Assembly (NCBI GenBank): GCA_027451905.1 | Contig: DAIDHV010000008.1 | Span: forward strand, 1 to 64,000 | DNA: 64,000 nucleotides | Origin: Armatimonadota bacterium | Lineage (GTDB): Bacteria > Armatimonadota > Fimbriimonadia > Fimbriimonadales > Fimbriimonadaceae | Reading direction: 5' to 3' | Part shown: positions 1 to 64,000 of the stretch, piece by piece | How the letters are laid out: the number at the start of each line of letters is the position of its first letter | Position numbering within the stretch: the first letter of the stretch is position 1 | Position numbers and translations under genes: made by a program | Notes under the pieces: generated by a model | Told to the model about the DNA's origin: nothing | The model's input: only the letters and a program-made list of their open reading frames with translations | The model's database searches: none

Positions 1-430
1 TTCACATTGAACCCACCAGATCCATTGCGAGACACGTCCGCCATCATGTCACCATCCATTATAGCCATGAGCCGACACTGGTGATCCCGCCGCAGGGGAA
101 TGAGCGAAGCGAGTCGGGATTGCCGTGGGCGTCGTAGATGGGATAGACCACAACTGTATTCCCACCTGAAGTCTTGGAAATGGCATCAATGCCACGAGCC
201 CCGATTGCGTAATCGGTCACAGCCGGATTCGTCCCCAAATCCACATCTTCCATGCTTCCCGATTTCATTTCCCTCGTTTCACTCGGCGGGACGGGGCGAT
301 CAAAACTGTTCTTTGTTCGCATGGATTCGCCCCGCATCCTGCCATCATACCTATACAGGGTAGTTGAGCAGTGATAGACTTGGACACTCTCATGTCGAAG
401 CCATGGATGGCGGAGATCCCGCCGGAGCAA
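1..430 (-). pseudogene. Degenerate orphan rhs fragment (core-end segment). Nt 1-50 and ~127-290 are near-identical to 1467-1516 and 1525-1690 of the full rhs gene. It carries two extra in-frame-looking segments and a stop at ~56, and continues past the window start.
   Basis: Direct nucleotide and protein identity to the main Rhs region (TTLYRYDG...YPIYDAHGN...MMADVSRNGSGGFNV). The reading frame is broken by a stop and the N-terminus differs. Confidence 0.7.
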
Positions 431-619
431 AGCAAATCGTGACCATGGCCTGATGGCGAGCCTATGGCCTCCCCCGAATCAATATCCAGAAACTCGTTAA
501 TGAATTGTTTTTCCGCTCACTCTTTTTTCAGCTCCATATTGTTCGACGATATTGAAAATCCAGACAAGGGCCTTTTACAGGGAACCTGCCAAAAAGGAGC
601 TACGGTTATCCAATTTCAG

Positions 620-826
620 TTACTTTTCCTTTCTACCAGCCCTCCCTGCCCCCAATTTGCCCCAAATCACCTGAAGCAAGATGTTTTGCATCGGCATGGT
701 GCAAACAAAGAGGAAGCCATTGAAAGAGTCGAAATGGGCCGCCCCAATGCGAACCAGCAAGACATCAGCCGCGAAAAAAACTGAAAAGATGGATAAAGAC
801 AGCAGAGCTTTTCTGAAGTCGAACAC
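620..826 (-). CDS. Possible small 2-TM membrane protein (68 aa, GTG start 4 nt after the rhs stop). Candidate immunity protein for the Rhs C-terminal tip.
   Basis: The frame stays open immediately downstream of the rhs stop. There are two hydrophobic helices (ALLSLSIFSVFFAADVLLV; FLFVCTMPMQNILLQVIW) and a GGGGA motif 8 nt upstream of the GTG. There is no homology support. Confidence 0.3.
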   Translation of the reverse strand: MFDFRKALLSLSIFSVFFAADVLLVRIGAAHFDSFNGFLFVCTMPMQNILLQVIWGKLGAGRAGRKEK

Positions 827-830
827 CGCT

Positions 831-3800
831 TTAATCCCCTGAATCGATATCATCCAAAAATAATTCTGCTTCAATCTGTCCAGCTTCCGCTGCTGTAGCG
901 TCAACTGCCGTATTGGCGATGTCTTCACTTTCTGCGTTCAGAAGACCGAACGAGGCATTATTTGTAATGGAAGTCAGCATCTTTTCGTAGTCGCCAATAA
1001 ACCTCATATAGGAGCTTACAAAGCCTGCGCCGATGCGTATTCCGCAGGCGCCCACAGCACCTTGAACCACCGCAAATGTGCTCCAGCCAGCTAGCAGACT
1101 TTGCATGCCTAAGGCTACAAGCGCAGAACCTGATCCATCAAATCCCAGAGCGCTCTGAGCCATCCACTGTAGAAGACCAATTATAAAGCACCCTGCCGCC
1201 TGGTTAGGATCGAAGTCCTTGCCGCTGCTGTCCTCCGCATTTGGAGGGCTCGACTGGCAATATGCAAACCAATTACAGGACTGCCTTTTTGGGTCCTCGC
1301 TGATAAACCTACCCGACGTTGGTTCGTAGTATCGGGCGCGCATGTAGATAAGGCCGGATTCATCATCTTGGACGTGACCCAAGTTGGCGCAATAACGTCC
1401 TTTGGGATCGCCGCTTGTCGCGCCGCTTCTTACATTGCCCCAGGCGTCATAAGACCTCTTGTCATTCACATTGAACCCACCAGATCCATTGCGAGACACG
1501 TCCGCCATCATGTTCCCATGGGCGTCATAGATGGGATAGACCACAACCGTATTCCCGCCGGATGTTTTGGAGATAGCATCTATGCCTCTTGCACCGATCG
1601 CATAGTCAGTAATCGCCGGATTGGTCCCCAAATCCACGTCCTCCATGCTCATCTGACCATCGTACCGGTACAAGGTTGTGGAAGAACCATTGGTCTTAGA
1701 AACCCTCATCCCATCTGCACGATACAGGTAATCCCAGGTTCCTGATGTATTGGTTAAGGTTGTCATGCGGTTCAAGCAGTCCCAAGTCATCGACGTCGAC
1801 CCCGTCGTCAGCCGGTTCCCTAAGATATCAGACGTACAACTCACCCCATTGATTGTTATCGGACGATTTAAATTATCACAAACCGAATCGGTTCTATTGC
1901 CAGCCGCGTCGTAACTCCAGTTCTGAATCGCATTGGGCAGACCGTCGCCATAATTGGCACTGGTGAGATAATCAAAGTTAGGATCATAGCCATAGGTCTC
2001 GGTCCAGGTATTTCCACCTTGCCATGAGTTCATGGAACTGGTCTTCAGCCCAAGGTCAGGATCATAGGCACAAGAGTTCTCATAGATCGGGGTGCTGGTG
2101 AAGCTATTCCCATTCCAGTCATCTTGGTAATAGGTGAGATCGGTGGTTCGCCCAGCCCCATCATAGGTGTAGATCGCCCTCATTCGGCTAGAAGCAGGAT
2201 GAGTTCCATCGTAGTAGGTTTGCCCCGTGCTGGGGGTGAACCCTGGCTCGGGAGTCTGGGCAAAACAGGCCTGTTCTACCTGCCCAGCAGAGTTATAGAG
2301 GTAGTCGTACTCTTCTGCGGTCGGGTTGCCATTAGAGTCCAGCCTCGCCATTTTTTGGAATACGCGGTTAACCTTCGGGAATTGACCCACGGAAATGTAG
2401 TCGTAGTATCCCCATGTGGTTGAGCCATTTGGCGTTGTGTAGGTTGCCTCGGTCCTTGAGCCTGAGCTATCGTAGGTGTAGGTATCAGAATAGGTTCCAC
2501 CTGGGTCATTCTCGGTCACCGATTGCACCTGCCCAAGACCTGGACCTGAATTGTAATAGCCAAGGGTTTCAGTGATGCCAGAAAGTCCATCGGTAATAGA
2601 AATGGGTTGCCCATTGGTGATTCCAGCCCCACCGTAGGTGTAGTTCACCAAGTTTTCGCTTAATCCACTATCGATCCGAATTACGCTTAGGATCTTGCCG
2701 TCCGCATCGTAATTTGTTTGAAAGATGTGACCAGCGGCGTCTTGCACTTCATCGGCTTTGCCGTCGCTGGTGTAGCCAAGGGTTTTTTTTATGCGGTTGA
2801 TGCCGCCCTGATCTTCGGTCACTTGGCTTGCCTCACCCCAGCTTCCGTCGTTGTTGGCTCCGTACAGAGTTTGGGTGTGGACATAGGTCCATGGACTTGT
2901 TGATGTGCTTTGCAATTTGTAGACGTCGGTGCATCTGCCATCGCTGTCATAGGCAAACTGAGCACTGTAACCGCCATTCGGTGTGATCTGGTACTTCCAG
3001 TAGTCGCCTGTAGAGGCCCAAGCCGGCGGAGTGATTTGGGTGTTGAGAGAGAAGGCGCCATGGGCATTGTCGTAAACCTGATAAGTTTGTCCCCTGCTTC
3101 CGGCGGCGGCGGTGTTTGGGTAATAGTCGGTGTAGGAATATCGGCAGCCACCATCTGTGGTTTGGCGAACTGCCTTCTGCTGCCAGTATTTGCTTTGATC
3201 CCAATAGGCATAGTCAGTTTCCTTTGTGCTTGTGACATTTTTGACTGAATTCGCAGTCGTCGACTCAGTGACGGTTTGGCTTAATGGATTCCCAGCAAAG
3301 TTGTAGCTTGTAACGGTATCGGTCTCCCCTACATATTGAGGAATCAAAGGGTACAGATACTGGCTCGTGTCGTTTTGGCGGAGCCAATAGGAGAAGTTGT
3401 AATCTGAGTCCTCTGTCAGGTCTTGGGTCTCAATGTTGTAAAACTTATCGCTTGTCACGGAAAACGTCGTCGGGTCCACAAATCCGACATTTGATGGATC
3501 CTGCGAAGTCAACCATGTTCGGACGTCCATGACTCCATTGTTCACGTATCCCGCTGCAATGGCCACGCTATACCACTCCGAAGCTGTGTAGTTATATGGG
3601 TTAATTCCAGCTGGTACCGTGTTCATGTATTCCCAAGCTGCATTCCCACTGCCGCCGCTTTCTGGTCCGAATATTGTAGTGCTTCCGTTGGGAGCATAAA
3701 TGGCATCCACCGTGGGGGCCTCGACTTGGCCGGAATAAGGTAGCACAGTTACATATTGCATAATGTAGGAGATGCTAGTCGTAAGACCCTGCGGATTAGT

Positions 3801-4955
3801 GGTACTCGTCAGGAGGTTTGAGGCAACGTCCGGGGTGCCCTCATTGCCTGCGGCGGCAGAACCGTACCCGTAGTATGTTGTGAGACCAGCTGGGTCAGTG
3901 ACACTTGTCAGAAGATCCCCCGAGTAGCCATAAGAAACGGTTCTGCCGCACCCGTCTGTCACCGAGGAAATGTGGTTGCCAGACCAAGTAAACGAAAGTT
4001 GATGGCCGTTAGGCATCGAAACCTTTATCAGCGGATGCTCGCTTGTGACTCCATCCGACTTCTGGAAACTGACATAATTAGCGCCGTAGTTGTAATTAGT
4101 AACGTTACCCTGGCGGTCTGTGGCTGAAGTCACTTTTAAGACATTGGCGGGATATGGGGTTGCGGTTGGGTTGTTGTATGGCACCGTACCGTTGGGGTAA
4201 CTGCCTTCGGATTGATAGGTATAAGTTGTGCCATCAGGGGTGATGGTCTGATTACTTACAACAACCTGGTAAACAGCCCCATTAAACGTTACAAACTGAT
4301 ACTGAGTGTTATTGACATTGTTGTCCCAGGGAGGAGTGGTAAGCACTCCATCTACATCCCGTTGAATGGTTTCTTGATGGCCACCCGCATCGGTGGCAAC
4401 GACGGCTTGGGTGGGTTGGGCATGGACTCCGGTTGCCATTTCCGCATTTGGGTCAATTTCGGTTGGCGGCCTCTCGCGGATGGCTTTAGGAACGGCTCGA
4501 ACTGGCGCAGAAGGAGATTTTAAGAGTCCACCAGCGGTGTTCCTCACATCGCAACTCAGGGTCCAGCCGAAGCCAAGGGGCCCCTCATCCAAAGAATTCG
4601 AGCTGTAGCTACGCGTCACGTTGACGGGAATTCCGTAGCCGCCTTCAAAGTCTAGGTCGGTAGCCGAGGTAGAATAGTTTCCCGTCATCATGTCTACTCC
4701 CTTATAGATAACATCCCACTTGTTTTGCCCGGCCAGATACGGGCACTGACCAGCCCGACCAACAATCTTTTTTTGCTGAGAAACGCTGAGGACATGGGAT
4801 GCAGGCAACTTGACCTTCTTGGGCCTAATGTAGGGGGCCCTTCGGGGCTGCAAGGGGTTCCTAATAAGACCTGCAATTCCGAATGGAACTGAAGCGTTCA
4901 TCATCAGAAGCGCGGAAAAGACTGCAAATGCACGTTTGAATTTCATTGATGCCAT
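831..4955 (-). CDS. rhs: Rhs/YD-repeat polymorphic toxin (1374 aa) with an N-terminal Sec signal peptide and a C-terminal variable toxin tip (~190 aa, Gly/Ala-rich hydrophobic helices)
   Basis: Signal peptide MASMKFKRAFAVFSALLMMNASVP; FGWTLS N-domain; many YD repeats (YTYDGAGRTTDLTYY, YGYDPNFDY, WSYDAAGNRTD); Rhs core end motif YMRARYYEPTSGRFISEDP followed by a non-conserved tip. Confidence 0.92.
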   Translation of the reverse strand: MASMKFKRAFAVFSALLMMNASVPFGIAGLIRNPLQPRRAPYIRPKKVKLPASHVLSVSQQKKIVGRAGQCPYLAGQNKWDVIYKGVDMMTGNYSTSATDLDFEGGYGIPVNVTRSYSSNSLDEGPLGFGWTLSCDVRNTAGGLLKSPSAPVRAVPKAIRERPPTEIDPNAEMATGVHAQPTQAVVATDAGGHQETIQRDVDGVLTTPPWDNNVNNTQYQFVTFNGAVYQVVVSNQTITPDGTTYTYQSEGSYPNGTVPYNNPTATPYPANVLKVTSATDRQGNVTNYNYGANYVSFQKSDGVTSEHPLIKVSMPNGHQLSFTWSGNHISSVTDGCGRTVSYGYSGDLLTSVTDPAGLTTYYGYGSAAAGNEGTPDVASNLLTSTTNPQGLTTSISYIMQYVTVLPYSGQVEAPTVDAIYAPNGSTTIFGPESGGSGNAAWEYMNTVPAGINPYNYTASEWYSVAIAAGYVNNGVMDVRTWLTSQDPSNVGFVDPTTFSVTSDKFYNIETQDLTEDSDYNFSYWLRQNDTSQYLYPLIPQYVGETDTVTSYNFAGNPLSQTVTESTTANSVKNVTSTKETDYAYWDQSKYWQQKAVRQTTDGGCRYSYTDYYPNTAAAGSRGQTYQVYDNAHGAFSLNTQITPPAWASTGDYWKYQITPNGGYSAQFAYDSDGRCTDVYKLQSTSTSPWTYVHTQTLYGANNDGSWGEASQVTEDQGGINRIKKTLGYTSDGKADEVQDAAGHIFQTNYDADGKILSVIRIDSGLSENLVNYTYGGAGITNGQPISITDGLSGITETLGYYNSGPGLGQVQSVTENDPGGTYSDTYTYDSSGSRTEATYTTPNGSTTWGYYDYISVGQFPKVNRVFQKMARLDSNGNPTAEEYDYLYNSAGQVEQACFAQTPEPGFTPSTGQTYYDGTHPASSRMRAIYTYDGAGRTTDLTYYQDDWNGNSFTSTPIYENSCAYDPDLGLKTSSMNSWQGGNTWTETYGYDPNFDYLTSANYGDGLPNAIQNWSYDAAGNRTDSVCDNLNRPITINGVSCTSDILGNRLTTGSTSMTWDCLNRMTTLTNTSGTWDYLYRADGMRVSKTNGSSTTLYRYDGQMSMEDVDLGTNPAITDYAIGARGIDAISKTSGGNTVVVYPIYDAHGNMMADVSRNGSGGFNVNDKRSYDAWGNVRSGATSGDPKGRYCANLGHVQDDESGLIYMRARYYEPTSGRFISEDPKRQSCNWFAYCQSSPPNAEDSSGKDFDPNQAAGCFIIGLLQWMAQSALGFDGSGSALVALGMQSLLAGWSTFAVVQGAVGACGIRIGAGFVSSYMRFIGDYEKMLTSITNNASFGLLNAESEDIANTAVDATAAEAGQIEAELFLDDIDSGD

Positions 4956-4988
4956 GGTTGACTCTTAAGATTTGATAGGCTGTTTTTG

Positions 4989-5966
4989 CTAGTTGAGCGA
5001 TAAAGGTGTAAAAACGATGACGTTGGCGATAAAGTTCGACCGGGGTTTAGTCGGCAACTTCCATTGGCTTGTCGATTTTGTAAGTGGGTCATAGACTGCG
5101 ATGCTCGAGCCAGAATTCGTACAAATAACGACAAAGTGGTCTGGGGTGCTGAGGATTGCTGGCGTTGAAATATGGCTAAAGTCCTGAGAGTTCAAGGCGA
5201 GGGCATAGGATTTGACCCCAAGTTTCTCGAAGTACTCCCGGATTGCAAGCAACGAGACTCCGGCGTCTGTCCGCTTGCAGCCCTTCGCGATTTGGGCAAT
5301 TGTTTGAGGCTTGCGCCCCATCAATTGGAGGACCTTTGCCACGCACTCTGGACCGCACAAGCTGGTTTGGTAACGAATGAACTTGGTTTGGATGGCAAGA
5401 TCGTGCTGGTAGAGACTGACGTCTGCAGGGTTAATCGGGGCGCCGTCTTTAAGTCCTCCTTGAAGCCTTCTCAACCTGTCAAAACATGCCTTGCATAGTG
5501 GGCTCTTGGGGCGGGACTTCATAAAATCTCGGAATGCGGATATGGCTTGAGTCTTCTTGCCTTCTGCAACCAAGCACACATCAGCCTGGTATAGGGCTTG
5601 GTCGGATAAGCTTCCAAAGTCGGCTGAGGAAACACCGGTGCCTTTGTATGACTTTTCGGCAGCCAGAAAGGTCTTTCTCGCCGCTTCGTAGGTGCCTTTC
5701 GTAGGCTTAGCGGTGTGGTCTTTGGTGACCTCCAGAAAGCCAAGGTGCAGCTGAGCCTGAGTCACCAGATCTTGCATTGTCTTGCTGGGATTCTTTCGAT
5801 TATTGGCAATGAATTGCTGGAGGGCGGCTGGCGTGTTCGGCACTGCCCTCGATTTCGTTCGGCTGGCATGGTCGGCAGGGCTATAATGCCTCAGCGCAAA
5901 GAAGATGCCACCGGCGAGCATCACAAGAGTGCCGCTCCAGATCGCGATTCGAGTTGAACGTTTCAT
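4989..5966 (-). CDS. Membrane-anchored protein with a C-terminal papain-like peptidase C39-like domain
   Basis: N-terminal TM (IAIWSGTLVMLAGGIFFAL). C-terminal domain has Cys (SLCGPECVAKVLQLMG), His (PDHFVVI) and Asp (VYDP) in C39 order. 33 nt upstream of rhs on the same strand. Confidence 0.6.
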   Translation of the reverse strand: MKRSTRIAIWSGTLVMLAGGIFFALRHYSPADHASRTKSRAVPNTPAALQQFIANNRKNPSKTMQDLVTQAQLHLGFLEVTKDHTAKPTKGTYEAARKTFLAAEKSYKGTGVSSADFGSLSDQALYQADVCLVAEGKKTQAISAFRDFMKSRPKSPLCKACFDRLRRLQGGLKDGAPINPADVSLYQHDLAIQTKFIRYQTSLCGPECVAKVLQLMGRKPQTIAQIAKGCKRTDAGVSLLAIREYFEKLGVKSYALALNSQDFSHISTPAILSTPDHFVVICTNSGSSIAVYDPLTKSTSQWKLPTKPRSNFIANVIVFTPLSLN

Positions 5967-7354
5967 CCCTGAGTTCCAGTGGACCAGGCATTGGTCTCCG
6001 TTTCATCTACAATCCAAAGCCTTGGAATGCCGTCCGTTGTTGGCAAACCCGCATTTGGGAACTGGCTTTGATAATAGGCGTCTTCAAAGTACTGCCAGCC
6101 AACGAAGTTGTTAGAGAGCTGAGTTGCTTCATTTGCGAGTGCAACAGAGATGTTGACAGTGCCTTGAGGTGGCTGTGGCATTGTCATGTTGAGGTACTCA
6201 AGTGGTGGTGATGGGGCGGTACCGTTGATGGTAAGGTCAGTACTTTCCACCACGCCAGTTCCCGTTATGTTCCAGGCGTTTGCCCAAGTCGCGTTTCCAG
6301 GCGCCACCGCATAGTTTGGATCGGTGGCGGGAATGTAGTATCCGGCAATATCCATGGCCGCATTGTAGTTGGCATTGGGAGGTCCAAGCCTCGTGAGGGA
6401 AAGGTCAACCCAAATGGGTTTTACATACGAAATGTTCGCGCCGTAAAGTTGAAGGCGACTCGTTCCGCTCAAATCATTTGTTTGGACGAATGGGGCATTT
6501 CCAACAAATGAACCGCCGGTGTATAGCCAGTTGTAGAAGTTGATATAGTTTGCGGGGGCGTTCGCGTCGCCAGGGAGTTCTCCCGCGAGGTCAGGTTGTC
6601 CGTAGGTTTTCCTGGTGTCGATGCTTGTTGAATTTAAATTGAACCGGTTGCAGACAATTGTTCCTTCAGAGTATTGGGTTCCATTAAATAGCGTGTCGAC
6701 CTTGTTGCCGTTAGAGTCATAGTAATAGGTGTCTCCTACATCTTGGACCCCCAGGATGAGGTGATACGTGCCGCTTGACGAACCTGCTATTCGGTTTGTC
6801 AACGTATCGCCATTATTGACAATATAGCCACGAACATAGTAGTTCTGGCCAGTTTTTTGGTCATTGATGGTGGTCTCCGTGCTGGTCTCGCCTTGGTTAC
6901 TCGTTGTGAAATAGTACTCACCGGAGTTTGCGTCGATCGATGTGCAGGTCGAGTAAAGAGTTGCTGTGTAGTTGTCGTCTCTGTATTCCTGCGGGTTTGT
7001 GCCGGGAACGGCCACTCCGGAATCGTTGGCAGGAATGTTTTGTATCGTAAATTGCTGCCGAAAGGCGTGAAATTTTTCGCTTTCGTAACTCGTGGTACCC
7101 GAAGCTTCCTGGACGCCAACTAGCTCCACGTCTGGCCATACTTGGTAGCCAGTGGTTGAGCCGGTGGTGGAACCCGTCGAGGAGCCAGTCGAACTTGAGC
7201 TTGTCCCGCTCGAGCCCGTAGTTTGTGGCGGCGGCAGGACCCCCGTTGAACTTGCAATGCGATCGGAGCGGCCAAGCGCCCCAGAGACTAAGATAATCGC
7301 CACAAAAAAGGCAACGACTATTGAAATAATTTTCGCTCTCATTCTTGTCCTCAA
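5963..7354 (-). CDS. Secreted or membrane-anchored hypothetical protein with an S/T/G-rich linker and a Tyr/Asn/Gly-rich beta-rich domain
   Basis: N-terminal TM/signal (IISIVVAFFVAIILVSGALG); low-complexity STG repeats; 4-nt overlap with the downstream C39-like gene, so the same operon as rhs. Confidence 0.6.
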   Translation of the reverse strand: MRTRMRAKIISIVVAFFVAIILVSGALGRSDRIASSTGVLPPPQTTGSSGTSSSSTGSSTGSTTGSTTGYQVWPDVELVGVQEASGTTSYESEKFHAFRQQFTIQNIPANDSGVAVPGTNPQEYRDDNYTATLYSTCTSIDANSGEYYFTTSNQGETSTETTINDQKTGQNYYVRGYIVNNGDTLTNRIAGSSSGTYHLILGVQDVGDTYYYDSNGNKVDTLFNGTQYSEGTIVCNRFNLNSTSIDTRKTYGQPDLAGELPGDANAPANYINFYNWLYTGGSFVGNAPFVQTNDLSGTSRLQLYGANISYVKPIWVDLSLTRLGPPNANYNAAMDIAGYYIPATDPNYAVAPGNATWANAWNITGTGVVESTDLTINGTAPSPPLEYLNMTMPQPPQGTVNISVALANEATQLSNNFVGWQYFEDAYYQSQFPNAGLPTTDGIPRLWIVDETETNAWSTGTQG

Positions 7355-7542
7355 GACTGTAGACCATTATAGAGCAAATATCTTTACTTGTGTTGAGATT
7401 TGTTAAGAAACTTGCAACATTTTGGAGAATACGTATTCTCAACTCGCAAGAAACCTTCTATCCTGATGAATGGGTTGAAAAATTGTTGAGAGCAGGAAAG
7501 CATCTCGCAAAAAACGCCATCACATGGGGACCAATTTGGCTC

Positions 7543-10098
7543 CTATCCTTCCGATTCACTTAAAGTATTGATGCGTTTGGCGTACTCTCCAGCCAGATTG
7601 TTGCTTGCCGTATCGCTTTCACTTTCCGTGTAGACATGAAAAATTGGCTCTAAGGAATCAGGCAAGATCAAAGCCCAAGAATCTTTATCAAAAATCTTGA
7701 TCCCATCGACCATCTCAACCTTATCATAGGCTCGAGATTCTTCTGACAAGATTCGCATCACAGTTCCCTTGTTTTCCCACGGCACACGGACCGACTGATA
7801 CGCCATATGAAAACGCGGAAGCGAAGCCACAACATCCTCTAACTTCGCATTTTCCCTCGCCAAAAGGGTTACCAACTTTCCAAAACAGTAGGGTGCGTCA
7901 AAGGCGTTTTGCATCTCTGGAAAAATAAAGCCTCCATACTCATCTCCTGCCAAATCCACCCCACTACTGATTGTAATCTCCATCAGAGAACGAGGATCGG
8001 CCTTGGACCGTAACACGGTCGCTCCTGCCTTAGAAAGCTCATTTTCCATCCTTTCTGGCGCGGTTACACTCATGGCAAAGCTTGCAGCGGGATTGGCCTG
8101 GATAATTAACCGACTTAGGGCGGCGTACAAAGTGTGTCCAAAAACGGTTTGACCCTTGGAATCTACAACCGATAGCCTCTCACCATCGCTAGTAAACAAC
8201 ACCCCCATATCGTATTCCGTGCTTTTGACAATGGTGGCAAGCTGCTGCAAGTGAGACTGAATTTCTTGCTCGGTCCTTGGCGACTTCTTGGCATCATCAA
8301 AGGCGTTGAGAGACATCGAATCAACCCCCAATCGAGAAAGCATGGCGGGATAGATGGCGCCAAGTGCGGTGTAGCCATAATCCACAACCACCTTGAGGGG
8401 CCTCTTGGGGCGAGGGTTGTTCTCGAGCAGATGGAAGAAGTCAGACTGATACCCTTCAACGGCACGGCTTGCAAACTCAATTTGGCCAAGGTCATCTGCA
8501 TCGGCGCGCCGATAATCCTCGCGGTAAAAGTTGCTTTCAATTTTCCGCTCAAGGCTTCTTGAAATATAGGTGCCCTGAGAGTCCAACATCTCGATCAAAG
8601 TCACCCGCCGATTACTGGGTAGCTTTCTTGCCGTAATCGCGCCACCTGCCCCACTTGCCTTGATGAAATGCCTCGAAACAGGGATTGCCATCGAGCGCAA
8701 ATCCAAGACATCACAGCCTGCCGATAATAGGCTAGAGATCAAGGCTCGCTTAATCATTCGAGAACTCCTTGTGCTGTCTCGACTGGTCACAATTCTTGTT
8801 CTAGCTGGAAAAACCGTCCCAAACGCACTTGCCAACCGACAAGCAATTTCTGGGGTGATTTCTAAATTGCTCAATCCTGCAACCCCAAGGTCTCGAAAAA
8901 GATTTCCCCGCCATCGGTTTCCCCAAATCAGGCTAACGGTTACGGTTGACCCCCGCTCGACTACTTTATCCGGCCAAATCTTAATTTTTGTACGAATGGT
9001 GCTGCCGGCGTCAATTGTTGCACGATCACCCACCACCGATTCTTCCCTTAGCACACAATCTCGCTTGATAATAGCCCTTGAGCACACGATGGCGCTATGA
9101 AGGGCTGAACTATGCCCCAGGTAAACGTTGTCCCAGCATACAGACCGTTCGGCAAGAGCACGCTCTTCCACTAAGGTGTTATCACCGATGACCGTGTACG
9201 GTCCAATAACCGCCCCATCCTTGATTCTACAATTAGAGCCGATCATCACCGGCGGTTTGAGGACCACTGTTTCATCAATTTGTGAGTTCTTGCCAATATA
9301 AATGCCAGAAGTAGGCAACAACTCATTCATCCCAAAAATCGGCAAATCCACCCTTCCGCTAAGAGTTGCTTCTTGGGCCTCTCGGTACTGGGCGAGCGAG
9401 CCGACATCGCACCAATATCCGTCCATTGTGTAGCCATAGATTGGCATGTCTTCTGCCAGCATTTTGGGGAACACGTCGGCAGACCAGTCACACTCTTCGC
9501 CGGGTTTGATAAGGTCTAAAACTTCAGGCTCAATGATATAGATTCCTGTGTTGACGGCGTCCGAAAAAACCTCTCCCCACCTTGGCTTTTCTAAGAAGCG
9601 GGTCACTTTTCCGTTCTCATCGGTGATGACCACGCCGTACTCTAGGGGGTTTGGATCGCGGTAGAGCACAAGGGTTGCAAGGCTCTTTTTTTCTCGATGG
9701 TATTGGTAAGCGGCCGAGAGATCGCAATCAGTCAGGGCATCCCCAGAAATAATAACAAGAGACTTTCCTTCAAAAAACTCTTCCGCGTTTTTTACGCTGC
9801 CTGCGGTTCCAAGGGGTTGATTTTCGATGGCATAGGCTAGATCTATGTCAAAATCGAGCCCGTCTCCAAAATGGGCTTGGATTTCATCGGCAAGGTAATG
9901 AACGGTTGCCACAACCTTGCGTATCCCATGAGACTTCAGCAGGTCGATGATGTGCTCCATCATCGGCCGATTGGCAATAGGAACCATCGGCTTGGGGCGA
10001 TTGGTTGTTAAAGGGGCAAGTCTTGAACCCTTGCCTCCTGCCATCACAACCGCGGTTGCGTACTGGCTTAAGTCTTTGTTCTCAAAATCACTTTCCAT
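7543..10098 (-). CDS. Bifunctional sugar-1-phosphate nucleotidyltransferase (NTP-transferase plus left-handed beta-helix) fused to a phosphomannomutase/phosphoglucomutase domain
   Basis: N-terminal VVMAGGKGSRLAPLTTNRPKPMVPI nucleotidyltransferase signature; hexapeptide repeats; C-terminal alpha-D-phosphohexomutase-like region. Confidence 0.8.
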   Translation of the reverse strand: MESDFENKDLSQYATAVVMAGGKGSRLAPLTTNRPKPMVPIANRPMMEHIIDLLKSHGIRKVVATVHYLADEIQAHFGDGLDFDIDLAYAIENQPLGTAGSVKNAEEFFEGKSLVIISGDALTDCDLSAAYQYHREKKSLATLVLYRDPNPLEYGVVITDENGKVTRFLEKPRWGEVFSDAVNTGIYIIEPEVLDLIKPGEECDWSADVFPKMLAEDMPIYGYTMDGYWCDVGSLAQYREAQEATLSGRVDLPIFGMNELLPTSGIYIGKNSQIDETVVLKPPVMIGSNCRIKDGAVIGPYTVIGDNTLVEERALAERSVCWDNVYLGHSSALHSAIVCSRAIIKRDCVLREESVVGDRATIDAGSTIRTKIKIWPDKVVERGSTVTVSLIWGNRWRGNLFRDLGVAGLSNLEITPEIACRLASAFGTVFPARTRIVTSRDSTRSSRMIKRALISSLLSAGCDVLDLRSMAIPVSRHFIKASGAGGAITARKLPSNRRVTLIEMLDSQGTYISRSLERKIESNFYREDYRRADADDLGQIEFASRAVEGYQSDFFHLLENNPRPKRPLKVVVDYGYTALGAIYPAMLSRLGVDSMSLNAFDDAKKSPRTEQEIQSHLQQLATIVKSTEYDMGVLFTSDGERLSVVDSKGQTVFGHTLYAALSRLIIQANPAASFAMSVTAPERMENELSKAGATVLRSKADPRSLMEITISSGVDLAGDEYGGFIFPEMQNAFDAPYCFGKLVTLLARENAKLEDVVASLPRFHMAYQSVRVPWENKGTVMRILSEESRAYDKVEMVDGIKIFDKDSWALILPDSLEPIFHVYTESESDTASNNLAGEYAKRINTLSESEG

Positions 10099-10131
10099 TC
10101 CCTTGCCTTTACTGTTCAGAATAGTGTAAGA

Positions 10132-12513
10132 CTATTTTTGTGTGATGGTCGGTGAAAAGACAGCAATTTTACTAATTTTCATCATTTTGCCTTCCGAATC
10201 TTCGATTCGAATGAACCTAGCTGTAACAATAGGCCCATAGTACCTTACGACAAAGTTCCCATCTTCCGGTTGGCTTCGGTTTGCAATGGTCCAAGCAAGG
10301 TCTGGTTCTGAGCTCCAATCGATAGCGTTTTGCACGGTCTCCCCCGTGTTGTAAACCAACACCTTAAATGGCCCCGCAGAAGGCTTACCGGTAAAGACAA
10401 TGTCAATTTCACCCAAGCGGCGGTCTCGATGCAAATCCCACTCTGCCCACTGGTTAGAAGGACCGAGTTGGATGGAGGAGGGATCCGAGGCAGCATCGGC
10501 CTGAGTGACAGCAGCGTTTTCTGCATAGTTTTGAGACTGATCTATAGGTTGGCTTGGCAGGGCAAAATGAAGATCACAAAACGCGACGGTTTGGTCTCCA
10601 CGGTAAGCGGATTCTAGCATCGAACTTGCCGTCATAAGTGCCCAGCCAGAAGAGTTGCCAAGGACCATGTGCACCGCAAACGAGCCGTCTCCTTCTAAGC
10701 GATTGGTGCCAAACGGATTCCGCCCCGAACCGCCAGAAGACATTGGCTGATTAGGCAGCAGAGCACTGCCAGATTGATCAGTCTTTAAGGAAAATTCTTT
10801 GGTTGGGCTAACCTTTCCATCAACAACCCGATAAAAATCCATTTCTGAGTTTTTGAGGGTAAAGCCATTGGCTCCGTACGCCCTTACCAAGATGAGGTGA
10901 GGAAATTGGGAAGCGGCGCTTGGCTGGATGGGATTCCTCTGAGAAGTTGGTTTGGAAACAAGGTCGTTGAGCTGTCCTACCGTTACAAGGCCAAGAGGAC
11001 CATAAGGCGAGGACGGCACCGCAAGCAGGTAAGGAACTTGGTAAGCCTGCTGCGGCAGCTGCAAACTTGGCGGAAGTTGCCCTTCATAGCGACGATCCCC
11101 GCCTAAGAGTCCGCCATACCAGTAGGTTCCTCCCCCATAAAATCCGTTCTTCTGATCCAGTGGCAAAGGACTATCGGCAATCTGCTCCTTGCCAAAATCG
11201 GTGGCTCCTGCTGCTTCCAATGACATTTGCATGAGCTTCTTCAATTGATGCGGATCCTCTAAGCTGCCACTTTTGAGGGGCAGAACCAGATCACCTGTTC
11301 CCGGCTGTCCCAGGTCTGGTTGAAGTTGAATCCGCTCCATGCAGCCAGCAGGGCTAAACGAAAATCGACTGCGATCAAGAGCCTTATTGCAAAGGGAGCT
11401 TAGCTTAAGAAGCAGCTTGCTTGCTTCCTTTTTTGGCAGGTCTGATTGCACGGGAATGGCAAATCCATTAGGGAAGAAAACCGCACTTCCATATTCGGCA
11501 GACGCTTGATTGCCTCCCAACCAGAAATTGATTTTCCCTGCCCTTGGGTCCTGCGGGTTAGGCAATGCGCAAGGCAAATCTGCCTTAAAGGTTGCCCCTG
11601 CCGATAAGGAAGGAACGTTTGCAACGGGCATGGAAATCCCATCCATGAGTTGGTGCAGTGCGCACGGCGAGGAAGGTCCCTTGCCTAGATTGCTCACTTC
11701 AACGGTCAGAGCGTCAGAACCCGGTGCCCTTGAGACACCAACGATCTCTAGCTTAGCGGCAGAAATTGTCGGCTCGGTTTCCTTCACATAGGTAATTTCT
11801 AACTGAGGCTGAGCAGAGCCATCTTCACTGGATGCAAATTCACAGGGGCCAGAAAATTGAAGAGCAAAGCCAAAATTTAGCCACGGCTTCTCCACAAATT
11901 TCTGAATCTGAGGGGCCAAGCCTTCGACAACAAAATTCCCGGTGCCAGTCGGATGAGCCTTCACCGGCAAGACCTGAATATCTTGAGGACCCATTGCCCC
12001 TGGGGTTGACCATTTGGCACCCTTGATTCCAAATTCCGATGTTAACCAGGTTGCTCCGCCAATAGGAGCCCTCGAAACCGCAAGGCTTGGTGGTTTGACG
12101 GGAGCCGTAGCGGGGCCAAGGTGGGGCAAATTAAGGGTCAAAGCCGGCCCTTCACCCCACGGCCTGAGCAGTTCACCAAAAGTTGTTAATTGAGGGGTGT
12201 CTGGAGATGACTGAGTGAAGATAATTTTGGCGTCAAGGACCTTGGCATGAGCACCAAGCAACCTTTGAAGCTGACCAAAACGAATGAGAATGGTCTTTCC
12301 GGTACCACCAGATAGAGAATATAACCCCCCTTCAGACTTGGTAGGCTCCGCGTTATCAAGGGTTGTATCCTCAACGTCGCAACCCATCAATGGATCGTTG
12401 ACCGCAACATACTTCCCTCCCGCTTCGGCGACCTCGATTCTCCCACGCTGATAGCGCAATTGGAAGGTCGGTTGGTTTTGGTTGTGGCGAAGGGCAAGAA
12501 TGCCGCAGATCAT
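10132..12513 (-). CDS. Large hypothetical protein with a C-terminal F5/8 type C (discoidin)-like carbohydrate-binding domain
   Basis: C-terminal ...AEWDLHRDRRLGEIDIV...FVVRYYGPIVTARFIRI resembles the discoidin fold. The N-terminal MICG is not a genuine Ntn amidotransferase start. Confidence 0.5.
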   Translation of the reverse strand: MICGILALRHNQNQPTFQLRYQRGRIEVAEAGGKYVAVNDPLMGCDVEDTTLDNAEPTKSEGGLYSLSGGTGKTILIRFGQLQRLLGAHAKVLDAKIIFTQSSPDTPQLTTFGELLRPWGEGPALTLNLPHLGPATAPVKPPSLAVSRAPIGGATWLTSEFGIKGAKWSTPGAMGPQDIQVLPVKAHPTGTGNFVVEGLAPQIQKFVEKPWLNFGFALQFSGPCEFASSEDGSAQPQLEITYVKETEPTISAAKLEIVGVSRAPGSDALTVEVSNLGKGPSSPCALHQLMDGISMPVANVPSLSAGATFKADLPCALPNPQDPRAGKINFWLGGNQASAEYGSAVFFPNGFAIPVQSDLPKKEASKLLLKLSSLCNKALDRSRFSFSPAGCMERIQLQPDLGQPGTGDLVLPLKSGSLEDPHQLKKLMQMSLEAAGATDFGKEQIADSPLPLDQKNGFYGGGTYWYGGLLGGDRRYEGQLPPSLQLPQQAYQVPYLLAVPSSPYGPLGLVTVGQLNDLVSKPTSQRNPIQPSAASQFPHLILVRAYGANGFTLKNSEMDFYRVVDGKVSPTKEFSLKTDQSGSALLPNQPMSSGGSGRNPFGTNRLEGDGSFAVHMVLGNSSGWALMTASSMLESAYRGDQTVAFCDLHFALPSQPIDQSQNYAENAAVTQADAASDPSSIQLGPSNQWAEWDLHRDRRLGEIDIVFTGKPSAGPFKVLVYNTGETVQNAIDWSSEPDLAWTIANRSQPEDGNFVVRYYGPIVTARFIRIEDSEGKMMKISKIAVFSPTITQK

Positions 12514-12579
12514 GTTAAAAGTTTACCGACGTCCACCAAGGATGCCGGCCATGATTTGCGTTCTTGCCAAGAACTGTTG

Positions 12580-12912
12580 CTATTCTGCGGCTGTTTCTGC
12601 GGCGGCGGCGGCTTCGGTTGAAGCGGCGGCGGCTTCTTCTGCCACGGGGGCATCGGTGACCGCGTCTTCAGCTACGTCTTTCTTTGCCTTTGCTGGCTTT
12701 TTTGCAGTTCCATCAGCTGGTTTGGATGCTGTCTTCTTGGCGGCCGACTTCTTAGCTGGCATTGAGGCAGGTGCGGAAAGATCGGCTCCAGATGCGGTTA
12801 AGGGCGCAAACTCAACATTAATCGCCTTCAGAGTCTTGGACTTCTTAGCGGCATGGAGTGCATTCTCTTTGCGGTGCCTGCGCCGCCTGATTTCTTTGTT
12901 CTTAACTCTCAT
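12580..12912 (-). CDS. Small basic Lys/Ala-rich protein (AKK/KKPAKAKK repeats, histone H1/HU-tail-like)
   Basis: ORF MRVKNKEIRRRRHRKENALHAAKK... followed by AKK repeats and an acidic Ala-rich tail. Lies 8 nt downstream of the heptose kinase gene. Function unknown. Confidence 0.35.
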   Translation of the reverse strand: MRVKNKEIRRRRHRKENALHAAKKSKTLKAINVEFAPLTASGADLSAPASMPAKKSAAKKTASKPADGTAKKPAKAKKDVAEDAVTDAPVAEEAAAASTEAAAAAETAAE

Positions 12913-12919
12913 GAAAAAA

Positions 12920-13918
12920 TCATAATACCAGTTCATTACGAACTAAGTCCAGATCTTCTGGTCCAGGAACCGCAACTCCCACCTTTCTTACGACCGCTCC
13001 TGCTAGTCTGGTGGCTAAGGCAAGCGAAGCCTTGCCGTCGAATCCCGCTCCATGGCAAAGAGCCAAGGCGGCTATCGCCGTATCACCGGCTCCTGCTTCA
13101 TCATAAACTTCTACTTTAATTGCTGGCTCGTACGCGGTTCCACCGTCAAACGCGGTCGCCATACCCTCTGCACCTAGGGTCACAACCACCGATCGAACGT
13201 TGAGGGCCTGCTTGATTTGCATGGCCGCCTTTTCCGCATCAGACCGCCCAATCTTTTTGATGCCAAGCAGAGCCGACGCCTCAATTCGGTTGAGGCTGAT
13301 CATATGAGCCCCTTTGTATTGGTGGGCGGTCCCTGGTTTTGGGTTTGCAATGACCGGTTTTCCTTCTTGCTGGGCCTTACCAATCATCTGCTGTACAAAC
13401 GGCTTGGAGAGACAGCCCTTGGCATAATCACTGAGCAAGATAAGATTGGCCGAACCGATCGAATCTAAGAATTTTTGATAAAGAGCATGCTCTTCATCAG
13501 GAAACAGGCTTTCATCAGATTCTCGGTCAATCCTTAGCACCTGGTGTGAGTGGTTGGCAACGACTCTGGTTTTGGTGGTTGTGGAACGTTTAGGAGAGGA
13601 GTACAGGTGTCGACTGGAAATGCCTGATGCTTCAAGAGACTCCAAAAGGATTTCTCCTTGGGGGTCGTCACCAATCAGCCCCACCATATCCACTTTTGCC
13701 CCTAATGCGACTATGTTAGCGGCAACGTTGGCAGCTCCCCCTGGCACGTGTTTGAGGGTCTGCTGTCGAACTACCATCACCGGCGCTTCTGGGCTTATCC
13801 TTGTAACTTCGCCGTAAATGTACTCATCTAGCATCACATCTCCAACCACCACTGCAGAAAGAGAGCCAAAGCACTCTAAAATCGAGCCAAAAGTTAATGC
13901 TTGCGATTCCGCTGTCAT
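12920..13918 (-). CDS. hldA: PfkB-family D-glycero-beta-D-manno-heptose-7-phosphate kinase (HldE/RfaE kinase domain only)
   Basis: VVGDVMLDEYIYGEVTRISPEAPVMVV matches the RfaE domain I signature; ribokinase-like C-terminal motifs GAGDT. Confidence 0.8.
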   Translation of the reverse strand: MTAESQALTFGSILECFGSLSAVVVGDVMLDEYIYGEVTRISPEAPVMVVRQQTLKHVPGGAANVAANIVALGAKVDMVGLIGDDPQGEILLESLEASGISSRHLYSSPKRSTTTKTRVVANHSHQVLRIDRESDESLFPDEEHALYQKFLDSIGSANLILLSDYAKGCLSKPFVQQMIGKAQQEGKPVIANPKPGTAHQYKGAHMISLNRIEASALLGIKKIGRSDAEKAAMQIKQALNVRSVVVTLGAEGMATAFDGGTAYEPAIKVEVYDEAGAGDTAIAALALCHGAGFDGKASLALATRLAGAVVRKVGVAVPGPEDLDLVRNELVL

Positions 13919-13969
13919 TGGTGCACTCTCCCTTCTGTACTTTGTGACACAGCGCGCGGAGAGGAGGGA

Positions 13970-14779
13970 TCAAGCCGCCGGTGAACTGCCATTGAACTCC
14001 GGAACGTGATTTGGCTTGCGCACGGCGGAAAGGAAAATTCCCCCGCCGATAACCATAACAACGAGAGCTGCGACTTGAGCCTCCGTAATCTTGCCGATTA
14101 AGTACTCAGACGTCGCAATTCCCGCGTTAACCTGAGCCAAAGTTCCACCCCGAGAAAACTCATAGATGAATCGAGACAGGCCCGTGAATATGAGGGCAAG
14201 CCCAGCCGCCTGGCCACTAAAGAGCTTCGTTTTGCGCTCAATCATAAGCAAAATCCCAAGGCCAATCAGGTTCATTGCCGAGTCATAAACTTGGGCTGCA
14301 ACATGCCACTGGCCATCCACATACAGCTTCAAAGGAAAATTAACCGAACAAACGCCTCCATAGCAACAGCCGTTAAGCAAGCAGCCGACCCTTCCAATTG
14401 CGGTTGCGATCAGAAAAGATGGGGCGATGCAGTCCATCATTTTGTAAACCGGCGTCTTGGTTCTCTTTGCCCAAATTAGCATCCAAGCAAGACCAAAAGC
14501 AAGCCCTCCAAAGCTGGTCAGTCCTGCAAATTGCAGGGAAAGCATCTCTTTGGGATGAGCCAAATAGTAGGGCCACTCTAAAACAAAGAAGGTTAGCCGC
14601 GCCCCAATGACCCCCGCAAAAAGGGCTCCAACCAACGCATCTGTGATGCGGTTTGGATCAATTTCTAGCTTTGGTGCCCTCAGGCGCACTACGACTAGCC
14701 CAACCAGGAAGGCAATGACGAGCATGACTCCGTAGCTGTGGATGGGAAAGGAGCCGATATGAAATAGTATTGGCCGCAT
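13970..14779 (-). CDS. lgt: Prolipoprotein diacylglyceryl transferase
   Basis: Multi-TM protein with the Lgt signature GRVGCLLNGCCYG. Confidence 0.9.
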   Translation of the reverse strand: MRPILFHIGSFPIHSYGVMLVIAFLVGLVVVRLRAPKLEIDPNRITDALVGALFAGVIGARLTFFVLEWPYYLAHPKEMLSLQFAGLTSFGGLAFGLAWMLIWAKRTKTPVYKMMDCIAPSFLIATAIGRVGCLLNGCCYGGVCSVNFPLKLYVDGQWHVAAQVYDSAMNLIGLGILLMIERKTKLFSGQAAGLALIFTGLSRFIYEFSRGGTLAQVNAGIATSEYLIGKITEAQVAALVVMVIGGGIFLSAVRKPNHVPEFNGSSPAA

Positions 14780-15690
14780 CGTTTGAGTCTACCGGTAGGC
14801 GGTACCCTATTGAGGTGAAACCAGAAAAACTTGTAGCTCCCGAAGCCGCCGCCCAAGTCATTGCGGAAGCCTTACCTTACATACAAGAATTTGCTGGACT
14901 GACCTTTGTTATTAAATACGGCGGGAGTGCCATGGATCACGGCGCGGAATTTCGGACCGTAGTTGCCAATTTGCTTTTGCTTCAGTCGGTGGGCATTCGC
15001 GTGGTGCTGGTCCACGGCGGCGGACCTGAAATCTCGAGGCTCACCGCAAGACTTGGATTGCCTCAGTCCACCGTTCAAGGGTTGAGGGTAACCGACGAAG
15101 ACACCATGGAAGCGGTTGAGATGGCCCTCAGCGGAAAATCCAACAAAGCGATTGTTTCTGGGTTTAGTCAGCAAGGTGGAAAAGCGGTTGGCTTCTCTGG
15201 CAGGGATGGCAGGATGCTGGTGGGAGAAGTCATTGACCCCGCTCTTGGCCGCGTGGGGCAGGTTACAGAAGCCAATATGGAGTTGGTAGAAATCGCCCTA
15301 GATAATGGGTTTATTCCCGTTATTGCATCGGTTGGGGAGGATGAACAGGGTCAGCCTCTTAACTTCAACGCCGATTCAGCCGCCTCGAGCGTCGCCATAG
15401 CTTTGCGGGCTTCCAAGTTCATCATTCTTACCGACACCAACGGAGTTCGAGCCGATAAATCGGATCCCAACAGCACAATTTCTGAACTAACGTTGGCGGC
15501 TCTGTACCAAATGTTAGAATCTGGCGCTGCCGATCAGGGGATGGTGCCCAAACTGCTTGCCGCTGCCGATGCGATCGAAGCAGGGGTGGACAGAGTTCAT
15601 TTTTTAAACGGCAAGCAGCCCAATGCCTTGCTGATTGAGCTTTTTACCGAGGCTGGCATTGGCACAATGCTTAGCGGAGATTCCAGCTAA
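14770..15690 (+). CDS. argB: Acetylglutamate kinase
   Basis: Amino-acid kinase family; EALPYIQEFAGLTFVIKYGGSAM and the rest match ArgB. The true start may be slightly downstream. Confidence 0.9.
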   Translation: MAASFESTGRRYPIEVKPEKLVAPEAAAQVIAEALPYIQEFAGLTFVIKYGGSAMDHGAEFRTVVANLLLLQSVGIRVVLVHGGGPEISRLTARLGLPQSTVQGLRVTDEDTMEAVEMALSGKSNKAIVSGFSQQGGKAVGFSGRDGRMLVGEVIDPALGRVGQVTEANMELVEIALDNGFIPVIASVGEDEQGQPLNFNADSAASSVAIALRASKFIILTDTNGVRADKSDPNSTISELTLAALYQMLESGAADQGMVPKLLAAADAIEAGVDRVHFLNGKQPNALLIELFTEAGIGTMLSGDSS

Positions 15691-15692
15691 AT

Positions 15693-17018
15693 ATGGTCTT
15701 CCCGGGCCCAAAATCGGCGGCCATGATTGACGAGCTGCGCAAGTATGTGATCACCGATCCGTATCCTTTTGTGCTGGATCTTGCCAAATGCCACGGCATG
15801 TGGTTGGTTACAGTTGACGGTCAAGAGTTGTTTGATTGGACCGGATACTATGGCTCGAAGCTTGTTGGTCACAACCACCCACGGTTATCAGAGCCTGAAT
15901 ATCAACAGAGATTATTGGTTGCCGCCAACAACAAGGTTGCCAATCCCGATTATTTGACCCAAGAGTGCTTGGATTATTACCGCAAGGTGTATGCGATGGC
16001 TCCCGACGTGATGAAGTCTGATGAATTAGAGATTTACGCGGTGAACTCTGGCGCAGAAGCGGTGGAAAACATGATGAAGTACTTGATTGCCAAATTCAAT
16101 TCAAAGAAGCTTGCCTTTGGCAAGATTGTTGGAGCTAGGCGATTTCTTTACTTTGATCGGGCCTTTCATGGTCGCACTATTTTTGCTCTCGGCGTCACCC
16201 AAACGGTAGACCCCGTAGCAACCAAGGATTTTCAGGGGCTTAGCGCGGGAGGCAATATCAAACTTGCGTTTCCGGCTTATGAAGATGAAGCAGATCCCTC
16301 CGCCAACCAAAAAGCAGTGCGGAAGTCCCTTGAGCAGGTCGAATCGGTTTTACAGCACATGGCAGAAGAAATTGTTGGCATTTTGGTGGAACCAATTCAA
16401 GGTGCTGGTGGCCATCGGGTTGCGTTGCCTGAGTTCTTCCGCGGGCTTTCGACCCTCGCTGAAAAATACGGCGTGTACCTTGCCTTTGATGAGGTTCAAA
16501 CCGGGCTCGGGGCCACCGGGAAAATGTGGGCGATTGATCATTTTGATCTTCCTCACCCTCCGATGGCAATTGCGACAGGAAAGAAATTTGGCTGCGGCGT
16601 GGTTTACATGAAAGAGCCTTTGGAGGATATTGGAATCCTCGATAGCACTTGGGGCGGCACTTTGGCAGATATGGTGCGCGTGGTCCAGGAGATCAAAATT
16701 GTAGAAGAGGAAAACCTTGTGGAACAAGCGGCTGCAAACGGAGAAATCCTTGCCGAGGGCCTTCGGCAGATTGTTCGGGAGCACAACCATCTTGCCACGA
16801 ACGTCAGAGGAATGGGAATTTACCAAGGATTCAGCCTCAAAACCCCTCAACTTAAAGCCGCATTGATCAAAATTGCCCGTGAAAAGCATCAAACTTTGCT
16901 GCTGGGGGCTGGCAACCGCTCGATTCGCACCCGCCCTAGTTTGTCGGTAACGAAAGATGAGATTCATCGGTTTCTTGAAATCCTCGATCGCTCTTTGTGT
17001 GATGTTGCCAGTTTGTGA
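15693..17018 (+). CDS. Class-III PLP-dependent aminotransferase (Lat/ArgD-like)
   Basis: FDEVQTGLGATGKMWA PLP-lysine region; class III fold; adjacent to argB. Confidence 0.8.
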   Translation: MVFPGPKSAAMIDELRKYVITDPYPFVLDLAKCHGMWLVTVDGQELFDWTGYYGSKLVGHNHPRLSEPEYQQRLLVAANNKVANPDYLTQECLDYYRKVYAMAPDVMKSDELEIYAVNSGAEAVENMMKYLIAKFNSKKLAFGKIVGARRFLYFDRAFHGRTIFALGVTQTVDPVATKDFQGLSAGGNIKLAFPAYEDEADPSANQKAVRKSLEQVESVLQHMAEEIVGILVEPIQGAGGHRVALPEFFRGLSTLAEKYGVYLAFDEVQTGLGATGKMWAIDHFDLPHPPMAIATGKKFGCGVVYMKEPLEDIGILDSTWGGTLADMVRVVQEIKIVEEENLVEQAAANGEILAEGLRQIVREHNHLATNVRGMGIYQGFSLKTPQLKAALIKIAREKHQTLLLGAGNRSIRTRPSLSVTKDEIHRFLEILDRSLCDVASL

Positions 17019-17212
17019 ATGAGGTTTTAGGGGCTGGTCGGCCCTTGGTTACGGGTTTGTTCTTTGGCTAATTTTCTGTGAGACGCCGGGGCCGGAATTT
17101 ACCTAACATGCTCTATCTTCTCGTGCCCTATCCTGCCCTATTTTTTCATTTCCTTCCCAATCTTTTCATTTCTAATTGTTCCCCTTCTAAGAATCATCTC
17201 ACTTTCCCTATC

Positions 17213-17258
17213 TCCGATGGGGAAGGTGGCCCCGTTTTAACGGGGGACCGGATGGGAA
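17213..17258. repeat. Copy A of a repeated two-hairpin element containing GAAGGTGGCCCCGTTTTAACGGGG
   Basis: 24-nt identity with the reverse complement of 23176-23199; each copy sits next to a second hairpin. Located in the tyrS/aminotransferase convergent intergenic region. Confidence 0.6.
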
Positions 17259-17292
17259 TTTTGCAAACGTTTTGCCCATTCCTAACCTTAAG

Positions 17293-18486
17293 CTAACTCA
17301 ACTTTCGGAAGTGGTGCTTGCCGATCCTCAGAACCTTGCCCACCAAATCAGAACGTTGAAAACGTGCACTAGGATCGGTCGCCTTTTCCCCGTCTAAGCT
17401 GACCGCGCCAGATTGCATTAACCGCTTGGCATCTCCGTTTGATTTTGCCAGTTCTAGCCCCACGATTAAGCTAGCCAAGTTGATATCGGCGTCTCCCAGT
17501 TCAGCGGGGATATCGGCCGGCTCCGCATCCACCGGCTGCTCTCGACGGCTAAATGTTGATAAGAAATACTCATCTGCCGATTGGGCTGCCTCCTGAGAAT
17601 GGTACAAGGCAACGATCTCTCTCGCTAACCTGCGCTTGATGTCTCTGGGATTGGCGTCCGAGGCAATGAGGGTTCGCACTTCATCCATCGGAACATCGGT
17701 GGCTAATTCAAAATAGTTCTCCATGATCTCGTCGGGGATCGACATGGCCTTGCCGAACATATCATTAGGCTCATCTTTCACCCCGATATAGTTGCCAAGA
17801 GACTGGCTCATTTTTTCTTTTCCGTCGGTACCAACCAACAGTGGGCTTAGCACAACAACCTGGGGCTCCATCCCAAATTGAGCCATCAGATTTCGACCCA
17901 CCAAATTATTGAACTTCTGATCGTTGCCACCCAACTCCACATCGGCTTGAACTGCCACCGAATCGTAGCCTTGGCAAAGAGGATAAAGGATTTCATGCAT
18001 CGCGATAGGCCGCTCCTCTCGAAGCCGCTTCGTAAAATCGTCTCTTTCTAAAATTCTTGCCACCGTATACCGAGAAGTCAACCGGATGACATCTTCGAAG
18101 CTCATCTTGCCGAGCCACTCCCGATTGAACCGGATTTCAGTTTTGGAGACATCTAAAATCGTATCGATTTGAGTGAGAACTGAATCAACATTGGCTTGCA
18201 CTTCCTCGACCGTCAGTTGGGGCCTTGTCTTGCTTTTTCCACTAGGATCACCGATAAGGGAAGTGAAATCGCCGATAATGAGGACCGCGGTATGACCCAG
18301 CCTCTGAAAGTCTCTTAGCTTCCTCAACACAACTGCCCAGCCAAGAGTGACCGACCTTGCGGTAGGATCAACCCCTAACTTGACCCTTAACTTGCGCCCC
18401 GATTCAAGCTTCTCTTTGAGATCCGCTTCGGAGATGATTTCGGTGGTTCCGCGCTTCAGCAGGGCCAACTGCTGTTCTATAGTCAT
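17293..18486 (-). CDS. tyrS: Tyrosyl-tRNA synthetase with C-terminal S4 domain
   Basis: HIGH-like region (TLGWAVVL...LGH), KMSQS motif, S4-like C-terminus. Confidence 0.92.
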   Translation of the reverse strand: MTIEQQLALLKRGTTEIISEADLKEKLESGRKLRVKLGVDPTARSVTLGWAVVLRKLRDFQRLGHTAVLIIGDFTSLIGDPSGKSKTRPQLTVEEVQANVDSVLTQIDTILDVSKTEIRFNREWLGKMSFEDVIRLTSRYTVARILERDDFTKRLREERPIAMHEILYPLCQGYDSVAVQADVELGGNDQKFNNLVGRNLMAQFGMEPQVVVLSPLLVGTDGKEKMSQSLGNYIGVKDEPNDMFGKAMSIPDEIMENYFELATDVPMDEVRTLIASDANPRDIKRRLAREIVALYHSQEAAQSADEYFLSTFSRREQPVDAEPADIPAELGDADINLASLIVGLELAKSNGDAKRLMQSGAVSLDGEKATDPSARFQRSDLVGKVLRIGKHHFRKLS

Positions 18487-18546
18487 GGTTCAAAAGGATA
18501 CCGACCCGCGCAGATTTGTACCCAATCGGATTCGATTAACCGGTTC

Positions 18547-18581
18547 AGCAAAAAAAGACCCACAAGGGTTGACCTTGTGGG
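18547..18581 (-). terminator. Rho-independent terminator (minus strand) downstream of the HD-GYP gene
   Basis: Hairpin CCCACAAGG-TCAA-CCCTTGTGGG followed by TCTTTTTTT on the minus strand. Confidence 0.7.
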
Positions 18582-18611
18582 CGGATTGATGTTGTTGGAT
18601 GGTAAACGAAC

Positions 18612-19961
18612 CTACGCGGCTGCCTTGGATGGCAATTCGTCTTTATGCTCGTCTTTAAGCTGCAGAATTCGAGGAAGTCCCTCAAAAAATGCGTCTACAA
18701 TTCTGGGTTCAAATTGTGATCCCGAGCCTTCTTTGATGACACGAAGAGCCTCTTCAACCGGCCAAGCCTTCTTATACGGACGCTCGCTGATCAGGGCATC
18801 AAAAACATCGCAAACCGACGCAATTCTTGCACTCAGAGGGATCTGCTCGGCAGCCAGTTTTCGAGGATAGCCGGTGCCATCCCACCTTTCATGGTGGAAG
18901 TAAGCAATGTCTCGTGCCATTTTCATCAAGTCATCGTCAGCCCCTTCTAAAAGCTGTCCGCCAGCTTCGGCGTGCTGTTTCATGATTTCAAACTCTTCTT
19001 CGGTGAGTTTGCCTGGCTTGTGCAAAATAGAATCAGGGATGGCAATCTTGCCGATATCGTGCATGCTTGCCGCAAGCTCAATTTGTTCTGAGTAATGATC
19101 ACCCATCTTAAGAACTTCTGCTACGATTCGGCAATAAGCGCTCATGCGTCTGATGTGGGCTCCTGTCTCGTTGTCTCTCCACTCCGATGCCTGAGAGAGT
19201 CTTTGAACCAATTCTAGGCGAGCATTGCTTAGCCGGTTCTTAAGCTGCTGGGTTTCGGTGACGTCAGTTGCGTAGATTCTCCAACCATGATTCAGCCGGT
19301 TGGCAACCACCATATAGCCGGTGCCTCTGTAGTTGATTTCTCTTACCGACTGCTTGCCGACTTTGATCTGTTCGGTGAGCAAGTGCTGAAAAGCGCCATG
19401 GTGAAGTCCAAGGAATCGCACTCCGCTGAAGCACTCTTCAGCGGCCTGATTTGCGTAGACCACGTGACCAGATTCGTCTAAATCAATGACCGGGCTTGGA
19501 TTCTGCTCTGCAAAGCCAGCAAGGTAGCGGCTCTGTTGATAAGCCTTTCTGAGGGCAGTGATCTCAGAGAAGAAACAAAACCACAGGTCTCGACTCCAAT
19601 AGCACTGGGCAGACCATGTTCTGCCTTGCCAAAACACATCCGAAGTTTGCTGAAGCCCGTCAAAACCGGCAAGCCCCAGATTTTCGAAGAGCGATTCACT
19701 AGAACCTGCGATTTCCTTGCCTGCGCTGTTGATGTATAAGCAATGCCCTTGGGAGTCAAATACCGATATAGGATTCGGATTGATCTCTGGGATCATTGCC
19801 AGCAACTCGTCTGTAATCGCCAAGTTGCGCTTACTTTGTCCGCGCATGTTTTTTATCTTTGGCAAATCAAAGCCCAATCGCCACGTCATTTTCATAAAAA
19901 ATTCACTTTTATTGCAAGGACTCTGATAATCAATGCAAATATCTCGCATTGATTGGGTCAA
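18612..19961 (-). CDS. HD-GYP domain c-di-GMP phosphodiesterase with N-terminal PAS-like sensor region
   Basis: HD...HHERWDGTGYP motif. Confidence 0.85.
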   Translation of the reverse strand: MTQSMRDICIDYQSPCNKSEFFMKMTWRLGFDLPKIKNMRGQSKRNLAITDELLAMIPEINPNPISVFDSQGHCLYINSAGKEIAGSSESLFENLGLAGFDGLQQTSDVFWQGRTWSAQCYWSRDLWFCFFSEITALRKAYQQSRYLAGFAEQNPSPVIDLDESGHVVYANQAAEECFSGVRFLGLHHGAFQHLLTEQIKVGKQSVREINYRGTGYMVVANRLNHGWRIYATDVTETQQLKNRLSNARLELVQRLSQASEWRDNETGAHIRRMSAYCRIVAEVLKMGDHYSEQIELAASMHDIGKIAIPDSILHKPGKLTEEEFEIMKQHAEAGGQLLEGADDDLMKMARDIAYFHHERWDGTGYPRKLAAEQIPLSARIASVCDVFDALISERPYKKAWPVEEALRVIKEGSGSQFEPRIVDAFFEGLPRILQLKDEHKDELPSKAAA

Positions 19962-20003
19962 CCAAGGGCGTAAAGTCTCAAAGGTACTCTAACTTGCACA
20001 GGT

Positions 20004-22733
20004 ATGAATAGTTTTAGTGCAAAGGGAATTCTGAGTTCGGGCGGTCAAGAATACGAAATCTTTAGGCTAAAAGCCCTAGAAGATCATGGCTACGATCTTT
20101 CCAAATTGCCATTTTCTTTGAAAGTGCTTTTAGAGAATCTTTTGCGGCTAGAAGATGGGGCCGATGTAACCTCCCATCACATAAAAGCCCTTGCCTCTTG
20201 GGATCCAGCAGCTGAACCCTCACATGAGATTGCCTTCACCCCTGCCCGGGTTATCTTGCAAGACTTCACCGGTGTCCCTTGCGTGGTTGACCTAGCCGCC
20301 ATGAGGGATGCAATGAACGCGCTGGGAGGCGACCCACAGAAGATCAACCCCTTGCAGCCAGTCGAGCTTGTTATTGACCACTCGGTTCAAGTGGATGCCT
20401 ATGGCTCCGAGGCCGCCTTGCTCATTAACCGAGACCTAGAATTTGAGCGCAACCAAGAGCGCTATGAGTTCCTTAAGTGGGGGCAAGATGCCCTTAACAA
20501 CTTTAAGGTTGTGCCTCCCAACACCGGTATTGTCCACCAAGTCAATCTAGAACACCTTGCGCGGGTTACGTTTGTGAAGCCCCTTAACAACGGAGCCGTC
20601 CAGGCTTACCCCGATACACTAGTTGGAACCGATAGTCACACAACCATGATTAATGGTCTTGGGGTTCTTGGATGGGGGGTAGGCGGAATCGAAGCCGAAG
20701 CAGCCATGCTAGGTCAGCCTGTTTCCATGTTGATCCCTCAAGTTGTTGGGTTCAAACTAAAAGGAAAGCTGCCAGAAGGAAGCACGGCAACCGATTTGGT
20801 CTTAACCGTTACCCAGATGCTGCGCAAAAAGGGAGTGGTTGGCAAGTTTGTTGAGTTTTTTGGAGAAGGGCTTGTTCATCTGCCCCTTGCCGATAGGGCC
20901 ACGATCGGCAATATGTCTCCTGAGTTCGGGGCAACCTGCGCCTTATTCCCGATTGATGCCGAAGCCCTGCGATACATGAGTCTGACCGGCCGTCCAGAAT
21001 GGCAGATAGATCTCACCGAAGCCTACTACAAAGAGCAAGGCATGTTCCATACCGCAGAGACGCCAGAAGCCACGTATTCTGACCTTCTAGAGCTTGATCT
21101 AGGATCGGTTCAGCCCAGCGTTGCAGGACCAAAACGTCCGCAAGATAGGCTCACCCTGGACCAGGTATCCGCCAACTTCGCTCAAACATTTTCTGCCCAG
21201 CTGTCTCAAACCCATGCCAACTCTCAGCCTTTCGGTGGCGGCGGAATTGCAGTTGCCCATACAGACGCAGAAACAAGAGCCAACGAAGCCGCCAGTGAGG
21301 TCCAAAATGGATCGGTGGTCATTGCTGCTATTACCAGCTGCACAAATACTAGCAACCCAAGCGTCATGATTGCGGCAGGACTGGTTGCCAAAAAAGCAGT
21401 GGAAAAGGGACTGAAACCTAAGCCGTGGGTCAAAACCAGTTTGGCACCCGGTAGCCGCGTGGCAAGCGACATTCTTGCTAAAGCAGGATTGCTGACTTAC
21501 CTAGAGCAGATTCAATTTGATGTGGTTGGGTACGGCTGCACAACCTGCATTGGCAACAGTGGCCCTCTGCCGGAGGCCATTTCCAAAGCCGTAAACCAGC
21601 AAGAGCTTGTTGTTTGCAGTGTCTTGAGCGGCAACCGTAACTTCGAAGGCAGAATCAGCCCCGATGTCAAAGCCAACTACCTCATGTCGCCGCCTCTCGT
21701 TGTGGCTTACTCGCTTTTAGGCAGAATTGATGCCGATATCGCTACCGACCCAATTGGCAAGGATAGCCGAGGCAATCCTGTTTATCTCAAAGATATCTGG
21801 CCCACCCAGGCCGAAATTGCAGAGGCAGTTTCCCTAGCTGTGAAGTCCGAACTTTACCAATCAAACTATGCCTCTGTGTTCGACGGCGATGAAAAGTGGA
21901 AAGCCATTCCCACTAAAAAAAGTGATCGATACGGGTGGAACTCAAGTTCAACTTACATCAAGCTGCCTCCTTACTTTGATGGCATGGAAAAAGTAGCCCC
22001 CGAATCTGTGGCTGACCTGCAAGAGATGAGGGTTCTTGCCCTCCTTGGAGACAGCATTACAACCGATCACATTTCTCCAGCCGGTTCTATCAAGCTCAAT
22101 TCTCCCGCCGGAAAGTACCTTACCGACCACGGGGTTGATCCTAAGTTCTTCAATAGCTATGGCAGTCGTCGCGGAAATGATGAGGTCATGGTTAGAGGGA
22201 CCTTTGCTAATATCCGGCTTCGAAACCTTGCCGCGCCGGGCACTGAGGGTGGATTTACAACTTATTTTCCGACCGGTGAAGTCACAACAATATTTGAAGC
22301 CAGCCAAAAATATAAGGAGTCAAAAACCCCTCTGCTTGTGATTGCAGGCAAAGAATATGGTAGCGGGTCATCGCGAGACTGGGCGGCAAAAGGCACCATG
22401 ATGTTAGGTGTAAAAGCAGTTCTTGCCCAAAGCTTTGAAAGAATCCACCGCTCAAACCTGATTGGAATGGGGATTGTTCCTCTTCAATTCTTAGACGGAG
22501 AATCTGCGGAAAGTCTTGGACTGAAAGGGGATGAAGTTTTTGACCTCATTGGTCTTTCTCACGCCATCGCCAACGGCTTTTCTGAAGGGAAACAGCTTAA
22601 AATGTTGGCCAAAAGCGGAGGATCGCAGAAAGAGTTTATAGTGACAGCAAGAATTGATACCCCCGGTGAAATCAACTACTATCGCAATGGCGGCATCCTT
22701 CAATACGTGCTGCGCCAGCTGCTCAATAGCTAA
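20004..22733 (+). CDS. acnA: Aconitate hydratase A
   Basis: 909-aa aconitase/IRP family; conserved Fe-S ligand regions and SER-ARG substrate motifs throughout. Confidence 0.95.
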
Positions 22734-23059
22734 GGAAACCTCAAAGCCTCCAAAGCCACCGGTTGCCATCCTAACAAAGTCATGGGCCTTGTTAGGTCGG
22801 AAAGGTTTCTGCCAGTCATTGAACTGCCAAAGGCTTTTTCTAAAATCGTATTCCTAAGTTTGGAATCGGCAAGCCAGATCGGATAAAAAGCAAGTAAGCA
22901 ATTCTGAACCATTGGCAAAAACTCTCCATTTAGCTTAATCTCTGGTAGATTCTCCATCCATTGAGGGTAAGGCGAGTCTTTGCAGAAGTAGATCATGGTG
23001 TAGCTTGGATTTCTTTGGGAGAAGTCCTTGCAAAATGTGGAATGTCGCACATTTGCCAC
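22730..23059 (-). CDS. Hypothetical small protein (109 aa) in the acnA-menF intergenic region
   Basis: ORF only; no recognisable domain. Confidence 0.2.
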
Positions 23060-23162
23060 TTCCTGCTTCGCTCTAACAAAGAACTTTGCGGTGTTCCAGT
23101 AGAAGAAACGAGGCCCCCAAACGTATCATATTGAGTTGTGGATGGAACGTGCCTCGTTTCAA

Positions 23163-23230
23163 TTTGCCTCGCCTCATCCGACCCCGTTAAAACGGGGCCA
23201 CCTTCTCCAAATTTCATTTGGAGAAGGATC
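23163..23230. repeat. Copy B of the repeated hairpin element (CCCCGTTAAAACGGGG plus an 11-bp-stem hairpin CCTTCTCCAAA-TTTCA-TTTGGAGAAGG)
   Basis: Reverse-complement identity to 17226-17249; located upstream of menF. Confidence 0.6.
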
Positions 23231-23358
23231 AAGGGTGAGGCTAAGGATTTGTGCAGTTATCACGTGCAAATAAACAAAGAATGTGAGAAAACTTGTTGTG
23301 AAGTTTTCGAACTTTCAATAGATGGTAAAATCTCGCGTAGAAGAAGGTAGAAACAAAT

Positions 23359-24447
23359 ATGACGGCAAGCCTTCAATCCAAAGCCACGATCGTTGAGAAC
23401 CAACCTTTTGATTTGCAGGAATTTTTAAGTTCCGGAGTCATTCTTGGATTGGGTGGTGGAGTTTGCGTTGTCGGATCTGGCGAATACACCCGCAGTGCAG
23501 CCTCGATCCCAGGTCAGCTTTCGGTTTACTCTCCCGACTTTTTGCTGACCAACGAGAACCCGTGGTATTGCTTTCCCCGGTACTTGATGCTTCCCATTTC
23601 TCATCTCCTCAGCCTGCTTTCTGAACCCCATTTTGCAGGTCTTGAGTGGCTGGATGCAGACCGAGAAGACTTTCGCCAGAGCTTTGAAACCATCCAACAA
23701 CTTATTGCTTCTGGTGAGCTTCATAAAGCGGTCCCTGTTGCCCATCGCCGCGCGTTAGGTGATTTTTCAGACCAGGCCAAGGGCCATGCTCTTGCCAATA
23801 GCCTCAAGATTTCGCTGGACTATCAGGTTTCGGTTTTTGGTCTGTGGGATCAAAACCAGGGGATCATTGGCATCACTCCAGAAAGCCTTTTTACAATGCA
23901 GGCAGATGGCACGATCACAACCATGGCCCTTGCGGGGACGCGCTCTAACGAGCCGGGAACACCTAGTTTGTTAGCAGACAGCAAAGAGGTACGAGAACAC
24001 GCAATTGTCATTGAAGGCGTCGTTGAAAGGCTAAGCCCTTTTGCCGAGCTCACCGTCAGCCCTGTTTCTGAGCGCAAATTAAATTCCCTGGTTCACCTTC
24101 ATGCCGAAATCAAGGCAAGACCCAACCGCCCGACTGCTTTTGAAGATTGGGTTCGTGCCCTTCACCCCACTCCTGCAATTGGAGCTTGGCCCACCGAGGC
24201 AGGCATGAGGTGGATTCAATCGGAACCCAACAGCAAAAAGAGAATCAAACACGGGGCGCCTTTTGGTGCCATGATTCCTGGCACGGACGTTGTTCAATGC
24301 CTAGTTGCGATCCGGTGCGTGCAATGGCAAGAAAATTCCGTTCAGATTACGGCTGGCTGCGGCATTCTTGCCGAGAGCCTTTTTGAGAAGGAGTGGAACG
24401 AGGTGAACTCAAAAATGGACTCTGTTCAGTTTGGACTCCGCCTCTAA
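23359..24447 (+). CDS. menF: Isochorismate synthase
   Basis: Chorismate-utilising enzyme motifs (GELHKAVP; LHPTPAIGAWP); first gene of the men cluster. Confidence 0.85.
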   Translation: MTASLQSKATIVENQPFDLQEFLSSGVILGLGGGVCVVGSGEYTRSAASIPGQLSVYSPDFLLTNENPWYCFPRYLMLPISHLLSLLSEPHFAGLEWLDADREDFRQSFETIQQLIASGELHKAVPVAHRRALGDFSDQAKGHALANSLKISLDYQVSVFGLWDQNQGIIGITPESLFTMQADGTITTMALAGTRSNEPGTPSLLADSKEVREHAIVIEGVVERLSPFAELTVSPVSERKLNSLVHLHAEIKARPNRPTAFEDWVRALHPTPAIGAWPTEAGMRWIQSEPNSKKRIKHGAPFGAMIPGTDVVQCLVAIRCVQWQENSVQITAGCGILAESLFEKEWNEVNSKMDSVQFGLRL

Positions 24448-24450
24448 ACT

Positions 24451-26019
24451 ATGGCTTCCCAAGAAGCTTCTTATCGGTTAGCCCAAAAAGCTCTTCAGGG
24501 GCTTCATGAATTTGGCATCAGGCAGGTGGTTTTTTGCCCTGGAGGCAGAAATGCCTTCTTGCTTCATGCTCTAACCCATCATTTTAGCCACCAGTTTGAA
24601 GTGGCCTTCCATTTTGAAGAGAGATCGGCTGGATTTTATGCACTTGGGATATCGAAGAGGGTTCAGCAGCCGGTTGCGGTCATTGTGACATCGGGAACCG
24701 CGGCTGGAGAGCTCATTCCAGCCTGCATGGAAGCGTTTTTTTCTGGAGTGCCGATTGTCTTCATAACTGCGGATCGGCCCAAAAGATTTGAAGGAAGCGG
24801 TGCCCCGCAAACTGCCAATCAGGCAGGACTGCTAAATAGCCACGTGTTGGCAGCCCAGGATGTTGACGAAAACGAAACTTGGATTCCTCAGGTCAGCCTC
24901 GTTGGTCCGACCCATTGGAATCTGCGCTTTGAAGACCCTAATCAATCTGCAGATGTAGCAATCACAGACCAAAAGTCAAGATGCCCCCATAGCGTCGACG
25001 CCTACGAACTCGTCGGCAAGATGAAAAATCCGCTTGTGATCATTGGCGAATTAAACAAGGCGGAGGCGGCCTCGGTTCAGAACTGGGCCAGCCAAAGTGG
25101 CTGCGTGTGCCTTTCCGAACCTCTTTCTGGCCTGAGAGAAGTGGATTTCGAATCCAGCTATAACGTGCGATGCAAAAGTTTTGCCATGAACATTGCCGAA
25201 AAATTGGGTCAACCTTTTGATGGGGTCATCCGAGTTGGAGGGGTGCCCACGTTGAGGTTCTGGCGAGACCTTGAAGACCGATATCTTTCTTTGCCGGTTT
25301 CCAATTTTTCTCGACTGCCTTTTTCTGGACTAGGCAGAGCTTGCCAATCCGCATTTGGGAACTTACAAGACATCCTGCCCAAGTTGCAAAGTAATGGTCA
25401 CCAAAACTACTTAGAAGATTTTCGAACTTTAGATCACAAGACGTGGCAAGATTGGCGAGACGTGATGAGTCAGTATCCCAAGAGTGAGCCGACCTTGGTG
25501 CACAGATTGTCTTTGGCTTTGCCTGCCAACGGCAACATCTTTTTAGGCAACAGCATGCCCATTCGAGAGTGGGATTCATCCGCTGACTTAGCCCCCAACT
25601 CAAGGACGTTTTTTGGATCGAGGGGCCTCAATGGCATCGACGGCCAGGTCTCGGCTTTTTATGGTGGATGCCTTGCCGATCGCCCCAATTTTGCTCTGAT
25701 TGGGGACCTTGGCCTGATGTATGATCTGGCAGGTTTTTGGGCGGCCGCTTCAGGCAAAAATCAGCCACCTGGCACGGTTATTGTCATCAACAATGGGGGT
25801 GGGAGAATCTTTGATTCTATGTTCCAAGAACCTCAATTTCAGAACCTGCATTCTGTTTCCTTTCATAGCCTTGCGGAGCTTTGGAACCTTCCCTACTTCA
25901 GAACCGATCAAATCGAGGGTCCTCTTGCTGAATTGGAAAATCACGGCATTGTGGAGATTCAGCCCGATCACCAACAGACTCGGCTTGTCAATTTGGCATG
26001 GAAGGAATTGCAGCCATGA
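24451..26019 (+). CDS. menD: 2-succinyl-5-enolpyruvyl-6-hydroxy-3-cyclohexene-1-carboxylate synthase (ThDP enzyme)
   Basis: ThDP-binding fold; MenD-like N-terminus; operon context. Confidence 0.85.
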   Translation: MASQEASYRLAQKALQGLHEFGIRQVVFCPGGRNAFLLHALTHHFSHQFEVAFHFEERSAGFYALGISKRVQQPVAVIVTSGTAAGELIPACMEAFFSGVPIVFITADRPKRFEGSGAPQTANQAGLLNSHVLAAQDVDENETWIPQVSLVGPTHWNLRFEDPNQSADVAITDQKSRCPHSVDAYELVGKMKNPLVIIGELNKAEAASVQNWASQSGCVCLSEPLSGLREVDFESSYNVRCKSFAMNIAEKLGQPFDGVIRVGGVPTLRFWRDLEDRYLSLPVSNFSRLPFSGLGRACQSAFGNLQDILPKLQSNGHQNYLEDFRTLDHKTWQDWRDVMSQYPKSEPTLVHRLSLALPANGNIFLGNSMPIREWDSSADLAPNSRTFFGSRGLNGIDGQVSAFYGGCLADRPNFALIGDLGLMYDLAGFWAAASGKNQPPGTVIVINNGGGRIFDSMFQEPQFQNLHSVSFHSLAELWNLPYFRTDQIEGPLAELENHGIVEIQPDHQQTRLVNLAWKELQP

Positions 26020-26753
26020 TCTACCTTCACGGATTTCTTGGCTCACCCAGTGATCTCCCTAACTTGATTTCTTCTGCCCTAAGCTTAGATGCCTTGGATT
26101 GGGCAAAGACTTTAAGTTCAGCGCGGCAGGAACTTGAGCAGGTCGAACACCCCCTAGACCTTTTGGCCGACAAATTAGCCCTTCATGAGGCATTTCTGAA
26201 GCAGGGTGGGAGTCGCCCATGGCTTCTTGGCTACTCGATGGGAGGTCGGATTGCCATGCACTTGGCAACTCGTCACCCTCACTTAATTGCAGGCGCCGTC
26301 ATTGTCTCCAGCTCTCCCGGGTTGGCATCCCAAACGGAACGCGCCGAGCGGCTAGATTGCGATCAGCTTTGGGCCCATCGGTTTTTAACTGAAGACTGGC
26401 AAACGGTAATGAGAGATTGGAATCGGCAAAGCGTGTTTGCCGCCGACCGCCTCACGGCTCCTTCCCACGCGTACGATGAATCAATAAGAGCCCAGTGGGC
26501 AACGGTTATGGATTTAGGATCGGTGGGCCGACAACGAGATTTGCGCCAAGACCTTGCCAAAATATCTCGTCCCGTCCTTTTTGCCGCCGGGGAACTTGAC
26601 CCCAAATATGCCCAGCTTTCTGTTGAGTGTCAAAACTTGAACTCCTCTTTTCGATCCCAGATCATCAAAAATGCGGGCCATCGAGTGCCGTGGTCTCAAC
26701 CATCCCTTTTCTTGGCCGCCATCAACTCCTTTATCAACGAGGTCAACTGTTAA
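25998..26753 (+). CDS. menH: SHCHC synthase (alpha/beta hydrolase)
   Basis: IYLHGFLGS...GYSMGGRIAMHLA nucleophile elbow. Confidence 0.8.
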   Translation: MEGIAAMIYLHGFLGSPSDLPNLISSALSLDALDWAKTLSSARQELEQVEHPLDLLADKLALHEAFLKQGGSRPWLLGYSMGGRIAMHLATRHPHLIAGAVIVSSSPGLASQTERAERLDCDQLWAHRFLTEDWQTVMRDWNRQSVFAADRLTAPSHAYDESIRAQWATVMDLGSVGRQRDLRQDLAKISRPVLFAAGELDPKYAQLSVECQNLNSSFRSQIIKNAGHRVPWSQPSLFLAAINSFINEVNC

Positions 26754-26759
26754 CAAACT

Positions 26760-27596
26760 ATGGAAATAGAATCAAACACCGCCCAGTGGACAACCGTCCG
26801 CAGCTACGAAGATATCAAATTAGAGCGAACCGAAAACGGAGTCGCCAAAGTCACGATTAATCGGCCCGAGGTTAGAAATGCCTTTCGACCCCAGACCGTC
26901 GAGGAAATGCTAGACGCCTTTGCCTGGTGCAGAGACGAAACCTCAATTGGGGTCGTCATTTTGACCGGAGAAGGAGAAAAGGCCTTTTGCTCCGGAGGCG
27001 ATCAAAGAGTGAGGGGAGTTGGCGGCTATGTTGGCTCGGATGGAATTCCTCGGCTCAATGTTCTTGATCTGCAAAAAGCAATTCGGTCTTTACCAAAGCC
27101 AGTGATTGCAATGGTTGCGGGTTATGCTATTGGCGGCGGCCACGTTTTGCACGTTGTTTGCGATTTAACAATTGCAGCTGACAATGCTCGGTTTGGACAG
27201 ACTGGTCCCAAGGTTGGCAGCTTTGATGGCGGGCTTGGAAGCAGTTACCTAGCCCGAATTGTGGGTCAGAAAAAGGCAAGAGAAATTTGGTATTTGTGCC
27301 GCCAATATGATGCAAACGAAGCCATGGAAATGGGTCTCGTCAACAAGGTTGTTCCTCTTGCCCAGTTAGAGTCAGAAACCCTCCAATGGTGCGCGGAGAT
27401 TTTGCAGCACTCCCCTTTAGCGTTAAGATGCCTCAAATCTGCCCTCAATGCAGATTGCGATGGCCAGATAGGGTTGCTTGACTTTGCTGGGAATGCAACC
27501 CTTTTGTACTACCTTTCCGAAGAAGCCAAGGAAGGCAAAGAAGCCTACTTGCAAAAAAGAAAGCCCGAATTCTCCAAATTTGGTCGGCTTCCATAA
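26760..27596 (+). CDS. menB: 1,4-dihydroxy-2-naphthoyl-CoA synthase (crotonase fold)
   Basis: [33 protein letters not shown]... Confidence 0.92.
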
Positions 27597-27606
27597 GGAG
27601 CATTGT

Positions 27607-28656
27607 TTGTCTCGACTTTGGTTTCACCACTATCAGCTTGTCCCCAAAAATCCGGGCATTCCCCTGAGAGAGGGAGCCTTAATAAGGGTTGAAACCGATT
27701 CAGGGTTTGGGTACGGAGATTGCCATCCATGGCCAGAGTTCACGGACATGCCGCTGACTTTCCAATTGACCTTAATGGAAGCCATCTTAGCCAACGTGCA
27801 GGCTCCAGATCCTGTTCATAGCTCAGAGTTTCATCGCCCCCTCATGTGCGCCGCCGCCGAAATGGCACTCCGATGCGCTCTTACCGATGGCAAGGCTCGT
27901 ACCGCAGGAGTTCTGCTCATAGACCCTTTCGTTGATGTGCCGAACCACTATTCGATGCCCTATGGCTTAGGCAACGGCTCAGACAAGGAAATTTATGAGG
28001 AGCTGCGGCGAGCCAAGGAGCTTGGATTTTCAATTGTCAAGTTCAAGGTTAATGAGTATTCAACCTTAGGCCAGGTTTCGTGGGCATACTCAGCCGCCGG
28101 TGGCTTGGGCTTCCAAGTGAGGCTGGACATGAATGCGCGATTAAGCTATTTTGAAGTGGAGAAATTGCTTTTGGGGCTGCAATTCATCAACAGTGACCTT
28201 AGTCATTTGGATTGGATTGAAGACCCTTTTCCTTTTGATGCTGAACAGTATCGCCAACTTAAGGACCAATTTGGTAAAAAAATTGCGATTGATTTTGTTG
28301 CTCCCATCGATAAAGTGCCCACGGAGAGTGCCGATGTTGCCATTTTTAAGCCAGGAATCCAGCATATTGCGGCGGCTGAAGTGGCATTAGAGAAGGGATT
28401 CTCGGTTTGCGTAACTAGCATGCTCGATCATCCGCTTGGACAGCTGTGGGCCCACTTTCAGGCTCAATCCCTACTCAAAACCAGTGGAGATCTCGATGCG
28501 CGTGTCGTGCCAGGAGGCATCGCAAGTCACTTTGCCTACAAATCCGGTCCGTTTTCTGATCAATTGCTTCTTAAGAACACAAGCCTAATGCCGGTGCAAG
28601 GCACAGGTCTTGGATTTGATGACCAGTTGGGGGACCTTGAATGGACACCAATCTAG
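27607..28656 (+). CDS. menC: o-succinylbenzoate synthase (enolase superfamily); probable TTG start after menB
   Basis: Enolase-superfamily N-terminal capping region and barrel. The ORF is open from inside menB, but a GGAG RBS and TTG at 27607 fit better. Confidence 0.75.
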   Translation: MSRLWFHHYQLVPKNPGIPLREGALIRVETDSGFGYGDCHPWPEFTDMPLTFQLTLMEAILANVQAPDPVHSSEFHRPLMCAAAEMALRCALTDGKARTAGVLLIDPFVDVPNHYSMPYGLGNGSDKEIYEELRRAKELGFSIVKFKVNEYSTLGQVSWAYSAAGGLGFQVRLDMNARLSYFEVEKLLLGLQFINSDLSHLDWIEDPFPFDAEQYRQLKDQFGKKIAIDFVAPIDKVPTESADVAIFKPGIQHIAAAEVALEKGFSVCVTSMLDHPLGQLWAHFQAQSLLKTSGDLDARVVPGGIASHFAYKSGPFSDQLLLKNTSLMPVQGTGLGFDDQLGDLEWTPI

Positions 28657-29843
28657 CCAACCACGCCACGCCGCTGGCGCTGTATGGCTTTGATAATGGC
28701 TCCAATCTCGCCCTTTTCAATCCCCGTTTAGACCAGGCAACCGTGGAGGAGCTGATGAGAAGGCTAGACCTGGTTGACCATTTAAAGGGCCATATCCTTG
28801 TTCTTTCTTCTGGCACAACCTCCGATCAGACGGCCCCAAAGTGGATTGCACTCTCCAAAGGGGCAATCTTGTCAGCGGCAATGGCTTCGAACCAGGTTCT
28901 TAAGGAGAGCTCCGATGACGTTTGGCTACATCTTCTTCCAACTTTTCACGTTGGCGGGATGGGGATATGGGCACGCAGCTATTTAAGCGGCTCTCAAGTG
29001 ATAGACCCCAAAATCGGGAAGTGGGAGGCGCAAACGGCAGTTGACCTTTTCCAAAACTCCAAAGCCACTTTGGCATCCCTTGTTCCCGCTCAGGTTCATG
29101 ATTTGGTGATGATTCAGGCCCTATCTCCCAAGTCCCTCCGAGCGGTCTTGGTTGGAGGAGGCGCTCTTTCCTTCGATGTGTATCGGAAAGCGAGGGAGCT
29201 AGGTTGGCCGCTGCTAAGAACCTACGGTATGACGGAAACCGCTTCTCAGGCCGCCACCGAGAGTTTAGAAACTTTGCAAGGCGACGGGCCGGTTGAGGCT
29301 AGCTTGCATGTTCTGCCCCACCTGCAGGCAAGGAGTACGGCAGAAGGAAGAATTGAACTCAAAGGAGATTCTCTTCTCACCGGTTGGATTGTGGAAACGG
29401 AGAATAGCACACCCGCGTTTTGTGATCCCAAAGACTCGGAAGGTTGGCTAACGACTCAAGACCTTGGCGTAGTGAAGGGGAATGCTCTGCAGTTTCAGGG
29501 GCGCGTTTCTCATATCGTCAAAATCCTTGGTGAAACGGTGTCTTTGGCTAAACTGGAATCTGTTCTCGCCGAGGTTAGCGGCGGATTTTATTCCTATCTA
29601 GCCCTTGTGCCAGTGCCGGACCCAAGAAGGGAAACCAACTTGGTTCTCTTTTATGAGAACCAGGTCGGCCAGCAGCCACCGGTTGACGCTATCATCAGCG
29701 GTTTCAACAAAAAAGTTCTGCCTTACGAAAGAATTCAAGAAGCCATTGCCGTATCCCAAATCCCAAGAACAGATTTAGGAAAAGTGAAGCTAAAAGAGTT
29801 AATAACCCTTTATGAGAGCCACTGCGCCGGTGCCAAGACCTAG
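28641..29843 (+). CDS. menE: o-succinylbenzoate-CoA ligase (AMP-binding)
   Basis: AMP-binding motifs (LSSGTTS..., YGMTET). Confidence 0.85.
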   Translation: MDTNLANHATPLALYGFDNGSNLALFNPRLDQATVEELMRRLDLVDHLKGHILVLSSGTTSDQTAPKWIALSKGAILSAAMASNQVLKESSDDVWLHLLPTFHVGGMGIWARSYLSGSQVIDPKIGKWEAQTAVDLFQNSKATLASLVPAQVHDLVMIQALSPKSLRAVLVGGGALSFDVYRKARELGWPLLRTYGMTETASQAATESLETLQGDGPVEASLHVLPHLQARSTAEGRIELKGDSLLTGWIVETENSTPAFCDPKDSEGWLTTQDLGVVKGNALQFQGRVSHIVKILGETVSLAKLESVLAEVSGGFYSYLALVPVPDPRRETNLVLFYENQVGQQPPVDAIISGFNKKVLPYERIQEAIAVSQIPRTDLGKVKLKELITLYESHCAGAKT

Positions 29844-29919
29844 CCACATCCTCATGGGGATTCTCTTTTGAAATTCGCTGCACAGATTCCTTTTTGAAAT
29901 CCGCCGGGTGCCAATTCCA

Positions 29920-29958
29920 CGCTAGGAGGGTGTTGAGTTCCTCAACACCCTCCTAGCG
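29920..29958. promoter_or_regulatory. Perfect 39-bp palindrome (18-bp arms, 3-nt loop) between convergent menE and the thioesterase gene
   Basis: CGCTAGGAGGGTGTTGAG-TTC-CTCAACACCCTCCTAGCG; no flanking T-run. Confidence 0.6.
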
Positions 29959-29977
29959 GACCTCGGTAAGCCGTCAT

Positions 29978-30424
29978 CTACAGATTGCATTCTGTTTTTC
30001 TTGCCGGCTTCGTCACAATCGTGACAAGGGATGTGGAAACCAAGGCGCCCGAATCACCGACAATTTCTACCTCCCAAACAAAATGAGTCTTTCCGATTCG
30101 TTTTGCCTTTGCGGTGCCGGTCACGATGGTTCCGAAAGGAGCCGCATTAAGGTGATTCACAGTGATGGAAAGCCCCAAGGGAACAAAATCTACTCCCGAC
30201 ACCAGCATAGAGGCAATGCTGGCAAGGGATTCTGCCAAGACTGCAGACGCCCCTCCGTGGAGGATGCGAAAAGGCTGCATTGTGCGCTCATCCACCGGCA
30301 TCGTGCCTACAATCCGGTCATCAAAAACCTCTTCAATCTTCATGCCAAGAGAATCATGAATCGTCCCTTGGCATTGTTGATTCAACTGATGAGGAGAAAG
30401 GTTTAGCTTCCAGATTGAGGGCAC
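29978..30424 (-). CDS. menI: Hotdog-fold (PaaI-type) thioesterase, candidate DHNA-CoA hydrolase
   Basis: PaaI-like HGG motif (RILHGGASAVLAES); convergent to menE. Confidence 0.65.
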   Translation of the reverse strand: MPSIWKLNLSPHQLNQQCQGTIHDSLGMKIEEVFDDRIVGTMPVDERTMQPFRILHGGASAVLAESLASIASMLVSGVDFVPLGLSITVNHLNAAPFGTIVTGTAKAKRIGKTHFVWEVEIVGDSGALVSTSLVTIVTKPARKTECNL

Positions 30425-30471
30425 ATCAAACAGGATACGTTAATTTGTGCCCTTGATCATCTCCAGAGAAT

Positions 30472-30666
30472 CTATTGACTAGAATCTTCCGGCGGTTCGC
30501 CCTCCGAGGTGGACTCACTTATTCTTCTCCCCCTTGCTAACAGCGCTTCCCTTAAGAGCACCTCGATCTCTCCATTGACAGACCGAAAGTCTTGGGCGGC
30601 TGCTTTTTGCAGGGCGTCCCATAGCTCTTGGCTGACTCTCAGGGCAAAGGCCTTCTTTTCTGCCAT
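30472..30666 (-). CDS. Arc/MetJ-type ribbon-helix-helix DNA-binding protein
   Basis: FALRVSQELWDALQKAAAQDFRSVNGEIEVLLREAL matches the Arc-like RHH pattern. Confidence 0.65.
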   Translation of the reverse strand: MAEKKAFALRVSQELWDALQKAAAQDFRSVNGEIEVLLREALLARGRRISESTSEGEPPEDSSQ

Positions 30667-30705
30667 GGGACCTAACTGCGACGGTCTTGCCTAATTTTGC
30701 CTTGG

Positions 30706-31581
30706 TTACGCATAGAGTGTGCCGGTATTGACCACGGGCTGAACATTCGTTTCGCTGCAAAGGACAACCATTAAATTAGAAATCATGCTTGCCTTTCTTT
30801 CTTCGTCTAGCTTCACAAGACCGCCAGCGTCCAGTTCCTTCAGAGCCATTTCCACCATGCCCACCGCCCCATCTACAATCCGCTGACGCGCAGAAATGAC
30901 GGCAGAAGCCTGCTGTTTTTTGAGCATCACACCAGCGATTTCTGGCGCGTAGGCCAAGTGGGCAAGCCGCGCCTCTAAGACGGTTAATCCTGCTCTTTCT
31001 ACCCTTTCCTGAATTTCTGATCGAAGCTGGTCAAGAACTTCCGTTGAGTTGTGCATCAAGGAAGTGCTTCCATCTTCGGAATCATAGGCGTAGGCACCAG
31101 CCACGTGGCGGATAGCGGTTTCGCTTTGCAAGCGCATGTAAGACGCGTAGTCATCAACTTCAAATTTGGCCTTGTAAGTATCCACCACTTGCCACACAAT
31201 CACGGCTGCAATCTCCACGGGGTTGCCAGTCTTGTCGTTAACCTTCAGTTTGTCGCCATTAAGGGACATTGCCCGCAAGGAAAGCTTGTATTTTGTGTAA
31301 AACGGATTCACCCAAAAAAAGCCAGGAGTGACAACGCTGCCTTTATAGGTTCCGAAGAGCAGTAAAACTCTTGATCCGTTTGGCTCAACAATCAGCAAGC
31401 CGGGCCAAACCAGCATGCAAAGAATGAAGCTCAAAGTGCTCAATAAGACCACTGCCAATTGAGCGTCACCGGTGAGCTGAGCTCCGCCAAAAATCCAGCC
31501 GATCGGGGCAAGGACGGTCAACAAGATGGCAAAGATCAGCATCGGTACACCTGCCATCGGTTTGAAATTTCTGTTTTCCAT
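30706..31581 (-). CDS. SPFH/band-7 (stomatin/prohibitin-like) membrane protein
   Basis: N-terminal TM helices plus SPFH domain and coiled-coil. Confidence 0.75.
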   Translation of the reverse strand: MENRNFKPMAGVPMLIFAILLTVLAPIGWIFGGAQLTGDAQLAVVLLSTLSFILCMLVWPGLLIVEPNGSRVLLLFGTYKGSVVTPGFFWVNPFYTKYKLSLRAMSLNGDKLKVNDKTGNPVEIAAVIVWQVVDTYKAKFEVDDYASYMRLQSETAIRHVAGAYAYDSEDGSTSLMHNSTEVLDQLRSEIQERVERAGLTVLEARLAHLAYAPEIAGVMLKKQQASAVISARQRIVDGAVGMVEMALKELDAGGLVKLDEERKASMISNLMVVLCSETNVQPVVNTGTLYA

Positions 31582-31721
31582 TTTTATATCCTATCAAACA
31601 TCAATTATTTTGATATCACAATGCAATACGCTTACATTTAATATTTTTTGTCATTTTTAAGAAAAAAGATTCATTTTTTTGGGCAGACAACAAATGGCAG
31701 CTAAAGTGCCATGATGAACAT

Positions 31722-32207
31722 GTGCGCAGCGTCGCCGTTTATCCAGGCAGTTTTGATCCCCTTACCCTTGGCCACATTGATGTCATTGAAAGGGCATCAA
31801 AGCTTTTTGACCGAATTATCGTTGCGGTAGGAGTGAACTCTGCCAAGGTGCCCCTGCTAACCGCGGAGCAAAGGATGGAGGTGATTACAGCCTCTTGCCA
31901 GCACATTCCCAACCTCAAAGTTGACCGGTTTACGGGCCTGCTGATGGATTATGCCAAGGCACAAAACGTGAGAGCCGTCATCCGTGGCTTACGGGCTACT
32001 GCAGACTTTGAATATGAGTTCCAGACTGCCACCGTGAACCGAAAGCTATCCGATGGCTTAGAAACGATCTTTTTGATGACAAAGTGGGAGCATAGTTTTA
32101 TCAGCAGTTCGGTTGTGAAAGAGCTTGCTACTTTAGGGGGAGATTTTCGGTCTTTGGTGCCAGAAGCTGCCATTCCTTACATCGAGCAGGCCCTGCGCTC
32201 CCATTGA
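31722..32207 (+). CDS. coaD: Phosphopantetheine adenylyltransferase
   Basis: AVYPGSFDPLTLGHIDVIERA... H/TxGH motif. Confidence 0.95.
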   Translation: MRSVAVYPGSFDPLTLGHIDVIERASKLFDRIIVAVGVNSAKVPLLTAEQRMEVITASCQHIPNLKVDRFTGLLMDYAKAQNVRAVIRGLRATADFEYEFQTATVNRKLSDGLETIFLMTKWEHSFISSSVVKELATLGGDFRSLVPEAAIPYIEQALRSH

Positions 32208-32287
32208 ACTAACAGCAAACTGCGCGATCGTGTCAAAATAACGACTAGTACCCTCTTTCATAAGACGTCCTACAATAGATAGAAACA

Positions 32288-32836
32288 ATGGACATTCTCC
32301 GCATACTTGACGAGCTGCAAGATCAGGCAGTGATTAAGCCCAAACAGATTGTTGGGAAAATTACCTATGGACTCAACAAGGAAGAAGTCAACTCCCTTAT
32401 TTTAAGAGTTCGCGCCTCCTTGCCAAAAGAGTTAAAAGAAGCCGCGTCGACGGTGCGTGAGTCGGATCGGATCATGGAGACAGCTCGAGAAGATGCTCAT
32501 CTCACCATTGATTACGCTAAAAAAGAGTCAGAAAGGCTGGTATTAGAGGCCAAAGATGAAGCGGAGCGGTTGATTCAGCAAGCTAAATTAGAGCAGGAGC
32601 AAATGGTGAATTCCAGTGAAATCCTTAAACTTAGCAAGTCTCAGGCCGATGAAATTGTGACCAGAGCCGAGAGGGATGCGCTTGAGATTAAGCGGGGAGC
32701 AGATGACTATGCCTACCGGATCATTGAACATCTTGGTAAAGTTGTTCAAAAAACTCTTTCCTCTATCGAAGACGCCAAGGTTTCGGTTGAACCTCATCGT
32801 GATGTGAGTCCTCCCAAAGAAAAACTAAGATATTAA
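32288..32836 (+). CDS. Coiled-coil hypothetical protein
   Basis: Glu/Lys-rich heptad-like sequence; no clear family. Confidence 0.4.
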   Translation: MDILRILDELQDQAVIKPKQIVGKITYGLNKEEVNSLILRVRASLPKELKEAASTVRESDRIMETAREDAHLTIDYAKKESERLVLEAKDEAERLIQQAKLEQEQMVNSSEILKLSKSQADEIVTRAERDALEIKRGADDYAYRIIEHLGKVVQKTLSSIEDAKVSVEPHRDVSPPKEKLRY

Positions 32837-32843
32837 CGCCGAT

Positions 32844-35282
32844 ATGAACAAAAGCAAAGAAGCTTGTATCTCCCTTGTGAAACGTTTCGCAAAATGGTTT
32901 CTGCCTCTCTTCTTGCTGACTTTGGCATGTCTTTCTCAGGCTGATATAACGTTAAGATTTACCAGTTGGGATGGCGATGTCTCTCTGCGAGTTTTGCGCA
33001 AACTCTGTGACCAATTTGAGGCCCAGAATCCGGGAGTCAAGATTGATTTAGAGCAAATTCCCGATTACAACGTCTACCACCAAAAAATGATAGTGGAGTA
33101 CGCGGCTAATGCGGCTCCCGACGTGGCGATGATGGATCCTGGCCACTTCCAGTTTTTGGCAGAACGAGGGGCGCTTATGCCTCTCAATCAGTTCTTCAGC
33201 CAAATCCCCGGATTCAACATCAAAGACTACTATCCAAGAATCGTTGCTGCCCACACCCTCAAAGGTCAGTTGTACGTTCTTCCCCGCGATATTGCACCCG
33301 AAGGGCTGATTTACTACAACAAGGCAGAATTCAAGGCAGCCGGCATTCCGTATCCGGACGGATCATGGACTTGGGATTTTCATGAAAGACCATGGCTGAA
33401 AAGCAAAGACTTTTTGTGGGTCATGCACAAGCTGACCCTCTTTAACAAGAATGGGTCTGTTAAGCAATACGGATATACGCCCTCTGGTGATCAGCTTCTT
33501 CTCAACGCGCTTGCCTATGGCTGCGGGCTGCGCTACACCGATAACCCTCAGTATCCAACCAAGGTTTTGCCCAACATCAATGGCTGGATCAAGGTTGGTG
33601 ACTTGCTCCACGACATTGAGCAAAACAAGCATTGGGCACCGAGTCAGCTAGACGTTTCCAGTAATTTTCAATCGGCTGCCTATCAACTCTTTGTAAGAGG
33701 TCAAACCGCCATGTATCAAGATGGCATCTGGCAAGTTCCCCAGATCAGAAGGGACATGCCACCGGGAAGCAAGGACTTTTTTGATTGGGACATTGCTCCA
33801 TTCCCTCGCTATGTGGGAGCGCCAGTCATGAGGGGCCCGACCGGGGGTTCTGGCTACGCCATGTTCTCCACTTGCAAGCACAAACGAATGGCTTGGAAGT
33901 TTATGACGTTTATGGCAGGGCCGGTAGGCATGCGGGCGATGGCAGAAGCAGGAATCGCCCAGCCAGCCATCCGCAAAGTTGCCCTGTCTCACGCTTGGAT
34001 TCCGGGACCAAACACTCCCTATGCCCAGCTTTGGCCCCACAACCGTATCATCACCGATCAAGAAGTAGCCAATGTTGTTTTTGATCCAACATCTCCCTAC
34101 TGGCAAGATGCCTCTAGCTACCTTAATGCGGAACTGACCACATTCTTTAACGGCATTATCAGCGCAAAAACCGCCTTTACGGTGGGACGGCAGCAAAGCC
34201 AAGATCGTTTGGATTACTTGAGGCATCAAGCTAATCTCCCCAGATTTCCTTGGGCAGCGGGAATTTTAGTGGGACTGGCTCTTGTTGCCGGCCTTTGCTT
34301 TTTTGTTTACTGGCCAGAAAGGGGCAAAAAATATACCACGCGGCAAAAGTCAGAAAACCGATCTGCCTATAAATTTCTTACTCTGTGGATCATCGGACTG
34401 GTTGGTCTGACGCTTGGCCCTATGGTTTTGTCTCTGCTGATGAGTGTCACCAGTTGGGACATGATCACTCCTGCCCGATGGCGTGGGGTTGGTAATTTCC
34501 AAGAAGCCTTTACTGCCGACCCCCGATTTTGGGTTTCCCTCAAGGTGACCTTTATTTACACCGCAGTAAGGGTGCCTCTTAGCCTTGTTTTCTCTTTTGT
34601 CTTAGCCATGCTGCTCAACGTCAAAGTGCGCGGGATTCCTCTTTATCGAGCTGCCTTTTACATTCCGTCTTTGGCTTCTGGAGTTGCATCCTCTTTGATT
34701 TGGATGCGTATATTTTCCCCTAACAATGGGCTGCTCAATAGCTTTTTGTATAGCAAATGGATCAACGGCACCCTCCATATCGGAGACTGGCTCAGCAATT
34801 TAGTTGGCACTCCTCACACCCCTGTAAACTGGATTGGGTCCGAGCAAACCGCCCTAAGCGCCTTTATCATCATGTCTTTGTGGGGGGTTGGTGGCTCAAC
34901 AATTATCCTTCTTGCCGGACTGCAAGGCGTCCCCGATATGTACTATGAAGCGGCGACGGTCGATGGCGCCTCTCCGTTCAAGAAGATGAAGGCGATCACC
35001 CTGCCGATGATCACCCCCGCTCTCTTTTTCACGCTCATTACGGGGTTCATTGCCGCTTTTCAGAACTTTACCGACGTGTATGTCGTGACATCGGGCGGAG
35101 GAGGTCCCAACAACGCAACCATGCTTTATATGCTTAATCTCTATAACATGGCATTTGCCAATCATCGGTTTGGATATGCGGCAGCCCTGGGCTGGATGCT
35201 CTTTGCCATTATCCTGATTGTCACGTTAATTCAATTTCAAACCAGCAAGTGGGTTTATTACGAAGCGGATGTGAAGAAATAA
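32844..35282 (+). CDS. Fused sugar ABC transporter: periplasmic solute-binding domain (family 1) joined through an extra TM helix to a MalF/UgpA-type permease
   Basis: Signal peptide with AXA site (SQA/D). ~430-aa SBP-like region, then TM (AGILVGLALVAGLCFFVYW), a basic cytoplasmic loop and six permease TMs with the EAA-like loop region. Confidence 0.75.
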   Translation: MNKSKEACISLVKRFAKWFLPLFLLTLACLSQADITLRFTSWDGDVSLRVLRKLCDQFEAQNPGVKIDLEQIPDYNVYHQKMIVEYAANAAPDVAMMDPGHFQFLAERGALMPLNQFFSQIPGFNIKDYYPRIVAAHTLKGQLYVLPRDIAPEGLIYYNKAEFKAAGIPYPDGSWTWDFHERPWLKSKDFLWVMHKLTLFNKNGSVKQYGYTPSGDQLLLNALAYGCGLRYTDNPQYPTKVLPNINGWIKVGDLLHDIEQNKHWAPSQLDVSSNFQSAAYQLFVRGQTAMYQDGIWQVPQIRRDMPPGSKDFFDWDIAPFPRYVGAPVMRGPTGGSGYAMFSTCKHKRMAWKFMTFMAGPVGMRAMAEAGIAQPAIRKVALSHAWIPGPNTPYAQLWPHNRIITDQEVANVVFDPTSPYWQDASSYLNAELTTFFNGIISAKTAFTVGRQQSQDRLDYLRHQANLPRFPWAAGILVGLALVAGLCFFVYWPERGKKYTTRQKSENRSAYKFLTLWIIGLVGLTLGPMVLSLLMSVTSWDMITPARWRGVGNFQEAFTADPRFWVSLKVTFIYTAVRVPLSLVFSFVLAMLLNVKVRGIPLYRAAFYIPSLASGVASSLIWMRIFSPNNGLLNSFLYSKWINGTLHIGDWLSNLVGTPHTPVNWIGSEQTALSAFIIMSLWGVGGSTIILLAGLQGVPDMYYEAATVDGASPFKKMKAITLPMITPALFFTLITGFIAAFQNFTDVYVVTSGGGGPNNATMLYMLNLYNMAFANHRFGYAAALGWMLFAIILIVTLIQFQTSKWVYYEADVKK

Positions 35283-35283
35283 A

Positions 35284-36144
35284 ATGGCAGCGACTCGTGC
35301 AAAAAAAATCCCCATCAGCGAGAGGTTCGGAAAGGCCACCGCGGTTTTCTTGCTACTAGCGGGAACCGTTGTGTTTGGGCTTCCCCTCTACATCATGCTG
35401 ACGATGGCGTTCAAATCGCCCCATGAAATCGCGGTCAGCTCTCCGTGGGCACTTCCTGAGCATTGGAAGTTCTCTAATTTTACGGATGTCCTTTCAAACC
35501 CTAACGTTAGCTTCTTCCTTTTCTTCAAGAACACTCTCATCATCGCCGTCATGGCGTCCTTGGGCGCCACGATTACGTCGGCGATGGTTGCCTACGCGTT
35601 TGCAAGAATGAACTTTAGAGGCAGAGACCGATTGTTCATTGTGCTGCTGAGCACCATGATGTTGCCCGGAATTGTGACCATGATCCCTGCCTATGTGCTT
35701 TTCAAGTACCTGCACTGGATCAACACCATCTATCCGCTTTGGGTGCCTGCTTGGTTCGGAGGCGGTGCCTTTAATGTTTTCTTGCTCCGTCAGTTTTTTA
35801 TGGGCATTCCAAGGGAGTTTGATGAGGCTGCCATTTTGGATGGAGCAACCCACGCAAGGATCTTTTGGTCTCTCATCATTCCTAATTCTAAACCTGCCCT
35901 TGCCACGGTTGCAGTCTTTGCGTTTATCTACAACTGGCGAGACTTTTTAGATCAGCTTATCTTTTTGAACAGCCCCAACAAGCAGACTTTAGAAGTTGGC
36001 CTTAGCACCTACAACACCCTGAATAGCTCTCAATGGAACCTCTTGATGGCAGCCGCTGTGTTGGTGATGATCCCTGTTTTCATCATTTTCCTTGCCGGCC
36101 AGCGGTACTTCGTCAAGGGAATTGTTATGACCGGCGGCAAGTAA
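35284..36144 (+). CDS. Sugar ABC transporter permease (MalG/UgpE-type)
   Basis: Six TMs; EAA loop (FDEAAILDGAT). Confidence 0.85.
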   Translation: MAATRAKKIPISERFGKATAVFLLLAGTVVFGLPLYIMLTMAFKSPHEIAVSSPWALPEHWKFSNFTDVLSNPNVSFFLFFKNTLIIAVMASLGATITSAMVAYAFARMNFRGRDRLFIVLLSTMMLPGIVTMIPAYVLFKYLHWINTIYPLWVPAWFGGGAFNVFLLRQFFMGIPREFDEAAILDGATHARIFWSLIIPNSKPALATVAVFAFIYNWRDFLDQLIFLNSPNKQTLEVGLSTYNTLNSSQWNLLMAAAVLVMIPVFIIFLAGQRYFVKGIVMTGGK

Positions 36145-36179
36145 CCTAAAACTCCCCCTCATTGGAGTAACCTATCGGC

Positions 36180-36821
36180 ATGATTTTCCCTTTGCCAATG
36201 CCTAAGATCATGCCGTCTGCAGCGCAGATTTCTGCTTCGCCAAGCCATGCCACGCCTGGCTCAAAGGAGTGGAAAATTGACAAATTTCTTTCAACATGGT
36301 TTACCTATGGATACTTGGCAGCTGGTCAGGTAGCACCGTTTGCCGAGCATCTCCACAAACCAATGCAGATGGCACTGAGAAGCGGAGACTCTGAGCTTGT
36401 AGCAGTAGGCCTTGCCGAAGCCCTCAAGCGCCTCACAAGAGTTCCACGACCCGATACCCACAAACCCACCTCCTTTCCAAGCGGCCACACCACCGCTGCC
36501 TTTGCGATGGCGACGGCAGAGAGTCAGTTCAATCCAGGAAGTGCTCTTTATTGGTATCTGGGGGCAACTGCCATTTCGATTTCTAGGATTCGCCTGTATC
36601 GGCACCATGTCACCGATGTTCTTGCAGGCGCCGCCTTAGGATTCCTTGCGACTCGCTGGGAACTCTCGCAACCGAGGGGACTTCTGCTTGGCGGCCTGAT
36701 TGTGAATCGCACCTCGGCTTTGGGCTTGGCAGCGTCGGAGTGGAATCAATCAAGCCCAGAGGGGTGGTCCATGATCTCGGGCCCCCTTGGAATCGGAATG
36801 AGGTACTCGGCTAAGTTTTAG
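36180..36821 (+). CDS. PAP2-family phosphatase
   Basis: PAP2 motifs: PSGHT and SRIRLYRHHVTDV. Confidence 0.7.
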   Translation: MIFPLPMPKIMPSAAQISASPSHATPGSKEWKIDKFLSTWFTYGYLAAGQVAPFAEHLHKPMQMALRSGDSELVAVGLAEALKRLTRVPRPDTHKPTSFPSGHTTAAFAMATAESQFNPGSALYWYLGATAISISRIRLYRHHVTDVLAGAALGFLATRWELSQPRGLLLGGLIVNRTSALGLAASEWNQSSPEGWSMISGPLGIGMRYSAKF

Positions 36822-36887
36822 CGGGAAGAGCAGACACACGCATCCTGCCCACTAGCCAAACCCACCGGCCCATTGTTTAAGGGCCCT

Positions 36888-37724
36888 CTATCCAGAAAAG
36901 TGAAGCGGGCTCATTGCCAAGCTGTATGTGGCCTCATTCAGATAAACAAGATCCATTGCCGGCTCCCTCTTAGGCAAGCTCGATGAAAATGAGCCGGAAG
37001 GACTGCCCCAGACAAACGCGGAATAGCCTCCAAAAGATGGCACCAAGCCACAATACGATCCAACCCTGCCAAACACTTTTCCAAACTCGCCTAAGATGGC
37101 CTTTACCGAATAAGGGCAAATGACGGGGTTATCTGCCTGGGTCACGAGAAATCCACCTGGCTTAAGGGCCGCTAGGCAATCTTGATAAAATTCCTGAGTA
37201 AACAAAGATTCACTTAGAACACCATCTTCGCCTTCATAGGTATCCGTAGAATCGGCAATGATAAGGTCATACTCCGCTTTTTTTGTCTTCACAAAAGGAA
37301 AAGCGTCTCCAATTTGCAAATGCAGCCTTGGGTCCTCAAACGCGCCGCTGCTGAGTTGAGGCAGCTCTTTTCTGCAAATCTCAATGACATCGCCATCAAT
37401 TTCCACCATATCTATCCTCTGGAGTGAGCGATTCTTGACAAGCTCTCTTAAGGCACCACCGTCTCCACCACCTACAATAAGCGCCGATTCGGCATGAGGA
37501 ATGTTGAGCATCGGAATCTGGACCAGACACTCGTGATAGGCGGCTTCATCAAAAGACGTCAGCTGGATATGCCCATCTAAAAGCAAAACCTTGCCGAAGA
37601 CTTCGGTTTGCAAAATCTCAATGTGTTGGAACGGAGATTGGTGGTTGGCAAGCCTAGCTTCCACCTGCAAAGAGACCTCCATTTTGTTGCCTCGAATTGG
37701 ATAGGTAAGTTTTTCCATGATCAA
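36888..37724 (-). CDS. speE: Spermidine synthase / polyamine aminopropyltransferase
   Basis: VLLLDG...LIVGGGDGGALRELVK...DLIIADSTD SpeE motifs. Confidence 0.85.
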   Translation of the reverse strand: MIMEKLTYPIRGNKMEVSLQVEARLANHQSPFQHIEILQTEVFGKVLLLDGHIQLTSFDEAAYHECLVQIPMLNIPHAESALIVGGGDGGALRELVKNRSLQRIDMVEIDGDVIEICRKELPQLSSGAFEDPRLHLQIGDAFPFVKTKKAEYDLIIADSTDTYEGEDGVLSESLFTQEFYQDCLAALKPGGFLVTQADNPVICPYSVKAILGEFGKVFGRVGSYCGLVPSFGGYSAFVWGSPSGSFSSSLPKREPAMDLVYLNEATYSLAMSPLHFSG

Positions 37725-37819
37725 AAACGCCGCTAAAGACTATAGTCCTTTTCTATAAAAACCTGCTTGCAATTGACGCCTTTTGATCTGTTTATTGCAA
37801 TAAAACGTTAGATTCTGTA

Positions 37820-39034
37820 ATGAAAATGTCATTGAAGACAACCGCCCTCGTAACCGTGGGTGGCATAAGCCTGCTTAGCGCTGTTTTCGTTTGGAGCAAA
37901 AGACCCACGCCCCTTTCTTACCCCCGAGTCAAAGCCAATCTTGCCCCGATCGAAAGCGGATTTGGTCACTTCTCCACCTTGTTCTTAAAAGGCGTTCATC
38001 CGCCTAAGGATAAAAACTTTGCCTACTCTCCGATTTCTATGGAGATGGCACTCCTGATGCTGGGCCCCGGCCTTTCTCTTAAAGATCAGCAAACATTAGG
38101 CGCCTCGGTTGGCATGAGCCCTCAGGATGTGAGCAACTCTCAGGCTCCTCTTGCCATTGCCGGCTCTCTCTACCAACGCAATGCAATCATGGCTAATTCG
38201 GTTTGGGTAGGTCCGAAGTTTTCTCTCTATCGGGATTATCAAAGACAAGTCCAAGCTTTGGACGGCGCCGAAGCCCATTCTCTGACTGGATTGGGAACAG
38301 GAGGTGCCGACCAAATCAACAACTGGGTGGCACTCAACACCAAAAACCGGATTCAAAAGCTGTTTGACTCTCTTCGCACTGGTACCTGTATGGTTCTTGT
38401 CAACGCCCTCACGTTTGATGGCAAGTGGCAACGTCCCTTTGATGCCTTGAAGACCGCAAAAGGTTCTTGGACAACCCAAAACTCTCACCTGACGGCAATG
38501 ATGATGCATTCCGATGAAAACATTCCTCTTGCTCAATATCCAACCTATACGGTAGGAAGGCTCAATTACAAAGACAATGACATGTGCATGGACATGATCC
38601 TGCCAAAGGGGCTTTCGGACCCTTGGCAAGCTCTGCTAAGTGCCAAAACAACTCTCTTAACCGGAACGCCCCATTGGAATGCAAAAAGCACGAGCGTGGA
38701 GATGCCGAAGTTTGAATTTAACCTCCGCCAAAATATGAACCCAGTGATGAACTCCATTGGACTTGGCTCCTTTTTAAATGAAATGCCACAACAAAGAATG
38801 GTGAAAACCACTTTGGGCGTGTCTGTTGATCAAGTAGAACAAGCGATTTGGGTAAAAATTGATGAAGAAGGAACCAAAGCCGCCGCAGCTACGGGGGTTG
38901 GATGCGAGGCGTCGAGCATCATGGTGCAGCCCCATCTCAATCCGTTTAACGTAGACCATCCGTTTGCGTTTGTGATTAGAGACCTCAAGACGGGTGCAAT
39001 TCTTTTTGCGGGGGCCGTTTATCAGCCGGAATAA
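37820..39034 (+). CDS. Serpin (serine protease inhibitor) with signal/anchor
   Basis: Reactive-centre hinge EEGTKAAAATGV; C-terminal FNVDHPFAFVIRD; NALTFDGKWQRPF. Confidence 0.85.
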   Translation: MKMSLKTTALVTVGGISLLSAVFVWSKRPTPLSYPRVKANLAPIESGFGHFSTLFLKGVHPPKDKNFAYSPISMEMALLMLGPGLSLKDQQTLGASVGMSPQDVSNSQAPLAIAGSLYQRNAIMANSVWVGPKFSLYRDYQRQVQALDGAEAHSLTGLGTGGADQINNWVALNTKNRIQKLFDSLRTGTCMVLVNALTFDGKWQRPFDALKTAKGSWTTQNSHLTAMMMHSDENIPLAQYPTYTVGRLNYKDNDMCMDMILPKGLSDPWQALLSAKTTLLTGTPHWNAKSTSVEMPKFEFNLRQNMNPVMNSIGLGSFLNEMPQQRMVKTTLGVSVDQVEQAIWVKIDEEGTKAAAATGVGCEASSIMVQPHLNPFNVDHPFAFVIRDLKTGAILFAGAVYQPE

Positions 39035-39042
39035 CCGCTAGC

Positions 39043-40035
39043 TTATCCGGCATCAAGCGCCTCTTCGGCGGCTTTGATCAGAAAAGAACTGGGAATGCTT
39101 TTGACGTTGCCATCTTGTGAGACAACCACTTGATTGTTGCCAAAGGCATTTCCAAACCCTCTGTAATTGGTAGACCCAAAAACCTGGACCGTGGTGGCCC
39201 CCACTGCCGAAGCCAGGTGCAAAAGTCCGGTGTCTCCGCCAACGACCAAATTCAGCTGAGATAGGGTGCTACATAGGCCAGCGAGATTGGTTTTGCCCAC
39301 CAGATTGACGAACGGTACGGGGCTGATCTCTCTGAGTTGATCGGCAAAAGGAGACTCTTCTGGCCCTCCGAGTATGGCAACCCGGTGGCAGCGATCAGAG
39401 AAAAACGCCATAAGATGCGTTAGCTGGTCCCTCGATAGCCTTTTCATCCCTGATGTGGCTCCTGCCTGGATCCCGACGGTGGCCCCTTGCAGCAATTCCA
39501 ACCCCATTGCTCCCCGATCTGCCACCGGCAAAGAGGGCCGATCAAGAGTAATGGGAACTCCAAGGGGCCTCAACAAGTCCAGCAAAGAGAAGGCAAAGTA
39601 AGATGCTCCCCCAAAATCCACCGGATCTGTAAGCAATGGTGCGCGGCACTCTCCGCCGTGACCTATTCTCTGAGGAATTTTTGCAATTCTTGCCAGCCAT
39701 GCGGTTCGGAAACTGGTTTTAGCAAGCAAGGCAACCTCAAATTCTTGAGTGCGCAAAAAGCGGGCGTACTTGAAATCGGCAAGGATCCCCGACGGGTAGT
39801 GACGCTGAAGAGTTGGTCGACCGGAGTACTCCAGCAACGCGGTGGAATAGCCCTCGGTGGCATAAAATGCTTCACCAAAATGCGCCTCTAATTGCTGGAT
39901 GAGGGGCAGAGTCATCACCGTGTCACCCAAATACTTGCGGGTGATCAATAAAATTTTGCGCCTTGGAACCGGGGTGGAATGAACCACCGCATGACTCCAT
40001 TTCTTCTTTAAGGCGTATCCCTTCATGTTTGGCAA
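39043..40035 (-). CDS. Glycosyltransferase family 9 (ADP-heptose:LPS heptosyltransferase-like)
   Basis: GT9 fold; C-terminal GGDTGLLHLASAVG motif. Confidence 0.75.
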   Translation of the reverse strand: MPNMKGYALKKKWSHAVVHSTPVPRRKILLITRKYLGDTVMTLPLIQQLEAHFGEAFYATEGYSTALLEYSGRPTLQRHYPSGILADFKYARFLRTQEFEVALLAKTSFRTAWLARIAKIPQRIGHGGECRAPLLTDPVDFGGASYFAFSLLDLLRPLGVPITLDRPSLPVADRGAMGLELLQGATVGIQAGATSGMKRLSRDQLTHLMAFFSDRCHRVAILGGPEESPFADQLREISPVPFVNLVGKTNLAGLCSTLSQLNLVVGGDTGLLHLASAVGATTVQVFGSTNYRGFGNAFGNNQVVVSQDGNVKSIPSSFLIKAAEEALDAG

Positions 40036-40197
40036 ACTTATGGTGAGCTTTGGAAAAACCTACTGTTTCAGATTATATTCTGATGCCATCAGCCTACCAA
40101 GACAAAGTCTAACTGTGATTGCTATTGATATTTACTACAGGGATAACGAAAAGGTTTGACTTAAGATTCATAAAGAACACGCTAAAAGTTCAGAAAA

Positions 40198-40737
40198 TTG
40201 AAAATCCGCCGCACATGGGTCGGTACCCTTGAATCTGTTTTGAACTTAATGATCTCTTGGACCGCCCAATACTTCATTTTCTTAATGGGGGCCGTCGTTT
40301 TTGTTTTGTGGATTCGGCTGCCAAACAAAAGCAAGTTGGATTTTAGCGTTCACTTTGCGATAGCGGGGCTGATTGCCATTTTGGAAAGCAAGGGGCTTGC
40401 CCATTACTTTTACGACACCCGTCCTTTTGTGGTGCTTCACCGAAAGCCACTTTTCCCCCACGTACCCGATAATGGATTCCCTTCTGATCACACGACCCTT
40501 ACCATGATGACGGCCCTCCTATGGAGGAAGTACTCCAAACCTATTGGGGCCGCCATGATGGCTTGCTCTTTGATGATTGGGGTTGCTCGGGTTGCCTCGC
40601 TGGTTCATTCTCCGGTTGATATTGCAGGTTCTATCTTGATCGCCTCGGCGGCGGCCGGAATTTCCGCCTATTTTGCGCCCGAAATTGCCGCTCGGTTGGG
40701 CCAGATCGGAAAGAAATCTCAGCGAGAAACCGCTTAG
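40198..40737 (+). CDS. PAP2-like membrane phosphatase
   Basis: FPSDHT and SLVHSPVDIAGS PAP2 motifs; multi-TM. Confidence 0.65.
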   Translation: MKIRRTWVGTLESVLNLMISWTAQYFIFLMGAVVFVLWIRLPNKSKLDFSVHFAIAGLIAILESKGLAHYFYDTRPFVVLHRKPLFPHVPDNGFPSDHTTLTMMTALLWRKYSKPIGAAMMACSLMIGVARVASLVHSPVDIAGSILIASAAAGISAYFAPEIAARLGQIGKKSQRETA

Positions 40738-40890
40738 ATCGGGCATGCCTACCTAGATTTCCGCAATTGTTGGCAAGGTCTTTCTACCATATCATTGGCG
40801 GCCAAGGCCGAGCCTGCGCTTTTGCAAAGGTCAGCCGTTCTCTGCCCAAAGTCAACCTTTCGTGGCTAGGTGTAAACTGTAGGTACGAGT

Positions 40891-42036
40891 TTGGATCGCT
40901 CGCAACTTGCGGTGAAGGTTCCTTTTTACGATATTAAAGCCCAATACGATGAACTTCAACAGCCGATTGACGCGGCGGTTCATGAAGTGATCTCGTCGGG
41001 CACGTACACCATTAGCGGCGGGAAACACTGCCTTCAATTGGAAGAAGCCGTTGCCAAATTCCACCAAACCAAGCATGCCATCTCCCTCAATTCGGGCACC
41101 GATGCCTTGCGCATCTTGATGGACTCCGCCGGAATTGGCCCGGGCGACGAAGTGATAACGACCGCCTTTACCTTTGTCGCCAGTGTTGAGACCATCATGC
41201 AAACCGGCGCCGCTCCCGTATTTGCCGATATCGAGCTAGACACGCTGCAGATTGACCCCCGCTCTATTGAAGCCGCCATTACGCCTAGAACAAAGGCAAT
41301 CATGCCCGTTCACTTGTTTGGACAAATGGCAGACGTTGACGCCATCTCTGCGATTGCCAAAAGGCACAATTTGATTGTCATTGAGGACACGGCTCAGGCT
41401 ATAGGATCTCGCCATAATGGAGTTCCTGCTGGCAATTTTGGGATCGGGGCTGGATTAAGTTTTTACGTCACCAAAAATCTTGGCGCGGCTGGAGATGCGG
41501 GCATGATCCTTACAAACGACGACGCTATTGCCGAATCTTGCCGATCGATCCGCGTTCATGGAATGGGCCGAGAGCGGTACTACTACGATCATCTTGGCTA
41601 CACTAGCCGGATGGATGAAGTTCAGGCCGCCTTTTTGCATGTCAAGCTTTCGGCTTTGGAAAAATGGAACAACAGACGCGCTCAGCTGGCAGCTATTTAC
41701 GAAGAGGTCTTAGCTGATTCCAACCTAAAACTTCTAAAAACCCTTCCTGGCAACAACCACACTTACCACCAATATGCGGTTCTATGTGAGCGGCGCGATG
41801 AGCTCCAAGCGGAGTTAAGGAAGGCAGAGGTGGACAGCATGATTTACTATCCGGTTCCCATTCACAAGCATCTGCCATACAAAGGTTGCAAAATCGGCCC
41901 CACTGGTCTCGCTCGGTCAGAAGAGGCGGCAAACACCGTACTTTGTTTGCCGGTTCATCCCCACCTGCAAGAAGATCAGGTTCAATTTGCCGCAGAACAG
42001 GCTAAAAACTTCAGCCTCAACTTAGTAGCAAGATAG
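40891..42036 (+). CDS. DegT/DnrJ/EryC1/StrS-family sugar aminotransferase
   Basis: PLP enzyme with the characteristic N-terminal and Lys regions of the DegT family. Confidence 0.85.
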   Translation: MDRSQLAVKVPFYDIKAQYDELQQPIDAAVHEVISSGTYTISGGKHCLQLEEAVAKFHQTKHAISLNSGTDALRILMDSAGIGPGDEVITTAFTFVASVETIMQTGAAPVFADIELDTLQIDPRSIEAAITPRTKAIMPVHLFGQMADVDAISAIAKRHNLIVIEDTAQAIGSRHNGVPAGNFGIGAGLSFYVTKNLGAAGDAGMILTNDDAIAESCRSIRVHGMGRERYYYDHLGYTSRMDEVQAAFLHVKLSALEKWNNRRAQLAAIYEEVLADSNLKLLKTLPGNNHTYHQYAVLCERRDELQAELRKAEVDSMIYYPVPIHKHLPYKGCKIGPTGLARSEEAANTVLCLPVHPHLQEDQVQFAAEQAKNFSLNLVAR

Positions 42037-42112
42037 GCTGCCCTAAAGGGCCATAGCCTGCACTTGGGCTTAACTCTCCAAGCCCAAGCGCAGAAAAGAG
42101 AGACGCCAACGT

Positions 42113-43483
42113 CTAAGAGAAACCCAATTCGATCACTCGCTTTTTGACCAGTTCACGAAATGCACCCGAAGCCGCGTCCACCTGGTCATCATGGGCGCCG
42201 GCAGTTGGAAAAAGGGCCAACTCATTAAGAAAATCTAGGTTCCATGGTGCTCGGACGAGCCGAACATGACCCGCTTCTGCCTGGGCACTCAGAGGCTTGG
42301 CCCTTGCCGTTTTGTCTCCCGAGGAGCGCACGCCTCGAAAATCAAATCCACAAAGGATTTCCCGCCGATACCGATCAACCAAACCAACTCCGCTGCTCCC
42401 TGGCTCTTGCTCCATCCTAACGCTGACCATTTCCCCATCCAGCTGGGCAGTTTGCCTGACCAATTTCTCGACCGTCAAAGGTGTTTCCCGGACGCGGCGC
42501 ACATCTTCAATGGTCAGCCGTCCATCTTGCCCTCGGTTCATTAGCACTCCCACCGTGTAGTCGGGATCGGTGCCTTTTGTTGCCTTTGTGGCAGCGAGGT
42601 CCCAAAATCGCACCCGCTGACCGCCAGGAGGCGGCAGCTCTACAATGCCAAACCATTCCGGCTTGAATAGATTTCCCCCTTCTACCACGTCCCAATCTCC
42701 GTCTAGCAGCCGCTTGCGATCTACCAAATTGAGGGCCCTTAAGTTGGCCAAATAGCCCGGATCTCTTGCCATTAAAATGGCATTGTCATAGATATTAGAG
42801 CAGATAAACGCCACACTTTTACGATTCGGGGACGGCTGGTTGTGCCAAACCGAGACGCCTGCTTCTCTTTCTAAATAGCGCATCTCGCCGCTTGAAGCGT
42901 GAAGAGGATGAGAAGGATCAAGCCACGGGGCTAGGAAAGATTTGACCCAGCTTGTGGCATCGGGGTTGGTTGTTGCTCGAACATACGGCCGGATTCCACA
43001 CGTGGATCGATTGCGGCTAAGAAGATAAAAAAATTGAGATTCGGTAAAGTGGGTCAGCTCATCAAGACCAAGGCCGCAGATTTGAGCACCCTGAAATTGA
43101 AGCTTGTCTTTTTCGTATTGCAAGGAATCGAACCGGATTTTTGATCCCGCCGGAAACTCCCACTCCATCTTGATCTCCTTTCCCTTGGCGCCAAGAAGAG
43201 GGTACAGATTTTGGGATTCATCCCATAATCCGCCTTCCATCCGAACTTGCTCTGAAGTGCGGCGAAAAATCACCGCGCCAAAGGCAGGATTCTTGACGTG
43301 ACGCAGAAACTCTAACAACAAGGCGTAGGTTTTGCCGCCCCCCGCCGCACCGCCATAAATGGCAATGTCGGCTGGGGAGCTTAGAAAGGTTGTTTGAGGA
43401 CCTGGCTGAGGCCCGATTTTGACCATCACTTTTTTGGGGGGAATGGCTTTGCCAATGCAGCCAACGGATGGAGGAGGATTCAA
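42113..43483 (-). CDS. terL: Phage terminase large subunit
   Basis: Walker A GGAAGGGKT, Walker B LDELTHF, C-terminal RNaseH-like nuclease with HDDQVDA. Confidence 0.85.
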   Translation of the reverse strand: MNPPPSVGCIGKAIPPKKVMVKIGPQPGPQTTFLSSPADIAIYGGAAGGGKTYALLLEFLRHVKNPAFGAVIFRRTSEQVRMEGGLWDESQNLYPLLGAKGKEIKMEWEFPAGSKIRFDSLQYEKDKLQFQGAQICGLGLDELTHFTESQFFYLLSRNRSTCGIRPYVRATTNPDATSWVKSFLAPWLDPSHPLHASSGEMRYLEREAGVSVWHNQPSPNRKSVAFICSNIYDNAILMARDPGYLANLRALNLVDRKRLLDGDWDVVEGGNLFKPEWFGIVELPPPGGQRVRFWDLAATKATKGTDPDYTVGVLMNRGQDGRLTIEDVRRVRETPLTVEKLVRQTAQLDGEMVSVRMEQEPGSSGVGLVDRYRREILCGFDFRGVRSSGDKTARAKPLSAQAEAGHVRLVRAPWNLDFLNELALFPTAGAHDDQVDAASGAFRELVKKRVIELGFS

Positions 43484-43776
43484 GGAGAAGATCGGCCATT
43501 GTCGGGCAGAACAATAACAACTCTGCTTTCCATGCCAACTTCTGCCGATGTGTGAACGGTAGCAGCGGGCTTTCCAAAGGCTCGGTTTAGTAAATATTCG
43601 ATTGCCAGCCGATCAGGGGGACGCGTAAACACCGCTTCACCCGATTCATCAAAAACTCTGATGCCATCGGCAAGCTCCATCATCCTCTCCACAAGGTCGG
43701 GCACCCTTGGCAAGATTCTGCCTACCGCACTGTCGGCTGCTTTTTGAGCAGATGGCTTTTTGGTGCCTACAGCCAT
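43480..43776 (-). CDS. Small protein translationally coupled to terL (possible terminase small subunit or helper)
   Basis: 4-nt overlap with terL; size and position only. Confidence 0.35.
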   Translation of the reverse strand: MAVGTKKPSAQKAADSAVGRILPRVPDLVERMMELADGIRVFDESGEAVFTRPPDRLAIEYLLNRAFGKPAATVHTSAEVGMESRVVIVLPDNGRSSP

Positions 43777-43961
43777 CCCGTAAGCAGCACGCCCCGCTCA
43801 TCAAAAAGAACCCTAGCCCCTGCGGGAACCACATCATTGGAAGACTGCACCGAAAATGTCTTTTGGTCCAGACCGTAATTAAGGACGATGGTGCGGTTTA
43901 GCCTGCCAAACGTGATGCCAAAGGCGCGAAATTTGATATTTAAATTTATGTGAAAACTCAT
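43767..43961 (-). CDS. Small hypothetical protein (65 aa) in the prophage module
   Basis: ORF with ATG preceded by an AT-rich promoter-like region. Confidence 0.25.
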   Translation of the reverse strand: MSFHINLNIKFRAFGITFGRLNRTIVLNYGLDQKTFSVQSSNDVVPAGARVLFDERGVLLTGWL

Positions 43962-44206
43962 ATTTTCTGACGAATTGAAGATTTTTTGGTCATTTAGTCC
44001 CGAACTTAGAGAACATGGAATGAAATTTGAAAGATTTGTCGTACAATAATAAAAGACATTGTTGTCGTGTAAAGTAACGACAAACCTAGCTTGGAACATC
44101 GGAGACATTCGCAGCAGCAAAATTATTTCAATATCATTTGCAAGTTATTCTGCCCGTAGTACTAGTGGTACAGCGGGCTTTTTCTTTGATCGGGACCAAT
44201 TTGCGT

Positions 44207-44392
44207 TTAAGAAGCTGGAGGGTTGAACCGAAATAACTTCAATCCAACCACTCCGCTCAGCAAAGCTGCTATTGCTTGCCCGCAGGTGGGCCACCGGTTA
44301 GAGGCAAAAATGGGGGTGAGGGCGGCAAGGTAAGAGCCAAGAAAGGCTGCAATATATTTGGCAACCAAGGGTCCAGTTAGTTTTGAGTTCAT
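44207..44392 (-). CDS. Small 2-TM membrane protein (holin-like)
   Basis: 61 aa with two hydrophobic helices; sits within the lysis cassette. Confidence 0.4.
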   Translation of the reverse strand: MNSKLTGPLVAKYIAAFLGSYLAALTPIFASNRWPTCGQAIAALLSGVVGLKLFRFNPPAS

Positions 44393-44480
44393 CGAGATTC
44401 TTTGGGGGTTAAGGGGGGTTGGATTTGGAAGTCTTAAGGATTTTCAGTTCCAAGCACAGCGGCAAAACGGGGATGAGGTG

Positions 44481-44774
44481 TTAGGGTTTTAGGGTGCGGC
44501 TTTCGATGAGGCGATCCAGTTTGGCTTCAATCCGATCCAAGGTTCGACCTTGGTTGCTCACGTGGGTTTCCGCCGCCGTCAGACGGTTATCAAGCCTGTC
44601 TAGCCTCTCGCGGACCAGACGGTGCCTCTCCTCTGACACCTTGGAGGCGGCATCCACTTCCTTGATCTGATCTCGGATCGACTCGTTGGCACCCTTGTAC
44701 TTGCCGCCAAACCACAGGGCGCCTCCAGTGAACAAAACAATCGGCCAAATGGCAGATATCCATCCAGGATTCAC
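44481..44774 (-). CDS. N-terminal TM plus coiled-coil protein (holin/spanin-like lysis accessory)
   Basis: TM WISAIWPIVLFTGGALWF followed by a charged coiled-coil; lies between the endolysin and the holin-like gene. Confidence 0.4.
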   Translation of the reverse strand: MNPGWISAIWPIVLFTGGALWFGGKYKGANESIRDQIKEVDAASKVSEERHRLVRERLDRLDNRLTAAETHVSNQGRTLDRIEAKLDRLIESRTLKP

Positions 44775-44783
44775 TTTTCTGGC

Positions 44784-45383
44784 TTACTCCCACCATGCGC
44801 CGCCCTGAAAATCGTCGCACCGTAAAAACCACATTTCTCCTCCGTTGAAAACCGGATGGGTTTTTTGATACGCTCCATCCGCCCCGGCTCCATCAGGAGG
44901 CGTGGTGTTGTACTCTACCGTGCCAATCGAGATGACCTGATCACCTGCATCGGTGAGCCTTTTTTCCACAAATCCAATATGGCCGTGGCCATTGGCAAGA
45001 GTCCAACCGAAGAGGGCGCCATGCCAATCTAAAAGATTCTGGGGGTCATGACTCAGCCTGCCTCGGGCCTCAAACCAGTCGCGGATGTCTTTGGCAAGCC
45101 CATGAAATGGAAATCCAGACGCGCCCGCTTGATGAAAACACCAAGAGACTCCCGCCGCGCAATAAGGCGAGCCAATAGGATTGCCCACAAACCGATTGAG
45201 AGCGTTGATGCGGGGGTTGACATCGTCACGTTTAAGGTCTCGCAGCGGCAGCTGAACATCAAGAAGCGCCCAATCCAGTGCGGTTCTTGCCTTGATCTTA
45301 GTACTTTTTTGTTCACTTGCCCCCAATTTAGGCCACCCCTTTGTTTGCCTGACCAGCAAGGCACTTTCTTGCCCGCCAAACAT
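44784..45383 (-). CDS. CHAP-domain peptidoglycan hydrolase (endolysin-like)
   Basis: Cys...His CHAP signature: SPYCAAGVSWC and GHGHIGFV. Confidence 0.65.
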   Translation of the reverse strand: MFGGQESALLVRQTKGWPKLGASEQKSTKIKARTALDWALLDVQLPLRDLKRDDVNPRINALNRFVGNPIGSPYCAAGVSWCFHQAGASGFPFHGLAKDIRDWFEARGRLSHDPQNLLDWHGALFGWTLANGHGHIGFVEKRLTDAGDQVISIGTVEYNTTPPDGAGADGAYQKTHPVFNGGEMWFLRCDDFQGGAWWE

Positions 45384-45948
45384 AGGTGCGGATGGTAGCC
45401 TCGGTTGCCCCCATCACAGCAGCCGCTTCTCGGCAGCTCATGCCAAGGATCGTCACGCAAGCAAGGGCACGTCGGTAGGGTGTTGGAAGGCACTCCAGAC
45501 GGTCATAAACGTCATCAAATTCATCAGACGGGCCCTCTTCACAAATAGCGCCATCAAGGGCAGAATCACACGAAACCGTCTTTGGCGAGCGATCAGATTT
45601 GCGCCTCATGGCAGAGGCTTCTGACCTGATAATCGTGCCGATCCAGGTTCCAAACGAGCCGAGACTGGGGTTAAATTGCTTCCATTTGCTGCAAACCGCA
45701 AGACGAACGGAAGAGGCAAGATCTTCTTGATCTTCGCGGCTTTTGGTGGAACTTTTGCAGAGTTTTGCAATGAGCCCTTCGTGTTTAAACAGGGCAAGTT
45801 CAACCGCTTTTTGATCCTCGGAGGATAGCATCTTGCCGATCGGCTCGGCGTCGTCGGTTGGAAGCAGAACAGCACGAACCGGGTCCGATTCTTCAAGGGT
45901 CAAGCAGGGGGAACAAGAAGCTTCAGCAGCCTGAGCTTGGGATAACAT
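45328..45948 (-). CDS. ECF-type sigma-70 family factor
   Basis: Region 2 and region 4 HTH (LPTPYRRALACVTILGMSCREAAAVMGATEATIRTYVWRARKCL). Start taken at MLSQAQ. Confidence 0.7.
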   Translation of the reverse strand: MLSQAQAAEASCSPCLTLEESDPVRAVLLPTDDAEPIGKMLSSEDQKAVELALFKHEGLIAKLCKSSTKSREDQEDLASSVRLAVCSKWKQFNPSLGSFGTWIGTIIRSEASAMRRKSDRSPKTVSCDSALDGAICEEGPSDEFDDVYDRLECLPTPYRRALACVTILGMSCREAAAVMGATEATIRTYVWRARKCLAGQANKGVA

Positions 45949-46013
45949 GGCGCAAGTTTGGATAGGTTGAAAAGCAATCACAATTACTAAATAGTATCTT
46001 TTTGTCTTATATG

Positions 46014-46044
46014 TTGACATTTTAGGCTTACATTTAGATACAAT
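46014..46044 (+). promoter_or_regulatory. Sigma-70-like promoter (TTGACA ... TACAAT) for the repressor gene, inside the divergent sigma/repressor control region
   Basis: TTGACA at 46014-46019 and TACAAT at 46039-46044; spacing is somewhat long. An alternative -10 is possible. Confidence 0.4.
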
Positions 46045-46050
46045 AAGTTA

Positions 46051-46788
46051 GTGGATGCAGGAAGGAAACTGGCAATGGCAAGGCGATACTTTGCTCCTGC
46101 CCTCAATCAGGCGGAGCTTGCCGCGAGGCTCCGAGTTTCTAGGTCCACAGTGGCACGATGGGAAACCGAAGGCAGCCCCACTCCCGAGGCGATCAGCAAG
46201 GTTGCTCATTGGCTTGGGATTGATCCTTTTTGGTTCACCGACGGATCGAGTCATCCTCCAAGATTTGCGGGCGGAGAGCCTTCCAATGCAAGGCAGGTCA
46301 AGCCACTAGAATCTGAATTTGCATCATTCTCTTTGTCGAGGGGCGATCAGGTGCTGCTGCCAATTTGGAGAGGGGTCATGGCGAGTGAAGGCGAGTGCGA
46401 ATTTTGGCCGTCTGATTCAGTAGAGTTTAGGGTTGCGCCCTCCTTTTTAGCCTCTGCTGACCCTGAATCTCACATTCTTTGCATAGCAAGCGGGATGAGC
46501 ATGGCCCCAAGGATTGACCACGCCGAGAAGGCGATTGCCAAAATTGATCCCGATCCGCCGATCGGAGCCATTGTCATTGCTCGGCGTCCGGATGGGGCCA
46601 ATTTCATCAAGGTCCTAAAAAAGGCAGATAATCGCCGCCTAGAATTGCACAGCCTTAATCCCGATTTTCCTCCCATTACCAGTTCAAGGGATTGGCAGCT
46701 CAAGGGCTATGTGGTCGCCATTTTGCACACCTACCACGGCGCCGGCGCCAATATTGAGTGGGACGACGGTCGCCCCCTCCGCGGCTAA
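46051..46788 (+). CDS. CI/LexA-like repressor: XRE-type HTH plus S24 peptidase (autocleavable) domain
   Basis: HTH (QAELAARLRVSRSTVARWE); S24 Ser motif GMSMAPRI and downstream Lys (FIKVLKK). Confidence 0.8.
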   Translation: MDAGRKLAMARRYFAPALNQAELAARLRVSRSTVARWETEGSPTPEAISKVAHWLGIDPFWFTDGSSHPPRFAGGEPSNARQVKPLESEFASFSLSRGDQVLLPIWRGVMASEGECEFWPSDSVEFRVAPSFLASADPESHILCIASGMSMAPRIDHAEKAIAKIDPDPPIGAIVIARRPDGANFIKVLKKADNRRLELHSLNPDFPPITSSRDWQLKGYVVAILHTYHGAGANIEWDDGRPLRG

Positions 46789-46960
46789 GCACCATCTATA
46801 GGCGAGGCATTGATTAGCCAGGCAAATCTGCTTCCATGACACCCAGAAAACTATTTGCGGGCGATGAGAGATTTACCCAGTTCAGTCTCAGAGGCTGGGG
46901 GCAGGTCCCAGTCTGCATAGCCAACACTACTTCCAAACCATTAGCACACCAAAGTGATCT

Positions 46961-47608
46961 GTGCTAGAGTCATTGAAACGAATGGATAACGATAATCGCC
47001 ATCTGCAATACTTAGAACAAATTCGCAGGTGGCCGGATGGCCGACTCGTGAAGTTTTCTAAGCGCGAGGATCAGGCCGACGGTTCCGTCATTTTCTCACA
47101 ACCCTACTCGAAAACGTACACAAGAGAACTAGGGAAAAAAGGTCCAGTTATTTGTGCTACAGTGCCCAGAGACGGATTAAGCCTTATTTTTAAAATCTTG
47201 GAATCTAAGCCCGAACCGTTTATGTTTCTCTATGTCCTTGTGGTATCCGCGGCTGGAGGAGGGTCAGAAGGTCGTTATCAGTTTGAGGATTGGGTTGATC
47301 GACCCTATCTTTACGACTGGCTCACGCATCACCGAGACTTCCTAGAGCAGGATGGCCGACATAATCTTTGGATCTTATGTGGGGATCAATCGCAAATTGT
47401 TTATGATCGCCATGAAACCCTTTACCTGTATGGTGACCCTGATCCAATGGAGGCTATCCTCAAGGCAGACGGGTATCAAGAAGGTGAATTCGCGGTAGAT
47501 TTTGCCCATTCTCACCACTATCATCGAGAGTTCAACCATTTTGAAAAAGCCATTGCCGAGAGTGAGGAGTTCATATTTTTTCCTCTTGTGCCTGAGCAGG
47601 ATATTTAG
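46961..47608 (+). CDS. Hypothetical protein (215 aa) flanked by an imperfect direct repeat
   Basis: ORF with no recognised domain. Confidence 0.45.
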   Translation: MLESLKRMDNDNRHLQYLEQIRRWPDGRLVKFSKREDQADGSVIFSQPYSKTYTRELGKKGPVICATVPRDGLSLIFKILESKPEPFMFLYVLVVSAAGGGSEGRYQFEDWVDRPYLYDWLTHHRDFLEQDGRHNLWILCGDQSQIVYDRHETLYLYGDPDPMEAILKADGYQEGEFAVDFAHSHHYHREFNHFEKAIAESEEFIFFPLVPEQDI

Positions 47609-47696
47609 CCCCTTCCTTGCCATTAAGCGCCGCGCTACCTTCTTCATTCTTTTATCCCCTTTGAGATGCAACAAGGAACTAAAGAACTTGAGGAAA

Positions 47697-47735
47697 AATA
47701 TCAAATGGGACGACAGCCGCCCACTGAGAGGCTGA
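47697..47735 (+). repeat. Second, degenerate copy of the repressor 3' end (encodes ...NIKWDDSRPLRG-stop versus NIEWDDGRPLRG-stop at 46750-46788)
   Basis: About 28 of 39 nt identical, with mostly synonymous differences. Confidence 0.6.
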
Positions 47736-47772
47736 CCGCCGTCAAATTTGTAAAAAGTTTGTTCAACTAAGG

Positions 47773-49431
47773 CTACTCCGATTCGATCCGAAGGGCGTAG
47801 GCATAAAGGCAAGGAGGGTGGTCTGGCAGCTCCACGGTTAGCCCTTCTGATCCTTGATGGAAACTTATTTTGCCACGATGCCCCAAAAGCTCAACCGACC
47901 TCACTTTTTTGCCAAATACCGCACTTGACGAACCCAACGCCTTAAAGCTGACCTGGCTGCCTGTGGGCCAGCCCAAGAAGAAGGCATAAATGGTATCTCC
48001 TTTGGTGACGTACCGCTTATCAGCGGCAGAATACTGCTGAGAGCCCTCATTAAAGTTCGATTGATACCCACCGTTTTGTTTTCGATCAACATCCGGCCCT
48101 TCACCATAAATCACCCATGGCCGCGTAGAATGAATCGCGTCTTGGTTCACTTCCATCCAGTCTCCAAAAAGATTCACAAATTTCTCTTCTTCTGAATCTA
48201 TTTCCCCGTTCCCTCTCACGGGTATGTTCAACAGCAAATTCCCGTTTTTGCTAATGATGTCGATCAGCATGTGGGCAACTCTTTCCGGGGTTTTGTAGGC
48301 TTTATGCTCATAAATCCACCGGCTGTAGTGCCAATCGCCAATGCAGGTATCGGTTTGCCAATGAAATGGCTCGATTCGATCTGCCAATCCCCGCTCGATA
48401 TCCCACGTTATCGCCTTTCTTTGGCTTTCGTTCAGGAGTTTCCCCGTCATGATGCACTCATTTTTGCCCCCGTTTTTGGCAGCGCTCGTGTTGTACAAAT
48501 GGGCGGCAATCCGTAGCCCATAAGAGGGGTCGGTATCGTACAAAGGCATCACATAGTCATCAAAGTAGAGCAAATCGGGTGAGTATTGGTTGATCAGATC
48601 AATCACCCGATTAAAAAACTTTTCGCAGTAGGCCTGGTTGGGTTTGGCGCCGATCGGGTGGTTTTGGGCGTACAAATCTTGGGGATCATAACCTTCCCAC
48701 CAATGGCCAACCCCATCGGCTTTGGTTAGCTTTCCATCATAGGGAATGCCCTGGAATGGGCCATCTGCATCTGCCCCTTGGGCTACTTCAAACCAAGACC
48801 ACGTGCGTGCCGCGTGGCAGGTCACTCCAAACTTCAATCCTGCGCTTCTGGCTTCTCTTTCCCAAGTTCCCACAATATCCCGCTTGGGACCAATGTTCAT
48901 CACGTTCCAAGGCTGATACTTGCTGTTAAAGCAGTCCAAATTGTCGTGATGATTGGCAAGGGCCACAAAGTATTTAGCTCCTGCCCGCTTGTACAAGCCG
49001 ATCAGCCGGTGAGGATTCCAGTTTTCTGCGTGCCACCGATGGTCAATATCCTTAAAACCCATGTAACTGGGGTGACCATAATGCTGCGCCTGATACTTGT
49101 AATCATGGTTCAAAGACCGTTTGCCGTGGTCCTCGTTGTATTCAACATACATGGATCGGGCATACCAATCGCCTTGCTCGGGCACACATTGGGCGGTCCA
49201 GTGGGCCCAAAATCCCAATTTGGCGTCTTCAAACCATTCTGGAGTCTGAAAGTGAGACAGAGAATCCCAATTGGGCTGAAACGGACCCGAAGCAATCGGC
49301 AACGTCTCTTGGACCGGTGACGGCGTCGAGAGGGCAGAAGCCAGGCCTCGACCAGAAGCAGGCAACACAGAGGCAGCCGCGCTGGTGACGGCTCCATAAA
49401 GAACGGTTCGGCGGGTTAGATTTTCGCTCAT
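47773..49431 (-). CDS. GH29 alpha-L-fucosidase with twin-arginine signal
   Basis: RRTVLYGAVTSAAASVL Tat motif. GH29 catalytic-domain similarity, including the region around the catalytic Asp. Confidence 0.85.
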   Translation of the reverse strand: MSENLTRRTVLYGAVTSAAASVLPASGRGLASALSTPSPVQETLPIASGPFQPNWDSLSHFQTPEWFEDAKLGFWAHWTAQCVPEQGDWYARSMYVEYNEDHGKRSLNHDYKYQAQHYGHPSYMGFKDIDHRWHAENWNPHRLIGLYKRAGAKYFVALANHHDNLDCFNSKYQPWNVMNIGPKRDIVGTWEREARSAGLKFGVTCHAARTWSWFEVAQGADADGPFQGIPYDGKLTKADGVGHWWEGYDPQDLYAQNHPIGAKPNQAYCEKFFNRVIDLINQYSPDLLYFDDYVMPLYDTDPSYGLRIAAHLYNTSAAKNGGKNECIMTGKLLNESQRKAITWDIERGLADRIEPFHWQTDTCIGDWHYSRWIYEHKAYKTPERVAHMLIDIISKNGNLLLNIPVRGNGEIDSEEEKFVNLFGDWMEVNQDAIHSTRPWVIYGEGPDVDRKQNGGYQSNFNEGSQQYSAADKRYVTKGDTIYAFFLGWPTGSQVSFKALGSSSAVFGKKVRSVELLGHRGKISFHQGSEGLTVELPDHPPCLYAYALRIESE

Positions 49432-49651
49432 TGTTATTGGAATTCCAAGTTCAGCCAGTTTAACAGAAACTTGCTTGGGGCGAAGTCATTATCTTTGCCG
49501 AGCGGCCAAGGCTGATTATGCACCCGCCTATTCGGGGCAAAACTCCAAGTAAAGGACGTTTCACAGTCCGGGCCTTAGCTTGGAGTGCACCCAGAAAGTA
49601 GCGTCTACATCAACGGCTGAAATCTCGTTCTCGCTCATACCCACCACCTTA

Positions 49652-49880
49652 GCGTCTTTGCGTCTTCGCGTGAAAATAGATCTCGCAAAGCCGCAGAGGC
49701 GCAAAGGAGTTCCTCAAAGTTTGTTCGCCAACCACTTGATCCCACCTAAACTTCTTAGCGGCTTAGCGTCTTCGCGTGAAAATTCATCCCGCAGAGGCGC
49801 AAAGAAGCGCAAAGGTTTTCCTCAAAGTTTGTTCACCACCCTCTTGATCCCGTCCTTGATCAATGATTCACCAAAATTGA
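49652..49880. repeat. Two tandem ~115-bp repeat units (GCGTCTTCGCGTGAAAAT...CGCAAAGCCGCAGAGGCGCAAAGGA...TTGATCCC...CTAAACTTCTTAGCGGCTTA). Further copies at 50213-50510.
   Basis: The 18-nt cores recur at 49652, 49766, 50213, 50331 and 50444, and the intervening ~95 nt are alignable. Confidence 0.75.
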
Positions 49881-50196
49881 CCAAAAGCCCCAGCCTCAGA
49901 TCAGATAGCCGGAGATACGTTAGCAGGATTTTATAGGCCACTGGCGGCACGATTTCTAACGACTTAATCTCGACGATGACCCTACCCTCCACGATCAGGT
50001 CAGCTCGAAAACCATCCTCCAGTTTTACGCCTTCGTACACAACTGGAATCGGCCGCTGCCTGTCGACACGTAGCCCCCGAGCCTTCAACTCGTACTCAAG
50101 GACGGTCTCGTACACTGACTCCAACAGTCCGGGCCCTAGCTTGGAGTGCACCTTGAAAGCCGCGTCTACAATAATGGCTGAAATCTCGTTCTCGCT
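49822..50196 (-). CDS. GxxExxY family protein (PD-(D/E)xK nuclease fold)
   Basis: GPGLLESVYE motif. A 27-codon duplicate of its 5' end lies at 49565-49651. Confidence 0.75.
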   Translation of the reverse strand, partial: SENEISAIIVDAAFKVHSKLGPGLLESVYETVLEYELKARGLRVDRQRPIPVVYEGVKLEDGFRADLIVEGRVIVEIKSLEIVPPVAYKILLTYLRLSDLRLGLLVNFGESLIKDGIKRVVNKL

Positions 50197-50212
50197 CATA
50201 CCCACCACCTTA

Positions 50213-50510
50213 GCGTCTTTGCGTCTTCGCGTGAAATGCCATCATTCGAACATAAAAACGCGCAAAGAATCAATAACACTGCTTTCAAAGTCCGTTCACA
50301 GTCAGTTTAACCCCGCCTAAACTCCTTAGCGGCTTGGCGTGCTTGGCGTGAAAATATATCTCGCAAAGCCGCAAAGGATCGCAAAGAACACCCTCACAGC
50401 CCGTTCACCAATGGTTTGATCCCAACTAAACTTCTTCGCATTCTTGGCGTCTTCGCGTGAAAAACCATCGCGCGGGGTTGCAGTTGCACAAAGAATCACC
50501 TACCGTTTCT
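50213..50510. repeat. About 2.5 further copies of the ~115-bp tandem repeat, upstream of the GxxExxY gene
   Basis: Same core motifs as 49652-49880. Confidence 0.75.
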
Positions 50511-50516
50511 CCCAAC

Positions 50517-52142
50517 TTACCTTTCAAACCGCCAAGATGGCACGCAGGGGCGAGGCAGTTTCTGATTCAGCAACAAAGCCCTAAGCGCCTCAATTGGCAT
50601 CTGATTTTCTGAGATCATGCGGTCTAGGTACTGGCGCATGGTCCAGCCGGAGGCAACCAGTTCTCTACCCAGTGCCCTCACCTGGATGCCACCAATCAGA
50701 TAAGCGGCTTGATACAGCTCGGGATACGCGCCAGAAAAAGAACGCCTCACTTCACCCTCTGCGTTGGAGGGTTCATGGCCGCCTTGTTCCACCAGCATCG
50801 CTATGCACTGGTCGGCGCTCATCTCGCCAAGGTGAAACTTCAAAGAAAACACAACGCGGAGGGCGCGGTGCAGCCTCCAAAAAAGCATCCCAACTCGATC
50901 CTCCGCACTCTTAGGGAAGCCTAAATCCCACAAATACATCTCCCAAAAGAGGGTCCAACCTTCCACCCAAAAAGGAGTCCACAGGCACTTTCGGTGGGTT
51001 TTGTGGCGGCTGTTCATAAATTGCTGAATGTGATGGCCAGGAATCAGTTCATGCTGGACGGTTGCGCGGGCAAAATGGCGATTATTCCCCTTGAGGCTCA
51101 TCATTTTAAACTCATGATCCATGGCGGAGGTAGGGAACGAAACAATGATTTGCTCCCCTCCCAAAAAGAACGGGTTGACCTTCTGCTTGTCGGCTGGCAT
51201 CATTGCCATTCTCCAGGTAGATTTTGCCAACTCGGGAACCGTCAGTAGTTGATTGGCTTCCAGATATTCCACCGCTTCGTTGGCAAGGTCTCTCACCAAA
51301 TACGGCTGTCGGCCAGGCGGCTCATGGAGGGTTTTCACATGCTGAATGGCAGCCATTCCATCCTTAACTTTCAGTTCATTAGCGGCTTTTTCTAAATGCG
51401 ATCGGCACCACTCTGCCTCGGCTTGCCCCATGGCAATAAGCTCTTCTGGAGTGTAAGAAACAAGTTCAAATTGAAGCTGCTTCAAAAGCTCATTTCTGCC
51501 CACCGGCTCACCTATGATGGCTTCCCCATCGTCTGATCGCACCTTGAGAACCTGGGTTCTCAGCGCAGCCTGGAGCGTTTCTAGCTTGGCTCGCAGTTCT
51601 AGGTAGGGTGAGCTGATCCACCAATCAAACTCGGGATCATAGCTGCCAAAAAAGTGATTCCAGCTCTCAAGTCCGCTCAGAAGTGAATCAATGAGGCGGC
51701 AGGCTCGCCCTGCCGATTCTCGGCTGATCCCGTCAAATCCATGATCCGATTCTAAACTTGCCTTGATCTTTGTTGACCAAAAGTTGAGCTTTTCTGCCCA
51801 TTCTCTAGAGGATGACCACTGAAATTGGGAGTGAGAATCCAACAATTCAATGCCAATTTCGTGGCCGGGGATCGCCTTAAGTGCCTCATTTGTGCGCTGA
51901 AACACGGCATTTTCATGAGAAATCGCCTTGGCAATTGCATTTTCCAATAAAACCAGATCGTTCCAAGCCTCCGCGTCTAGCTGATCAGTATCAAATCGGG
52001 CAACCCGATCTTGCCATCCAGTCAATAACTTTTCAAGGGAGCGATGCCTAGCCAAAGACCACTCGGCAGGGAATTTCCTATTTTGGGCACTCGTGTCGGC
52101 ACCGTATTCGGTTAGCAGATGGCAAACGTCCAACTTGGTCAT
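50517..52142 (-). CDS. DUF885-family protein (putative metallopeptidase-like)
   Basis: HELIPGHHIQ motif and overall DUF885-like organisation. Start taken at MTKLDV. Confidence 0.6.
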   Translation of the reverse strand: MTKLDVCHLLTEYGADTSAQNRKFPAEWSLARHRSLEKLLTGWQDRVARFDTDQLDAEAWNDLVLLENAIAKAISHENAVFQRTNEALKAIPGHEIGIELLDSHSQFQWSSSREWAEKLNFWSTKIKASLESDHGFDGISRESAGRACRLIDSLLSGLESWNHFFGSYDPEFDWWISSPYLELRAKLETLQAALRTQVLKVRSDDGEAIIGEPVGRNELLKQLQFELVSYTPEELIAMGQAEAEWCRSHLEKAANELKVKDGMAAIQHVKTLHEPPGRQPYLVRDLANEAVEYLEANQLLTVPELAKSTWRMAMMPADKQKVNPFFLGGEQIIVSFPTSAMDHEFKMMSLKGNNRHFARATVQHELIPGHHIQQFMNSRHKTHRKCLWTPFWVEGWTLFWEMYLWDLGFPKSAEDRVGMLFWRLHRALRVVFSLKFHLGEMSADQCIAMLVEQGGHEPSNAEGEVRRSFSGAYPELYQAAYLIGGIQVRALGRELVASGWTMRQYLDRMISENQMPIEALRALLLNQKLPRPCVPSWRFER

Positions 52143-52327
52143 GCATGTCAGATTACAATCTCCACCGCCGCCCTCGCTTCGCATCCAAACCACCCACCAA
52201 TAAAGCCATCAACCAATGAACATATTTGGGGGCCAAGTTAGGGTGAGCCTCACGCTTGGCGTGAATAGGCTAACAAGCAGCGACTGATCCATTGGTCTCT
52301 TCGCACACTAATGGCTAATCGTTTTTT

Positions 52328-53740
52328 CTACCTTAGCCCGCCGCCAAACTTAAGCGAATTCATTAGTTTCTCCAACTCGGCAAAAGTCGCGTCTTGTTCA
52401 TCCTGAGGCCCTACGTAGTAAACACGCACCATTACGTACGCCTGGCTGGACAAATGCCGAGTAAAACTCTCCTTCCAATCTGTGAGAGGTTTCGCTATAC
52501 CTGATCGGCTGAGAACATGGATTGACTTCTCCTTGTTTACATCGTCCTTAGCTTCCTTTTTGTAAGTGGTTTGGAAGGGAGAAGCATCAGTCGGGCGGAA
52601 ATGCTTGAACCAATACAGGCAGTTCTTTGCCCAGTCTGGACCACCTTCTTCAAAGTAGTGGCCGAGCTGCCTGTGCCAGGTCAGCCTTGCCTCCTCCTTC
52701 CGAGCCCCAATCAGTTCTTCGAAAGACCAGAACAGGGGTGCCGGTTTTCTCTTGACGACCCGATCTCGCAAGGCAATAATTGCCCTGCCTGCCGAATCCG
52801 GGATCGCATTGATGAGCCTCATGAGGTAAGCGTCTGTATAGTGATGCCAGTCTCCAGATTCGATCGCAGCCACGAGTCCTTCCCTGCCCAAATTGAGGTC
52901 TCCTTTCTCGATCAAGTGCCGAATACATCTCTTTAACATTTCCTCGAACCCTACGACGGTCTTGTGGAAGATCACCTGGAGGTAGTCAAAACTCCGGCAC
53001 ATTACATAGTGGTCGGCAGCCCGAATCGCCTTCGGGCTAAGGCACACGCGCGCCGCTGAGTCGGTGGTCAGGTTTTGTATGATGTACTCACGGTCGAAAT
53101 GACCGTAGGGTAATCCGGTCGCCTGCGATGAGCGCATGAGATAGTCCAGGCGGTCTGCGTCCAGTTCAGATGAGACAAGGGTCCAGTATGTCTCGTCTGT
53201 CGCACCTTTAAACATGGCCGCAAGCCTGTCGGCAGCCTTACCGTCACCTTGTAATTTCTTAATTATAGGAGCAAGCTCCGGGTCTTTCTCAAGAATCAGC
53301 TTTCCCACTCGCTCATGATCGCAATAGTCGAAGGTCGACGGGGCGGCAAGTACTGGCCCCCCGGAAAGAGCCGCCTTGGAAATAGAATTCTGATGGTCTT
53401 CCAAAGCGTCCTCGGTAGCATGCGACATGAAATAGTGGCCAATGTCATGCAGTAGCATCGCAATCCGTCGAAATTGGAGTTCTTCGTCTGCCAGCCGCTT
53501 GCCGAGGTCTTTTCGCGCCTCGAGCCGCTCCAATATCTGCCCCATCGTGTGACAGGCCCCGATGCAGTGCGCGAACCGGCTGTAATCGGCACTCGGGAAA
53601 ACGTAGTTTGCGAGGCCCAGTTGCTCCACATGGCGAAGCCTCTGGAAGACCTGGGTATCGATAATCTTCAATTCTAACTCAGTCAGCGGAATGGTGCCAT
53701 AGACCGGGTCGCTGACTGACTTGCTATAATTAAGAGGCAT
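52328..53740 (-). CDS. HD-domain phosphohydrolase of the dGTPase/SAMHD1-like family (candidate dNTP triphosphohydrolase effector)
   Basis: DPVYGTIPLTELELKIIDTQVFQRLRHVEQLG...; HD pair (FAHCIG...LLHDIGHYFMSH). Overlaps the upstream gene by ~11 nt. Confidence 0.75.
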   Translation of the reverse strand: MPLNYSKSVSDPVYGTIPLTELELKIIDTQVFQRLRHVEQLGLANYVFPSADYSRFAHCIGACHTMGQILERLEARKDLGKRLADEELQFRRIAMLLHDIGHYFMSHATEDALEDHQNSISKAALSGGPVLAAPSTFDYCDHERVGKLILEKDPELAPIIKKLQGDGKAADRLAAMFKGATDETYWTLVSSELDADRLDYLMRSSQATGLPYGHFDREYIIQNLTTDSAARVCLSPKAIRAADHYVMCRSFDYLQVIFHKTVVGFEEMLKRCIRHLIEKGDLNLGREGLVAAIESGDWHHYTDAYLMRLINAIPDSAGRAIIALRDRVVKRKPAPLFWSFEELIGARKEEARLTWHRQLGHYFEEGGPDWAKNCLYWFKHFRPTDASPFQTTYKKEAKDDVNKEKSIHVLSRSGIAKPLTDWKESFTRHLSSQAYVMVRVYYVGPQDEQDATFAELEKLMNSLKFGGGLR

Positions 53741-54221
53741 CCTCTTGAAAACCAAACTTGATGAGTGCCACTCTCGCAGGATCAAACAGAGCTTGTAGGT
53801 GGGGCTTATTCTTTTTACACCGTTCGACAGCTTCCTTAAGCGTTCTAGCCATCACGCGGACCATAAAGTCGAGGGAGGCAACAGCTTCAAGCCAATCCGC
53901 TAAGTTCGCCTCTCGAGGTTTGGCTGCGATCAGATCCTTAACAGGTTTCAGGTTCTCCTGGAAATCGTCACTTGCCGAATACCTTTCGTATAAAGTCCTA
54001 TCTTCGTCAAGATGATAGTAGGTATCGGCTAATGAGCTGGAGTACGGTCCGTTGATGTACCACGAGAATCGGTATCCGAGGTCTGCTCCTTTAGTTTGTG
54101 CGAGGTAAATCGCCTTCTGCATGGAAATGCGATCCACCTTTGAATCTACACTTATCGGAACATCAAGTTCCTTCAGAATAACGCTAACCCAAGCTGCCTT
54201 GGGGCTAAACTCTACTGCCAT
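53730..54221 (-). CDS. DUF4065/Panacea-domain-like small protein (GepA/SocA/PanA-like candidate antitoxin)
   Basis: ISMQKAIYLAQTKGADLGYRFSWYINGPYSSSLADTYY matches the hallmark KLQKLLYYAQ...F.AW..GPV...VY pattern of DUF4065. Translationally coupled to the HD gene. Confidence 0.5.
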   Translation of the reverse strand: MAVEFSPKAAWVSVILKELDVPISVDSKVDRISMQKAIYLAQTKGADLGYRFSWYINGPYSSSLADTYYHLDEDRTLYERYSASDDFQENLKPVKDLIAAKPREANLADWLEAVASLDFMVRVMARTLKEAVERCKKNKPHLQALFDPARVALIKFGFQEDAS

Positions 54222-54385
54222 TTATTCACGTAAAGAAAACGACGGGTCCTAAAGCCGATTCGATTCGCCAAGGAACAGTAGACGTCCATACACTATTATA
54301 GCACAAATTCTGCTGAATTGTCTCATAGGCTTTCTTGTAACCTGACCTTTGGCCTTGCCCTATTGTTGACATATCTTCAGCATTG

Positions 54386-57300
54386 TTACTTCTTCTCTGC
54401 AGACACCAAGCCAAAGAACCGTTCGAAGAACGCGATTAGCTTTGCGAGAACTCGCTGCTTCTTCTCGCTGTGCCCGCCGTCCGGTGAGAATCGCGAAACT
54501 GGCGGCATCACCTTTGTGATGGCGGTCCCACTCGTACGAAGTACGCCGTCCCGGAAGGCCGCCTCGACGAATGCGGCGGTCTCCTCTGGCTTGAGGTTCT
54601 CCTCGGCAATAATCTGATCAAGTTCAGCCTTCTTGCGCTGATCAACAAAGACTCGCCATTCGGCGTCAACTTCGCCAGTCGCTGAAACCGAATCCACGAA
54701 GTTCTCAATCAGGTCTTTCTTGTTACGTAAGGTTGGCGATGAATCAACAGCTCGTGTGATCTGCGCCCTGATCTCAACATCCTCGCCGTCCCCTTTCGCC
54801 TCACGGAACTTCGCCACCAGCATCAAGATGAAGTCAACGTTGATTTCGACCTGCTTGATCAGCTCGATCTCAAAGACAATGTCATCAAGAATCTGCTCCT
54901 TGTCAGAGTCCTTGGTTGACCTGAAGTCGGCGTAAATGTCGAGGTAGACGCTTCGATAGTCCTGCCCCTGGCGTTGATCGAGCAATTCGTGTCCTTCGAA
55001 CTCATCGAACGAGGTCAAGATGTTTTGCAGGCGCAAGATCGCGCCGAAGAGAGCAATGAAGTCTTTCTTTGCCTGCTCGCCGACGATGCGCTCACCGAGC
55101 GGGAATCTGGCGAGCAACTCCTGCACCCTCTTTTCGTACTCGCGAAAATAGTGCCCGAATGGCTTGAGGACCGCAATGCCCTTGGCGTCCTTGTTACCAA
55201 AAAGTGCAAGAGCGTCGTTCGTTTCCTTCTCAAGATCGCGGAAACTCACGATGTTGCCGTAGGCCTTGACCGAGTTGAGAATCCGGTTCGTGCGCGAGTA
55301 CGCCTGAATTAGGCCATGAGCCCGGAGGCCCTTGTCGACGAACAGAGTGTTGAGAGTCGTGGCGTCGAAGCCCGTCAGGAACATGTTGACCACGATCACA
55401 AGGTCAATCTCGCGGTTCTTTAACCGCAGGCTCAAGTCTTTGTAGTAGTTCTGGAACTTATCCGCCGATGTGTCGAACGATGTTCCGAACATCTGATTGT
55501 AATCTTGAATCGCTGAATCAAGGAAGTCCCGCGTCGCTCCCGTAAGGTGGGCTGTCTCGAACTCTTCTTCCTCGAGAACTCCATCTTCAACAGCCTCATT
55601 GACTGCATAAGAGAAGATGATGCCGATCTTTAAGCGCTTATCAGGCACGCGGGATGCCTGCTGCCGCTTGAACTCCCCGTAATAGATGCGGGCGGCGTCA
55701 ATCGAAGCGGTTGCAAAGAGGGCGTTAAAGCCTCGCACACGTCGCTCACCCAGAGCATAGGAGTCGTTTCGCTTCGTCTTCTGGTCAAAGTGTTCGAGGA
55801 TGTAGCCGGTCACTAGGCCAATTCGCTCGGTTGCCAAGAGAGCCTTCTCTGTGTCAATAGCGGAGACCTTCTTATCCTGCACGTCACCCATCTTCACCGT
55901 GTTCACGTAGTCGATGCGGAACGGCAACACGTTCTTATCGGTGATCGCATCTACAATCGTGTAGGTATGGAGCTTCTCGCCGAACGCTTGTTCGGTCGTT
56001 TTGAGCCGCGGATTCCCTCCGCTGGCCATGTTGGCTGTAAAGATAGGCGTTCCTGTAAATCCAAACAGGTTATATCGTTTGAAGGCTCGGGTGATCGCCG
56101 TTCGCATGTCGCCGAACTGTGAACGATGGCACTCGTCGAAAATGATGACGATGTGCCCGCCGAAGACTTCATGCCCTTTGTTAGCCTCTACAAAGTGAGA
56201 AAGTTTCTGAATTGTCGTGATAATGATCCGCGACTGGTTGTCTCCCAACTGCCGCTTGAGAACCGCCGTCGAGGTGTTCGAGTTGGCAGCCCCCTTTTCA
56301 AAGCGGTCGTACTCGCGCATGGTTTGGTAGTCGAGGTCCTTACGGTCAACCACAAAGAGCACCTTGTCCACGCTTGGCATCTTGCTGGCGAGTTGAGCGG
56401 CCTTGAAGCTGGTGAGGGTCTTGCCGGAGCCAGTCGTATGCCAGACGTAGCCTCCCGCTTCGACTGTCCCTAGCTTCTTGTAGTTAGTCGCGATTTCGAT
56501 TCGCTGCAGGATTCGCTCGGTCGCTGCGATCTGATAGGGCCGCATCACCAGAAGCATCCGGTCCGCGGTGAGAACGCAATAGCGAGTTAGGATATTTAGG
56601 ATCGTGTGCTTGGCAAAGAAAGTCTTAGCAAACGCGGTTAGCTCCTGAATCGGCTTGTTCTGCGAGTCCGCCCACCAAGACGTGAACTCGAAGGAATTGG
56701 AGGTCTTCTTGACCTTCTTTGCTCCAGCGGCATCCTGGATGTGCTGTCGACGCGTCGTGTTGCTGTAATACTTCGTCAGGGTGCCGTTGCTGATAACAAA
56801 GAGTTGCACGTACTCGAAGAGCCCTGTGCCTGCCCAAAAGGAATCGCGCTGATAGCGGTCGATCTGGTTGAACGCCTCGCGGATGTCAACCCCGCGCCGC
56901 TTGAGCTCGATATGCACCATCGGCAAGCCGTTCACAAGAACGGTCACGTCATAGCGGTTGGCCCTCGCAGTATTCCCCTCCTCCGGAGGGGTGTCGCCTT
57001 TGGGTGACGGGGTGGTTTCGTATTGGTTGATGACCTGGAGGCGGTTGTTGTGGATGCTCTGACGGTCGATCAGCTTGACGTTCTTGGTTGTCCCGTCGTC
57101 ACGATTGAGAAGCTGGACCGGGTCTTCTTGGATGCGAACCGTCTTCTCAACAATCCCATCGTTCTGACCTGCAATCTTGGTCTCATAGAACTGCTTCCAT
57201 TCCGCCTCGGAGAATGTGATGCCGTTTAGGATTTCGAGCTGCCGGCGAAGATTGGAGATCAACTGGTCTTCCGATGTGATCCGGAGGTGCTCATAGGCTT

Positions 57301-57457
57301 GCTTCTCCAGTTGCCCGATGAAGGCTCGCTCTAAAGCGTCCTCGCTCTGATAGGTTGCCTCGCGCACAAGGCTTTCGGGAATGTACTCCGCGACTACCGT
57401 GCTCTCATTCGAAACGGCAATCGGCTCGTAGTTATAGGGCCTTCGTTCCTCGCTCAT
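54386..57457 (-). CDS. hsdR: Type I restriction enzyme R subunit
   Basis: Nuclease domain (VTVLVNGLPMVHIELKRRG), SF2 helicase motifs (TGSGKT; IIFDECHRSQ). Confidence 0.92.
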   Translation of the reverse strand: MSEERRPYNYEPIAVSNESTVVAEYIPESLVREATYQSEDALERAFIGQLEKQAYEHLRITSEDQLISNLRRQLEILNGITFSEAEWKQFYETKIAGQNDGIVEKTVRIQEDPVQLLNRDDGTTKNVKLIDRQSIHNNRLQVINQYETTPSPKGDTPPEEGNTARANRYDVTVLVNGLPMVHIELKRRGVDIREAFNQIDRYQRDSFWAGTGLFEYVQLFVISNGTLTKYYSNTTRRQHIQDAAGAKKVKKTSNSFEFTSWWADSQNKPIQELTAFAKTFFAKHTILNILTRYCVLTADRMLLVMRPYQIAATERILQRIEIATNYKKLGTVEAGGYVWHTTGSGKTLTSFKAAQLASKMPSVDKVLFVVDRKDLDYQTMREYDRFEKGAANSNTSTAVLKRQLGDNQSRIIITTIQKLSHFVEANKGHEVFGGHIVIIFDECHRSQFGDMRTAITRAFKRYNLFGFTGTPIFTANMASGGNPRLKTTEQAFGEKLHTYTIVDAITDKNVLPFRIDYVNTVKMGDVQDKKVSAIDTEKALLATERIGLVTGYILEHFDQKTKRNDSYALGERRVRGFNALFATASIDAARIYYGEFKRQQASRVPDKRLKIGIIFSYAVNEAVEDGVLEEEEFETAHLTGATRDFLDSAIQDYNQMFGTSFDTSADKFQNYYKDLSLRLKNREIDLVIVVNMFLTGFDATTLNTLFVDKGLRAHGLIQAYSRTNRILNSVKAYGNIVSFRDLEKETNDALALFGNKDAKGIAVLKPFGHYFREYEKRVQELLARFPLGERIVGEQAKKDFIALFGAILRLQNILTSFDEFEGHELLDQRQGQDYRSVYLDIYADFRSTKDSDKEQILDDIVFEIELIKQVEINVDFILMLVAKFREAKGDGEDVEIRAQITRAVDSSPTLRNKKDLIENFVDSVSATGEVDAEWRVFVDQRKKAELDQIIAEENLKPEETAAFVEAAFRDGVLRTSGTAITKVMPPVSRFSPDGGHSEKKQRVLAKLIAFFERFFGLVSAEKK

Positions 57458-58359
57458 GCTTGCCCTCCTTCATATGCTTGCGCGATGAGCGCCGAGACGT
57501 CCTCGACATCTTTCTGAGCCCTAATCCGAACCTCAAGGTCTCCCGTCCCCCAATGTCCAATCTTGCTTACATCCCGAAGTCCGTCGCGCATTGCCACCTC
57601 ACTTGGGTTCAGGTGGAGATATAGGCAGAATTCGCCTCGCTTTGCGTAGGTAAGACTTGCGAAGTTTCGAGTACGACGAAACGCGATGGAGAGTTTCGTT
57701 TCCTTTTCTGCAATGTCGTCACCCTGCGCGCGAACGGCGGCGCACGTCGCCTCGAAAAGGGCCTTTGTCTCGGCCGATTGATCAGCCAGCCACTGTGCCA
57801 TGGACTTATCCGTGCCGGCCTTCTGTGTTCCTGTTGTAGTCGGAGTCACCCCAGCTTCCTTGGCGCTGGATGTAATACGCTCCAGCAGAAGGTGGCCGTC
57901 TCCAAAGCGACGGTAGCGTACAAGATCAATCATGTTCGGCATCAACTCATACATCCCAAGATCATCCCGAGTGAAATCAGCTGCAATGCACACCAGCCGA
58001 ACCGACGAGAAATCCACACTGTCGGCCACTTCATTTCCTAGCTTGTTAAAAACTGCCTTCCAAAACTCTGCTTGGTGGTTCTTGATCCAACCTAGGTAGG
58101 CTACACCCTGGTTGATAACCGTGCGGTTTTTATCGAGCTTATATTCGATCACCACGGGGAAGTTGTTCTCGTCCAAGCCCAACGTATCGATGCGATTCCC
58201 TGCTCCGGCTACGAATTCGGAAGCAACTAATCGCACACCGAGAAGGGCTTCCAAGTTTGCCTCAAAGAGACTTTGAACGTCCTTTTCTAGCTTGTACGCT
58301 TTGGGATGAGCCTCTTCGACAGAGGCCCCATTCAAGGTGAAAAGTCGGAGCTCGCTCAT
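57454..58359 (-). CDS. Restriction-linked ORF: N-terminal DUF91/NucS-like PD-(D/E)xK domain plus C-terminal DUF5655-like domain. Embedded between hsdS and hsdR.
   Basis: GNRIDTLGLDENNFPVVIEYK (D...E.K nuclease-like motif); 4-nt overlaps with both neighbours. Confidence 0.5.
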   Translation of the reverse strand: MSELRLFTLNGASVEEAHPKAYKLEKDVQSLFEANLEALLGVRLVASEFVAGAGNRIDTLGLDENNFPVVIEYKLDKNRTVINQGVAYLGWIKNHQAEFWKAVFNKLGNEVADSVDFSSVRLVCIAADFTRDDLGMYELMPNMIDLVRYRRFGDGHLLLERITSSAKEAGVTPTTTGTQKAGTDKSMAQWLADQSAETKALFEATCAAVRAQGDDIAEKETKLSIAFRRTRNFASLTYAKRGEFCLYLHLNPSEVAMRDGLRDVSKIGHWGTGDLEVRIRAQKDVEDVSALIAQAYEGGQA

Positions 58360-58928
58360 CCAGCCTCCTGGAAGGTGAGCAAACGGTCGCGATAATGTTC
58401 GTACTGTTGGCGACGAGCGTTAAGCTCGGCAGGAAGGCCGACGGTCAGGTCGTTGACGAGGGCATCGAACCTATCGAGGATAGAGACGATGTGCCGCTGC
58501 TCATCTATTTCTGGGACAGGAATCAGATAATCCTTGATCTTCTGAGCATTCAGGTTTGACTGGGAGCCTTCGCCGAGAGCCTTTAAGCGAGAATACTCCT
58601 TTGCAATCCAGTGGTAAACAAATCGATAGTCCGCCTGCTCTGGGTCAACCTGCAAATTGCAGCAAGCCTGATTTGTCGTGAGGGGAATCGCATTAACAGC
58701 CACCTTAGCGGCGGTTGCTCCATACATAGCTACAATCACGCAATTTGCTGGAATCCACTTAGCCGAAGAATCCTTTAGGCCCGCTTCGGTTATAGTCATT
58801 CCAGTCGACCGGATGACGCCATAGTCAACCTCTTGAGTGCGTAGCCAAGGAATATCTCCGCCGTAGTAGTCAGCTTGCCTAGAACTTGGTGTGCCCCCTG
58901 ACGAGATTTTCGTACAAATCTCAATCAT
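58356..58928 (-). CDS. hsdS: Type I R-M specificity subunit, C-terminal half (TRD2 plus distal conserved helix)
   Basis: HsdS TRD fold; C-terminal RRQQYEHYRDRLLTF conserved motif. Confidence 0.8.
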   Translation of the reverse strand: MIEICTKISSGGTPSSRQADYYGGDIPWLRTQEVDYGVIRSTGMTITEAGLKDSSAKWIPANCVIVAMYGATAAKVAVNAIPLTTNQACCNLQVDPEQADYRFVYHWIAKEYSRLKALGEGSQSNLNAQKIKDYLIPVPEIDEQRHIVSILDRFDALVNDLTVGLPAELNARRQQYEHYRDRLLTFQEAG

Positions 58929-59578
58929 TCTCGCCCACCTGATCCGTCTCTCTCTCTCTCGGTGAACGTCAGCAGCTGATCGCGGTAAAAGGTATACTGT
59001 TTACGCCGCGCCTCTAGCTCCGCCTCTAGCTCCGCCTCTAGCTTACTAAAGGTGTCGAGGATTCTCACTATCTCCCGCTGAATTTGGCTCGGAGGAACCG
59101 GGATTTGAACCTTTGCTAGATTTTGCGTCGAAATGGCCGAAATCTTAGATGAAGAAATGTGGCGCCTTATCTGATTGTGAAAATCGTCAGTTTGGGAGAA
59201 GTAGGCGACATACTTAGGATCAAGGGAGCTACGGATCGCGTAGAGAGCGTCGTGGATCACAACATCCTCGTCTCCGAGCCAAGCTACGGATTTTCCGATA
59301 TCTTCGACAGTTTCTCCGGCCGAGACAAGGATCACGTCGCCCTTGCTGGCGAACCGCAGCCTCGATGCTACTTTGGGGTCCAAGTAGGAAAATGCCGTGT
59401 CGGCCCAAGTCCCATATTTGGTGTACAGTTCGCCATAATGGATACAAGGAACTCCGGACTCGATCATGTCCGCCTTTACAAAGCGCTTACCACGCGTTAT
59501 CGTGCCGATCTCCCCAATGGTCCTATGCTCTACACCTTTAGGGCAAAGTCTTTGGAGCAGATCGTCAATTCGGCTCAT
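58925..59578 (-). CDS. hsdS: Type I R-M specificity subunit, N-terminal half (TRD1 plus central conserved region with ELEA x3 repeat)
   Basis: HsdS TRD; LEAELEAELEARRKQYTFYRDQLLTF. ATGA overlap with the C-half gene. Confidence 0.8.
   Translation of the reverse strand: MSRIDDLLQRLCPKGVEHRTIGEIGTITRGKRFVKADMIESGVPCIHYGELYTKYGTWADTAFSYLDPKVASRLRFASKGDVILVSAGETVEDIGKSVAWLGDEDVVIHDALYAIRSSLDPKYVAYFSQTDDFHNQIRRHISSSKISAISTQNLAKVQIPVPPSQIQREIVRILDTFSKLEAELEAELEARRKQYTFYRDQLLTFTERERDGSGGRE
59011..59046. repeat. 12-bp tandem repeat x3 (CCTCTAGCTCCG) encoding ELEA repeats in the HsdS central conserved region
   Basis: Perfect tandem copies. Confidence 0.85.
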
Positions 59579-61170
59579 ACGATGCTCCCTTCTAGGTCTG
59601 CGACTATTGCATCTATCTGCGCTCTGAGTTCCGATTGCCGAGCTACGATTTCGGCGATCTTCGCATTCAACTCAGTGATGTCGATTGCTTCGGTTGTGTC
59701 TTCCTTTTCCACATAGGAAGACACCGAGCAATTGTAATTGTTCTCCGCCAATTCGCTGTGCGCAACCAGCCGCGTAAAATGGGCTTCATCTCTGCGATTT
59801 GTGAAGGCATCTAGAATCTTCTGCTGGTGCGCAGGCACCAGCTTGTTCTTGTTGCCGACGCGAGTGAAAAGTGCCGAAGCATCAATAAACAGGACGGCGT
59901 TGTCCTTCTTCGACTTCTTCAGCACGATGACGCAAGTGGCGATGGTCGTTCCGAAGAATAGGTCGGGCGGAAGCTGGATCACCGTGTCGATGTAGTTGTT
60001 GTCAACGAGATATTTCCGAATCTTCTGCTCGGCTCCGCCCCTATAGAGGACGCCAGGAAACTCAACGATGGCTGCCGTGCCGTTCACTGCAAGCCAACTC
60101 AACATATGCATGGTGAAGGCAAGGTCGGCGGCGGATTTCGGGGCGAGCACGCCAGCGGGAGCGAAGCGCGGGTCATTGATGAGAAGGGGGTTCGCGTCTC
60201 CCTCCCACTTGATCGAGTAGGGCGGATTAGAGACGATGGCTTCAAATGGCTCGTCGTCCCAATGTTTCGGATCAGTGAGTGTGTCCCCGTGCGCGATGTC
60301 GAACTTCTCATAGTTCACGTCGTGCAGAAACATGTTGATGCGGGCGAGGTTGTAGGTCGTCAGATTGACCTCCTGGCCAAAAAATCCTTGCCGGACATTC
60401 TCCTTGCCGAGCACCTTGGCGAACTTTAGAAGCAGCGACCCTGAACCGCAAGCTGGGTCGTAGACCTTGTTGACTTGGGTCTTTCCAGCTACCGCGATTC
60501 GCGCAAGAACTTCCGATACCTCTTGCGGCGTGTAATATTCTCCTCCTGACTTTCCCGCTTGCGAAGCGTACATTTGCATCAGATACTCGTACGCGTCGCC
60601 AAAGAGGTCGATTGAGTTGTCTTCGTAATTGCCGAGCGGCAGGTCGCCGATGGCCTCGAGGAGTTTCACAAGCTTCTCGTTTCGCTTAGCAACAGTCGGA
60701 CCCAGCTTCTGCGAGTTAACGTCAAGATCGTCGAAGAGCCCTTTGAGATCGCCTTCGCTCTCTGTGCCCACAGCTGAGCCTTCGATATTGCTGAAAACGC
60801 GCTCCAGCGTTTCGTTGAGATTTTCGTCGTTCTTCGCTTTCTTGCGGACGTTATCGAATAGCTCGGACGGAAGGATGTAGAAGCCCTTTTCGGCGACGGT
60901 TTCCGCTCGCCCGAACTCGGCATCTTTATTCGAGAGCTTTGCGTAGTCGAAGCTCTTCTCCCCCGCCTCCCGTTCAAGCTTGTTGATGTAGGATGTAAGG
61001 TTTTCTGATATGAAGCGGTAGAAGAGCATGCCAAGAACGTAGGATTTGAAATCCCATCCATCCACGGAGCCCCTCAGATCGTTGGCAATCCGCCAGATTG
61101 TTTTGTGCAGCTCTGAGCGCTGTGATTCACTCGTAGAGGCCGTCATCACAAATCCCTTTCTGCCCTGCAC
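59575..61170 (-). CDS. hsdM: Type I R-M DNA methyltransferase subunit
   Basis: N6-adenine MTase motifs: SNPPYS (motif IV) and DPACGSGSLL (motif I). Confidence 0.92.
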   Translation of the reverse strand: MQGRKGFVMTASTSESQRSELHKTIWRIANDLRGSVDGWDFKSYVLGMLFYRFISENLTSYINKLEREAGEKSFDYAKLSNKDAEFGRAETVAEKGFYILPSELFDNVRKKAKNDENLNETLERVFSNIEGSAVGTESEGDLKGLFDDLDVNSQKLGPTVAKRNEKLVKLLEAIGDLPLGNYEDNSIDLFGDAYEYLMQMYASQAGKSGGEYYTPQEVSEVLARIAVAGKTQVNKVYDPACGSGSLLLKFAKVLGKENVRQGFFGQEVNLTTYNLARINMFLHDVNYEKFDIAHGDTLTDPKHWDDEPFEAIVSNPPYSIKWEGDANPLLINDPRFAPAGVLAPKSAADLAFTMHMLSWLAVNGTAAIVEFPGVLYRGGAEQKIRKYLVDNNYIDTVIQLPPDLFFGTTIATCVIVLKKSKKDNAVLFIDASALFTRVGNKNKLVPAHQQKILDAFTNRRDEAHFTRLVAHSELAENNYNCSVSSYVEKEDTTEAIDITELNAKIAEIVARQSELRAQIDAIVADLEGSIV

Positions 61171-61645
61171 CGTCCTAGAAAGGGCGACGGCGATTTACTC
61201 GGGATTTTATGTTCTGGCAGGCTACAATTCATGGCTGATTTTCAGTTTACTTTCCCGATTTATCCTAGCCCTTTTTGCCAAACCAATGCCTGGTCGCAAT
61301 TTTCTCACTAATGTATGTACTGACCTTCGGCCATTGCTCGCTACCTTGGATGCTGGGCATGTTTGCTTTATCGATTGCAGAACATACAGTCCCGATTACG
61401 GGGTTAAGAGGGTGTTGAAGAACTTAAAGCCGAATTCTCGTCCGGAAGTTTAAACCACCCCGTCGCCTTCGTCGACTCCCCTCCCTGTGGAGGGGAATCC
61501 GCCGCTCCACGGAAGGAGTTTCGCTCCGCAAGAAGGAAGACCCGTTCACACAGCTAGTGAACTTCAACACCCAGCTACAAGGCGGTCACAACGCTCTTCA
61601 CCGTCGCTATTTTAACCCCCCAGACTTGTATGGGCAACTAGCGCG

Positions 61646-62437
61646 CTAGGAGGTGGTTACAAGCATCTTCACGGTTGCGATGGCGTTTCCTACCGGAATC
61701 TTGAGGCTGATGACCCACTTGCCCGCCATTGCCAAATCCACATCAACAGAATATTGACCATTACCCAGACTTTTGACCGCGGGATGAGCCGTGCCCATAT
61801 CCATCGACTGCATCTCCACCGTGGATTCAATGTGAGCATCAGACACAGGCTTGCCATTGGCATCAGTGACCTTAAACCGACACGTGTTTTTGCCGACCCT
61901 GAACTTCCCGGTTGTCATCATGACCTTGAGAGTTGTTTTGGTGGGACTTTCCGAGTCACCACTCGAAGAACTCTTTTGTTGGGACTGATCCGCGCCAGAA
62001 CCAGAGGCAGAACCCATCGAGCCGGACGTCCCAGTGCCAGACGTCATGGAGCCAGAACCCATTCCCGTCGAAGCCGATCCCTCACTCACCACAGCTCCTT
62101 CCTTGGCAAATGTGGAACTGTCGAACTTCATCACCATCGGTTCCATTTTCATGGATTCCATGCCGGAACCAGACACCATCATTTGGTTCATCATCGCTAC
62201 CATACCCGCGTATGTTCCAAATCCAACCGCTTGCTTCCAATCCACATTCGGCTGAACTTTGATAACCTTGGTTGGCTTTAAAATCTTCAAACCCAAGTTG
62301 GCATCCGAACCCATCATGTGGTGAGAATATGAATTCATTTGCATCTTCCCTTGTTGACCGGCTAGCACCGAGTTTACACAAGTGCCAAGCCCTGCGCCGA
62401 TTGCTAAAGTTACAATAATTTTGCTTTTTAGTTTCAT
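61646..62437 (-). CDS. Secreted Met-rich protein with C-terminal YtkA-like domain (putative periplasmic Cu(I)-binding protein)
   Basis: Signal peptide; MxxM-rich segment; C-terminal ...VEMQSMDMGTAHP...GQYSVDVDLAMAGKWVISL typical of YtkA-like domains. Confidence 0.55.
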   Translation of the reverse strand: MKLKSKIIVTLAIGAGLGTCVNSVLAGQQGKMQMNSYSHHMMGSDANLGLKILKPTKVIKVQPNVDWKQAVGFGTYAGMVAMMNQMMVSGSGMESMKMEPMVMKFDSSTFAKEGAVVSEGSASTGMGSGSMTSGTGTSGSMGSASGSGADQSQQKSSSSGDSESPTKTTLKVMMTTGKFRVGKNTCRFKVTDANGKPVSDAHIESTVEMQSMDMGTAHPAVKSLGNGQYSVDVDLAMAGKWVISLKIPVGNAIATVKMLVTTS

Positions 62438-62450
62438 GTTGAGTTCCTTT

Positions 62451-63665
62451 TTAGTTGGGCAAGTAGTGGTAAAGAATGTTCATTGGCGATCTTCGGGGAC
62501 CAATGCTTTGGTGGATCGTGGAATCAAAGTTGAAAGACAATCCAAGCTGCAGCACAGTAGAATCTTTAGCACCATAAAGGGCGGCAAGGGCCCCGTTACG
62601 GTGGAACCAGCCAATTTGGCCGATGGCATCAAACCCGGGCCCAAGTCTTTTGGCAGCCGTAAAGGCAAGGGCAAATTCATTGGCGCCAGATATCTTTTGG
62701 AACGATTTGTATCCCGCGGTGAGGGCCAAAGTATAACTTGGCTTTCCAAACGGACTGTTGAGATACCTTATCGAAGCGGCAATGGCATTTGCATCGGCTC
62801 GATAAGAGTCATTAAACGATGAGATGGAATTGGTTGAGTTGCCAAATGTATAGGCATCAAAAACCCTGAAATCCAGCCGGTTTGTGATGCTTCTTCTCAG
62901 GTTCACCTCCCCTCCACCATAGATGGCATCTGACCCTCCTCCGAAGGCGTTGGGGATCGATCGATGCTCATAACCGATCCCATAGCTCACCAAAGTGGGT
63001 AAAGATTCCAACCCTGGCACCGGAGCGTACTGGTACGAGGCTCCAAAACTGTTCAAATCAGTCCCCGTTCCAAGCCCCGCACTATCAATAAGGTGCTGAA
63101 CATGGAAGTTCTCAAAGGTTCGCAGTCCCTGGTTCAGAACCACCGCGGCAACGTTAGAGGTCCTATTTTCTTCGATGTTTTGGCCATTGCTAAACGGGTC
63201 TGGAACCATCGTAAAATCAACCAAATCATCGCCTCTTAGGGTTGGAAACTGAACCAGTTGCCCAGTTGGAGAATCGGTGCGACCAAGGTACACCTCCGAC
63301 GCTTTGTTCTGAAAATCCAAAAACATTTGGTTGGTAAATAGCCCCGATCCCGCCCCAACATTGGTAAAGTCATAGCTTTGCACCCCAGCCACAAAGCTAC
63401 CGATTCCTCCTCGGAAAAGCCGTTCAGAAAAACCGGCGGCAAGGGCAGAATCGGATAGGTTGATGGAGCCGTTGGTGGCAAACCCCGAGGTCCCAAATCC
63501 GCTTTGGTTGGCAAAATCTAGGGTCGCAATCCCACTGCCTAAAATATCAATTTGAGGTTGCACTCCGGGGTTTTCCGGAATAGGAGACTGCTGGGCTTGC
63601 CCAAAGGCAAATCCAGCTGATGTTGCCATGGCAATCAAAACAAGGGCGGTTAATCTATTTTTCAT
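62451..63665 (-). CDS. Secreted protein with signal peptide, possibly an outer-membrane beta-barrel
   Basis: Signal peptide ending AFG-QA; Gly/Ser/Asn/Phe-rich amphipathic strands. Confidence 0.4.
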   Translation of the reverse strand: MKNRLTALVLIAMATSAGFAFGQAQQSPIPENPGVQPQIDILGSGIATLDFANQSGFGTSGFATNGSINLSDSALAAGFSERLFRGGIGSFVAGVQSYDFTNVGAGSGLFTNQMFLDFQNKASEVYLGRTDSPTGQLVQFPTLRGDDLVDFTMVPDPFSNGQNIEENRTSNVAAVVLNQGLRTFENFHVQHLIDSAGLGTGTDLNSFGASYQYAPVPGLESLPTLVSYGIGYEHRSIPNAFGGGSDAIYGGGEVNLRRSITNRLDFRVFDAYTFGNSTNSISSFNDSYRADANAIAASIRYLNSPFGKPSYTLALTAGYKSFQKISGANEFALAFTAAKRLGPGFDAIGQIGWFHRNGALAALYGAKDSTVLQLGLSFNFDSTIHQSIGPRRSPMNILYHYLPN

Positions 63666-63689
63666 TTTATTTATTCAAGTTTGGTAAGG

Positions 63690-63980
63690 TTAAGAACTCA
63701 GGGCGATCGTCTCATTGAAGTGGTAGCCGTACTTCGCGGCGTCCTCGTACATCAGCATTGTCATCATGCCACCCGGTGTTTGACCATTGTTCGTGGTAGC
63801 AAGATCGCTGTGATCATGAAAATGCCAATTGCCAGGATTTGTTCCCTGGATAATGATGTCACTGGTAGAGCCAGGGTTGATGGCAAGAGTATTGAGCCGC
63901 ACCGGAGCCTGCAACGGAGCGCCATCTTGGCATACATGCCAAAAGTCGTGACCGTGAAGGTGCATAAAATGAGGCATCAT
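63690..63980 (-). CDS. Small cupredoxin-like protein resembling a multicopper-oxidase C-terminal domain, with Cys replaced by Asp (HDH). May extend past the window end.
   Basis: HLHGHDFW and WHFHDH...GGMM align to MCO HLHGH / HCH...M motifs. AGGAGG RBS before ATGATG at 63980. Confidence 0.45.
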   Translation of the reverse strand: MMPHFMHLHGHDFWHVCQDGAPLQAPVRLNTLAINPGSTSDIIIQGTNPGNWHFHDHSDLATTNNGQTPGGMMTMLMYEDAAKYGYHFNETIALSS

Positions 63981-64000
63981 GCCTCCTCCTATCAACCGGA

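Follow-up and report, generated by a model that had tools for sequence, protein, structure and literature searches.

The window, meaning the whole 64,000-nt stretch of Armatimonadota DNA that was analysed, holds close to its first nucleotide a full-length Rhs gene, which is preceded by two genes and followed by a small open reading frame (ORF). All features of the locus lie on the minus strand, and those of the main gene and its neighbours are as follows.

5963-7354, minus strand: gene for a protein of 463 aa, Ser/Thr-rich in one region and bearing a signal or anchor segment
4989-5966, minus strand: gene for a membrane-anchored C39-type cysteine peptidase of 325 aa (PF03412, E=7.8e-11), in an operon with the Rhs gene
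831-4955, minus strand: main Rhs gene, 1374 aa
4755-4790, minus strand: motif resembling a double-glycine leader, LSVSQQKKIVGR (aa 56-67), past the signal peptide and ahead of the DUF6531 plug
1465-1513, minus strand: main-gene partner of a 49-nt exact tract, pairing with 1-49
1221-1451, minus strand: RHS repeat-associated core domain (aa 1169-1245)
834-1217, minus strand: putative released C-terminal tip (D1247-D1374, 128 aa), predicted from the core-end motif
620-826, minus strand: candidate immunity ORF, 68 aa from a GTG start 4 nt past the Rhs stop

From N- to C-terminus the main Rhs consists of a signal-peptide-like segment, a DUF6531 plug (Pfam, E=5.7e-11), a shell of YD/RHS repeats (Pfam RHS_repeat, E=8.4e-6, which passes the family cutoff), the RHS-associated core (TIGR03696, 57.8 bits, cutoff 32.5, aa 1169-1245) and the C-terminal tip. 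Relatives are numerous (605 at E<=1e-5), and the named ones belong to the Fimbriimonadaceae/Armatimonadetes; no second Rhs was found in the window. The core ends in DPKR-X17-DSSG followed by a lysine (D1221-PKR-X17-D1242-SSG-K), with D1221 encoded at nt 1293-1295 and D1242 at nt 1230-1232. This deviates from the canonical DPxG-X18/19-DPxG(L) in its prolines and glycines, the length of the spacer and the final leucine. D1221, D1242 and G1245 (D303, D324 and G327 in alignment A2) are invariant among 20 sequences, and the core end matches those of Tse5 and Tse15 in the PDB. An aspartyl-protease demarcation motif with two catalytic aspartates, and the logic of its cleavage, have been described (PMC10684867). 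Judged by its sequence, the main gene product is an Rhs protein in which both aspartates of this self-cleaving motif are present. The analogy of Tse5, RhsA and the Tc toxins suggests that it would cleave itself after K1246 and carry the 128-aa tip within the shell. The initial annotation had taken RARYYEPTSGRFISEDP as the core-end motif and credited the tip with about 190 aa. That string is present, at aa 1206-1222, but the real core end lies 23 aa further on (D1242-S-S-G-K1246), and the length of the tip has to be corrected, as 152 aa follow ...ISEDP and only about 128 aa lie past the true core end (D1242-SSGK).

The tip is made up of about 70 hydrophobic aa and a last 54 aa with a net charge of -12, that is, Gly/Ala-rich hydrophobic helices at about nt 996-1199 and an acidic tail at nt 834-995. 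An earlier description of it as Gly/Ala-rich and hydrophobic is right as to the Gly/Ala-rich helices, but the hydrophobicity is moderate: the Kyte-Doolittle (KD) profile peaks at 1.36, 1.60 and 1.49, and one segment alone stands at KD 1.6, the transmembrane (TM) threshold. A single-sequence AF2 model is all-helical, at low confidence (pLDDT 52), and the codon score is typical for real genes. The tip contains a single GxxxG and neither a GxxxGxxxG zipper nor [GAS]xxxGxxxG, and small-xxx-small-xxx-small patterns number 2 against 5.6 expected by composition. Searched for by regular expression, the two Tox-WTIP motifs RxxR and Wx[ST]IP are both missing from the tip, and there was no Pfam match; a comparison with PDB sequences returned no Tse5 chain at E<=1.

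The small ORF had been proposed as a GTG-initiated, two-TM ORF of 68 aa lying 4 nt past the stop, and this is borne out, with two hydrophobic segments predicted. It is predicted to form a two-helix hairpin with its positive charges inside (charges of +2 / -1 / +4, the hairpin ends being positive), and the AF2 model places helices at residues 4-36 and 39-71 (pLDDT 68.6). The sequence AGGGGA lies 8 nt 5' of the GTG; an alternative ATG (851-853), 27 nt 5' of the GTG, would give a 77-aa ORF overlapping the 3' end of Rhs. The codon score of 0.116 per codon tops all six frames and exceeds 99.3% of wrong-frame chunks, yet falls at the 12th percentile among true genes, and two ORFs on the plus strand of this DNA likewise outscore most wrong-frame chunks in codon usage. 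An open frame of 68 codons is not by itself significant against chance, and the locus showed no consensus for a promoter or a terminator. Position, hydrophobic hairpin and codon-usage score together support the ORF as a real gene. No homologue of the tip or of the small ORF turned up in the collections searched (5.8e9 clusters, 1.84e9 representatives, 71 related loci, JGI contigs, Pfam, NCBIfam, PADLOC, PHROGs and PDB), and their conservation is therefore positional and architectural rather than at the level of sequence.

This architecture is widespread in the Armatimonadota. Across 71 related Rhs loci we counted 118 modules of core end plus tip, and the rule in these loci is an array of core end, tip of about 120 aa and small ORF, with up to 9 modules in an array (the locus L072 is one such array with public gene calls). 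The downstream ORF starts by an ATGA overlap in 23 of 100 cases. Tips are unrelated between relatives that are 45-75% identical in the core, as is characteristic of a hypervariable C-terminal domain, and only 37 similar pairs occur among the 118 tips. Where a tip has at least two hydrophobic segments, the downstream ORF also has at least two in 63 of 73 cases, and soluble tips are followed by soluble ORFs in 21 of 27 (Fisher p=2.9e-9); at the threshold used for this pairing the window's own tip has one segment, short of the two or more of the main class. Because none of 115 clade tips compared with known toxin families gave a match, the case for the tip as a toxin is an architectural one.

Taking composition together with the clade-wide pairing, we propose that the three Gly/Ala-rich helices of the tip would enter the cytoplasmic membrane of a target cell and dissipate its potential, and that the translationally adjacent two-helix protein of 68 or 77 aa would neutralise the tip in the membrane of the producer. 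This small membrane protein probably protects the producer against the tip. A contrary reading is that the tip does not act on membranes and is instead a toxin of soluble type, a cargo without toxicity or a domain with another function, with 620-826 a chance ORF or an unrelated small membrane protein. It draws on the single tip segment at KD 1.6, the highly acidic C-terminal 54 aa, the lack of a zipper, a WTIP motif or homologues in the tip, the marginal codon score of the ORF and the fact that chance produces open frames of 68 codons not infrequently. We nevertheless consider it unlikely, given the strong clade-wide pairing of tip type with downstream ORF type, the positive-inside hairpin that begins 4 nt past the stop with AGGGGA ahead of it, and the precedent of Tse5/Tsi5.

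Beyond the small ORF, towards the edge of the window, lie the remains of a second core end, with one further possible relic.

469-501, minus strand: possible relic of the 3' end of another tip (INEFLDIDSGE, compared with ...ELFLDDIDSGD of the main tip)
335-393, minus strand: orphan proximal fragment, with homology from MRVSK (= aa 1083) and far more diverged than the middle fragment
257-334, minus strand: insert 1, 78 nt, in frame, giving 26 extra codons between YDG and SMEDVD
119-256, minus strand: orphan middle fragment (SMEDVD...YPIYDAHGN), in which 126-256 has about 80-82% nt identity to main-gene 1519-1649
48-118 (or 57-127, with a 9-nt ambiguity of placement), minus strand: insert 2, 71 nt, frame-shifting, with an in-frame TAA at 59-61
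1-59, minus strand: orphan distal part, in which 1-49 is 100% identical to main-gene 1465-1513

Alignment with the main gene shows segment 1-393 to be a core-end copy that has lost its 5' part and decayed; its distal part alone is intact and identical. It lies on the same strand as the main gene and 3' of the candidate immunity gene, as an orphan cassette does. The initial annotation was correct that a second core-end copy with two inserts and a stop runs off the edge of the window; it spans 1 to about 393. Its account of nt 1-290 as an almost exact repeat of 1467-1740 applies to the 49 nt at the window edge, but the adjoining 135 nt or so are only about 80-82% identical, and the two extra segments measure 71 and 78 nt rather than 75-84 nt. 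The frame is not continuous from 393 to 1: the loss of a single nucleotide between MRVSK (393) and TTLYRYDG shifts it, and the 71-nt insert and the stop interrupt it further, so that only the last 57 nt are open. The codon score of the orphan is low. Insert 1 has no significant match in the main gene, insert 2, the rest of the window or the 71 loci, and no significant fold; insert 2 has no significant match to the main gene or to its own neighbouring segment (p=0.16). The match at 469-501 (15 of 17 nt) is not significant alone, with a score of 24 against a mean of 18 and a maximum of 25 in 200 shuffles.

Since the exact tract starts at window position 1, and many related loci end within Rhs repeats, one may ask whether the terminal repeat is an artefact of assembly, with 1 to about 55 a misjoined repeat path or the whole orphan a strain-variant chimera at the contig end. 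This seems to us very improbable: 56-393 is clearly distinct (80% identity plus unique inserts) and no collapsed copy, and the same layout, a truncated core end after the immunity ORF at a spacing of 1,342-1,464 nt, recurs in dozens of independent assemblies and also in complete chromosomes (e.g. CP075366, CP075364 and CP021423).

In relatives, neighbouring copies of the core end are 78% identical at the nt level (median), and exact tracts of at least 40 nt occur in 23 of 67 pairs, for which reason a 49-nt exact patch in a background of about 80% is the norm for such arrays. A RecA-type crossover between 1465-1513 and 1-49 (or between homologous stretches further out) would delete 1,464 bp, comprising the remaining core end of the main gene, its tip, the small ORF and the decayed fragments. 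As every lesion of the orphan lies 5' of the 49-nt tract, the product would be an intact main gene fused to whatever tip and immunity gene follow past the window. In this way a decayed spare gene end could serve in a tip swap, as in the 'orphan' mechanism of Salmonella, in which recombination swaps tip and immunity gene (PMC3967940).

The lesions themselves invite a plainer explanation, that the orphan is a dead relic of past duplications and recombinations and the 49-nt identity a residual gene-conversion patch without function. The frameshift, the 78-nt insert, the 71-nt insert with its stop and the low codon score are all what such a relic would show, as are the split or frameshifted fragments in related arrays (L003, L022, L026 and L039) and the further possible relic at 469-501. 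We regard this as a possible but less probable reading. A crossover could remove all the lesions, which are confined to the 5' side of the exact tract; the frame from ATG 57-59 is open up to the window edge; and exact tracts are common inside array copies of about 78% identity, which suggests ongoing exchange.

The same ATG raises the further prospect that the distal orphan is translated alone, from 57-59 or from the Met of HGNM, and forms an internal toxin-antitoxin pair with its immunity gene. Salmonella Rhs orphans may be expressed internally in this manner (PMC7043789). Here the ATG overlaps a TAA (TAATG), and this stop-start overlap opens MDGDMMADVSRNGSGGFNV... (MDGDMMADV...) in the core frame up to the window edge; about eight truncated orphans in relatives have an in-frame stop a short way 5', with the conserved HGNM Met as the first in-frame start. 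However, no Shine-Dalgarno-like sequence precedes the ATG and no promoter consensus was found there, just 19 codons are visible within the window, and the pattern in relatives could merely mirror where truncations fall. We find independent translation rather doubtful, more so than a dead relic, and retain the tip swap as our preferred reading of the orphan.

The genes upstream bear on how the toxin might be delivered. The C39 gene lies directly 5' of 23 of 24 full-length Rhs ORFs, and in its product C204, H277 and D293 show a conservation of at least 95% across 23 homologues; the 463-aa gene is conserved 5' of it, and its product matches no Pfam family at cutoff. At the same site in related full-length Rhs proteins, the double-glycine-like motif, for which the leader consensus was taken from PMC1538908, occurs in 21 of 21 by a loose pattern and in 14 of 21 by a strict one, compared with 3 loose and 0 strict matches in 25,962 control residues. 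The main Rhs gave no match to a PAAR domain, its N-terminus resembling a signal peptide, and no T6SS linkage was found, the neighbours being the C39 gene, the 463-aa gene and housekeeping genes. As a tentative proposal, these genes may belong to an Armatimonadota-wide Rhs system, not described before, that combines T6SS-independent delivery and C39 processing with new families of membrane-targeting toxins. The Rhs would be exported by its signal peptide, and the motif L[ST]xxE[LM]xx[LIM]xG[RK] ahead of the DUF6531 plug would be matured by the dedicated, membrane-anchored C39 peptidase, with the 463-aa protein as a secreted partner. Its cargo would be a highly diverse set of tips of about 105-140 aa, mostly multi-helix and hydrophobic and none belonging to a Pfam family, each paired with a small membrane protein.

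The order proposed in the initial annotation, from Rhs toxin through small membrane immunity gene to decayed orphan, fits the anatomy of the locus, the 118 clade modules and the example of Tse5-CT/Tsi5. Considered jointly with the steps of cleavage, membrane-active tip, immunity and tip switching, we think it reasonably likely that the window opens within the 3' end of an Rhs polymorphic-toxin locus, Sec-type and independent of a T6SS, in a Fimbriimonadaceae-like member of the Armatimonadota. To the well-known Rhs main/orphan scheme it contributes a candidate tip/immunity pair of orphan sequence, from a phylum that has been little studied. Should the tip form pores, Tse5 would be joined by a second Rhs-encapsulated membrane toxin, unrelated to it, and such tips would dominate the Rhs arsenals of the Armatimonadota. 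The C39 gene and the bacteriocin-leader-like motif offer a testable hypothesis for the maturation and release of Sec-type Rhs toxins without a T6SS.

Several known systems resemble this locus in part. Among the glycine-zipper depolarising toxins of the LXG/T7SS type, EsxX (PMC12744356) and TspA/TsaI (PMC9484751) likewise have a hydrophobic C-terminal toxin, which in their case depolarises membranes, a membrane immunity protein and polymorphic immunity-gene arrays shaped by recombination. They differ in their LXG carrier and secretion system, and the tip described here has no GxxxGxxxG zipper. Tox-WTIP is a pore-forming polymorphic-toxin domain whose first helix carries RxxR and whose second carries Wx[ST]IP (Zhang et al. 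2012, PMC3482391). Together with CdiA-CT(EC93) it represents small, hydrophobic two-helix domains on RHS or CdiA carriers that are predicted to form pores; Imm-CdiI is an immunity protein with two TM segments, a number also predicted for the small ORF. These families are restricted to proteobacteria, however, and their RxxR and Wx[ST]IP motifs do not occur in the tip studied here.

In WapA the tips are nucleases and the immunity proteins are soluble. Like the present Rhs, WapA (B. subtilis WapA/WapI; S. suis WapA, PMC12704120) has an N-terminal signal sequence, no T6SS adaptors and a polymorphic C-terminal toxin, putative in our case, with an adjacent immunity gene. A C39 gene and a double-glycine-like motif in the pro-region accompany the Rhs here, in contrast to WapA. 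The main-rhs/orphan loci of Salmonella Typhimurium, E. coli and Serratia share with ours a 5'-truncated core end 3' of the main immunity gene and a common homology that permits the swap of tip and immunity gene (PMC3967940). They belong to another phylum; our locus has no T6SS context, its orphan carries two inserts, a stop and a frameshift, and the exact homology within the window amounts to 49 nt.

The closest characterised analogue is Tse5-CT/Tsi5 of P. aeruginosa, in which Tse5-CT is an Rhs-encapsulated pore former of about 16 kDa and Tsi5 a two-TM membrane protein (PMC9637101, PMC10684867). The tip sequences are unrelated, and pore formation is established for Tse5 and predicted here. Tse5 (RhsP1, PA2684) has a PAAR-like domain with VgrG/T6SS where our Rhs has a signal-peptide-like N-terminus, and its cleavage motif is DPXG-X19-DPXG rather than DPKR-X17-DSSG. 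The two have in common an Rhs cocoon plugged N-terminally by DUF6531 and C-terminally by an aspartyl protease, putative here, a small (about 13-16 kDa) helical and hydrophobic C-terminal fragment without an enzymatic signature, and a downstream immunity protein, here a candidate, with two predicted TM helices.

The locus at the start of the window typifies a known kind of locus, here in a phylum that has been little studied. The three elements, the variable C-terminal tip of the main Rhs protein, the small candidate immunity ORF behind it and a broken second copy of the end of the Rhs core (the orphan), are real, with the numbers first given for them corrected here. All parts lie on the minus strand, as do the main gene and the two genes upstream of it:

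5963-7354, minus strand: 463-aa gene for a Ser/Thr-rich secreted protein, upstream of the C39 gene
4989-5966, minus strand: C39 gene, for a membrane-anchored C39-type peptidase of 325 aa (Pfam, E=7.8e-11), directly upstream of Rhs
4955 to 831, minus strand: main Rhs ORF, 1374 aa
4755-4790, minus strand: leader-like motif LSVSQQKKIVGR, Rhs aa 56-67

The main gene encodes a shell protein with a signal-peptide-like N-terminus, a DUF6531 plug (aa 87-138 in Pfam, where the RHS repeat is also matched) and a C-terminal plug carrying both catalytic aspartates. The RHS repeat-associated core domain (TIGR03696, NCBIfam) covers aa 1169-1245 and scores 57.8 bits (cutoff 32.5). The motif RARYYEPTSGRFISEDP, taken in the initial annotation as the end of the core, is present at aa 1206-1222 but does not close it; the conserved part of the protein extends on to ...NWFAYCQSSPPNAEDSSGK (aa 1246). 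Judged by its sequence, this end is the form that the DPxG-X18/19-DPxG(L) aspartyl-protease motif, known from Tse5 and enterobacterial Rhs proteins (PMC10684867), takes in this clade. In the window it reads D1221-PKR-X17-D1242-SSG-K, and an alignment of 20 relatives shows no variation at either aspartate or at the glycine. Through its repeats, core domain and variable tip, with the cleavage motif in a variant form, the locus can be assigned to the Rhs polymorphic-toxin family. It is not of the T6SS type, being without PAAR or VgrG context; the neighbours of the main gene are housekeeping genes, with no adjoining T6SS genes, and the rest of the 64-kb window holds no further Rhs sequence. An ORF of 793 aa that adjoins the locus (10132-12513, minus strand) matches no Pfam family at E<=1e-5.

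Counting the window together with the fetched loci, the C39 gene lies immediately upstream of 23 of 24 full-length Rhs ORFs, the exception having no upstream sequence, and about 20 of these ORFs are also accompanied by the 463-aa gene. The order 463-aa gene, C39 gene, Rhs is conserved in the window and in related loci L002-L060. Across 23 homologues of the C39 protein, Cys204, His277 and Asp293 reach at least 95% conservation. Past the signal peptide and ahead of the DUF6531 plug, at about aa 50-75, Rhs N-termini share the motif L[ST]xxE[LM]xx[LIM]xG[RK]. In the window and 20 relatives it is found at the same position in 14 of 21 Rhs proteins by a strict pattern and in all 21 by a loose one, against 0 strict and 3 loose matches in a control of 25,962 residues. 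It parallels LSXXELXXIXGG, the double-glycine leader cut by C39 peptidases (PMC1538908), but its last residue is Arg or Lys. Because of this resemblance, the motif may be where the neighbouring C39 protein cuts, and our analysis suggests that this protein may mature or release the exported Rhs. A search of the accessible literature found no paper tying C39 peptidases to Rhs processing.

Since the conserved core runs on to aa 1246, past RARYYEPTSGRFISEDP, the tip is shorter than the ~190 aa originally estimated, at 152 aa when ...EDP is taken as its border and about 128 aa when measured from where cleavage is predicted. The first ~75 residues are uncharged and rich in Gly and Ala, and hold three moderately hydrophobic stretches with 19-residue Kyte-Doolittle peaks of 1.36, 1.60 and 1.49. 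The last 54 are acidic (net charge -12) and end in ...ELFLDDIDSGD. An AlphaFold model made without an alignment is all-helical at low confidence (pLDDT 52). GxxxG occurs once in the tip, and GxxxGxxxG, RxxR and Wx[ST]IP are all absent. Assignment to Tox-WTIP (PMC3482391) or to the glycine-zipper toxins was tested and rejected, no sequence relationship to Tse5-CT was detected, and membership of a family ending in ...LDDIDSE was rejected at only 1.6 bits against that family's HMM.

The proposed immunity gene is borne out as an ORF: a GTG 4 nt past the Rhs stop opens a 68-aa frame with two hydrophobic helices (620-826), placed by a structure model of the product at residues 4-36 and 39-71 (AF2, pLDDT 68.6). 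Its ends and loop carry charges of +2 / -1 / +4, and an N-in/C-in hairpin is therefore predicted for the product. AGGGGA lies 8 nt upstream of the GTG, and a start at an alternative ATG 27 nt before it (851-853) would lengthen the product to 77 aa and make the ORF overlap the 3' end of Rhs. By itself, an open frame of 68 codons is not significant. When scored for codon usage, with 30 long ORFs of the window as the training set, the ORF is the best of six frames and exceeds 99.3% of wrong-frame chunks, and it ranks at only the 12th percentile among true-gene chunks.

For the tip and the small ORF, no relative was found in 5.8e9 clusters (word-indexed search) or among 1.84e9 representatives (exhaustive phmmer), and no match in JGI contigs (back-translated scan) or in 71 related loci (tblastn). 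Pfam, NCBIfam and PADLOC gave no family and the PDB nothing; a single PHROGs match, at E=0.005 and to a functionally uncharacterised family, was disregarded. The tip and putative immunity genes are sequence orphans whose functions we can only infer. A lack of any conservation of the small ORF had been named at the outset as an argument against this pair, and such a lack holds for sequence but is contradicted for position and architecture across the clade.

The last 456 aa of Rhs have 605 relatives, the named ones being from Fimbriimonadaceae, Fimbriimonas or Armatimonadetes MAGs. No record of the identical Rhs protein was found, and an exact 40-mer had no match in genome_contigs or metagenome_contigs. 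The 71 related loci were obtained by scanning GTDB species genomes with a pattern; nearly all are titled Armatimonadota (Fimbriimonadales, Chthonomonas), and two records are labelled as archaeal MAGs. They contain 118 modules, each a core end with its tip and usually a small ORF behind, and almost all tips are 105-140 aa long. Modules are usually laid out in arrays of 2-9 with a spacing of about 1.0-2 kb (e.g. L019, L023, L025, L039), and such arrays are found in complete chromosomes too. Public gene calls for one locus, L072, give the main Rhs followed by several orphan ORFs of 368-530 aa with a small gene behind each. An ATGA overlap is seen at the start of 23 of 100 downstream ORFs.

The type of a tip foretells that of the ORF behind it (Fisher p = 2.9e-9, with crude ORF calling and a crude hydrophobicity threshold). 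Tips with at least two hydrophobic segments are followed by an ORF that also has at least two in 63 of 73 cases, and less hydrophobic tips by a soluble ORF in 21 of 27. At that threshold the window tip scores one segment and the small ORF two, which places the pair in the minority cell of the table. Tip diversity is extreme: the 118 tips form only 37 similar pairs. In 4 pairs whose tips are close relatives (54-100% identity), relatedness extends to the downstream ORFs. About 70% of 115 tips from L001-L071 have at least two hydrophobic segments. None of the 115 matches Pfam at E<=1e-3, so the control in which soluble tips at the equivalent position match known toxin families failed, and the whole Armatimonadota Rhs tip repertoire is uncharacterised. 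In our view the dominance of uncharacterised hydrophobic tips and the clade-wide association of C39 gene and leader motif, both outside the coordinates of the finding itself, are of most interest.

Otherwise unrelated tips, including that of the window (834-870) and those of many loci, end alike: an acidic tail comes after either a hydrophobic helix (...AYSLxxLGxLxAxD/E) or ...LDDIDS(E/GD). Asp and Glu make up 17.7% of the last 12 residues of tips, against 7.7% elsewhere. That the tails are a by-product of a purine-rich ribosome-binding site for the next gene was considered and set aside, as Shine-Dalgarno-like 4-mers ahead of the next ORF are only mildly enriched (37% vs 24% background).

Homology of the orphan to the main gene runs from MRVSK (window 393, equivalent to aa 1083) to the window start:

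393-335, minus strand: strongly diverged, with a 1-nt deletion
334-257, minus strand: insert 1, 78 nt, in frame
256-119, minus strand: about 80-82% identical to main-gene 1649-1519
118-48 or 127-57 (9-nt ambiguity), minus strand: insert 2, 71 nt, with a frame shift and a TAA at 61-59
49-1, minus strand: 100% identical to main-gene 1513-1465

The initial annotation understated the decay of the orphan and greatly overstated the length over which it is identical to the main gene. Positions 1-290 had been called an almost exact repeat, which is limited to 49 nt because only 49-1 matches at 100%; the remainder is about 80-82% identical or strongly diverged. The two extra segments and the stop are present, at 71 and 78 nt rather than 75-84 nt, and the orphan runs off the window start. 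Adjacent core-end copies in the related loci have a median identity of 78%, with exact tracts of at least 40 nt in 23 of 67 pairs. An exact patch of 49 nt in a background of ~80% is thus typical, and has the look of gene conversion in patches. A stretch of 33 nt that separates the orphan from the small ORF (469-501, minus strand) translates to INEFLDIDSGE, resembling the last residues of the main tip, ELFLDDIDSGD. The nucleotide match of 15/17 is not significant alone; the segment may be the relic of a former tip end.

The inserts have no significant match to each other, to the segment upstream of the orphan, to the whole main gene in both orientations, to the remainder of the window or to any of the related loci. 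Comparison with the neighbouring main-gene segments likewise gave nothing significant, including for the idea that insert 2 is an older copy of MMADVSRNGSGGF (p=0.16). Folding is no better than that of shuffled sequences (z-scores -1 to +1), Rfam returns nothing real, and there are no clear terminal inverted repeats. A 9-nt flanking 'duplication' around insert 2 was dismissed, matching at only 4/9 positions. The 8-mer CGGCGGGA is enriched: the window has 10 copies where 2.5 would be expected, and the first 1.6 kb has four; one copy simply encodes SGGN within the main gene, and therefore no element could be defined from it.

There are two alternatives to the main reading of the orphan, which is recombination with the main gene. 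With such lesions, the fragment may be a dead relic. Or its distal part may be translated independently, from an ATG (59-57) that overlaps the TAA and begins MDGDMMADVSRNGSGGFNV... in the core frame, with no stop before the window edge, or from a conserved Met. This ATG (57-59) is at the position equivalent to the Met of ...YDAHGNM..., which is the first in-frame start in about 8 related orphans and may act as an internal start that recurs among orphan tips; internal expression also has a precedent in Salmonella (PMC7043789). These truncated orphans (L019, L026, L046, L050, L064, L065, L066, L071) have an in-frame stop just upstream.

On the main reading, the orphan would act through recombination with the main gene. 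By analogy with the orphans of Salmonella (PMC3967940), a crossover of 1465-1513 with 1-49, plus any homology past the window, would delete 1,464 bp and fuse the intact main gene to the tip of the orphan. The lesions of the orphan would be discarded by this crossover because all lie 5' of the 49-nt tract, and the present immunity gene would be missing from the recombinant as well. As it stands, the main protein would, by analogy with characterised Rhs proteins (PMC10684867), cleave itself after K1246 and carry the 128-aa fragment inside the shell. Composition, the clade-wide pairing and the analogy with Tse5-CT/Tsi5 suggest that the tip would insert into the cytoplasmic membrane of the target, and that the small hairpin protein would block it in the producer.

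Tse5-CT is a helical, hydrophobic Rhs tip of ~16 kDa which forms ion-selective pores, and two TM helices are predicted for Tsi5, the protein that confers immunity to it (PMC9637101). The window locus would, by analogy, work like Tse5/Tsi5, with tips that are unrelated in sequence, and, in its arrangement of main gene and orphan, like the main/orphan rhs loci of enterobacteria.

Follow-up and report, generated by a model that had tools for sequence, protein, structure and literature searches.

Why should a phage terminase lie beside a repressor, a sigma factor and lysis genes, between cellular genes, in a genome of the Armatimonadota (Fimbriimonadia)? For this part of the 64-kb stretch of DNA that was analysed (the window), the original prediction offered two readings, a decaying prophage or a domesticated, SOS-inducible unit for lysis and packaging. 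The evidence favors the latter in an amended form: positions 42113-46788 are probably the locus for control, lysis and packaging within a domesticated element of prophage origin that is spread over several loci; the element, carried by a clade of these bacteria, would resemble gene transfer agents (GTAs) or PBSX. The unit is not a stand-alone one, as a cognate structural cluster survives 6-55 kb away in relatives.

Organization of the Cassette

The locus is a phage-derived cassette of eight genes, comprising an S24 repressor on the plus strand and, divergently on the minus strand, genes for a sigma factor, a CHAP hydrolase, p97, p61, p64, p98 and the terminase large subunit (TerL). All eight ORFs are open. 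The cassette is compact (4.7 kb) and sharply bounded at both ends, and its GC content (0.50-0.54, window mean about 0.51) is unremarkable. It is flanked, as predicted, by cellular genes: DegT (40891-42036) on the TerL side and a fucosidase gene (47773-49431) on the repressor side.

The expected lack of portal, capsid, tail and integrase genes was confirmed by Pfam scans of ORFs of at least 150 aa over most of the 64 kb, in which replication genes were not found either, and by tblastn with 117 proteins of related phage and structural clusters, which detected no structural partner within -42/+17 kb of the cassette. Genes for integration and replication are lacking from the cassette. No tRNA genes occur in the window, and PADLOC defence models matched the cassette only through generic HTH and coiled-coil regions.

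Repressor and Divergent Control Region

The repressor (46051-46788, plus strand, 245 aa) is of the LexA/CI type (Peptidase_S24, E 4e-11; HTH_3, E 5e-9; phrog_4, E 1e-25) and is 55-80% identical to the same-position repressors of L184, L001, L002, L003 and L006. With LexA and lambda CI (MEROPS S24) it shares the N-terminal HTH, the C-terminal S24 domain, the RGVMA(G/S)EG strand, the SM motif and the downstream Lys; the corresponding motifs in the window are a LexA-like cleavage strand, RGVMA-SEG, GMSMAPR with the putative nucleophile, and the Lys in FIKVL. It differs from them in that the presumed scissile bond is Ala-Ser where Ala-Gly is canonical, and in an additional invariant 20-residue C-terminal tail (ILHTYxGxGANIEWDDGRPLRG), which extends past the Pfam S24 match. 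The sequence is too divergent to match any LexA or CI chain in the PDB. RecA-dependent (SOS) induction of the cassette is an inference, and the Ala-Ser bond is a point against the proposed scheme; so is one lineage, L089, in which no S24 gene was found within 10 kb of the cassette. An insertion of 947 bp lies at the 3' end of the window's repressor gene.

The AT-rich region between the divergent genes (45949-46050) is the putative control region, as read from its sequence and conservation. A TTGACA (46014-46019)/TACAAT (46039-46044) pair points at the repressor, whose GTG start lies no more than about 7 nt beyond, and on the opposite strand a TATAAG -10-like box, inside a TGTC-N9-GACA block (46003-46019), points at the sigma operon. 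The sigma-70-like hexamers of this 100-bp region are conserved with the two closest relatives, and the blocks TATTGTATC and TGTCAACA...TATAA.ACAAAAA are kept in L184 and L001. The candidate operators are short palindromes, the TGTC-N9-GACA block and TACTAAATAGTA (45985-45996), each with a single copy per locus; AACA-N4-TGTT-type palindromes occupy the corresponding position in L001, L002, L003 and L006.

Sigma Factor and Lysis Genes

The sigma factor is of the ECF type (group 4) and is encoded at 45328-45948 on the minus strand (about 206 aa; Sigma70_r2, E 1e-10; Sigma70_r4_2, E 2e-9; phrog_1740, E 1.7e-22; TIGR02937 sigma70-ECF, 56.9 bits, cut-off 42.9). Its start is probably ATG 45948, which is preferred because the listed ORF, reaching to 46020, would cover the promoter region. 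The protein is 33-62% identical to that of the same-position gene in nine loci. The next gene (44784-45326, minus strand) encodes a CHAP peptidoglycan hydrolase, a candidate endolysin (Pfam CHAP, E 1.2e-6, 29.3 bits, cut-off 26; endolysin PHROGs), with 50-72% identity across 10 loci. Its longest ORF starts at 45383, but the start is probably TTG 45326, one base past the sigma stop; residues C75, H135, E157 and N159 are invariant in an alignment of six sequences.

Two small proteins follow on the same strand. An N-terminal TM helix (hydropathy, residues 4-24) and then a coiled coil (coiled-coil Pfam matches) make up p97 (44481-44774), which shows 40-86% identity across nine loci; p61 (44207-44392) has two hydrophobic segments (9-31 and 35-57), no Pfam or PHROG family match, and weak homologues (31-54% identity) in a conserved position in nine loci. 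Judged by topology and position, p97 may be i-spanin-like or holin-accessory-like, and p61 is a holin candidate. The proposed holin-like and spanin-like pair agrees with the TM topology of both proteins, but the PHROG support for it, Rz-like spanin and holin matches of p97, is weak (E about 0.03). The further suggestion that lysis serves to release neighbouring toxins was found to be unsupported, as the RHS/C39 genes lie 37 kb off and are missing from every related locus.

Packaging Genes and Transcription Signals

A 245-nt AT-rich gap upstream of p64-p98-TerL contains the promoter-like site TTTACA-16-TATTAT (44046-44073, minus strand), the best sigma-70-like match in the region by consensus, and its CAATGTCTTTT block is conserved in L184 (blastn-short). 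The first gene after it, p64 (43767-43961, minus strand), was overlooked in the original prediction, in which every named gene was otherwise correct and correctly placed. It encodes a conserved 64-aa protein (motif KFRxFGITFG ... DERGVLL) with same-position homologues in nine loci (33-61% identity) and no family match among PADLOC and NCBIfam profiles. Its stop overlaps the start of p98 (43480-43776, minus strand), a 98-aa protein encoded directly upstream of TerL, whose TTG-start ORF it overlaps by 4 nt. The p98 protein (motif PPDRxAIEYLLNRxLGKP ... VVIVLPDNGRD; 41-64% identity across eight loci) has no Pfam, PHROG or PDB match, and AlphaFold gave no usable model from the single sequence (pLDDT 55); its position suggests that it is TerS, and a homologue (38% over 69 aa) likewise lies directly upstream of TerL in the phage L090.

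TerL (42113-43426, minus strand; listed ORF 42113-43483) probably starts at ATG 43426, which gives 437 aa, and is 100% identical to an NCBI product of that length (P0001). It matches the families Terminase_6N (E 1.3e-26), Terminase_6C (E 1.6e-18), phrog_979 (E 2e-139) and TIGR01630. The Walker A (YGGAAGGGKT), Walker B/catalytic (GLDELTHF) and nuclease (HDDQVDA) motifs are intact, and their columns are invariant in an alignment of 20 sequences. A hairpin and T-run, AGACGTTGGCGTCT CTCTTTTCTG (42101-42114, minus strand), overlaps the TerL stop codon and is probably the operon terminator. Promoters and operator-like repeats had been predicted throughout, and the conserved hexamers, the internal TTTACA-16-TATTAT site and this hairpin are consistent with that; however, promoter-like sites overall are not significantly enriched (7 found, 4.2 +/- 2.0 expected), and the candidate operators are short palindromes.

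Conservation Across Relatives

Conservation and dN/dS of the module in relatives had been proposed as a check, and both speak for maintenance. The same genes in the same order are present in at least 10 independent loci of related bacteria (L184, L001, L002, L003/L004, L006/L007, L089/L091, L092, L093, L096 and L098), with TerL 64-79% identical. The genes flanking the cassette differ in every lineage, and nucleotide similarity to the closest relative, L184, halts exactly at the stop codons of the S24 and TerL genes (at 42110 at the TerL end). For all cassette genes pS is saturated (0.63-0.90) against a pN of 0.08-0.48, and dN/dS, where estimable, is 0.06-0.32. Many lineages have kept the cassette as one block, under purifying selection.

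In neighbour-joining trees, the TerLs found in module context form a single clade in 194 of 200 bootstraps; L090, a bona fide phage, is its sister and lies outside it. The portal tree agrees more weakly (115/200). Nearly all related sequences are metagenome contigs, and genomic context is known for part of the TerL clade. The sigma/CHAP/p97/p61/p64 set is missing from all 164 loci with more distantly related TerLs, module-type CHAP or S24 proteins had no match in IMG/VR, and in five long loci no integrase or replication genes occur within 10 kb of the module. TyrRS shares a contig with the module in three lineages, in the same order and orientation in the window and in L003; this vestigial synteny indicates vertical descent.

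A Separate Head-Tail Locus and a Related Phage

A search for the missing structural genes elsewhere, also proposed earlier, found none in this window but a separate locus in relatives. Portal, S78 protease and capsid genes lie 6 kb downstream of TerL in L006/L007 (two independent assemblies) and 8 kb downstream in L002, in both cases beyond opposite-strand cellular genes; E1 dehydrogenase subunits, SDR, glyoxalase and a solute-binding protein are encoded between TerL and portal. On the JGI contig Ga0207933_1000019, the module and the structural locus are about 55 kb apart and convergent, and cellular genes flank both, with def, fmt and ABC transporters upstream of portal and pyruvate kinase past TerL. 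The TerL and portal/capsid clades are of similar size (about 15 clusters each), with six contigs common to both. In relatives, cellular genes part the cassette from a co-evolving cluster of portal, protease, HK97 capsid and tail genes.

The chromosomal structural cluster is collinear with L090 (Logan contig SRR12983677_856), a complete temperate phage of HK97 type on a separate 44-kb contig, and the cassette derives from the same phage stock. L090 shares a 66% identical TerL preceded by the p98 homologue, the portal, protease, capsid and three more head-tail genes, homologous and collinear with the cluster of module-bearing genomes, and a p191 homologue in its early region. The p191 gene is present in other lineages and was lost from the window's cassette. 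In contrast to the module-bearing genomes, the L090 genome is contiguous, with TerL abutting portal, its genes include those for a DnaB helicase and an Acb2-like anti-defence protein, and no homologues of S24, sigma, CHAP, p97, p61 or p64 were found in its 21 readable kb. A complete prophage at this site in relatives, which had been named as the mark of ordinary decay, was not found.

A possible counterpart in the window's own genome is P0125, a portal of the right clade known as an NCBI protein on a 102-kb contig. It is 81.5 and 84.5% identical to two relatives, a pattern like that of the window TerL, which stands at 79% to its two nearest; this is circumstantial evidence that P0125 belongs to this genome, although the genome could also have lost its head-tail locus. 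No sigma-dependent promoter motif common to the upstream regions of module and portal was found.

Alternative Explanations

An ordinary decaying prophage, reduced to its regulatory, lysis and terminase end and drifting toward loss, would account for the missing structural, integrase and replication genes, the repressor insertion and the loss of p191. It is nevertheless hardly credible and largely refuted, since eight intact ORFs keep the same order in at least 10 lineages, in which synonymous divergence is saturated and non-synonymous divergence low, the catalytic motifs of TerL and CHAP are intact, the module ends at the same points in the closest relative and the module TerLs form one clade. 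A still-active temperate phage, whose structural genes seem separate because of large cargo insertions or misassembly, is quite improbable. A true phage does have a 66% identical TerL, and portal is just 6-8 kb from TerL in L002 and L006, but the intervening genes are core metabolic ones on the opposite strand, two independent assemblies reproduce the arrangement, cellular genes, def and fmt included, border both of the convergent loci about 55 kb apart, neither locus has integrase or replication genes nearby, and a terminator and then DegT come after TerL in the window.

The absence of a structural partner within -42/+17 kb also fits a stand-alone, SOS-gated suicide or lysis module, in which TerL was co-opted as a nuclease/ATPase and this genome makes no particles; regulated lysis would need no more than repressor, sigma, lysin and holin, and the TerL nuclease domain is intact. 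Against this, TerL and the TerS candidate are kept as a coupled pair alongside a co-evolving portal/capsid clade, TerL keeps the complete ATPase and nuclease motifs seen in packaging enzymes, and no defence-system model matches, which makes this reading unlikely. Very improbable is a PICI-like satellite with its own terminase and lysis genes that hijacks capsids of L090-like helpers. Compact size, sharp ends, varied neighbourhoods, an own repressor and a TerS/TerL related to a real phage would suit it; however, integrase, primase/replicase and flanking att repeats are absent from every locus, GC is ameliorated to the host, the TyrRS synteny points to vertical descent, and the same genomes carry the cognate portal/capsid genes on the chromosome. 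An intact, ordered cassette throughout the clade, with head and tail genes elsewhere in related chromosomes, instead fits a virus tamed by its host, and a candidate GTA.

Proposed Mechanism

For such a domesticated element, the following sequence of events is proposed. The HTH/S24 repressor would bind the overlapping divergent promoters and keep the sigma operon off until an inactivating signal, which may be RecA-stimulated self-cleavage, provided that the Ala-Ser bond can be cut, permits transcription of the ECF-type sigma factor. The lysis genes, linked to sigma translationally or transcriptionally, would be released simultaneously. Sigma would act in trans, reaching both the p64-TerS-TerL unit and the head-tail locus, to which it is not linked; this would explain the co-regulation of scattered loci. 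HK97-type proheads would then be filled by TerS/TerL, and the holin candidate, the CHAP hydrolase and the spanin-like protein would lyse the producer cell and let the particles out. Particle production, SOS induction and the sigma regulon are predictions.

Comparison With PBSX and Gene Transfer Agents

PBSX of Bacillus subtilis is a defective prophage (phibacin) in which the repressor gene adjoins that of a phage-type sigma factor, Xpf, which drives a late operon that starts with the terminase genes and includes holin and endolysin. It is induced by DNA damage, packages host DNA and is not known to propagate itself. The cassette shares this regulatory logic, with a repressor gene beside that of a sigma factor that would drive late genes. 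PBSX differs in that its genes form a single, unbroken cluster of about 28 kb, in which the structural genes come straight after terminase and the lysis genes lie at the far end; its repressor Xre is not known to have an S24 domain, and homology to the cassette does not go beyond the family level.

Among GTAs, RcGTA of Rhodobacter capsulatus has a multi-locus "genome" (Hynes et al., 2016, PMC5026251), and VSH-1 of Brachyspira is a divided GTA according to a review (PMC11841831). The GTAs reviewed there occur in Alphaproteobacteria, Brachyspira, Desulfovibrio and Methanococcus, whereas the Armatimonadota element belongs to another phylum and is not a member of any GTA family by sequence, as NCBIfam gave a generic TerL domain match only. 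The split also differs, falling here between TerL and portal, with the lysis genes beside regulator and terminase. RcGTA is controlled by CtrA, quorum sensing and GafA, and the present element probably by a LexA/CI-type S24 repressor and an ECF sigma factor; a dedicated sigma-like activator is common to both, GafA being sigma-like and working through RNA polymerase (PMC9638019). Random DNA packaging and transfer would be predicted for it by analogy. Like multi-locus GTAs, the element has genes of phage origin for packaging, structure and lysis but none for replication or integration, and these lie at several chromosomal loci with cellular genes between; purifying selection and inheritance with the host are also common to both.

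Gene content of the cassette and its surroundings

The cassette at 42113-46788 is a conserved, phage-derived set of regulatory, lysis and packaging genes, which in relatives is split from the structural locus and which is accompanied by no integration or replication genes. On the plus strand, the gene of an HTH/S24 repressor (46051-46788) is divergent from the sigma operon, and the minus strand carries, in this order, an ECF-type sigma factor (45328-45948/46020), a CHAP hydrolase (44784-45383, with a probable TTG start at 45326, 1 base past the sigma stop), p97 (44481-44774), p61 (44207-44392), p64 (43767-43961), p98 (43480-43776) and the large terminase subunit TerL (42113-43483 as listed; its NCBI product P0001 starts at the ATG at 43426). 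TerL is start-stop coupled with p98. The gene inventory of the original prediction was borne out in full by the ORF list and the profile scans, and the conserved 64-aa ORF p64, which had been overlooked, was added to it.

The rest of the window is cellular, including menaquinone and arginine genes, TyrRS, aconitase, an ABC transporter, a serpin, DegT, a fucosidase, a type I restriction-modification (R-M) system and an RHS toxin. DegT and a terminator come after the TerL stop, and a single contiguous head-tail cluster is not present. When 117 related phage and structural-cluster proteins were compared with the window by tblastn, TerL and p98 were the only matches. No tRNA was found in the window, no Rfam match in 41000-48500, and no GC anomaly of the module against the window; PADLOC returned no defence-system match for the module except generic HTH and coiled-coil matches.

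A 47-nt direct repeat (46750-46796 and 47697-47743, 72% identical) repeats the final 12 codons of the repressor gene together with its stop codon (NIEWDDGRPLRG and NIKWDDSRPLRG). The two copies bracket 947 bp whose sole ORF encodes an orphan 215-aa protein (46961-47608) that matches nothing in Pfam, PHROG, NCBIfam or PADLOC and is without a counterpart in the relatives. This segment looks like a small insert that entered the repressor gene at the 3' end and brought along a replacement for that end. The 215-aa ORF was considered as a ninth module gene and was ruled out, being missing from all relatives. A 22-nt repeat at 42113 and 47767 was considered as an att pair and is attributed to chance, as the copies are 73% identical and both are the 3' ends of unrelated genes.

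Elsewhere in the window, a polymorphic-toxin-like RHS/DUF6531 protein (1374 aa), a C39-peptidase-domain protein and a Ser/Thr-rich secreted protein adjoin at 831-7354. It had been suggested that lysis might serve to release such neighbouring toxins; this idea was dropped, as the RHS locus is 37 kb from the module and no relative shows the two linked. A short ORF (49561-49704) repeats the N-terminus of the adjacent PD-(D/E)XK_3 gene (49822-50208), and the type I R-M system (54386-61170) comprises HsdR, a DUF5655 protein, two half-size HsdS genes and HsdM.

Conservation of the cassette in related genomes

Close TerL relatives were traced to their contigs, and further loci were obtained by a CHAP-profile scan of metagenome contigs. 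The same gene order is found at 10 loci: S24, then divergently (p191, an extra gene of other lineages), sigma, CHAP, p97, p61, p64, p98 and TerL. Identities to the window proteins are 55-80% for S24, 33-62% for sigma, 50-72% for CHAP, 40-86% for p97, 31-54% for p61, 33-61% for p64, 41-64% for p98 and 64-79% for TerL. The neighbourhoods of the module differ at every locus compared, with DsbD and proteasome/UBact/Pup ligase genes at L001, LacI-type regulators and prepilin-like genes at L002, PolA, rhodanese and TyrRS at L003, LipA and TamB at L006, and DAHP synthase at L089, near which no S24 gene was found. In the closest relative (L184, a 4.9-kb contig), the nucleotide similarity runs from the S24 stop codon to the TerL stop codon. 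The set of sigma, CHAP, p97, p61 and p64 occurs at 0 of 164 loci with more distant TerLs. Scans of IMG/VR with the CHAP and S24 profiles gave no module-type relatives, and the relatives found there reached at most 52% identity for TerL and 42% for the portal. In an alignment-based scan of genome contigs, the relatives among the matches listed were all at most 53% identical.

Several genes vary between the lineages. The p191 gene lies between repressor and sigma in the other subclade (L002 6065-6640, L003 7378-7953, L006 7228-7803, L089 6844-7716); it carries the motif FWxRxDVExxRRxxDxWASCKRAxxxGVDGCPT, is missing from the window, L184 and L001, and has a homologue (29% identity) beside DnaB in the early region of L090, a related complete free phage on a 44-kb contig. 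An AP_endonuc_2 gene (xylose-isomerase-like TIM-barrel) is present between p64 and p98 in L002 (8852-9607) and L092 (~2540-3300), which are closely related (94% amino acid identity); the cassette evidently tolerates cargo at this junction. Directly after TerL, on the opposite strand, members of a family of 400-460-aa proteins are encoded in four lineages (L002 11499-18561, L003 11332-14012, L006 11433-12644, L089 14108-15439), in tandem in two of them (4 copies in L002 and 2 in L003), and the members whose N-termini were inspected begin with a TM segment. The window has none.

Selection and descent

The original prediction had left open a decaying prophage, and had proposed that conservation and dN/dS be compared across relatives. 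Purifying selection was seen: dN/dS was 0.06-0.32 where dS could be estimated, and pS was saturated (0.63-0.90) for every gene in every pair, with pN of 0.08-0.48. The Walker A, Walker B and nuclease residues of TerL, the Cys and His of CHAP, and the SM and K motifs of S24 are invariant. Decay is rejected on the collinearity of at least 10 loci, the saturated pS with low pN, and the intact catalytic residues.

In a neighbour-joining tree of 49 TerL sequences with 200 bootstraps, the TerLs in module context form one clade (194/200), with the TerL of the L090 phage outside, and the p191-less TerLs, including that of the window, form a subclade (183/200). In the window and in L003, TyrRS follows TerL on the same strand, 24 kb and 6 kb downstream, respectively, and in a third lineage the two genes share one 38-kb contig. 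Between the window and L003, TyrRS is 78% and TerL 64% identical, and the best named matches of the window TyrRS are from Fimbriimonadaceae, Fimbriimonas and Fimbriimonadales (72-78%), which places the host in the class Fimbriimonadia of Armatimonadota. The TyrRS-TerL linkage is read as vestigial synteny, which argues for vertical descent. With this linkage in three lineages as the host comparison, the module appears to have been kept vertically over the long term, under purifying selection.

Structural genes at separate loci in relatives

In three relatives the phage genes are dispersed over loci separated by host genes, and in the window structural genes are absent within 64 kb. At a distance of 6 kb downstream of TerL, L006 carries genes for a portal of HK97 type, an S78 protease and a capsid, and L007, assembled independently, does the same; the genes in between, on the opposite strand, encode E1 dehydrogenase subunits, an SDR, a glyoxalase and a solute-binding protein. 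At L002 the portal lies 8 kb downstream of TerL. On Ga0207933_1000019 (JGI), TerL occupies 82.2-83.3 kb on the minus strand, and a plus-strand portal-protease-capsid-tail cluster extends from 26.7 kb; the two loci are convergent and lie ~55 kb apart. The flanks on this contig are cellular (def, fmt and ABC transporter genes ahead of the portal, pyruvate kinase past TerL), and its structural cluster is collinear with phage L090, which also carries a DnaB helicase and an Acb2-like gene and in which the portal directly adjoins TerL.

The window, the stretches within 10 kb of the module in L001, L002, L003, L006 and L089, and the 10 kb upstream of the L088 portal locus all proved free of integrase and replication genes. 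The integrase, att sites and replication/primase module of a PICI-like satellite were absent at every locus checked.

At 90% identity the portal clade comprises ~15 clusters, a size similar to that of the TerL module clade; six size-matched contigs are common to the TerL and portal match lists. In the portal tree the phage is again outside, weakly (115/200). No portal match came from the window's own 112,782-bp contig. A candidate portal, P0125, is found only at NCBI, as are the window's proteins. It shares 81.5% and 84.5% identity with two portals whose mutual identity is 86.7%; the window TerL mirrors this pattern, with 79% identity to each of two TerLs that share 82% between them. This circumstantial evidence suggests that the genome keeps its head-tail locus on another contig.

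A more distant relative, L005 (TerL 61%), was found in an Armatimonadetes MAG (GCA_018268315.1, JAFDWU010000001.1). Its genes are contiguous, in the order S24 repressor, 204-aa ORF, RtcB, EamA, M15 peptidase, three small ORFs, TerL, Mu-type portal, capsid and tail, with housekeeping genes upstream; the 10 kb read contained neither an integrase nor a replication gene. L005 may represent a second defective element, of a PBSX-like kind, in Armatimonadota.

Regulatory regions

The divergent region is AT-rich and 100 bp long. TTGACA (46014-46019) and TACAAT (46039-46044) point to the repressor gene, whose GTG start comes within ~7 nt, so that the transcript would be nearly leaderless, and a TATAAG box points to the sigma operon. 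These promoter blocks are conserved in L184 and L001. The operator candidates of the window, TGTC-N9-GACA and TACTAAATAGTA, each occur once per locus, and relatives carry AACA-N4-TGTT-type palindromes at the same spot; none of the candidate operators reappears near the portal genes. Their single occurrence suggests that the repressor acts only at the module. The best sigma-70-like promoter match in the region (10/12) lies in the 245-nt gap ahead of p64-p98-TerL, and a hairpin with a T-run overlaps the TerL stop. Inspection by eye of the module-internal gaps and the portal upstream regions revealed no common sigma-specific motif.

In the p61-p64 gap of three p191-less lineages, an A-run is followed by a GC-rich hairpin (window 44140-44200, in the minus-strand gap; L184 2655-2700; L001 ~9010-9050), which reads as terminator-like on the antisense strand, and promoter-like sites occur on the plus strand of the window at 44020-44047 and 44108-44137. 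This arrangement hints at a small antisense transcript. Neither a conserved antisense ORF (tblastx) nor an Rfam match was found in this gap.

Proteins of the cassette

The repressor matches PF00717 (Peptidase_S24) with 43.1 bits (cut-off 23.3) and PF01381 (HTH) with 36.4 bits. Its S150 (GMSMAPR) and K187 (FIKVL) are invariant in a 5-sequence alignment and, as the motifs read, would be the equivalents of LexA Ser119 and Lys156. In the LexA-like strand, which reads RGVMA-SEG in the window, both the window and L006 have Ala-Ser at the position where L001, L002 and L003 have Ala-Gly; the Ala-Gly or Cys-Gly scissile bond expected of the S24 self-cleaving type is thus missing from the window repressor, for which RecA-dependent cleavage is plausible and unproven. 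The last ~20 residues (ILHTYxGxGANIEWDDGRPLRG) lie outside the Pfam S24 match and are almost invariant while the DNA-binding domains have diverged, which suggests an interaction surface.

The sigma factor consists of regions 2 and 4 alone (PF04542 and PF08281), scores above the TIGR02937 cut-off (56.9 against 42.9 bits) and fits ECF group 4. No anti-sigma gene was found beside it, and in the window nothing lies between it and the repressor; the p191 protein encoded upstream of sigma in other lineages is phage-derived and bears no anti-sigma signature. Control of the sigma factor seems to be transcriptional, via the repressor.

TerL (Terminase_6N/6C; phrog_979, E 2e-139) has an N-terminal Walker A/B ATPase and a C-terminal RNase H-like nuclease, as in the Terminase_6/T4-like fold, and G25-K32, D122-E123, D276 and D413-D414 are invariant in 20 sequences. 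The CHAP hydrolase scores above the Pfam cut-off and has invariant Cys75 and His135. The holin candidate p61 has two hydrophobic TM segments, and the spanin candidate p97 has one TM segment and a coiled coil; their PHROG matches are weak (E ~0.03), and no lipoprotein o-spanin was found. The candidate small subunit (TerS), p98, is without a family match and has no detectable HTH. It has 98 aa, against 156 aa in its L090 homologue, with a poor N-terminal alignment and an unusable structure model, and PHROGs, a PDB profile search and single-sequence AlphaFold gave no TerS assignment. GTA small terminases have been described as being without a sequence-specific DNA-binding domain (PMC11841831, PMC6854486).

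Proposed function and comparison with known systems

The alternative held out by the original prediction, a domesticated unit, is supported by the conserved block and extended by the separate structural cluster of the relatives. Judged from its genes, the module is classified as part of a phage-derived element of several loci, domesticated independently, whose control, lysis and packaging genes form a compact cassette. The repressor would keep the sigma operon off, and its inactivation would free the sigma factor and the linked lysis genes. The sigma factor would then switch on the packaging genes and the distant head-tail locus, TerS/TerL would load proheads, and the holin candidate, the CHAP hydrolase and the spanin-like protein would let the particles out. 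A tentative reading, to which we give slightly less than even credence, is that of an unrecognised GTA-type (or PBSX-type) particle system native to Armatimonadota (Fimbriimonadia): an HK97-like phage would have been split into a 4.7-kb command cassette (LexA-like repressor, private ECF sigma factor, lysis genes and TerS/TerL) and a distant head-tail locus, with the sigma factor co-regulating the loci in trans and particle release tied to DNA damage.

The experimentally known GTAs are from Alphaproteobacteria, Brachyspira, Desulfovibrio and Methanococcus, and it was pointed out that homology cannot find new GTAs and that more, and diverse, examples are needed (PMC11841831). In the papers searched we found no description of a GTA or comparable element in Armatimonadota; the only Fimbriimonas prophage found described is complete and excising, with 45.5 kb (PMC4072686). 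The locus adds a GTA candidate from a phylum that has hardly been studied, and its evolutionary record is unusually clear, as it includes a sister free phage, intermediates with 6-8 kb of cellular DNA between TerL and portal, and fully separated versions. The series of S24 repressor, ECF sigma factor and dispersed late genes would be a simple regulatory design that could explain how multi-locus domesticated viruses are coordinated. For annotation, the lesson is that a "terminase without a phage" need not be debris and can be a unit kept by selection.

As in GTAs, phage-derived packaging and structural genes are found without replication, integration or excision modules. In its design the element resembles the multi-locus GTAs (PMC5026251, PMC11841831). 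The curated GTA models of NCBIfam, which represent the RcGTA-like family, were not matched: TIGR01630 recognised the generic terminase domain only, and the GTA head-formation model gave p97 16 bits against a cut-off of 50. The regulatory logic resembles that of PBSX, with the repressor beside the sigma factor and upstream of the TerS candidate and TerL, and with a putative activation of late genes. PBSX is a single contiguous cluster with head and tail genes. The element does not belong by homology to either the GTAs or PBSX, given the unmatched curated GTA models, its lack of contiguity and its S24-type repressor.

Follow-up and report, generated by a model that had tools for sequence, protein, structure and literature searches.

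SAMHD1-like nucleotide depletion is an antiviral strategy common to humans and bacteria. A stand-alone defence dGTPase was reportedly described by Tal and colleagues in 2022. To our knowledge, insight into how such enzymes are silenced before infection is still at an early stage, the known examples being Clover and AvcID. In Clover, the dNTPase CloA is restrained by CloB, which shows that defence dNTPases need a restraining partner (PMC12265719). Restraint of a toxin by a protein domain is found in DarTG, where the C-terminal domain of DarG binds and blocks the toxin DarT; the same domain has been reported as homologous to DUF4065, with a marginal E-value of 1e-3 (PMC13621843). Among the predicted partners of the antitoxin PanA there is also an untested cluster, pT33/T34, described as ‘HD domain-containing protein, YdhJ’ (COG1078) (Kurata et al., 2022, Dataset S1; PMC8832971).

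The locus considered here lies in a 64,000-nucleotide stretch of contig DAIDHV010000008.1 (the window), from an Armatimonadota bacterium. A preliminary description of the window proposed a toxin-antitoxin (TA) or abortive-infection pair, in which a Panacea (DUF4065) protein is coupled to a SAMHD1/dGTPase-like HD hydrolase. The idea of such a pair is supported by linkage, co-divergence, an intact active site, mobility and asymmetric decay; the Panacea identity is not. The pairing was also thought to be undescribed. This must be qualified by the entry of Kurata et al., the only description of an HD-antitoxin, DUF4065-HD or COG1078 defence pair in the literature searched, which likewise held no toxicity, binding, dNTPase or phage data on the pair's family.

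Layout of the locus

The two genes are minus-strand open reading frames (ORFs) of 163 and 470 aa that overlap by 11 nt, as first described. They form a cassette of 1.9 kb, and a type I restriction-modification (R-M) operon lies immediately upstream.

53730..54221, minus strand: small gene, 163 aa; DarG-C-terminal-domain-like protein, putatively inhibiting the HD enzyme as its antitoxin
52328..53740, minus strand: HD gene, 470 aa from the ATG at 53740; SAMHD1/EF1143-type (COG1078) HD phosphohydrolase, putative dNTP triphosphohydrolase effector (toxin)
53730..53740, minus strand: 11-nt overlap, ATGCCTCTTAA, comprising the small-gene stop and the HD-gene start
54295..54324, minus strand: promoter-like site GAGACA-18-TGnTATAAT, within the 164 nt that separate hsdR from the small gene; possible own promoter of the pair
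54386-57457: hsdR, type I R-M operon
57454-58359: PDC-S18/DUF5655 gene, type I R-M operon
58356-59578: two half hsdS ORFs, type I R-M operon
59575-61170: hsdM, type I R-M operon

Homologues of both ORFs are numerous, with E-values reaching 1e-68 and 1e-248, and the two are therefore real genes rather than chance ORFs. Their overlap, implying translational coupling, is also 11 nt in a 77%-identical pair (L183/L184) and 14 nt in L185. Across 59 genome loci with the same gene order, a median of 22 nt separates the last sense codon of the small ORF from the first aligned HD residue. The promoter-like site is a consensus match only, at 10 of 12 positions and with an extended -10 element; as three such sites occur in the region against 2.0 expected, it is not significant by itself. 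Neither an Rfam family nor notable repeats were found in the flanks of the pair, and no terminator there is convincing.

The adjoining R-M operon had been noticed in the preliminary description and taken as a defence-island-like context. The operon is indeed present, but its adjacency is not conserved: the closest relatives, with HD proteins 77% and 58-60% identical, lie in unrelated contexts.

Identity of the two proteins

By sequence and modelled fold, the HD protein is a predicted member of the EF1143/SAMHD1 dNTP triphosphohydrolase family. Searched against the PDB, its family profile retrieves 2hek (4e-56), EF1143 (2o6i/3irh/4lrl; 9e-49), 2q14 (1e-45) and SAMHD1 (~1e-33). An AF2 model (pLDDT 83.6) leads Foldseek to EF1143 first (1e-17, TM 0.67-0.70, full length) and then to SAMHD1, with TM 0.65-0.70 over ~480 aligned columns to 3irh/4lrl, 2o6i, 4zwg and 9mr6, the C-terminal lobe included. 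The structural comparison to SAMHD1 suggested at the outset agrees with the dGTPase/SAMHD1 likeness claimed for the N-terminal 150 aa, except that this limit falls away, since the full-length model superposes on EF1143 and SAMHD1. Other models respond faintly. Pfam HD (19.3 bits against a 22-bit cut-off) and HD_assoc_2 stay just under their gathering thresholds, NCBIfam Dgt gives 16.4 bits (cut-off 467), and the PADLOC defence dGTPase model (PDLC02374) matches the N-terminal 90 residues only (E=0.0091, 13.4 bits).

53132..53578, minus strand: HD catalytic core, residues 55-203 (R55, H58, H98-D99, H102, H107, E110, H142, D194, D196, R197, D199, Y200, R203)

All of these core residues are invariant in 62/62 partnered homologues, save Y200 (59/62). 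The DxDRxDY motif is that of EF1143, and an N-terminal stretch (hairpin) aligns without gaps to SAMHD1 residues 116-167. The equivalents of the dNTP-pocket residues of SAMHD1/EF1143 (Q149, L150, R164, H167, H206, D207, H210, H215, D311 and Y315) are invariant or nearly so. This conservation bears on whether the HD enzyme of a TA-like module might instead act as a nuclease or hydrolyse NTPs or signalling nucleotides. HD domains catalyse a variety of reactions, the Pfam HD match is weak, other branches of the family lie in quite different operons on Rhizobium and Roseibium plasmids, and SAMHD1 itself reportedly binds nucleic acids at its allosteric sites (PMC7854603). Against this, the dNTP pocket is preserved and in the model the whole chain, beyond the HD core, superposes on proven dNTPases, which makes a substrate other than dNTPs very improbable.

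The small protein was labelled in the preliminary description as carrying the hallmark DUF4065 pattern. The motifs quoted, ISMQKAIYLAQ and YRFSWYINGPYSSSL, are present. DUF4065 membership is rejected: Pfam PF13274 (DUF4065 / SocA_Panacea) matches 0/141 sequences, namely the window protein (no match even at E<=10), 130 family members (E<=0.01) and 10 divergent members (E<=1), an outcome that the preliminary description had itself listed as speaking against its proposal. The match is instead to DarG, with E=2.9e-8 for the PADLOC model (profile positions 163-241 of 329) and E=8.4e-6 for NCBIfam (positions 173-234 of 338). NCBIfam gives 25 bits where the cut-off is 250, so the likeness does not extend beyond the DarG C-terminal domain. 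In the sense of whole proteins, with the DarG match confined to that domain, PADLOC defence models give no convincing match for either member of the pair.

Predicted structure points the same way. A profile of 130 family sequences finds DarG (7yk3_B) as its best PDB match (E=0.005), and an AF2 model (pLDDT 89.5) retrieves 7yk3 D/B with probability 1.00 and TM 0.61/0.55, the next match having probability 0.18. Among viral predicted structures (BFVD) no match is convincing, the best reaching probability 0.54 and TM 0.33. By sequence and predicted fold, the small protein is therefore placed in the superfamily of the DarG C-terminal (toxin-binding) domain, and its tie to Panacea runs solely via the published marginal DarG-DUF4065 similarity (PMC13621843).

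54039..54119, minus strand: most conserved small-protein core in the family alignment, residues 35-61, QKAIYLAQ...GYRFSWYINGPYS

Within this core, which aligns with DarG residues 34-65 (IQKLMYFAN...GRYGPYS), Q35, K36, G58 and P59 are invariant among the 130 family members, and Y39, L40, Q42, Y50, W54, Y55 and Y60 nearly so. At E<=1e-3 the family numbers 2515 cluster representatives (50% identity). A Pfam search found no macrodomain in the 163 residues; the protein is helical and DarG-CTD-like, gives no nucleotidyltransferase match and has no DNA-binding domain. Nucleic-acid mimicry was considered and discarded, as the charge bias looked for was not found.

Linkage, co-divergence and gene decay

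A survey for conserved co-occurrence, as the preliminary description had proposed, finds the partner in both directions. Among 80 GTDB genome loci seeded with the HD protein, the small gene lies immediately upstream in the same orientation in 59 and within ~2 kb in another arrangement in 14; three loci are cut by a contig end and four lack the small gene, which is thus found at 73/77 informative loci. Seeding with the small protein in metagenomes (n=80) gives an HD ORF immediately downstream in 69 cases and upstream in two, with four cut and five without (71/76 informative loci). A conserved bicistronic pair that moves as a unit is one mark of a type II TA (PanAT-like) module, and these loci present such a pair.

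Exceptions are few and varied. A close HD homologue in L040 has no small gene nearby, the small ORF of L056 is missing its first ~37 residues beside an intact HD gene, and crenarchaeal loci are syntenic, with an extra gene between the two partners. One apparent small-HD fusion (P0277) is excluded as evidence: the HD gene in its contig carries a frameshift, and the fusion is probably due to misassembly or an indel.

The two proteins also diverge together. Their pairwise identities correlate with r=0.79 over 62 pairs (Mantel p=0.001), and mean identity is 38% for the small protein and 37.6% for the HD enzyme. To judge from the sequences, such equal conservation is less expected of antitoxins, which evolve fast, and would suit an obligate subunit just as well.

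On balance the probable reading, if only narrowly so, is a type II TA or abortive-infection module consisting of an HD dNTPase and a bound small inhibitor. The small protein would keep the HD enzyme inactive by binding to it. Upon infection the enzyme would be freed, through loss or turnover of the small protein or through its displacement by a phage factor. Once active, the enzyme would hydrolyse dNTPs, and the resulting shortage would starve DNA replication of both phage and cell.

The polarity of gene decay bears on this reading. The pair is complete in some contigs (L110 = L173/L174) of a mosaic phage-like lineage that has genes for capsid, prohead protease and DNA methyltransferase. In other contigs of the lineage, ~99% identical at the nucleotide level, the small gene is intact and the HD gene is lost. 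The deletions end 37 nt (L101/L106/L109), ~85 nt (L113), ~220 nt (L100/L102) and ~245 nt (L120) past the end of the small gene, leaving orphan small genes in L100-L102, L106, L109, L113 and L120. Several of these variants share one lineage and therefore represent few independent events. Another phage-like contig (L004) retains the small gene with a 30-aa relic of the HD N-terminus, and in L031 a nonsense codon interrupts the HD gene beside an intact small gene. In L077 an insertion splits the small gene, and the HD gene is frameshifted too. The P0189 places (L173-L178) do not count as orphans, because the small gene is followed there by a complete HD ORF whose start was called too late. In the one lineage the HD gene is thus lost at at least four endpoints with the small gene kept, as would be expected if the former encoded a toxin and the latter its antitoxin.

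The same observations weigh on an unlikely alternative, a defence dNTPase for which the small protein serves as an obligate subunit in activation, sensing or scaffolding rather than as an inhibitor. Such a subunit would replace or supplement nucleotide allostery and turn the enzyme on upon a phage cue. Equal conservation and tight co-divergence speak for it, as do the lack of a DNA-binding domain or mimicry-type charge bias in the small protein and the state of SAMHD1 allosteric site 1, whose D137 equivalent (D28) is an aspartate in only 7/62 homologues; the equivalents of Q142 and R145 are mostly kept. However, an activator without its enzyme has no function to preserve, and intact orphan small genes stand beside HD relics with several independent endpoints, as would suit an inhibitor that is of use, or does no harm, by itself. 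In addition, inhibition is the role of the DarG C-terminal domain (PMC13621843), the one homologue of the fold that has been characterised, and a small gene preceding and overlapping a larger one is the classical antitoxin-toxin layout.

Distribution and comparison with known systems

The pair is patchily distributed. A peptide-pattern search, which gives a lower bound, yields at least 198 confirmed matches among 185,579 species genomes; the family extends to at least 12 bacterial phyla and to archaea, and the nearest HD relative often belongs to another phylum or domain. Genomic context differs even between 77%-identical copies. No conserved third gene appears among 146 neighbouring ORFs, which are housekeeping genes mixed with some defence genes. 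Many loci sit amid housekeeping genes, such as L005 after dnaA-gyrB, and in several the pair lies beside R-M, PARIS-like, MADS, PD-T4-6 or DUF4238 genes. The pair is best explained as an autonomous, horizontally mobile two-gene cassette.

In viral and plasmid collections, pattern scans of IMG/VR for either protein gave no relatives, and tblastn with the small protein found nothing among PLSDB plasmids or INPHARED phages. In those collections the HD protein finds only more distant COG1078 branches, with other partners or none. Other branches of the HD family occur in operons of radical SAM, exonuclease, AAA ATPase and HD genes on Rhizobium and Roseibium plasmids.

A housekeeping regulator of dNTP pools, in which a dNTPase works with an accessory subunit and neither defence nor addiction is involved, would account for the ordinary metabolic or transport genes among many neighbours and for the crenarchaeal loci, which look vertically inherited with conserved synteny. 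EF1143-type and Dgt enzymes reportedly have housekeeping roles in some bacteria (PMC11071499). This explanation is nonetheless quite improbable. It sits poorly with the patchy occurrence, with nearest relatives that cross phylum and domain boundaries, with the changing context of 77%-identical copies, with copies in a phage-like element and beside the defence genes listed above, and with the repeated decay of the HD gene.

Comparative genomics strongly supports the idea of a small antitoxin-like protein paired with a SAMHD1-like, dNTP-depleting HD enzyme. It is plausible that the pair is a widespread, uncharacterised TA-like dNTPase defence module; we infer that its enzyme hydrolyses dNTPs, that the small protein blocks it by binding directly, what triggers release and that the module acts against phages. 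A bolder proposal, possible but doubtful, is that the small gene encodes, beyond an antitoxin, the infection sensor gating an ancient SAMHD1-type dNTPase by protein contact, partly replacing the nucleotide allostery of SAMHD1 and EF1143, so that the cassette would be a widespread, unrecognised bacterial and archaeal immune system and phage-borne orphan copies would serve counter-defence. Natural orphan copies of the small gene are in any case ready-made anti-defence candidates. The pair is present in ~2500 sequence clusters from many bacterial phyla and from archaea, lineages that defence catalogues of today sample poorly. PADLOC v2 lacks it, and the small protein, unseen by the Pfam DUF4065 model on which the Panacea survey relied, would therefore have been missed by that survey.

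The predicted PanAT cluster resembles the present pair in several respects. In both, a small, all-helical, stand-alone protein is encoded beside, and often overlapping, a much larger COG1078 HD-class enzyme; both are bicistronic mobile cassettes in variable contexts; and in both the proposed logic is a protein antitoxin that binds and neutralises the toxin. The order is small-then-HD here and T|A in the T34 rows. T34 comprises seven rows, all from Clostridia and all marked ‘notest’, whereas the family described here has ~2500 cluster representatives from at least 12 phyla and archaea. The comparison with T34 is by its table description.

With the DarG C-terminal domain the small protein shares the motifs QKxxYxx...GPYS and ELLAS-H as well as the predicted fold. 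DarTG differs in that its antitoxin carries a macrodomain and its partner DarT is an ADP-ribosyltransferase, whereas here there is no macrodomain and the partner is an HD hydrolase. On the side of the enzyme, SAMHD1, EF1143 and TT1383 (COG1078) have the same full-length fold, metal ligands and catalytic histidines. SAMHD1 has in addition a SAM domain, absent here, and the guanine-specifying allosteric D137, a variable position here. Characterised SAMHD1/EF1143-type enzymes have no dedicated small partner, unlike the HD enzyme of the pair.

The concept of a dNTP-destroying effector restrained until infection is shared with the defence dGTPase, Clover and AvcID. The present HD enzyme is of the COG1078 branch, barely matched by the PADLOC defence dGTPase model. 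Clover and AvcID resemble the pair in having a dedicated restraining partner adjoining the effector. The Clover partner is a Pol-beta-type nucleotidyltransferase, in contrast to the 163-aa helical protein found here. Restraint is exerted in Clover by a nucleotide signal from the nucleotidyltransferase and in AvcID by a small RNA; here it would be exerted by a DarG-CTD-type protein. If this is true, the cassette would represent a third solution to restraint, a dedicated protein inhibitor of the DarG/Panacea type.

Gene pair and its setting in the window

The preliminary description placed two genes with an overlap of about 11 nt directly downstream of a type I restriction-modification (R-M) operon, and the ORF calls bear this arrangement out. 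The small gene and the HD gene overlap by exactly 11 nt (ATGCCTCTTAA), and the operon upstream is complete (hsdM-hsdS-DUF5655-hsdR).

Features of the pair and its surroundings (window positions, strand where called)
59575-61170, hsdM of the upstream R-M operon
58925-59578, minus strand, half-size hsdS ORF, 217 aa, one Methylase_S target-recognition domain
58356-58928, minus strand, half-size hsdS ORF, 190 aa, one Methylase_S target-recognition domain
57454-58359, minus strand, PDC-S18/DUF5655 gene, 301 aa, between hsdS and hsdR
54386-57457, hsdR, the R-M operon gene nearest the small gene
53730-54221, minus strand, small gene, 163 aa (ORF call)
52328-53740, minus strand, HD gene, 470 aa from the ATG at 53740 (ORF call)
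49822-50208, minus strand, PD-(D/E)XK_3 family protein, 128 aa, lone gene between DUF885 and fucosidase genes (Pfam E=1.6e-38)
46051-46788, prophage remnant, CI-like HTH-S24 repressor
44784-45383, prophage remnant, CHAP-domain lysin
42113-43483, prophage remnant, large terminase

Between hsdR and the small gene is a gap of 164 nt, in which a single promoter-like site shows an extended -10, by consensus match only; DUF885, PDDEXK_3 and fucosidase genes lie 3' of the pair. A TTG at 53785 would give the longest possible HD ORF, but homologues start at the MPL... methionine. Each protein has many homologues, so the small gene and the HD gene are both real.

The two hsdS half ORFs share a 4-nt overlap and could represent a natural half-S arrangement or a split gene. 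The 301-aa DUF5655 protein strongly matches the PADLOC model of the candidate defence family PDC-S18 (E=4.9e-105). The prophage remnant (42113-46788), about 5.5 kb from the pair, further holds two small holin-like ORFs and an ECF-type sigma factor.

Identity of the two proteins

The small protein was initially labeled DUF4065 (Panacea) from a motif, an assignment that has to be given up. Against the Pfam DUF4065 model, the window protein has no match with the cut-off relaxed as far as E<=10, and zero matches came from 130 relatives and 10 divergent relatives. It is the C-terminal domain of DarG that matches instead, in the PADLOC DarG model (E=2.9e-8, profile positions 163-241 of 329, the C-terminal half) and in the NCBIfam DarG model (E=8.4e-6). 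The best PDB match of a 130-sequence profile is the DarG chain of 7yk3 (E=0.005), with which the motifs QKxxYLxQ...GPYS and ELLAS-H line up in the profile alignment. Chains D and B of the same entry are the sole convincing Foldseek matches of the AlphaFold model (pLDDT 89.5), with probability 1.00 and TM 0.61 (runner-up probability only 0.18), and a search of the fold against viral predicted structures found nothing. Because the DarG models, PDB profile and fold all match while Pfam DUF4065 does not, the protein is best called DarG-C-terminal-domain-like. DUF4065 proteins are stated to be homologous to the DarG C-terminal domain, at a marginal E-value (2026 paper, PMC13621843), and a superfamily link of the small protein to Panacea is probable but undemonstrated. 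An exhaustive profile search recovers representatives of 2515 clusters (50% identity) at E<=1e-3, or of 1261 at the stricter E<=1e-10; almost all of them are stand-alone proteins of ~160 aa.

The reading of the HD protein as a dGTPase/SAMHD1-type enzyme holds, and extends from the N-terminal 150 aa first recognized to the full length. Pfam HD and HD_assoc_2 matches are slightly under threshold; in the PDB, the family profile finds Aquifex 2hek (4e-56), Enterococcus EF1143 (9e-49), Bacteroides 2q14 (1e-45) and ~30 SAMHD1 entries (about 1e-33). The AlphaFold model (pLDDT 83.6) overlays EF1143 and SAMHD1 across its full length (TM 0.65-0.70), residues 7-58 aligning gap-free to SAMHD1 residues 116-167. 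Among 62 partnered HD homologues, the metal ligands H58, H98, D99 and D196, the catalytic histidines H102, H107 and H142, and E110, R55 and L41 are invariant, and Y200 is conserved in 59. In contrast to this catalytic pocket, D28 (window 53657-53659), equivalent to the guanine-specifying allosteric D137 of SAMHD1, is variable (S in 18, N in 14, G in 9 and D in 7 of the 62), which hints that nucleotide allostery may be altered or lost. Dgt-type defence dGTPase models barely match the protein, which belongs to the COG1078 branch, outside the described defence dGTPase family. That the HD enzyme works on a different substrate seems to us quite improbable.

Pairing, decay and mobility across genomes

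Co-occurrence is conserved in both directions. Among 80 HD-seeded loci, drawn from one-genome-per-species GTDB contigs and scanned with the small-protein HMM, the small gene lies directly upstream on the same strand in 59; the median spacing there, measured from its last sense codon to where the HD alignment begins, is 22 nt. It is upstream but more distant in eight (seven crenarchaeal loci and L077), downstream on the same strand in three, on the opposite strand in three and absent from four, while three loci are interrupted by a contig end. Conversely, 69 of 80 metagenome loci seeded with the small gene carry an HD ORF immediately downstream (upstream in 2, interrupted by a contig end in 4, no HD ORF in 5). 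Hosts comprise Armatimonadota, Acidobacteriota, Chloroflexota, Planctomycetota, Pseudomonadota, Desulfobacterota, Myxococcota, Nitrospinota, Nitrospirota, Chlorobi, Actinomycetota, Dormibacterota, methanogens and Crenarchaeota. Identity between pairs of small proteins tracks that between the corresponding HD proteins (r=0.79, Mantel p=0.001); the two are inherited and diverge together.

In the crenarchaeal loci (L076, L078, L080, L081, L085-L087; Sulfolobales/Desulfurococcales), a 328-aa opposite-strand gene separates distant homologues (small ~50-70 bits, HD ~270 bits) and the locus neighbours are conserved; this association looks vertically inherited, and the pair may have a different way of working. 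In an apparent fusion (P0277, L088 3001-4645), a single ORF joins the small protein to the N-terminal 150 HD residues, with the remaining HD in another frame; a true fusion is improbable, an indel error or pseudogene being the likely cause.

Decay of the pair is asymmetric. One exact small protein, P0189, is encoded in a region that also carries genes for a phage major capsid protein, a prohead protease and an N6/N4 DNA methyltransferase; on these contigs (L110 = L173/L174) its gene is followed by a full-length HD ORF. In other samples, related contigs keep the small gene intact at ~99% nucleotide identity, with a 5'-end HD relic or nothing detectable. Past the end of the small gene, their homology to the pair runs on for 37 nt (L101, L106, L109), about 85 nt (L113), about 220 nt (L100, L102) or about 245 nt (L120), giving four or more distinct endpoints of HD deletion relative to L110/L173/L174. 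These variants are mosaic phage-like elements with segments 97-100% identical in shuffled order, the upstream DNA methyltransferase being present or absent depending on the variant.

On an unrelated phage-like contig (L004, Logan SRR22808008, 60.6 kb; PIF1 helicase, HMUDK_hel hydroxymethyl-dUMP kinase domain, YAcAr, many small co-oriented ORFs), positions 6001-6742 hold an orphan small gene, 47% identical, and after it an 83-aa ORF. Of HD this ORF retains a single stretch, its own first 30 residues, which share 63% identity with HD residues 9-38. The orphan gene may encode a captured antitoxin serving counter-defence, a use to which orphan small genes on phage-like elements could generally be put. 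The small gene is also intact where HD has an in-frame stop (L031) or a C-terminal truncation (L033); in L077, an insertion splits the small gene and HD is frameshifted too. The reverse, an intact close HD gene lacking the small gene, has one clear case (L040) and one partial case (L056). Though few such events were counted, and one lineage supplies several of them, this direction of decay is what a toxin (HD) and an antitoxin (small protein) would give. That the small protein is an activating or sensing subunit of the enzyme is possible but doubtful.

A conserved third gene was sought in 146 flanking ORFs and none was found; these are housekeeping genes mixed with some defence genes (type I specificity subunits, MADS components, AriA-like and HerA ATPases, PD-T4-6, AbiLi). 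The pair might itself be a housekeeping regulator of dNTP pools, which we consider unlikely. The nearest HD relative often comes from another phylum, even domain (Rubrobacteraceae for Methanoregula, Pseudomonadota for Chthonomonadaceae). Relatives 77% identical to the window pair keep the 11-nt overlap and are flanked by a recA-rny-sigma cluster and valS, and a 58-60% relative has hypothetical genes around it and a DUF4238 gene near. Since the closest relatives sit in other contexts, R-M adjacency is a trait of this genome, not of the cassette.

On Rhizobium and Roseibium plasmids, a conserved operon of four genes ends with a more distant COG1078-type HD protein (radical SAM protein, 3'-5' exonuclease, AAA ATPase, HD; L089 1131-4922, L090 267-3886), and the Rhizobium copy adjoins VapC and ABC-three-component genes. 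This operon resembles a defence system in its own right, a candidate that would use the same effector class.

Proposed mechanism and known systems

We lean, somewhat beyond even chances, towards a toxin-antitoxin (TA)-like defence role, with a dNTPase held by the small protein and freed on infection. The HD enzyme would be a dNTP triphosphohydrolase whose activity, if unrestrained, blocks DNA synthesis. The small protein, synthesized first and coupled to HD, would bind the enzyme and keep it off until infection releases it. Activity, binding, trigger and defence, that is every step beyond the fold, we infer. The preliminary description was largely right in its observation; its antitoxin/toxin reading is plausible and greatly strengthened by the comparative evidence. 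The family label was wrong.

Its claim that the pairing is undescribed needs softening. No description was found in paper text within the searched literature, a partner of this kind goes unmentioned in a 2026 survey of dGTPase architectures, and NetFlax discusses no HD node. However, Dataset S1 of the Panacea paper (Kurata et al., 2022; PMC8832971) lists a predicted partner cluster of PanA, its DUF4065 antitoxin: pT33/T34, 'HD domain-containing protein', CDD YdhJ (COG1078), adjoining PanA in Ammonifex, Desulfofundulus and Caldicellulosiruptor (seven rows, all 'notest'). The idea had therefore already been catalogued, but neither analysed nor tested. The Panacea survey model is blind to the small-protein family found here, which is far more widespread than pT33/T34.

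The pair is plausibly a TA-like defence module that depletes nucleotides and has a protein inhibitor of the DarG type, and it merits experimental testing. In Clover, a functional analogue, a dNTPase has a partner that produces an inhibitory nucleotide; in AvcID, another, a deaminase is paired with an antitoxin sRNA. DarTG provides the homologous inhibitor domain: the DarG domain blocks DarT, and the small protein is proposed to block the HD enzyme likewise.
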